Shown here: positions 1 through 17,216 of the stretch, piece by piece
Layout of the letters: each line of letters starts with the position of its first letter
Numbering within the stretch: position 1 is the stretch's first letter
Origin: Promethearchaeota archaeon
GTDB lineage: Archaea > Asgardarchaeota > Lokiarchaeia > Sigyniarchaeales > SOKP01
NCBI GenBank assembly: GCA_019058015.1
Contig: JAHLWH010000208.1
Location: 1-17,216 of the forward strand
Length of the DNA stretch: 17,216 nucleotides
Direction: 5' to 3'
Made by a program: the position numbers and the translations under genes
Notes under the pieces: generated by a model
Databases searched by the model: none
What the model saw: the letters and a program-made list of their open reading frames with translations, nothing else
Told to the model about the DNA's origin: nothing

Positions 1-1440
1 ATTCCCGATCCATTTATATCCACTATGGCTCCGCTAACATGTTTATAGGGTATTTCGAACTCTCTATATGATACTGTAATATTTAAACTCTGATTTGTAT
101 ATAGTGTAATTGATGGTACGACTGTTTTTTCTGCCCCATTTAGATATAATGTTAAATTTGTTTCTATTCGTATTATTTCTATTGTAAGGAAAATCATTTG
201 AGGTTCATAGTTATCTTTATGAGCATAAATTGTTAAAAAATTTGCTCCGGGATTTAAATCTGTCGTATCTATAAGTACTGAATAATTGGTTCCAAATTCA
301 TTAAAAACCTCAGAAATTCCAGGTCCATTTATTTCTACTGTAGCACCACTAACATGATTGTAGGGACTTGCAGCCTTTTGATACGATACTGTAATATTTA
401 AACTCTGATTTTTATATTTTGTAATTGATGGTACATCAGTTATGTCTGTCCCATCTATATATAATGTTAAATTTGTTTCTATTTGTATTATTTCAATAGT
501 AAGTAAAATCGTGTGAGGTTCATACTTATCTTTACGAGCATAAATTGTTAAAAAATTTGCTCCTTGATTTAAATCTGTCGTATCTATAAGTACTGAATAA
601 TTGGTTCCAAATTCATTAAAAACCTCAGAAATTCCAGATCCATTTATTTCTACTATAGCGCCGCTCACATGGCTGTAGGGACTTGCAACCTCTTGATACG
701 ATACTGTAATATTTAGAATCTGATTTGTGTATTGTTTAATCGATGGAATGGGCGTAATATCTGTCCCATTTATATATAATGTTAAAGTTGTTTCTATTTG
801 TATTACTTCTATTGTGAGTAGTATTGATTGAGGTTCATAAGTTTCTTTTTGAGCATAGACAGTCAAAAAATTCACCCCTAGATTTAAATACGTCGAATTT
901 ATTTCTACGGAATAATTATTGAAAGCCTCAACAAATTGTTTAGATATTCCTGATCCATTTATATCCACTGTAGCACCACTAATATGTTCCATCAAGATAG
1001 AATCTCTATAGGAGACGGTAATATTTAACAGCTCATTATCGGTTAATTGGTAAGATGGATCAGCTGTTTTTTCTGTTCTATTGAAGTATAAACTGTAAGT
1101 AGTTCCTCTTTCAAAAACTGTAATAGTTAATAGTTCCGAACTATACGAATAGTTATCTTTTTGAGCAGTAATAGTTAAAAACTTTACGCCGACACCTAAT
1201 TCTGTTGAATTTAAAGTTAAGTTATAGTGTTGGAACGATATACTTTCGTTAAAATTTTTATCTACGTCCGTTCCTATTAATTTTACCGTGGCATTATTAA
1301 TAAAAGTTCCACTTGTTTCATTATCTTTAAATTTTACCGTAATATTCAAAAATTCTCCTGCTTTAACATTATAAGATTTATTACTCGTGCAATCGCTACC
1401 ATTTATGAAAATATCATCTAAATATGCTTCTCTTTCAATA
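1..1440 (-). repeat. Intragenic tandem repeat, ~312-321 nt (~105 aa) unit, 4 full copies plus one cut by the window edge
   Basis: The anchor encoding NITV(S/K) recurs at about 71, 386, 701, 1013 and 1334 (spacings 315, 315, 312, 321). Segment 251-322 is identical to 566-637 (72 nt). Consensus approx. ETxLTLYxNGT..PSI..YxNQxLNITVSY....HVSGAxVxINGSGIS..FxEF..NYSVxIxTTxLNxGxNFLTIYAxKxxYEP. Confidence 0.95.
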
Positions 1441-3923
1441 ATTTCAATTTTTATTAAAATAGATTGAGGCTCATAACCGTATTCATCTACATCAATAATT
1501 AAAGAATGAAGTTTATTTACTTCATATGCAGAACTATTACAAGTTATGTTATATACTCCTGGATCACCCATAACAGTATGAGTATCTCCATTCCAATTAA
1601 CTATGGGAGTCGTTATAATACCATTGCTGGATTTTTTTTCTGTATAATTAAGATGGATCGTAAAATTTTGATTCCATGGAACTTGTAAATAAGGATATTC
1701 TTCAGCTGTAAGTATGGTTTCTTTAATTACATGAATTGTTATGTTTGTTGTACAATCTAAATATAATGGAGAAGTCGCATTAATCTTTAAGGTATTATTA
1801 CCCCCTACTGCACCGCTCACGTTAAAATCTTCAAGTAAATAATAACCTCCTCCTATATAAATAAAATTTTGGATTCCATTAGTAAAATTTTTCACGGAAA
1901 CTTGAGCATTTTCTATAGGATAATTATTTTCGGGATCTTTAAGCTCAACTTTTAAATTTAATGTAGTGTCTTCATAAACATTTTCATAATAATCTTGAAT
2001 AGGTGTTAAAATAGAATCATGTTTTACGGTAAATTTTTTGTAAATTACACCAGTTTCATTTAACCCATAAGATGAATAAGAATTATTCCAAATAATAATA
2101 ACATCATACTCTCCTACTTCATAAGCGGGAGGCGAAGACGGTATTTGAAAATAATCAAAATAGATCAATCCGTTCTCATCAGGTGATTTTAATTGAGTTT
2201 TTTCACTCCAAATTGTACCGTTCGGAAACCTTATAAGACGAGTTGCTTTTGTATCTTGAATATATGCAGAGATTAAACCAGTATTCGATATTTTGGCTGT
2301 AATATTGACGTAATCTCCGCTTATAAATTCATTATCTGGTGTCCAATCATTACCAGTAGGAGTATTTGTAGTATTTTTGAAAATATTTAATTGCTCGCAA
2401 TAATTGGGTGATAATGCTTCAAACTTCCAAAAGCCATCTGGTGTGGCAGATATTTCAGAAACATCTACTATTAATAATCCTGCTGTTGAGTTATCACATG
2501 AATCTAAATCTAATTTATTAGTAAGGGGGTCTGAAGGGTAGGAAACCCATGTGATATTTACATCAGTCGGAAATTCAAGTCTCATTTCTGTTTCAGCGTA
2601 TGCCGTTGGAACTGAGGTATATCCATAACATTCCCAATTTACTAAACTATCATTACTTACAGAGAAACTGGTACCTAATGAAGCTGTATTTGTCTCATAA
2701 TTAGTTTCCGGAGAAGATTTGTTCGCAAAAAGATTTAGATCTGTTTTAAAATCGACATCATAACCACCCAATTCCGAGGGCCAAACCTTACCACTGCTAA
2801 AATTAGCGTGCACCCAAGGATATTGGGTACCATCCCAATTACCATCGATTTCTACAATTCCTTCACCCCAATCAATATCATTCACATAATTAGTCTGATT
2901 AATATGCAAATCAATTTGTTCGGGTTTAGCTTCTGCTTTTACGATTAAAGATACATTATCAATAAGGACTTGTTGATATGACCCATAAGCTTGATAACCC
3001 AAGGATGCCCCATTTCTTATTAATTGTATCGTAAGATTCATATTTTTTACTCCCGTTGGGAATACAGTATCATCATTCAGCCAATTCGTTAACTGTAATT
3101 TCAAGGGTGCCCAACCACCATTTCCAGTTATTTCTATCCATATAAGATTTTTATCATCAATTAATACACCATTTATGATAATTTGAACGCTCCAATGTGT
3201 TCCGTATTCGCCTGTTCCTCCACCTTGTGGATTATACTGCGTCCAAGGATACATCATAAGATCTAATTCACCCTCAATCACCTTTCCCCTTGGCAAAGTG
3301 AAATTCGACTCCCACCAACATTTATCGAATTTATCATACGAGTTACCAAAGGCTCCGTTCATTCTTAATTCCATGACATCATTACCAGTCCCAGTAGGAT
3401 CGTCAGTGCTATCAAAATAATTTCCGCTCATATCATTGCTATATCCTACAATATCGAATTCACCCCATGTCCAATTTTGAAGATAAATACTATCATCTTC
3501 AGGACAGTCGTTATCATTATCATCAGGTCCAGCGTGGAAAGTTCCATTGACCCAATTTCTTTTATCATATAAATCCTTAATAGTAGCGTTTAGTTTATAT
3601 CCTATCCAATCAATATCCAAAGGCATATTTTTAATATCATATGAGTTATTTTCAAAACTTACTTCTAAGTTATTATCCGTTCGATTTGCCCAATGAGTTA
3701 AATTCCATGCAGCACCAATGCCATCATAAAAATTATCTGAGGTTAAACTTTGGGACCTTAAGTCATTATTTTCCAATTCCTTTATAGTATCATCATTGGG
3801 ATTATCAAAATATCCATTTTCATTTGTGTAAATATTGGGTGTAATGAAACTTAAAGAGAAGATTATCATTAAACTAATTAAAATTAATATTTTTTTGTAA
3901 TCATAACTGTTTTTTTTATTCAA
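1..3923 (-). CDS. Large predicted surface glycoprotein (>1300 aa, C-terminus beyond left edge), paralog of 7977..11657, with tandem ~105-aa beta-rich repeats
   Basis: Not in ORF track because no stop lies in the window. Manual translation from TTG at 3923 gives MNKKNSYDYKKILILISLMIIFSLSFITP..., and the frame is still consistent at 3540, 1640 and 3-20 (...DINGSG). It has a hydrophobic N-terminal signal segment and many N-x-S/T sequons. Motifs are collinear with the 1226-aa paralog (DNPND, SPNY, PNGTIWS, GEY.V.I.W, GGG.Y, PW..N). AGGT SD-like sequence lies upstream. Confidence 0.9.
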   Translation of the reverse strand, partial: MNKKNSYDYKKILILISLMIIFSLSFITPNIYTNENGYFDNPNDDTIKELENNDLRSQSLTSDNFYDGIGAAWNLTHWANRTDNNLEVSFENNSYDIKNMPLDIDWIGYKLNATIKDLYDKRNWVNGTFHAGPDDNDNDCPEDDSIYLQNWTWGEFDIVGYSNDMSGNYFDSTDDPTGTGNDVMELRMNGAFGNSYDKFDKCWWESNFTLPRGKVIEGELDLMMYPWTQYNPQGGGTGEYGTHWSVQIIINGVLIDDKNLIWIEITGNGGWAPLKLQLTNWLNDDTVFPTGVKNMNLTIQLIRNGASLGYQAYGSYQQVLIDNVSLIVKAEAKPEQIDLHINQTNYVNDIDWGEGIVEIDGNWDGTQYPWVHANFSSGKVWPSELGGYDVDFKTDLNLFANKSSPETNYETNTASLGTSFSVSNDSLVNWECYGYTSVPTAYAETEMRLEFPTDVNITWVSYPSDPLTNKLDLDSCDNSTAGLLIVDVSEISATPDGFWKFEALSPNYCEQLNIFKNTTNTPTGNDWTPDNEFISGDYVNITAKISNTGLISAYIQDTKATRLIRFPNGTIWSEKTQLKSPDENGLIYFDYFQIPSSPPAYEVGEYDVIIIWNNSYSSYGLNETGVIYKKFTVKHDSILTPIQDYYENVYEDTTLNLKVELKDPENNYPIENAQVSVKNFTNGIQNFIYIGGGYYLLEDFNVSGAVGGNNTLKINATSPLYLDCTTNITIHVIKETILTAEEYPYLQVPWNQNFTIHLNYTEKKSSNGIITTPIVNWNGDTHTVMGDPGVYNITCNSSAYEVNKLHSLIIDVDEYGYEPQSILIKIEIIEREAYLDDIFINGSDCTSNKSYNVKAGEFLNITVKFKDNETSGTFINNATVKLIGTDVDKNFNESISFQHYNLTLNSTELGVGVKFLTITAQKDNYSYSSELLTITVFERGTTYSLYFNRTEKTADPSYQLTDNELLNITVSYRDSILMEHISGATVDINGSGISKQFVEAFNNYSVEINSTYLNLGVNFLTVYAQKETYEPQSILLTIEVIQIETTLTLYINGTDITPIPSIKQYTNQILNITVSYQEVASPYSHVSGAIVEINGSGISEVFNEFGTNYSVLIDTTDLNQGANFLTIYARKDKYEPHTILLTIEIIQIETNLTLYIDGTDITDVPSITKYKNQSLNITVSYQKAASPYNHVSGATVEINGPGISEVFNEFGTNYSVLIDTTDLNPGANFLTIYAHKDNYEPQMIFLTIEIIRIETNLTLYLNGAEKTVVPSITLYTNQSLNITVSYREFEIPYKHVSGAIVDINGSG

Positions 3924-4086
3924 AATACTCAACCTATATTTTTTCCAATTGTTATAAACATTATTTTATAAATATGTAAATAATATTAAAAAATCTGATT
4001 ATATATAATTAGCTTAAAGTGATAAAATAAAATTTAACAAAAAAAATAAAGGAAATTTTAAATAATATGTTAGGGGTTGATTTTAA
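3924..4086. promoter_or_regulatory. Putative bidirectional archaeal promoter region, cassette 1
   Basis: 163-bp spacer between head-to-head starts. A palindromic TATA element TTATATATAA at 3999-4008 sits almost exactly central. Blocks shared with the second spacer: AATAAAATTTAA and TTTTCC(A/T)ATTGTT. A G-rich SD-like element (AGGGGT) precedes ATG 4087. Confidence 0.6.
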
Positions 4087-5340
4087 ATGATTCAAGGTAT
4101 TTTAATTTTTAAGTTTATTCTAAATCAAACAGAAACGGGCGAATTTGTACCGGAATTCAGACCGATAAAACTAGTTTTTAATAATCAAAAATTCACTGAA
4201 GCTAATTATTCGGAATTAATTGTTCAAAATGATATTTTTGGAATATTTTATCAACATACAACTGGAATAGTTGCAGATAAAGGTGTTTTTAGTAATTTTT
4301 ACTCAGGAAGGTTAAAAGAAACATCTTATCAAATTATGTCATATTTCAGACAAGAAACAGATGGTTCTCAATATATAACGATAGCAATTTTTGAATTAGA
4401 GGATGAGCTCGAAATATTTTTAGAGATAATTAAAAATATGGCAGAAAGTTTAAATACCATATTCGAGACATTAGTAAAAATAAATGAATTACAGCAAATT
4501 TCTCTGCTTGATAAAATGATTTCTAAATTTGAAAGTGTAATAAAATTTGCTATCTTTCAAATTGATCGTTTATCTGAATTAGATAAAATACAGAAAGCAG
4601 CTTTGATTTTTCATAGTAAAGAGAGATTAAAAATATTAGAACTGTTACGAGAAAAACCTATCTCAAAAAAAGAATTGAAAAATGAGTTGGAAAAAATAAA
4701 AGAGAATCCAAATGTAGATGTGTTATTGGATCCTTTCTTAGAATTAAACTTAATAAAACGTGATTGGATTAAAGGGAAGAGAGATAAACAAACGGGTATA
4801 ATTAAAAATCAAGGTGAATATTTATTTTTAACAAAAGATATATTCTTTGTCCGAATCCCAAATATAAAATTATTAAATCATTTAAAAGAAATCAATCATG
4901 AGTTATATCCTAAATATGAACAAAAAGTAGTTGATTTCTTTTCTAAGTACGATCCTAATACACAGTCCATTGAAGAAACGAAATATTTAGCTTCTATTCT
5001 TTTGAATCCAGATGTATATGATTTTTTCGTTTTAATGAGAAGTAAATATTATCCCTTAGATAAAATGCCAAATATTTTTTCAGAATTCGCCGATACTGTA
5101 ATGATATTAAATGATTTAAAAGAGTATAATGTGATAACTGAGATAAAAGATAAGAGCAATAGGAGTTGGATATTCCTATTAACTGATATTAAACCGCTAA
5201 TATTTTTTCCAGAATACTTACTTCTTAAAGTTAGAGAAGCTTATAAAAATGAAAATAAAGATGAAAGGTTATCATATGAAATTGCTAAGAAAGCTCTTGA
5301 TTTATTAGAAGTTGCATATCCTGAGAAAGTCGATTTTTAA
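4087..5340 (+). CDS. Conserved hypothetical cytoplasmic protein (417 aa); predicted N-terminal longin/uDENN-like domain plus tandem winged-helix domains
   Basis: Long ORF with no TM segment, about 78% identical to 11827..13074. ERLKILELLREKPISKKELKNEL...LLDPFLELNLI resembles an ArsR-type wHTH. A second wHTH-like segment is LNPDVYDFFVLMRSK...ILNDLKEYNVI. The longin-like assignment rests on pattern only. Confidence 0.9.
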   Translation: MIQGILIFKFILNQTETGEFVPEFRPIKLVFNNQKFTEANYSELIVQNDIFGIFYQHTTGIVADKGVFSNFYSGRLKETSYQIMSYFRQETDGSQYITIAIFELEDELEIFLEIIKNMAESLNTIFETLVKINELQQISLLDKMISKFESVIKFAIFQIDRLSELDKIQKAALIFHSKERLKILELLREKPISKKELKNELEKIKENPNVDVLLDPFLELNLIKRDWIKGKRDKQTGIIKNQGEYLFLTKDIFFVRIPNIKLLNHLKEINHELYPKYEQKVVDFFSKYDPNTQSIEETKYLASILLNPDVYDFFVLMRSKYYPLDKMPNIFSEFADTVMILNDLKEYNVITEIKDKSNRSWIFLLTDIKPLIFFPEYLLLKVREAYKNENKDERLSYEIAKKALDLLEVAYPEKVDF

Positions 5341-5348
5341 AAATAAAA

Positions 5349-5356
5349 TTTTTTTT
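5349..5356 (+). terminator. Oligo-T tract, candidate archaeal intrinsic terminator
   Basis: T8 run 8 nt after the stop of 4087..5340. The AT-rich background weakens the signal. Confidence 0.4.
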
Positions 5357-5395
5357 AAATTAAAAATTACTGATAGACGAAAATTTTTATCTTAA

Positions 5396-6009
5396 ATCTC
5401 ATTTAACTACGCCTTGAAGAAATATAAAAAAGAGAAAGTTTCTTCCAAAATTATAAAGCGAATGATCGGAACTCCTTTATACGAGATGTTTAGAGAAATA
5501 ACATATGAATCACCTGAAAAATATGTATCCGCCTTCCGCGATTTCTATGGAAAGAAGGGAATTTATCAATCAAAATTAATTAAAGGTGTAAAGAAAAAAT
5601 TAAAAGAATTAAAAGAAAGTGGGTTTCTCTTAGGAGTGTTATCTTCAAAAAAACATGAAATGGTCTATAATATTCTAAAAATCTTAAAAATAAACCACTT
5701 TTTTGATTTATATTTAGGAGAAACCGAGCAGAGAAAGAAAAATACGATCCAATTACTAAAAAAATATTAAATGAAAAATTTCCTAGTAAAAAAATAATTG
5801 TAATTGGAGATCATATAAATGATCGCAAGGTTGCAGAAATGTTTGGTTGTCCATTTATTGGCCTTTTAACGGGAACAACATCTAAACAAAAATTAATAGA
5901 TAATCTATTAGTTCCTCATACAGTATTAAAAAAAATAAGAGATATTGATTCCAGTATAATTTATTCAATATTAAAAGAAAAACGAAAAATTACAATTTAT
6001 TTTAATTGA
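5396..6009 (+). pseudogene. HAD-superfamily phosphatase (phosphoglycolate-phosphatase-like), 5'-truncated and frameshifted
   Basis: The first frame reads ISFNYALKKY...MIGTPL...LIKGVKKKLKELKESGFLLGVLSSK (cap region plus motif II), but no DxD motif I is found upstream (TAA at 5393). After a frameshift near the A-rich stretch at ~5735-5765, the -1 frame reads ...KKIIVIGDHINDRKVAEMFGCPFIGLLTG... (motif IV GDxxxD) to TGA at 6007-6009. Confidence 0.85.
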
Positions 6010-6312
6010 TTCATAATCGGCTTGGAGGATAATTGAATAGATTGAATCAATCTCAACGTTTTATTTTTTCATTTTCTCGACGTCCTCTTTCCAATTCTTG
6101 GAGAAGTTCCTCCACTGTGTTCTTTTTTAAAGATTTAAAACATAAATCAAATTTTTTCTAGTCTTTATTATAGTGATAAAAGTTTTTTCTCTCACCAATT
6201 ATTATTTCCTCTCTTAATAGGAATAATAAAAATTTTTAGGCGTTTGGAAATGTTAGAGATAAAATTTTTCCTTTATCGAATCTTGCAAGTATAAAAAATT
6301 ACGAGTTAAGAT

Positions 6313-6621
6313 TTAATTTTCTATTTTTTCTAAAATACTATCCTTAATAATTGGTGTAAATTTTTTTAGAAGAATTATATAAAGAATAGTGAAAAAAAAT
6401 GCTAGAAAAAACGTCATTGGGACAATATAACTCACTTCCATACCAACAGCTTTTCCTAAATGGCGAAATGTTTCTCTACTAAAAGTTTGTTGATCCAAAA
6501 TCCATGATAAATAGGTAAACCATAAAAAAACTAAAATTAAAGAAGATATCAAAATAATTACTTGATATTTTGCTTGAATTCTTAGTTTTCTTAATTCCTC
6601 TTTTAATTTTTCATCTTTCAT
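6313..6621 (-). CDS. Small hypothetical membrane protein (102 aa, 2 TM)
   Basis: Two hydrophobic stretches (VIILISSLILVFLWFTYLSWIL; YIVPMTFFLAFFFTILYIILL) with charged termini. Its ATG overlaps the end of the upstream ORF by 11 nt and is preceded by GAGG. Confidence 0.75.
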   Translation of the reverse strand: MKDEKLKEELRKLRIQAKYQVIILISSLILVFLWFTYLSWILDQQTFSRETFRHLGKAVGMEVSYIVPMTFFLAFFFTILYIILLKKFTPIIKDSILEKIEN

Positions 6622-6892
6622 TCAATTTTTTTTCCTCTTTAAATAACTTTTCAATTTTCTTTTCCGCAGACCTTATAATAAAATAAGACGCTATTGCACC
6701 TTCACCTCCAAAAACTGTGCAGCCTATAGACCAGGCAGAGATTTCAATATCCGGTATTATTTGAATAAGGTCATAGGAGAGCATCGCAGTTCCATAAAAT
6801 AAAATCGAGAGGAAAATAAACTGAAGATATTTTATTACAATAATGAACTTTTGAAGTTTTTCCTTTTCTAAAGCGTAAGACAAATAATTCAC
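6611..6892 (-). CDS. Small hypothetical membrane protein (93 aa, 2 TM)
   Basis: GTG start, two hydrophobic stretches (second one Gly-rich with an embedded Glu: WSIGCTVFGGEGAIASYFII) and a charged helical C-terminus. Overlaps the next gene. Confidence 0.7.
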   Translation of the reverse strand: MNYLSYALEKEKLQKFIIVIKYLQFIFLSILFYGTAMLSYDLIQIIPDIEISAWSIGCTVFGGEGAIASYFIIRSAEKKIEKLFKEEKKLNER

Positions 6893-7006
6893 CCCAAGTT
6901 TAAAAATAAAATAAACAGAATTTACTTAAAAACATTATGAGAATATGGTTTAAAAAAGAATTTGTCAATTAATTTACTGAATTTTGCAACCAACCAAAAT
7001 AAGAAT

Positions 7007-7777
7007 TCATTTTAATACTGCAAATTCATTTATGAAATTCAGAATTTCAGAAAATAATAAATCCTCATCAGGAATTTTTAAGATGGGGTGATCACTATTT
7101 TCAAGCCAAATTTTTTTTTTATTTTTGGAGTTTATCATTCCATAAATCTTATCCATACTTAAGGTTTTAATCACGCCATCTAACCTTCCTTGAATTAATA
7201 GAGTAGGACAGGTAATTTTCGGATAATATTTTTTAAATTATTTAATTATTTTGAATAGTCTTGTTCCAGCTTTTAGAGGAAATTTATCATATCCCACCCA
7301 CGCACCATCTGTTTCTTTTTCAAATTCATCTATAGGAAGAGGATAAGATTTAATAAAATATTTTATTAACGGAAGCAATTTTGGTAAGATTCCTTTAATT
7401 CCTATAGGAGCACTTATCGTAAATATTGCATCGGGATTTTTTATAGCTCCTAAATATAAACTAAAAATTGCCCCCATACTATGCCCTCCAACAACAATCT
7501 TTTTTGCTTTTTGCTTTAAGAAATTATATTCTACTTCAAGATCTTCCATCCAAGCAGAGATCGGTGTATCTTTCAATTCTTCTGGTGTTGTTCCAAATCC
7601 GGATAACAACGGAACTCTTACTGTAAAACTTCCTTTATTATGCAAAAATTCTGCCATTGGCTTTAAATCGGCTGCAGTTCCGCCACCTCCTCCATGTAAT
7701 AATAAGACACCAATATCATTTCCTTCAAAATAGAAAGGACCAGCACCTGGCATTATATTACGATTAGAATTGTCCAT
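7007..7777 (-). pseudogene. Alpha/beta-hydrolase carboxylesterase (Est30/YvaK-like) interrupted by one in-frame TAA at 7238-7240
   Basis: PFYFEG..IGVLLLHG and nucleophile elbow GHSMG lie in the annotated part. The same frame continues past TAA as FKKYYPKITCPTLLIQGRLDGVI...IWLENSDHPIL... to TGA at 7007-7009, which supplies the catalytic Asp and His (256 codons in total). Could be a sequencing error. Confidence 0.88.
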
Positions 7778-7922
7778 TTTAATTTACTCTTTTATCATAT
7801 TGTATTTATTAATATTATATGAAAAACATAATTTCAAATATTTATACCTTGTAAGAAAGAATATTCAATTTATTTATTTAATTTTAGAAATAAATTTGGA
7901 TTTGAAAAGGTAAAATTGTGTC

Positions 7923-7950
7923 AAAAAAAAATTTTAAAATCTATAAAAAA
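7923..7950 (-). terminator. Oligo-T tracts downstream of the 1226-aa gene
   Basis: Plus-strand A9 (7923-7931) and A6 (7945-7950) are T-tracts on the coding strand 27-55 nt after the stop. Confidence 0.4.
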
Positions 7951-7976
7951 GAAAGGATTTTTAGTCTATTTTTAAT

Positions 7977-10900
7977 TTATTTCTCATTTTTTTCGGATTC
8001 TTCAGGTGATATTTCAGATAAAGTATCAATTAATTCATCTTTTGATAGTTTTAGTTTAAGTTGTTTTTCTGGTTGTTCATATTTCATATTCTCTTTAAAG
8101 AATTTAGCAATTGGACCTAACTCTTCTTTGTAGAGGGTTGTTAATGCATCTTTTCTCGAAAGAATTTCAACATCCAGAACTTTCTTCTTCTTTAAAGTTT
8201 TCTTGAATTTATGAGTTTTTCTAACAGGTTTTGGATATTTTAATACTCTTTGATATGCAATAAAATAACCACCCACACCAACAGCGACTGCGATACTAAT
8301 TATTGTTAATATTTGAAAAAGTAAGGTTGCTTCTTCGGGTTGAATTACATTTAAAGTTATTTCAAAACTTTTAAACTCATAATCATCTCCTGCATAAACC
8401 GAGATAGTTATTGTATAAGTCCCTTCAGGAACATTTGTTATAGTTGCTTCATATTTCCCGTCTTTGTCTGAAGCTAGTAGTTCACCTTGTCCAAATATCC
8501 ATGCATATGTAACAGTTGCATTTTTAATAGTTTGGTTAAAATCTAAATCGTATAAAATCACGTCTATTGTAACACTTTCTCCAGGTCTGGCATTTATCGT
8601 AGTCATCCCTGATTCTGTTGCAACATTTATGCTAATTTTTTTAACATTAATCCGTAAAACAAAGGAATTTGATTGATAATTTGCCTTCTGTGAATAAATT
8701 GTTAAAAATTTAATCCCAATTCCTAATTGATCTGTATTAATAATAATTGAATATTGTTCTAATGTTGAGTTTTCCGTTAAACTTTCAGTAAGTCCTTCCC
8801 CAATTAATTGTACTAGTGCAGTATCAACGTGAGTTGCGCTTATTAAATCTCTGTATTTTATTGTAATATTTAAAGTAGCACCTTTTGGAAGATCAATGGA
8901 TTTTTCAAGAGTTTTATTTTCTCCATCCAAAAGTAGTTCTACATATGTTGATCTATCTTCAATAAAGATGTTAATAAGTGTTGTAGCATCGGAATAATTC
9001 GTTTTATTGGCGGTTACATAAATCTGATATGTTCCTGCAGCGTTAAAAAGTGAAGTATTGAAAATGATATTATATGTTCCTAATGAAGGTTCATAATAAA
9101 AAAAATCATTGGAATCCCAATATTGAGCTCCAAGTTCAGAACTGATTGTAATATCTGCACTAGAAATCAATCTTTCATTATCTATATCCCCATATTTACA
9201 TTGAATTGAAACATTTGAATTAAAATCTACAGGATCTGGCTGAATGTAGGAGATATTAGTGTAAATTTTGCGTATATTTAATGCAATATAAATTTCTTGA
9301 TCCTCATAACCATCCAATGATGCATTTATTTTCAAGGGATATGTTCCAAATGTTTTAATTGATGTATTTATTATTACTTTATAATGACCTGAACCCAAAT
9401 CTTGAATCCAATAATAATTTAAATCCCAATCACAATCAATAGTTGCGCCTGGAATCCCATGATTACCAGAACCATTGTAAGAAACATCTATTGATGCATT
9501 TTTGCCCCAAGGAATGCTTAATCCACCTATCTGAGGTGATGTAAGGTTAGTTCTCTCTGTTATTTCAAGTTTAATTAGCTTTTCTTCGTATCTTGATATA
9601 TAATATGTTTTATTTGCGGATACTGAGATATTATATAATCCAGATTGCCAGTTTGTAGTATCAATTTCATCAACGTAAATCCCACCACCAAAATATACCA
9701 TATCTCCCGTGATTGCCGTCTCGTTATCAATTGTATAATTTATATTTGCGCCAAGAATTCCCTCTCCAGTATCACTATCGGTATAATTTACTTTAATAAG
9801 TACGGTATCCCCAGAATAAATTGGACTAACTTTCTCTTTTTGATCACTAGCTCGAGTTAATGTAGTATTATGGGTTACATCAAAATTCAGTACAAATAAA
9901 CCGATTTGAGATGATTCATTATTCTTCCAGCGAATATTTACTGTGTATTCACCAGCAGTTGCGTTTTGTGCTCCAAAAGTAAAGTTGGAAAACTCTATAT
10001 TTCCTGAAGAACTTACTGGCACTTCTTGAGTTGCTTGAGACCAGATGGTACCATTTGGATAATAGATTAACAATGTGGCGTTTGTTAGAGAGATATATGG
10101 ATTTAATGTATTATTAATTGTAGCATTAATTTTAATTAAATCAAGGATTTCAAAACTTGTATTTTTCTCCCAATTAATAGTTTCCCATTTCCATATTGAA
10201 GCATTTAACACATAATTTGGAGATTCTGCAATGATTTTCCATCTCCCATTAACCGTAATATTATTAGGAATTATTAAGGTAGTATTACCGATACCCGAAG
10301 TCTCTGATACATTAAGAATTTTATCGGAGCCATATGGATCAATTAAATGAGTAACGTTCCAATTCCAGGGTTTTGATACGTTAAAATAATAATCAGTTTG
10401 ATATGTTCCAGGAATAGATACGGGAAAATACATTGTCCAGATGGTTGAGGTGCCATTTTCTACATAAAATTCACTCCCAGGATTCCCAACTTCTGTGGTT
10501 GTGTTGCTTAATGATGTGGCATTTACAAAAAAATCTGAATAAATTATTACGTTACCTGTTGAATTTGAAGAGAACGAAAATTCATGATCAGCTCCACCTT
10601 CAGCTCCATCCCAGCTACCCCCTAGAGTTGTTGTGCCTAATCCATGCTGTCTTCCTATATCTGAAATTGGACGATCTTTTTCTCCACTAGGAGCCTTATC
10701 TGTTATGTTAAGTTTAATCTGAGATGGTCTTGGAATGGTTGATATTTCTAAAGTAATGTTATCATAATAAACTTCTAAATACCCCATTGGGTCATAGTCT
10801 TTAGCAGCATAGTCAATACCAAAAAGTATGCTAATATTACCTGGAGGATCAAAATCATACATTTCTGGAGTGAAAGGATCAATACTCGCATCTTTCCAAG

Positions 10901-11657
10901 TGTTGTTAGGATAATTTGTACTAGATATTTTAGCCAAATAAAATCGATTACTTACCGATTGTGTTGCTGACGTACTTATGTTAATTTCACAGTAAATTTT
11001 TGATCCTGGTGGAGGTACCCACCATCCGTCTGCTTCATAGGAAATATTTGATACAAACTTTACTTTAAATTTTATAATCCAATCGTTATATTTTATTTCG
11101 TCTCTATCTAGTTCAAAAGAATAATTTAAATAAGAATTCGTGTCATTCCAATATGTCCTATTATCAAATCTCATATATATCGAAGATTTTGGTCCTGAAG
11201 CGTCATACCATCCAGCTGAAAAATAATTTGTATCTCCAGTAGTAGAATTAGACCAATAATTAGGATCAATAGGATTATCAAAGGTCTCATTCATCCACAT
11301 CTTATCATATTCATATATATTTGTTACATTAATCAAAATTTTACTAGCATTCCAATTATTTGGAACCTTTATTGATGCATTTTCAGACTTTGATAAGTTA
11401 ATATTATTATTCTGAAAGACCCCTTGGCCATACTCTGTCACATTTTGGTGTGTTCCAATTCCAGAATACTCATCTGAGAAACTTTGAGTTTTTAAACCTT
11501 TATTCTGAAGTTCATTTGTCGTTTCATCATTAGGATTATCAAGAAATGTATTCTTATTTATGTTAAAACTAAGTGTAATGAAATTCAGAGAGAATATTAA
11601 AATCAAACTGATGAGAAATAATATTTTTTTATATTTAGATGTTTTAATTCTTTTCAA
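7977..11657 (-). CDS. Large membrane-anchored surface glycoprotein (1226 aa): signal segment, beta-rich Ig-like ectodomain, C-terminal TM, 91-aa basic cytoplasmic tail
   Basis: TTG start at the position equivalent to the paralog's. N-terminal hydrophobic segment, very many N-x-S/T sequons, and repeated G.Y.I.INT....G.Y.I.V.A.K..Y units. TM LLFQILTIISIAVAVGVGGYFIAY is followed by QRVLKYPKPVRKTHKFKKTLKKKK. Confidence 0.93.
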   Translation of the reverse strand: MKRIKTSKYKKILFLISLILIFSLNFITLSFNINKNTFLDNPNDETTNELQNKGLKTQSFSDEYSGIGTHQNVTEYGQGVFQNNNINLSKSENASIKVPNNWNASKILINVTNIYEYDKMWMNETFDNPIDPNYWSNSTTGDTNYFSAGWYDASGPKSSIYMRFDNRTYWNDTNSYLNYSFELDRDEIKYNDWIIKFKVKFVSNISYEADGWWVPPPGSKIYCEINISTSATQSVSNRFYLAKISSTNYPNNTWKDASIDPFTPEMYDFDPPGNISILFGIDYAAKDYDPMGYLEVYYDNITLEISTIPRPSQIKLNITDKAPSGEKDRPISDIGRQHGLGTTTLGGSWDGAEGGADHEFSFSSNSTGNVIIYSDFFVNATSLSNTTTEVGNPGSEFYVENGTSTIWTMYFPVSIPGTYQTDYYFNVSKPWNWNVTHLIDPYGSDKILNVSETSGIGNTTLIIPNNITVNGRWKIIAESPNYVLNASIWKWETINWEKNTSFEILDLIKINATINNTLNPYISLTNATLLIYYPNGTIWSQATQEVPVSSSGNIEFSNFTFGAQNATAGEYTVNIRWKNNESSQIGLFVLNFDVTHNTTLTRASDQKEKVSPIYSGDTVLIKVNYTDSDTGEGILGANINYTIDNETAITGDMVYFGGGIYVDEIDTTNWQSGLYNISVSANKTYYISRYEEKLIKLEITERTNLTSPQIGGLSIPWGKNASIDVSYNGSGNHGIPGATIDCDWDLNYYWIQDLGSGHYKVIINTSIKTFGTYPLKINASLDGYEDQEIYIALNIRKIYTNISYIQPDPVDFNSNVSIQCKYGDIDNERLISSADITISSELGAQYWDSNDFFYYEPSLGTYNIIFNTSLFNAAGTYQIYVTANKTNYSDATTLINIFIEDRSTYVELLLDGENKTLEKSIDLPKGATLNITIKYRDLISATHVDTALVQLIGEGLTESLTENSTLEQYSIIINTDQLGIGIKFLTIYSQKANYQSNSFVLRINVKKISINVATESGMTTINARPGESVTIDVILYDLDFNQTIKNATVTYAWIFGQGELLASDKDGKYEATITNVPEGTYTITISVYAGDDYEFKSFEITLNVIQPEEATLLFQILTIISIAVAVGVGGYFIAYQRVLKYPKPVRKTHKFKKTLKKKKVLDVEILSRKDALTTLYKEELGPIAKFFKENMKYEQPEKQLKLKLSKDELIDTLSEISPEESEKNEK

Positions 11658-11826
11658 AATAAATAACCCTATTATTTTCCTATTGTTTTACATTTCAAAT
11701 TAAATGAATGAATACTATAATATAGATGAAATTTTATATATTTAATAACTGACTTAGAATATCAATAATAAAATTTAATGAAGAAATAAAGTTAATTTGT
11801 TATTATACGTTTGGGAGATGTTTCAA
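11658..11826. promoter_or_regulatory. Putative bidirectional archaeal promoter region, cassette 2
   Basis: 169-bp spacer with central GAAATTTTATATATTT (BRE/TATA-like, ~11728-11743). Collinear similarity to 3924-4086. GGGAG precedes ATG 11827. Confidence 0.6.
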
Positions 11827-13074
11827 ATGATTCAAGGTATTTTAGTTTTTAAATTTATTTTAAATCAAAATGAATCAGGTGAGTTTGTACCGACATTCAG
11901 ACCGTTAAAATTAATTATTAATAATGAAAAATTCACTGAAATGAATTATTCGGAATTAATTGTTCAAAATGATATTTTTGGAATATTTTATCAACATACA
12001 ACGGGAATAGTTGCAGATAAAGGTATTTTTAGTAATTTTTACACAGGAAGGTTAAAAGAAACACCTTATCAAATCGTGTCATATTTTAGACAAGAAACCG
12101 ACGGTTCTCAATATTTAACAATTTCTATTTTTGAATTGGATGATGATATCGAAATTTTCATGGATCAAATTAAAGAGATGACTGAAAGATTAAATCTAAT
12201 TTTCAAAAAATTAATTGAAATAAATGAATTAAAGCAAATCTCTCTTTTTGATCAAATTATTTCTAAATTTGAGAGTGAATTAAATTTTACCATCTTTAAA
12301 ATTGATCGTTTATCGCGATTAGATAAATTACAGAAAGCAGCCCTAATCTTTCATAGTGATGAGAGATTAAAAATATTAGAATTATTACGAGAAGGTCCGA
12401 TATCAAAAAAAGAGTTGAAAAACATATTGGAAAAAATAAAAGAAAATCCAAATGTGGATGTATTAATTAATCCTTTCTTAGAATTAAATTTAGTAAGACG
12501 CGATTGGATTAAAGGAGAAAGGGATAAAAGAACCGGTATAATTAAAAATCAGGGAGAATTTTTATTTTTAACAAAAGATATATTTTTATCTCGAGTTCCA
12601 AATTTAAATTTATTAAACCATCTAAAAGATACCAATCATGAGATATATCCTAAATATGAACAAAAGGTAATCGATTTTTTTTCTAAATATGATCCTAATA
12701 CACAAACTGTTGAAGAAACGAAAAAGTTAGCATCGATTCTTTTAAACCAAGATATATATAATTTTTTCGTTTTGATGAGAAGTAAATTTTATCCCTTAGA
12801 TAAACTTCCAAAAATATTTTCAGTTTTTGCCAAACCTGAAATAATATTAGGTGATTTAAAAAAGTTGAATATAATGACAGAGATAAAAGATAAAAAAGAA
12901 AGGAGTTGGATGCTTTTATTAACCGATATCAAACCACTAATATTTTTTCCAGAATATTTACTTCCTAAAATTTTGGAAGCTTATAAAAATAAAGATGAAA
13001 GAATAACATATGAAATTGCTAAGAAAGCCCTCGAATTATTAGAAGTTGCTTATCCAGAGAAAGTTGAATTTTAA
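11827..13074 (+). CDS. Conserved hypothetical cytoplasmic protein (415 aa), paralog of 4087..5340
   Basis: Start revised from TTG 11797 to ATG 11827 because it aligns with MIQGIL of the paralog and has GGGAG upstream. Full-length alignment with a single 2-aa gap. Confidence 0.92.
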   Translation: MIQGILVFKFILNQNESGEFVPTFRPLKLIINNEKFTEMNYSELIVQNDIFGIFYQHTTGIVADKGIFSNFYTGRLKETPYQIVSYFRQETDGSQYLTISIFELDDDIEIFMDQIKEMTERLNLIFKKLIEINELKQISLFDQIISKFESELNFTIFKIDRLSRLDKLQKAALIFHSDERLKILELLREGPISKKELKNILEKIKENPNVDVLINPFLELNLVRRDWIKGERDKRTGIIKNQGEFLFLTKDIFLSRVPNLNLLNHLKDTNHEIYPKYEQKVIDFFSKYDPNTQTVEETKKLASILLNQDIYNFFVLMRSKFYPLDKLPKIFSVFAKPEIILGDLKKLNIMTEIKDKKERSWMLLLTDIKPLIFFPEYLLPKILEAYKNKDERITYEIAKKALELLEVAYPEKVEF

Positions 13075-13209
13075 AAATTTTATTTATTTCCAATTTTTTA
13101 TTTTGTCTGGTGATTTTTTAGATATTTTTTTAGTTAATTTATCAAAAAATTTTTGAATTACTACTATTGGCTTTGTAATTTTACTTTTTAATAACCTAGA
13201 AATTTGTAA
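13075..13209. terminator. Convergent intergenic region with several oligo-T tracts (plus strand) and an A-tract (minus strand)
   Basis: T6-T7 runs follow the stop at 13074. TCAAAAAATTTTTGA at ~13142-13156 could serve both strands. Confidence 0.4.
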
Positions 13210-14847
13210 TTAATAATTAAAAAGAAGATTTTTAATAGTATTCAGCATGACTTCAAGTTGGTTGTAAATTTCCAAGCGATGTTCTTCTCCAATTTTAAAG
13301 AACAAGAGTGAAATCATTTTTTCTTCCGCTTTCTCGCTAATATCAAATTCTTCCATCAATTGTGACCATTCATTCTCTTCAGAAACCCTAATTCCAATTA
13401 AAATAACTCTGTTTTTTTTGATTTTTTCAATGATTTTAATTACTGTATCATTCCATTTTGGATCGATATGTTCTTTCTCTCTCGCATCAAATATACAAAA
13501 GACACCATTAGAATTAGAAATTTTAAATGATTCACAGTCAAAATTCTTTAAAACTAACCCATTTGAATATTTAAATATTTTTTCGTTGTTTTTATCTCTT
13601 ACTTTTAAATATTCTCCTAATTCTCCTATTTCCGCTAGAATCTGTAAGCAAGGGCTCCATAATGGATCTTCAGTAATAAATGATAGAGTTAAGGAACTAT
13701 GATCCTTTAAAATTGAATTAATTTCACTTAATATCGCATTTTTTAATCTTTTCTCTTCTATATCTTTACTCTTTAACATAAAATGATAAGAAAGTAACCT
13801 AAAAGCATATTCAACATTATCTCCAGTTAATGCGCTCGTTTCAATATATGATATCTTAGTTTTTATATCTTCAGATAAATCAGATAAATCAGAAAACTCA
13901 GATAAATTAGATGAATCAGATAATCTTGATAAATCTGATAAATCACTTACTAATTTCACACCATCTTGATAACTAATTACTCTTTGTTCAATCAAATCAT
14001 TTTTATTTCCTATTATTATAATAGGTAAATCTTTATTCTCAATGAATTCTTTAAGCTCATTGTGCCAATTTTTTACATTTTCAAATGTTTCTTGAGACGT
14101 TAGGTCAAAAACGATGAATGCGGCTTGGGCACCATTATAATAAGTTTTTCGATATCTTTTAAAATATTGTTGTGCACCTATATCCCAAAGCCACAAGTTA
14201 ATCTTATTTCCAAAAGCTTCAAAATCATGTGACATAATATTAAGGCCTATGGTGGTACGATAATCTGCTAAAAATTTATTTTCTACAAACCTTCGCATTA
14301 TTGAAGTCTTCCCAACTTCGTGATCTCCAATTATTATAAATTTAAAACGATACATCCCACCGAGATCTAATTTACTCTGATAAATTTGGTTTTTTAATCT
14401 GTCAGAACTTTTAGAAAGTTCCGCTTCATATTCAAAATTGGGAATGGATAATGGTATTAAATCATCCTCAACAGCAGTAAGAATTTGTGCAATCTTTTCA
14501 GCTAGAAAATATGCATAAGGCGCTAATTTATCAACAGAACCCATTTGTTCCAAAACAAAACTTAACGTTGTTATTTCATCCACAGAAACAAATAGTAATC
14601 GATTATCATCCGTATCGAAACTTGCTGTTCCAAACTTTTTAAAAGTGAATTCATTACGAATCCGTTCTAAGACTGGATTAACAACAGCGGTTAAAAAAGA
14701 GACTATTTCCATATCAATATCTTTTCTTTTTTCCCCAGCAATAATTAATCCTTCTTCATCAGAGACTATTATGGCTTCTAATTCTTTATTAATTTCCAAA
14801 AAATTATTCAACAATTCAGTAAAGAGCAGAGCTTTATTTATTGGCAA
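13210..14847 (-). CDS. Roadblock/LC7 domain - Rab-like small GTPase - degenerate second G-domain fusion (545 aa)
   Basis: The N-terminal ~125 aa have a Roadblock pattern (LEAIIVSDEEGLIIA). G1 GDHEVGKT (14305-14328), G2 YRTTIG, G3 WDIGAQ (14170-14187), G4 NKND, G5 ETSALTG. YYNGAQAAFIVFD is Rab-like. No C-terminal cysteine prenylation motif. Confidence 0.93.
   Translation of the reverse strand: MPINKALLFTELLNNFLEINKELEAIIVSDEEGLIIAGEKRKDIDMEIVSFLTAVVNPVLERIRNEFTFKKFGTASFDTDDNRLLFVSVDEITTLSFVLEQMGSVDKLAPYAYFLAEKIAQILTAVEDDLIPLSIPNFEYEAELSKSSDRLKNQIYQSKLDLGGMYRFKFIIIGDHEVGKTSIMRRFVENKFLADYRTTIGLNIMSHDFEAFGNKINLWLWDIGAQQYFKRYRKTYYNGAQAAFIVFDLTSQETFENVKNWHNELKEFIENKDLPIIIIGNKNDLIEQRVISYQDGVKLVSDLSDLSRLSDSSNLSEFSDLSDLSEDIKTKISYIETSALTGDNVEYAFRLLSYHFMLKSKDIEEKRLKNAILSEINSILKDHSSLTLSFITEDPLWSPCLQILAEIGELGEYLKVRDKNNEKIFKYSNGLVLKNFDCESFKISNSNGVFCIFDAREKEHIDPKWNDTVIKIIEKIKKNRVILIGIRVSEENEWSQLMEEFDISEKAEEKMISLLFFKIGEEHRLEIYNQLEVMLNTIKNLLFNY
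13871..13951. repeat. Degenerate 9-nt tandem repeat (TCAGATAAA consensus, 8-9 copies) encoding (S-D-L)n inside the GTPase
   Basis: tcagataaa tcagataaa tcagaaaac tcagataaa ttagatgaa tcagataat cttgataaa tctgataaa tcacttact; protein SDLSDLSRLSDSSNLSEFSDLSDLSE. Confidence 0.9.
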
Positions 14848-15171
14848 AAATATTCCCTCAAAAATCTAAATTAATTAGTATTGATAAAAAAACTATTTAG
14901 ATTATTATGATTAATATAATTGAATTCCTTAATGTTACTATAATATTTTATAAATTTAATTTTGATGTTAACAGAGTAATTTTTTTAATTATTTTTTATT
15001 TTCAAATATTTTGAGACATTTAATTTTAGTGATATTAGGATAAAATGCATATATAATTTAATTAAAAAAAATATAAGAAAAAGTTAAGAAGGCTGTTTAT
15101 TTATAAGATCTTGCTTATCTAGAAAAATTGTAGTTTGATAAAATAAAGCATAAAAATGTGGATTATAAGAA
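14848..15171. promoter_or_regulatory. Divergent promoter region between the GTPase and TrmB-like genes
   Basis: 324-bp extremely AT-rich spacer between head-to-head starts. Several TATA-like elements (e.g. TTTATAAA ~14947, ATATATAA ~15049, TTTATAA ~15100); the functional ones cannot be picked out. GAGGGA SD-like sequence lies upstream of TTG 14847. Confidence 0.45.
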
Positions 15172-17216
15172 ATGTATTTATTTAAAGATCAAGAGGAAAT
15201 AACAATTCCTTTTACCTGTAAATCTTGTTTAAATGAAATAAAATTTGTAATTACAGCAAAGGAATATGAAAAAACCACAAAATTTCCTATTAAAAGAGAA
15301 CATATTCATGGAATACCTCGACATAAATTGATTGTATTTTTTGATAAGAATTTAGAGGTTGCAAATTTTAAAGTAGAAGATATTTTAGAAAAAGATGTGT
15401 CTTATTCTCGTGAATTAACTAGACAAGTTTTAAGCGAAATTGAATTATCTGATGAGGAAATAGAATTATATTTCTTGACAACTGGGAGAGCTGCAGTGTC
15501 TCTTGGAGAAATAGCCATTTTAATTGATAAAACAAAAGAAGAATGTAAAGTAATTGCCGAAAAATTTGTCCAAAAGGGTTTATATAAAAAAATAATTGGA
15601 GCCACTCCACATTATACCACATTACCTCCTTATGCTGCATTGGTTGGTCAACTAAACAAATTTAATTCACTCATAAGTAATATTAAAGAAAATATTCCAC
15701 CTCAATTAAATCAATCATTGGCTGAAATTGAAATAAAAACTGAAGGAGTTAAAAAAATTAAAGATTTTAGTGCATTTATGAATGATTTAAAGCAAAATAC
15801 ACTTTCAAAAATGAGTTCTCAAAAACAAGATCTTGAGAATAGTATTGCTGAAATCAATAAAATAAAATTAATTGCTGATATTATTGAGAATCTTGAATCT
15901 GAGACGAAAGAACTTATGGAAACACAAATTGAAAATTTAGGTAAAAAATTTAATGATGTACAAACAAAGATTTCGAAAAATTTGAAAAATTTACGCCTTG
16001 GGGTTATTCAACAAACTGTGGATCAGATAATTCAAAGTGTTTTTACAGCAGAAATTGAGGAAATTAAAGAGGTGCTTAATAAACAATTTTTTTTAAAATT
16101 TAATAAATCATTAAGAATGTTGGTTAAGGATATGAATAATATCGCTAACGCTATGGCAAAGACAGGAGATAACGTAAAAAAAATTTTCATCGACATGAGT
16201 AAGAATTTTAGTAGTTCACTAATAAGGGCAGAGGAGAATCTTTCTGGTATTTCTGAGATTATATTAAGATCATTCACCGATTTAAAAAACGATTTTTCAA
16301 CTAGAGTTATTAAAACTTTTGAAGAAGTTTTAGAAAAAATTCTAAATAGACTAGAAATTAGCGACATAACTACCAGAGAGTTTTGGGAAAGGGCTAAAAG
16401 AATTTCATTATTAACAATGAGAGATATTTGGTTTATAAGATCCATTGAAGGTGTGAAAGCTCATATTAATGAACAAATTTCAAAAGCAAAAATGAGGTTA
16501 TTAATTGTGTCTCCTCAACTCACTGATATTAATGTTAATGTTCTACAGAAGATTCCAAAATTTGTAAATATTAGAATTGCTACGAATATAGATCTATCTT
16601 CTTCTGATCATGCAATGATTTTACAAGAATTAGACCAGATGCAAAACGTTTCATATAGGCATCGAGAAATGCAAAATTTATGGGGCGTTAATAAAGATCA
16701 TGAAGAAGTTGTACTTTGTGTAGTAGCAAAATCGGAAGTTGGAGGTAAAGATATAACTGAAATTGCTGGTATTGGTAGTATGATTGAAGAGCATATAAAA
16801 ATATTCACTCCCATTTTAGAGGAAGCCTGGATTGGTGCGCGAAAAGAGATTTTTCATGCCCTTGAAAGAAGAGGTATTAAACCTTCAGTTCAAATACCTG
16901 TAAGCCCCCAACCGACTCAACCATCCTTCCAATCTCAAAAAGTAGATATAAAAAAACTAATTGAAACAAGAGAAAAAATAGAAACGCCGATAAAAATAGA
17001 ACCTCATAAACAAGAACCTATGAAGAGCGACCAATTTGCTTCAGTACAAACTCAAATACCTGAAAAAAAAATAATCCGAGTAAAAGAAAGCATCACTTCT
17101 GCTGAGTTTGAAAGTGCTGAAATAACTACACTCAATGATTTAGCAAACTATTTTGAATTTATAAAACACCAACTCGAGAAAAAAACAGGTGTAGAAATTT
17201 CCAAACTGATAAGAGA
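15172..17216 (+). CDS. Multidomain TrmB-like protein (>681 aa, runs off right edge): CxxC/His Zn-like domain, wHTH, long coiled coil, TrmB effector/PLD-like domain, Pro/Gln linker
   Basis: Not in ORF track. ATG 15172 follows an in-frame TAA at 15166. MYLFKDQEEITIPFTCKSC...HIHGIPRHKLIVFFD. LSDEEIELYFL...VSLGEIAILI...AEKFVQKGLY...PHYTTLPPY matches the TrmB N-terminal pattern. DIWFIRSIEGVKAHINEQISKAKMRLLIVSP...VNIRI matches the TrmB C-terminal pattern. Open to the window end. Confidence 0.88.
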   Translation, partial: MYLFKDQEEITIPFTCKSCLNEIKFVITAKEYEKTTKFPIKREHIHGIPRHKLIVFFDKNLEVANFKVEDILEKDVSYSRELTRQVLSEIELSDEEIELYFLTTGRAAVSLGEIAILIDKTKEECKVIAEKFVQKGLYKKIIGATPHYTTLPPYAALVGQLNKFNSLISNIKENIPPQLNQSLAEIEIKTEGVKKIKDFSAFMNDLKQNTLSKMSSQKQDLENSIAEINKIKLIADIIENLESETKELMETQIENLGKKFNDVQTKISKNLKNLRLGVIQQTVDQIIQSVFTAEIEEIKEVLNKQFFLKFNKSLRMLVKDMNNIANAMAKTGDNVKKIFIDMSKNFSSSLIRAEENLSGISEIILRSFTDLKNDFSTRVIKTFEEVLEKILNRLEISDITTREFWERAKRISLLTMRDIWFIRSIEGVKAHINEQISKAKMRLLIVSPQLTDINVNVLQKIPKFVNIRIATNIDLSSSDHAMILQELDQMQNVSYRHREMQNLWGVNKDHEEVVLCVVAKSEVGGKDITEIAGIGSMIEEHIKIFTPILEEAWIGARKEIFHALERRGIKPSVQIPVSPQPTQPSFQSQKVDIKKLIETREKIETPIKIEPHKQEPMKSDQFASVQTQIPEKKIIRVKESITSAEFESAEITTLNDLANYFEFIKHQLEKKTGVEISKLIR

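Follow-up and report, generated by a model that had tools for sequence, protein, structure and literature searches.

On balance, the window, by which we mean the entire 17,216-nt stretch analysed (Promethearchaeota archaeon; Lokiarchaeia; Sigyniarchaeales; SOKP01; GCA_019058015.1, contig JAHLWH010000208.1, forward strand), is best explained as carrying, in duplicate, a conserved gene module of Lokiarchaeia. The module would comprise one to three highly variable, heavily N-glycosylated single-pass surface proteins (S), a cytoplasmic protein (A), a TrmB-like protein (P681) and, in some members of the family, a Ras-type GTPase, and would couple the surface proteins to a cytoplasmic switch. The analysis shows gene linkage, an exclusive S tail motif, protein folds, purifying selection on A and the decay of passenger genes; binding of the tail by A is predicted, and each mechanistic step that follows it we infer.

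Inspection of the open reading frames (ORFs) revealed two divergent units, S1-A1 and S2-A2. S1 (3..3932, minus strand) is the N-terminal portion, 1310 aa, of a giant surface glycoprotein that spans the membrane once; it has a signal/anchor at the N-terminus and carries 55 N-x-S/T sequons as well as tandem repeats of about 105 aa. Its ORF exits the contig end and continues on contig C161 (102 nt overlap, 100%), where the transmembrane segment and tail are followed by an intact hydrolase gene. A1 (4087..5340, plus strand) encodes a 417-aa cytoplasmic protein. The spacer between them (3933..4086) can be aligned with that of the second unit and measures 154 bp from the TTG at 3932, or 163 bp from a TTG further into the gene, at 3923, which is the counterpart of the S2 start in the alignment. 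S2 (7977..11657, minus strand) is a complete surface glycoprotein of 1226 aa; it too has 55 sequons and a signal/anchor at its N-terminus, and it contains beta-sandwich repeats, a single transmembrane helix (8262..8336, minus strand; residues ~1108-1132, from hydropathy) and a 94-aa cytoplasmic tail (7980..8261, minus strand), the first ~55 residues of which hold a conserved motif and are the part predicted to bind A. After a spacer of 169 bp (11658..11826) lies A2 (11827..13074, plus strand), an intact paralog of A1 under purifying selection that encodes 415 aa from a conserved MIQG start, with an additional TTG upstream at 11797. The near-equal spacers of 163 and 169 bp given in the preliminary description are thus reproduced when S1 is started at TTG 3923.

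A pairwise protein alignment of A1 and A2 gave 326/417 identical positions (79%), with two gaps and 89 mismatches, exactly the approximate number counted by hand before. Since their nucleotide identity is 1047/1251 (84%) and dS is 0.50 (dN/dS 0.24), the two genes are not an assembly duplicate, and this reading of the two units was ruled out. The copies lie on distinct contigs of similar depth in two public runs, which may be the source sample (X1, 10.1 vs 12; X3, 32 vs 35). The join between the units is taken from the assembly alone, because no listed Logan contig from four runs bridges positions 7146-8229, and fragments of A or S at the ends of contigs C13, C41, C44, C161 and C248 indicate that cassette copies break the assembly.

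The duplicated block is larger than S and A and includes two passengers, each decayed in one copy. A HAD-hydrolase pseudogene (5399..5982, plus strand) lacks its first 26 codons and has a frameshift near 5683-5740, with one extra base behind 5737 in contigs of runs X3 and X5; an intact copy is present on contig C55. The co-duplicated alpha/beta-hydrolase gene (7016..7777, minus strand) is interrupted by an in-frame TAA (7238-7240) at codon 180 of 254. Through the same tandem duplication A2 and S2 remained intact (dN/dS 0.24).

Judging from their sequences, S1 and S2 are clearly homologous proteins of repeated beta-sandwich modules (27% identity over 909 aa, E 1e-54), which corrects the earlier impression that the ectodomains share scattered motifs only. 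At the DNA level their alignment is restricted to the ends: an alignment of 1641 nt at 80.7% (3735-5361 vs 11472-13095) takes in the first ~65 S codons, the spacer and A, and the last ~310 S2 codons and the hydrolase gene are 77% identical to the S1 continuation on C161. The ectodomains are mosaic and give no usable alignment across cassettes. Compared with relative G002, amino-acid identity is 97% for A and 62% for S, dS 0.06 vs 0.67, and dN/dS 0.18 vs 0.40. The proposal of a diversifying S and a constrained A therefore stands insofar as S diverges far faster, but synonymous divergence is also tenfold higher in S, a sign of replaced segments or of old alleles and not of positive selection alone; no whole-gene positive selection on S was seen (dN/dS 0.30-0.40). 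As to the origin of the two cassette types of the family, a tree of A clustered both types of this genus together (97/98), as could result from gene conversion or from separate duplications.

We surveyed 37 A loci in 32 relatives from four families (f1-f4, f1 being that of the window); these relatives are all kin within one order, and the locus counts are not independent. P681 lies at most 3 kb from A in 28 of the 37 loci (f1, 19/24; f2, 8/8; f3, 1/1), at 4-6.6 kb in three further f1 loci, and contig ends truncate two f1 loci. Tail-bearing S ORFs occur in 22/37 loci, that is, in every locus of f1, f2 and f3 not cut by contig ends; the 11 f1 and f2 loci lacking S are all cut, and six of them show an S-like ORF exiting the contig. 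Gene order is divergent in f1 (S, then A followed by P681 on the opposite strand), whereas in f2 and f3 A, P681 and two S genes, in this order, form a single co-directional operon, so the set has been kept through rearrangement. Neighbouring hydrolase, HAD, metallo-beta-lactamase-fold and FAD-reductase genes are not retained across families. In a relative assembled into 10 contigs, two cassettes lie 11 kb apart on one contig. In f4, A adjoins neither P681 nor S in any of four loci (one cut by a contig end), and P681 and S are adjacent in 3/4 genomes. Among 12 loci inspected outside the order, A-like proteins again stand beside single-pass membrane proteins, which in f25 bear the S tail motif (E 3e-10, 6e-10); in f16 the A-like protein has a longin-GTPase fusion as its neighbour in 3/3 loci.

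These data support the dedicated A-S pair of the preliminary description and enlarge its two-gene unit. S and A are indeed together in every locus of three families that could be assessed, the tail motif appears exclusive, and the predicted A-tail complex scores above its controls (below); in f4, A is not beside S, so within the order the expected adjacency of A homologs to such surface genes is seen in all 22 uncut loci of f1-f3. The conserved unit moreover has three parts and not two, P681 being a constant companion and the GTPase a member in a subset.

All S tails share, next to the membrane, a basic stretch (..AYQxVLKYPKPVRKVRKYRKTL..) that leads into a short helix (..RExAFxxxYxxEL..). A profile of the tail matched four ORFs in the genome of the window, all four of them cassette S genes, and 10/10 matches (E<=0.06) in five near-complete relatives fell within 10 kb of A; by this profile, the motif appears only in cassette S genes in these six genomes. 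It reaches ~45 residues past a plain stop-transfer signal and is kept despite ectodomain identities of at most 27%. Co-folding, proposed earlier for the tail and the 415-aa protein, supported an interaction: A2 with S2 tail residues 1-58 gave ipSAE values of 0.84, 0.85 and 0.85, the best of three controls reaching 0.00, with a partner pLDDT of 76 and contacts agreeing 100% between runs. The mark used is met by 58/80 solved complexes and 2/110 mismatched pairs, counts that are only a rough guide here as our own alignments were used. The predicted A interface is about as conserved as the rest of the C-terminal half (0.649 vs 0.641, permutation p 0.42), and A1/A2 differences are not enriched in it (8/36 vs 81/379 elsewhere). 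We speak of A as predicted to grip the S tail.

The model of A (pLDDT 88.6) consists of a longin domain, a helical hairpin and two winged helices, laid out in A1 as longin-like residues 1-107, hairpin 108-163, winged helix 1 at 167-258, winged helix 2 at ~295-373 and C-terminal helices at 377-410. Its modelled secondary structure (E2-14, E20-31, H47-58, E68-75, E81-89, E95-103, H108-135) follows the longin order beta-beta-alpha-beta-beta-beta-alpha without an N-terminal helix, the feature that, according to PMC10933270, separates Roadblock (with) from longin (without). The best Foldseek matches are FLCN/FNIP2, AP2 sigma, a Lokiarchaeal longin (8yqg), TRAPP and SMCR8; the longin matches have probabilities of 0.92-1.0 and E values of 1.7e-3 to 0.1, none at E<=0.001, and the multi-domain query depresses their TM-scores. 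At the sequence level, no curated longin family matched A, the sole Pfam match was a weak one to wHTH (PF25213, E 0.013), NCBIfam returned no match, and a profile search against PDB sequences returned 0 matches. GAP-type longins (FLCN/SMCR8/NPRL2) carry a G-P motif ending the loop before strand 2, according to PMC12290439. A does not show this mark of the type, G-P occurring in 0/37 orthologs; the position holds G-E or G-D in 32/37 and other residues in five (L062, L061 and three f4 loci). A candidate arginine, R75, is kept in 31/37 orthologs and may correspond to the conserved arginine finger that accompanies G-P in such longins. Paralogs of A in the same genome show WDxxxGP or xxxxxGP at the equivalent position, which we read as resembling the published motif (PMC12290439).

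Downstream of A2, a 545-aa GTPase (13210..14847, minus strand) has a Ras-family domain at residues 169-352, flanked by extra N- and C-terminal domains. Profile matches (PF00071, E 1.3e-40; TIGR00231, 6.4e-20) place it in the Ras superfamily, and its G1, G3 and G4 motifs are readable in the translation (GDHEVGKTS, DIGAQ, NKND). No Roadblock family was returned by Pfam at E<=0.1, and a 'Roadblock-type' label would be a reading of the sequence. The gene adjoins A in 9/24 loci of the window's family and no GTPase lies within 1 kb in 28 of all 37; it is a lineage-specific member of the cassette.

P681 (15172..17214, plus strand) is TrmB-like and runs to 735 aa at full length, its last 54 aa lying on contig C41. 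Its moderate model (pLDDT 65.9, pTM 0.31) comprises a beta domain (1-70), a winged helix (75-150), a helical region of ~260 aa, a PLD-like domain (419-555), a disordered linker and a small C-terminal helical domain. Foldseek retrieved TrmBL2 (5bpd_C, 5.6e-8) and TrmB (3qph_A, 4.1e-5; 2f5t_X, 6.8e-5) together with PLD-fold proteins, and the combination of a winged helix with a PLD-like C-terminal part typical of TrmB is present at the fold level only (model pLDDT 65.9). No TrmB sequence family matched in Pfam or NCBIfam at E<=0.1; precomputed matches of homologs were of apolipoprotein type only, and a profile search against PDB sequences gave helical low-complexity matches only. To our knowledge, the winged helix binds DNA in all characterised TrmB proteins.

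Taken together, we lean towards a module that runs from the S tail through A to P681, with a regulatory output. The tail would dock into a groove of A between the two winged helices and the C-terminal helices, tethering A to the membrane beneath each surface protein; the longin domain and hairpin would remain free to dimerise or to hold a partner, either P681 or, where present, the GTPase. The output could then consist in controlling the TrmB-like, putatively DNA-binding partner, for instance through retention at the membrane, such that each set of S proteins would receive feedback, or be signalled, from a regulator of its own. It is probable that the tail is bound by A and that the genes act together as one module; given both, a regulatory rather than a structural or positional output seems about an even call. 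The 'receptor-transducer' role proposed initially is to be read in the same conditional sense.

A possible, though less probable, alternative is a structural or positioning scaffold, in which A would anchor the glycoproteins from inside and the long helical P681, together with the GTPase, would see to their organisation, sorting or placement, on protrusions for instance, much as eukaryotic cargo-tail adaptors and small-GTPase platforms do. The best fold matches of the A longin are indeed GTPase-platform and coat-adaptor proteins, the GTPase adjoins A in 9/24 loci of the family, f16 places an A-like protein beside a longin-GTPase fusion in 3/3 loci, about 260 helical-repeat residues of P681 match apolipoprotein-like profiles, and Lokiarchaeal cells have been described (PMC9834061) as having complex surface proteins and no ordered S-layer. 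Yet no GTPase lies within 1 kb in 28/37 loci, 0/37 A orthologs have the GP motif seen in GAP-type longins, P681 retains a TrmB-type winged helix, and no cytoskeletal gene is linked within the window.

It is unlikely that A and P681 are instead ordinary local transcription factors of the adjoining S genes that make no contact with a tail serving, for example, as stop-transfer signal or for lipid binding. The divergent regulator-target layout of the window's family, the three winged-helix domains over A and P681, the basic tail obeying the positive-inside rule and the lack of extra conservation at the A interface would all fit such a role; however, the A-tail co-fold passes with controls at 0.00, the motif extends ~45 residues past the stop-transfer signal and persists across ectodomains at most 27% identical, f2 and f3 have one co-directional operon, and a longin domain is unusual in transcription factors. 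Very improbable is mere inherited synteny in a variable surface-protein island, the duplication being a neutral segmental event or an assembly chimera: the relatives are of one order, the 7146-8229 join is not bridged by independent contigs and the assembly breaks at cassette copies (C13, C41, C44, C161, C248), but the set survives rearranged gene orders while the hydrolase, HAD, metallo-beta-lactamase-fold and FAD-reductase neighbours are lost, A2 and S2 escaped the decay of the passengers, linkage of tail and A-like genes recurs in other Asgard families, and one contig of the 10-contig relative bears two cassettes at a distance of 11 kb.

The module we favour corresponds to no named system in Pfam, NCBIfam, Atlas or the literature, in agreement with the preliminary description. 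NCBIfam had nothing for A, P681 or S, Atlas had only 'hypothetical protein' clusters, and literature searches turned up no description of the cassette. Tentatively, Lokiarchaeia, and other Asgard lineages in other forms, may use a transmembrane coupling, assembled from parts like those of eukaryotes, in which the S tail of a receptor or adhesin is read by a longin and tandem-winged-helix adaptor that recruits a GTPase and/or a TrmB-like protein. If so, this would be a prokaryotic forerunner of the logic of cargo tail, longin adaptor and small GTPase, and the first matched receptor/adaptor/GTPase set in Asgard archaea. Asgard genomes encode dozens of longin, Roadblock and small-GTPase genes without known partners, and gene layout seldom reveals which regulator pairs with which GTPase, as noted by Tran et al., 2024 (PMC10933270). 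The cassette provides a defined, testable set, namely a short S-tail peptide, a soluble 417-aa predicted binder, a TrmB-like partner and, in some lineages, one GTPase, and it names candidate genes for the 'complex surface proteins' of Lokiarchaeal cells. Same-order relatives with near-complete genomes bear it, which brings biochemical and cell-biological tests within reach.

Among known systems, P681 resembles the TrmB/TrmBL2 family, which includes regulators as well as chromatin proteins of archaea, in its order of domains: first a winged helix, then a helical dimerisation region, then a PLD-like domain. It differs by its extra N-terminal beta domain and its helical region expanded to ~260 residues; its model has no sugar-binding barrel, and it adds a long disordered linker and a further C-terminal domain. 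As modelled, A shares its N-terminal longin fold with the eukaryotic longin GTPase platforms (FLCN-FNIP2, C9orf72-SMCR8, NPRL2/3, Lst4/Lst7 and the TRAPP longins), its top Foldseek matches among them being 8dhb_I (1.7e-3), 6ulg_N (2.2e-3), 7mge_C, 4zy8_D and 7u06_D. Beside A, some loci of the family encode a small GTPase; at the G-P position of GAP-type longins, A carries G-E or G-D (none in f4); behind the longin, A has a hairpin and two winged helices and the platforms a DENN domain; and the predicted ligand of A is a membrane-protein tail held by the winged helices. The small and medium chains of clathrin adaptors (AP sigma, mu N-domain) likewise have the longin fold (6uri_S, 2vgl_S, 7p3x_S), and A would share their logic, that of a cytoplasmic adaptor reading a short conserved tail motif of single-pass membrane proteins. 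In contrast to these adaptors, A has no adaptin partners and no linked vesicle machinery, and the S tail is predicted to lie against its winged helices instead of its longin domain.

The window carries two giant single-pass surface glycoprotein genes, S1 (3..3932, minus strand, open at the contig end) and S2 (7977..11657, minus strand), which lie divergent from their longin and double winged-helix partners, A1 (4087..5340, plus strand) and A2 (11827..13074, plus strand), and are followed by a 545-aa GTPase with a Ras-type core (13210..14847, minus strand) and a TrmB-like gene, P681 (15172..17214, plus strand, open at the contig end). It makes up one entire contig, C212, of an Asgard genome of 3.84 Mb that is 94% complete, and close public homologues are labelled Promethearchaeota or Lokiarchaeota. 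The counts and spacers of the preliminary description were reproducible: A1 and A2 are identical at 326 of 417 residues, and taking the second TTG (3923) as the start of S1 gives the 163 bp spacer.

Of 40 relatives from the same order, 32 have a full-length or near full-length match to A, and these 32 genomes provided 37 loci for six-frame profile searches; G003, G006, G013, G016, G018, G028, G030 and G034, with partial or paralog-level matches only, were left out. P681 lies within 3 kb of A in 28 of the 37 loci (19/24 in the window's own family, f1; 8/8 in f2, 1/1 in f3 and 0/4 in f4). Among the five f1 loci where it does not, it follows GTPase or S genes at a distance of 4.0-6.6 kb in three, and the other two are truncated at contig ends. 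An S open reading frame (ORF) bearing the conserved cytoplasmic tail is present in 22 of the 37 (f1 16/24, f2 5/8, f3 1/1, f4 0/4); all 11 f1 and f2 loci without one are cut by contig ends, and in six of these an S-like ORF runs off the contig. A GTPase of the 545-aa type occurs within 1 kb of A in 9 of 24 f1 loci and in none from the other families among the 37. Hydrolase, HAD, metallo-beta-lactamase-fold and FAD-reductase-like neighbours are not conserved across families.

The divergent arrangement of the preliminary description is that of f1, where S is divergent from A->P681; f2 and f3 have the genes as A->P681->S(->S) on a single strand with gaps of 0-20 nt, and in f4 A stands alone. In three of the four f4 genomes, a giant ORF with the tail motif nevertheless has a P681-like gene at no more than about 1.2 kb, and the fourth genome is 63% complete. 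The second cassette type of the window's genus has a 166-aa gene without Pfam match between A and S (C44:1504-2004 and C248:839-1339 in the window's own genome; L036:11322-11822; L072:2911-3411). At a locus of G023 (L040:10737-16232), a single 1831-aa ORF with two transmembrane (TM) segments and two tail motifs may combine two separate S genes, or represent a genuine two-pass form.

Although 28 S proteins differ widely in ectodomain length (424 to 2174 aa), their cytoplasmic tails align on a single motif. All four tail-profile matches in the window's genome are cassette S genes. In five near-complete relatives the same is true of all ten matches at E<=0.06, and the five others listed are at E 0.18-0.33; judged from these searches, the motif is restricted to cassette S genes. 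Co-folding of the tail with A, as proposed in the preliminary description, was run with A2 and the first 58 tail residues, each supplied as an alignment, together with three controls. It gave ipSAE values of 0.84, 0.85 and 0.85 (0.00 for the best control), a partner pLDDT of 76 and 100% contact agreement among runs. In the calibration, 58 of 80 solved complexes but also 2 of 110 mismatched pairs came up to the mark, figures that hold only roughly with own alignments. The predicted interface comprises residues 251-263, 278-291, 369-387 and 395-409 of A and 10-56 of the tail. This model supports, and does not show, binding of the S tail by A; what speaks against binding is that conservation of the interface residues of A is no higher than elsewhere.

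The proposed asymmetry between a diversifying S and a constrained A is real. Between the window and G002, S is 63% identical in amino acids (dS 0.67, dN/dS 0.40) and A 97% (dS 0.06, dN/dS 0.18), with the GTPase at 92% (dS 0.19) and P681 at 76% (dS 0.44). Since the synonymous divergence of S is tenfold higher and tails are mosaic, these comparisons point to gene-segment replacement or old alleles, besides selection on amino acids. The S tail of G004 (L037:9822-10103), S1-like in its first half and nearly identical to the S2 tail over its last ~40 residues, suggests recombination among S genes. S1 and S2 share 27% identity over 909 residues, and each has 55 N-x-S/T sequons, against the 20-22 or so that composition predicts. 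S1 also contains 315-nt (105-aa) tandem repeats (window 1..986) of ~82% nucleotide identity (1-671 vs 316-986).

Two further contigs of the genome overlap the window with 100% identity, C161 at its left end over 102 nt and C41 at its right end over 134 nt. C161 holds the remainder of S1 (TM and tail) and then the beginning of a hydrolase gene; C55 runs from the end of this hydrolase gene through an intact HAD gene to a 442-aa gene, and gene order in G004, a 10-contig genome of the same genus, matches both. Accordingly, A1-S1-hydrolase-HAD is the ancestral locus and A2-S2-hydrolase'-HAD' a tandem copy. In the copy, the hydrolase fragment (7016..7777, minus strand) has an in-frame TAA at codon 180 (7238-7240), and the HAD fragment (5399..5982, plus strand) is 26 codons short at its 5' end and carries a frameshift; one extra base follows 5737 in contigs of runs X3 and X5. 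A2 is intact (dS 0.50 and dN/dS 0.24 against A1). The units align as DNA in three places only: in the A gene, from the spacer into the initial ~65 S codons (80.7% identity), and over the final ~310 S codons plus the hydrolase gene (77%); the middle of S gives no alignment. As A2 is sister to (G004, (A1, G002)) in the A tree (support 100/98), the copy predates these species or arrived through recombination. Extra A fragments lie at the ends of C44, C248 and C13, which brings the genome to at least four A loci, two of which may instead reflect strain variation, with 10 differences between C44 and C13 over 411 overlapping bases. A pair of short membrane ORFs (102 and 93 aa; 6313..6892, minus strand), overlapping by 11 nt, could be an insertion or a single gene split by a frameshift; the ~1 kb holding them is missing between the hydrolase and HAD genes in G004 and C55.

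A matched no curated family, and every public homologue is a 'hypothetical protein'. In its model, a confident one (pLDDT 88.6, pTM 0.79), a longin-type domain is combined with a helical hairpin, two winged helices and C-terminal helices. The PDB structures that match it best, none at E<=0.001, are FLCN/FNIP2, AP2 sigma, the Lokiarchaeal longin 8yqg, TRAPP longins, SMCR8-C9orf72 and Lst4. GAP-type longins are marked by a G-P motif, according to PMC12290439; it occurs in 0 of 37 A proteins, 32 of which have G-E or G-D in its place, and distant A paralogs of the genome retain WDxxxGP-like stretches. These paralogs (C21:20360-21484, C38:4733-5872, C177:9181-10413; 374-410 aa, 25-30% identity) are not beside cassette genes, and their N-termini (RWDTQLGP, KWDERIGT, HRKIGP) resemble the WD/GP motifs of GAP-type longins. 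P681, 735 aa at full length, has a TrmBL2/TrmB-like fold plus a PLD-like domain in a moderate model (pLDDT 65.9) and matched no TrmB sequence family. The beta domain formed by its first 70 residues (15172..15380) combines a C-x2-C with two histidines in the pattern CKSC ... HIHG ... H, which may be a zinc site; the cysteines lie outside the columns conserved at >=90%.

When another 300 genomes from the phylum were searched with the A profile, full-length A (E<1e-160) was confined to its own order; what matches elsewhere is mainly the C-terminal half (positions ~158-412; E 1e-26 to 1e-40, 164/301 genomes). Twelve loci outside the order were inspected. In f7 (three loci), a 361-aa A-like gene shares a strand-run with a ~1550-aa single-pass protein, and the cassette tail motif recurs, with E values of 3e-10 and 6e-10, in a membrane-protein neighbour at two of three f25 loci. 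In all three f16 loci (L077:2810-5411, L078:8843-11583, L080:7371-10596), an A-like protein of 514-580 aa with the A-type double winged helix, without the longin part, adjoins a GTPase whose N-terminus matches the clathrin-adaptor small-chain (longin) family (E 0.003). This location of the longin part, on the GTPase in f16 and on A in another lineage, hints at, but does not prove, joint action of the three.

We favour a model in which A would be an adaptor docking on the S tail, the cassette would couple each surface-protein set to a cytoplasmic partner, and the output would be control of the TrmB-like protein; nearly as likely is an output in which the cassette, with the GTPase, would serve structure or positioning. 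All steps beyond tail binding are those that we infer. The literature searched, including portions of PMC10933270, PMC12290439, PMC9834061 and PMC11284389, yielded no description of the cassette. In MK-D1, as stated in PMC10933270, GTPase genes lie mostly outside operons with Roadblock or longin genes.
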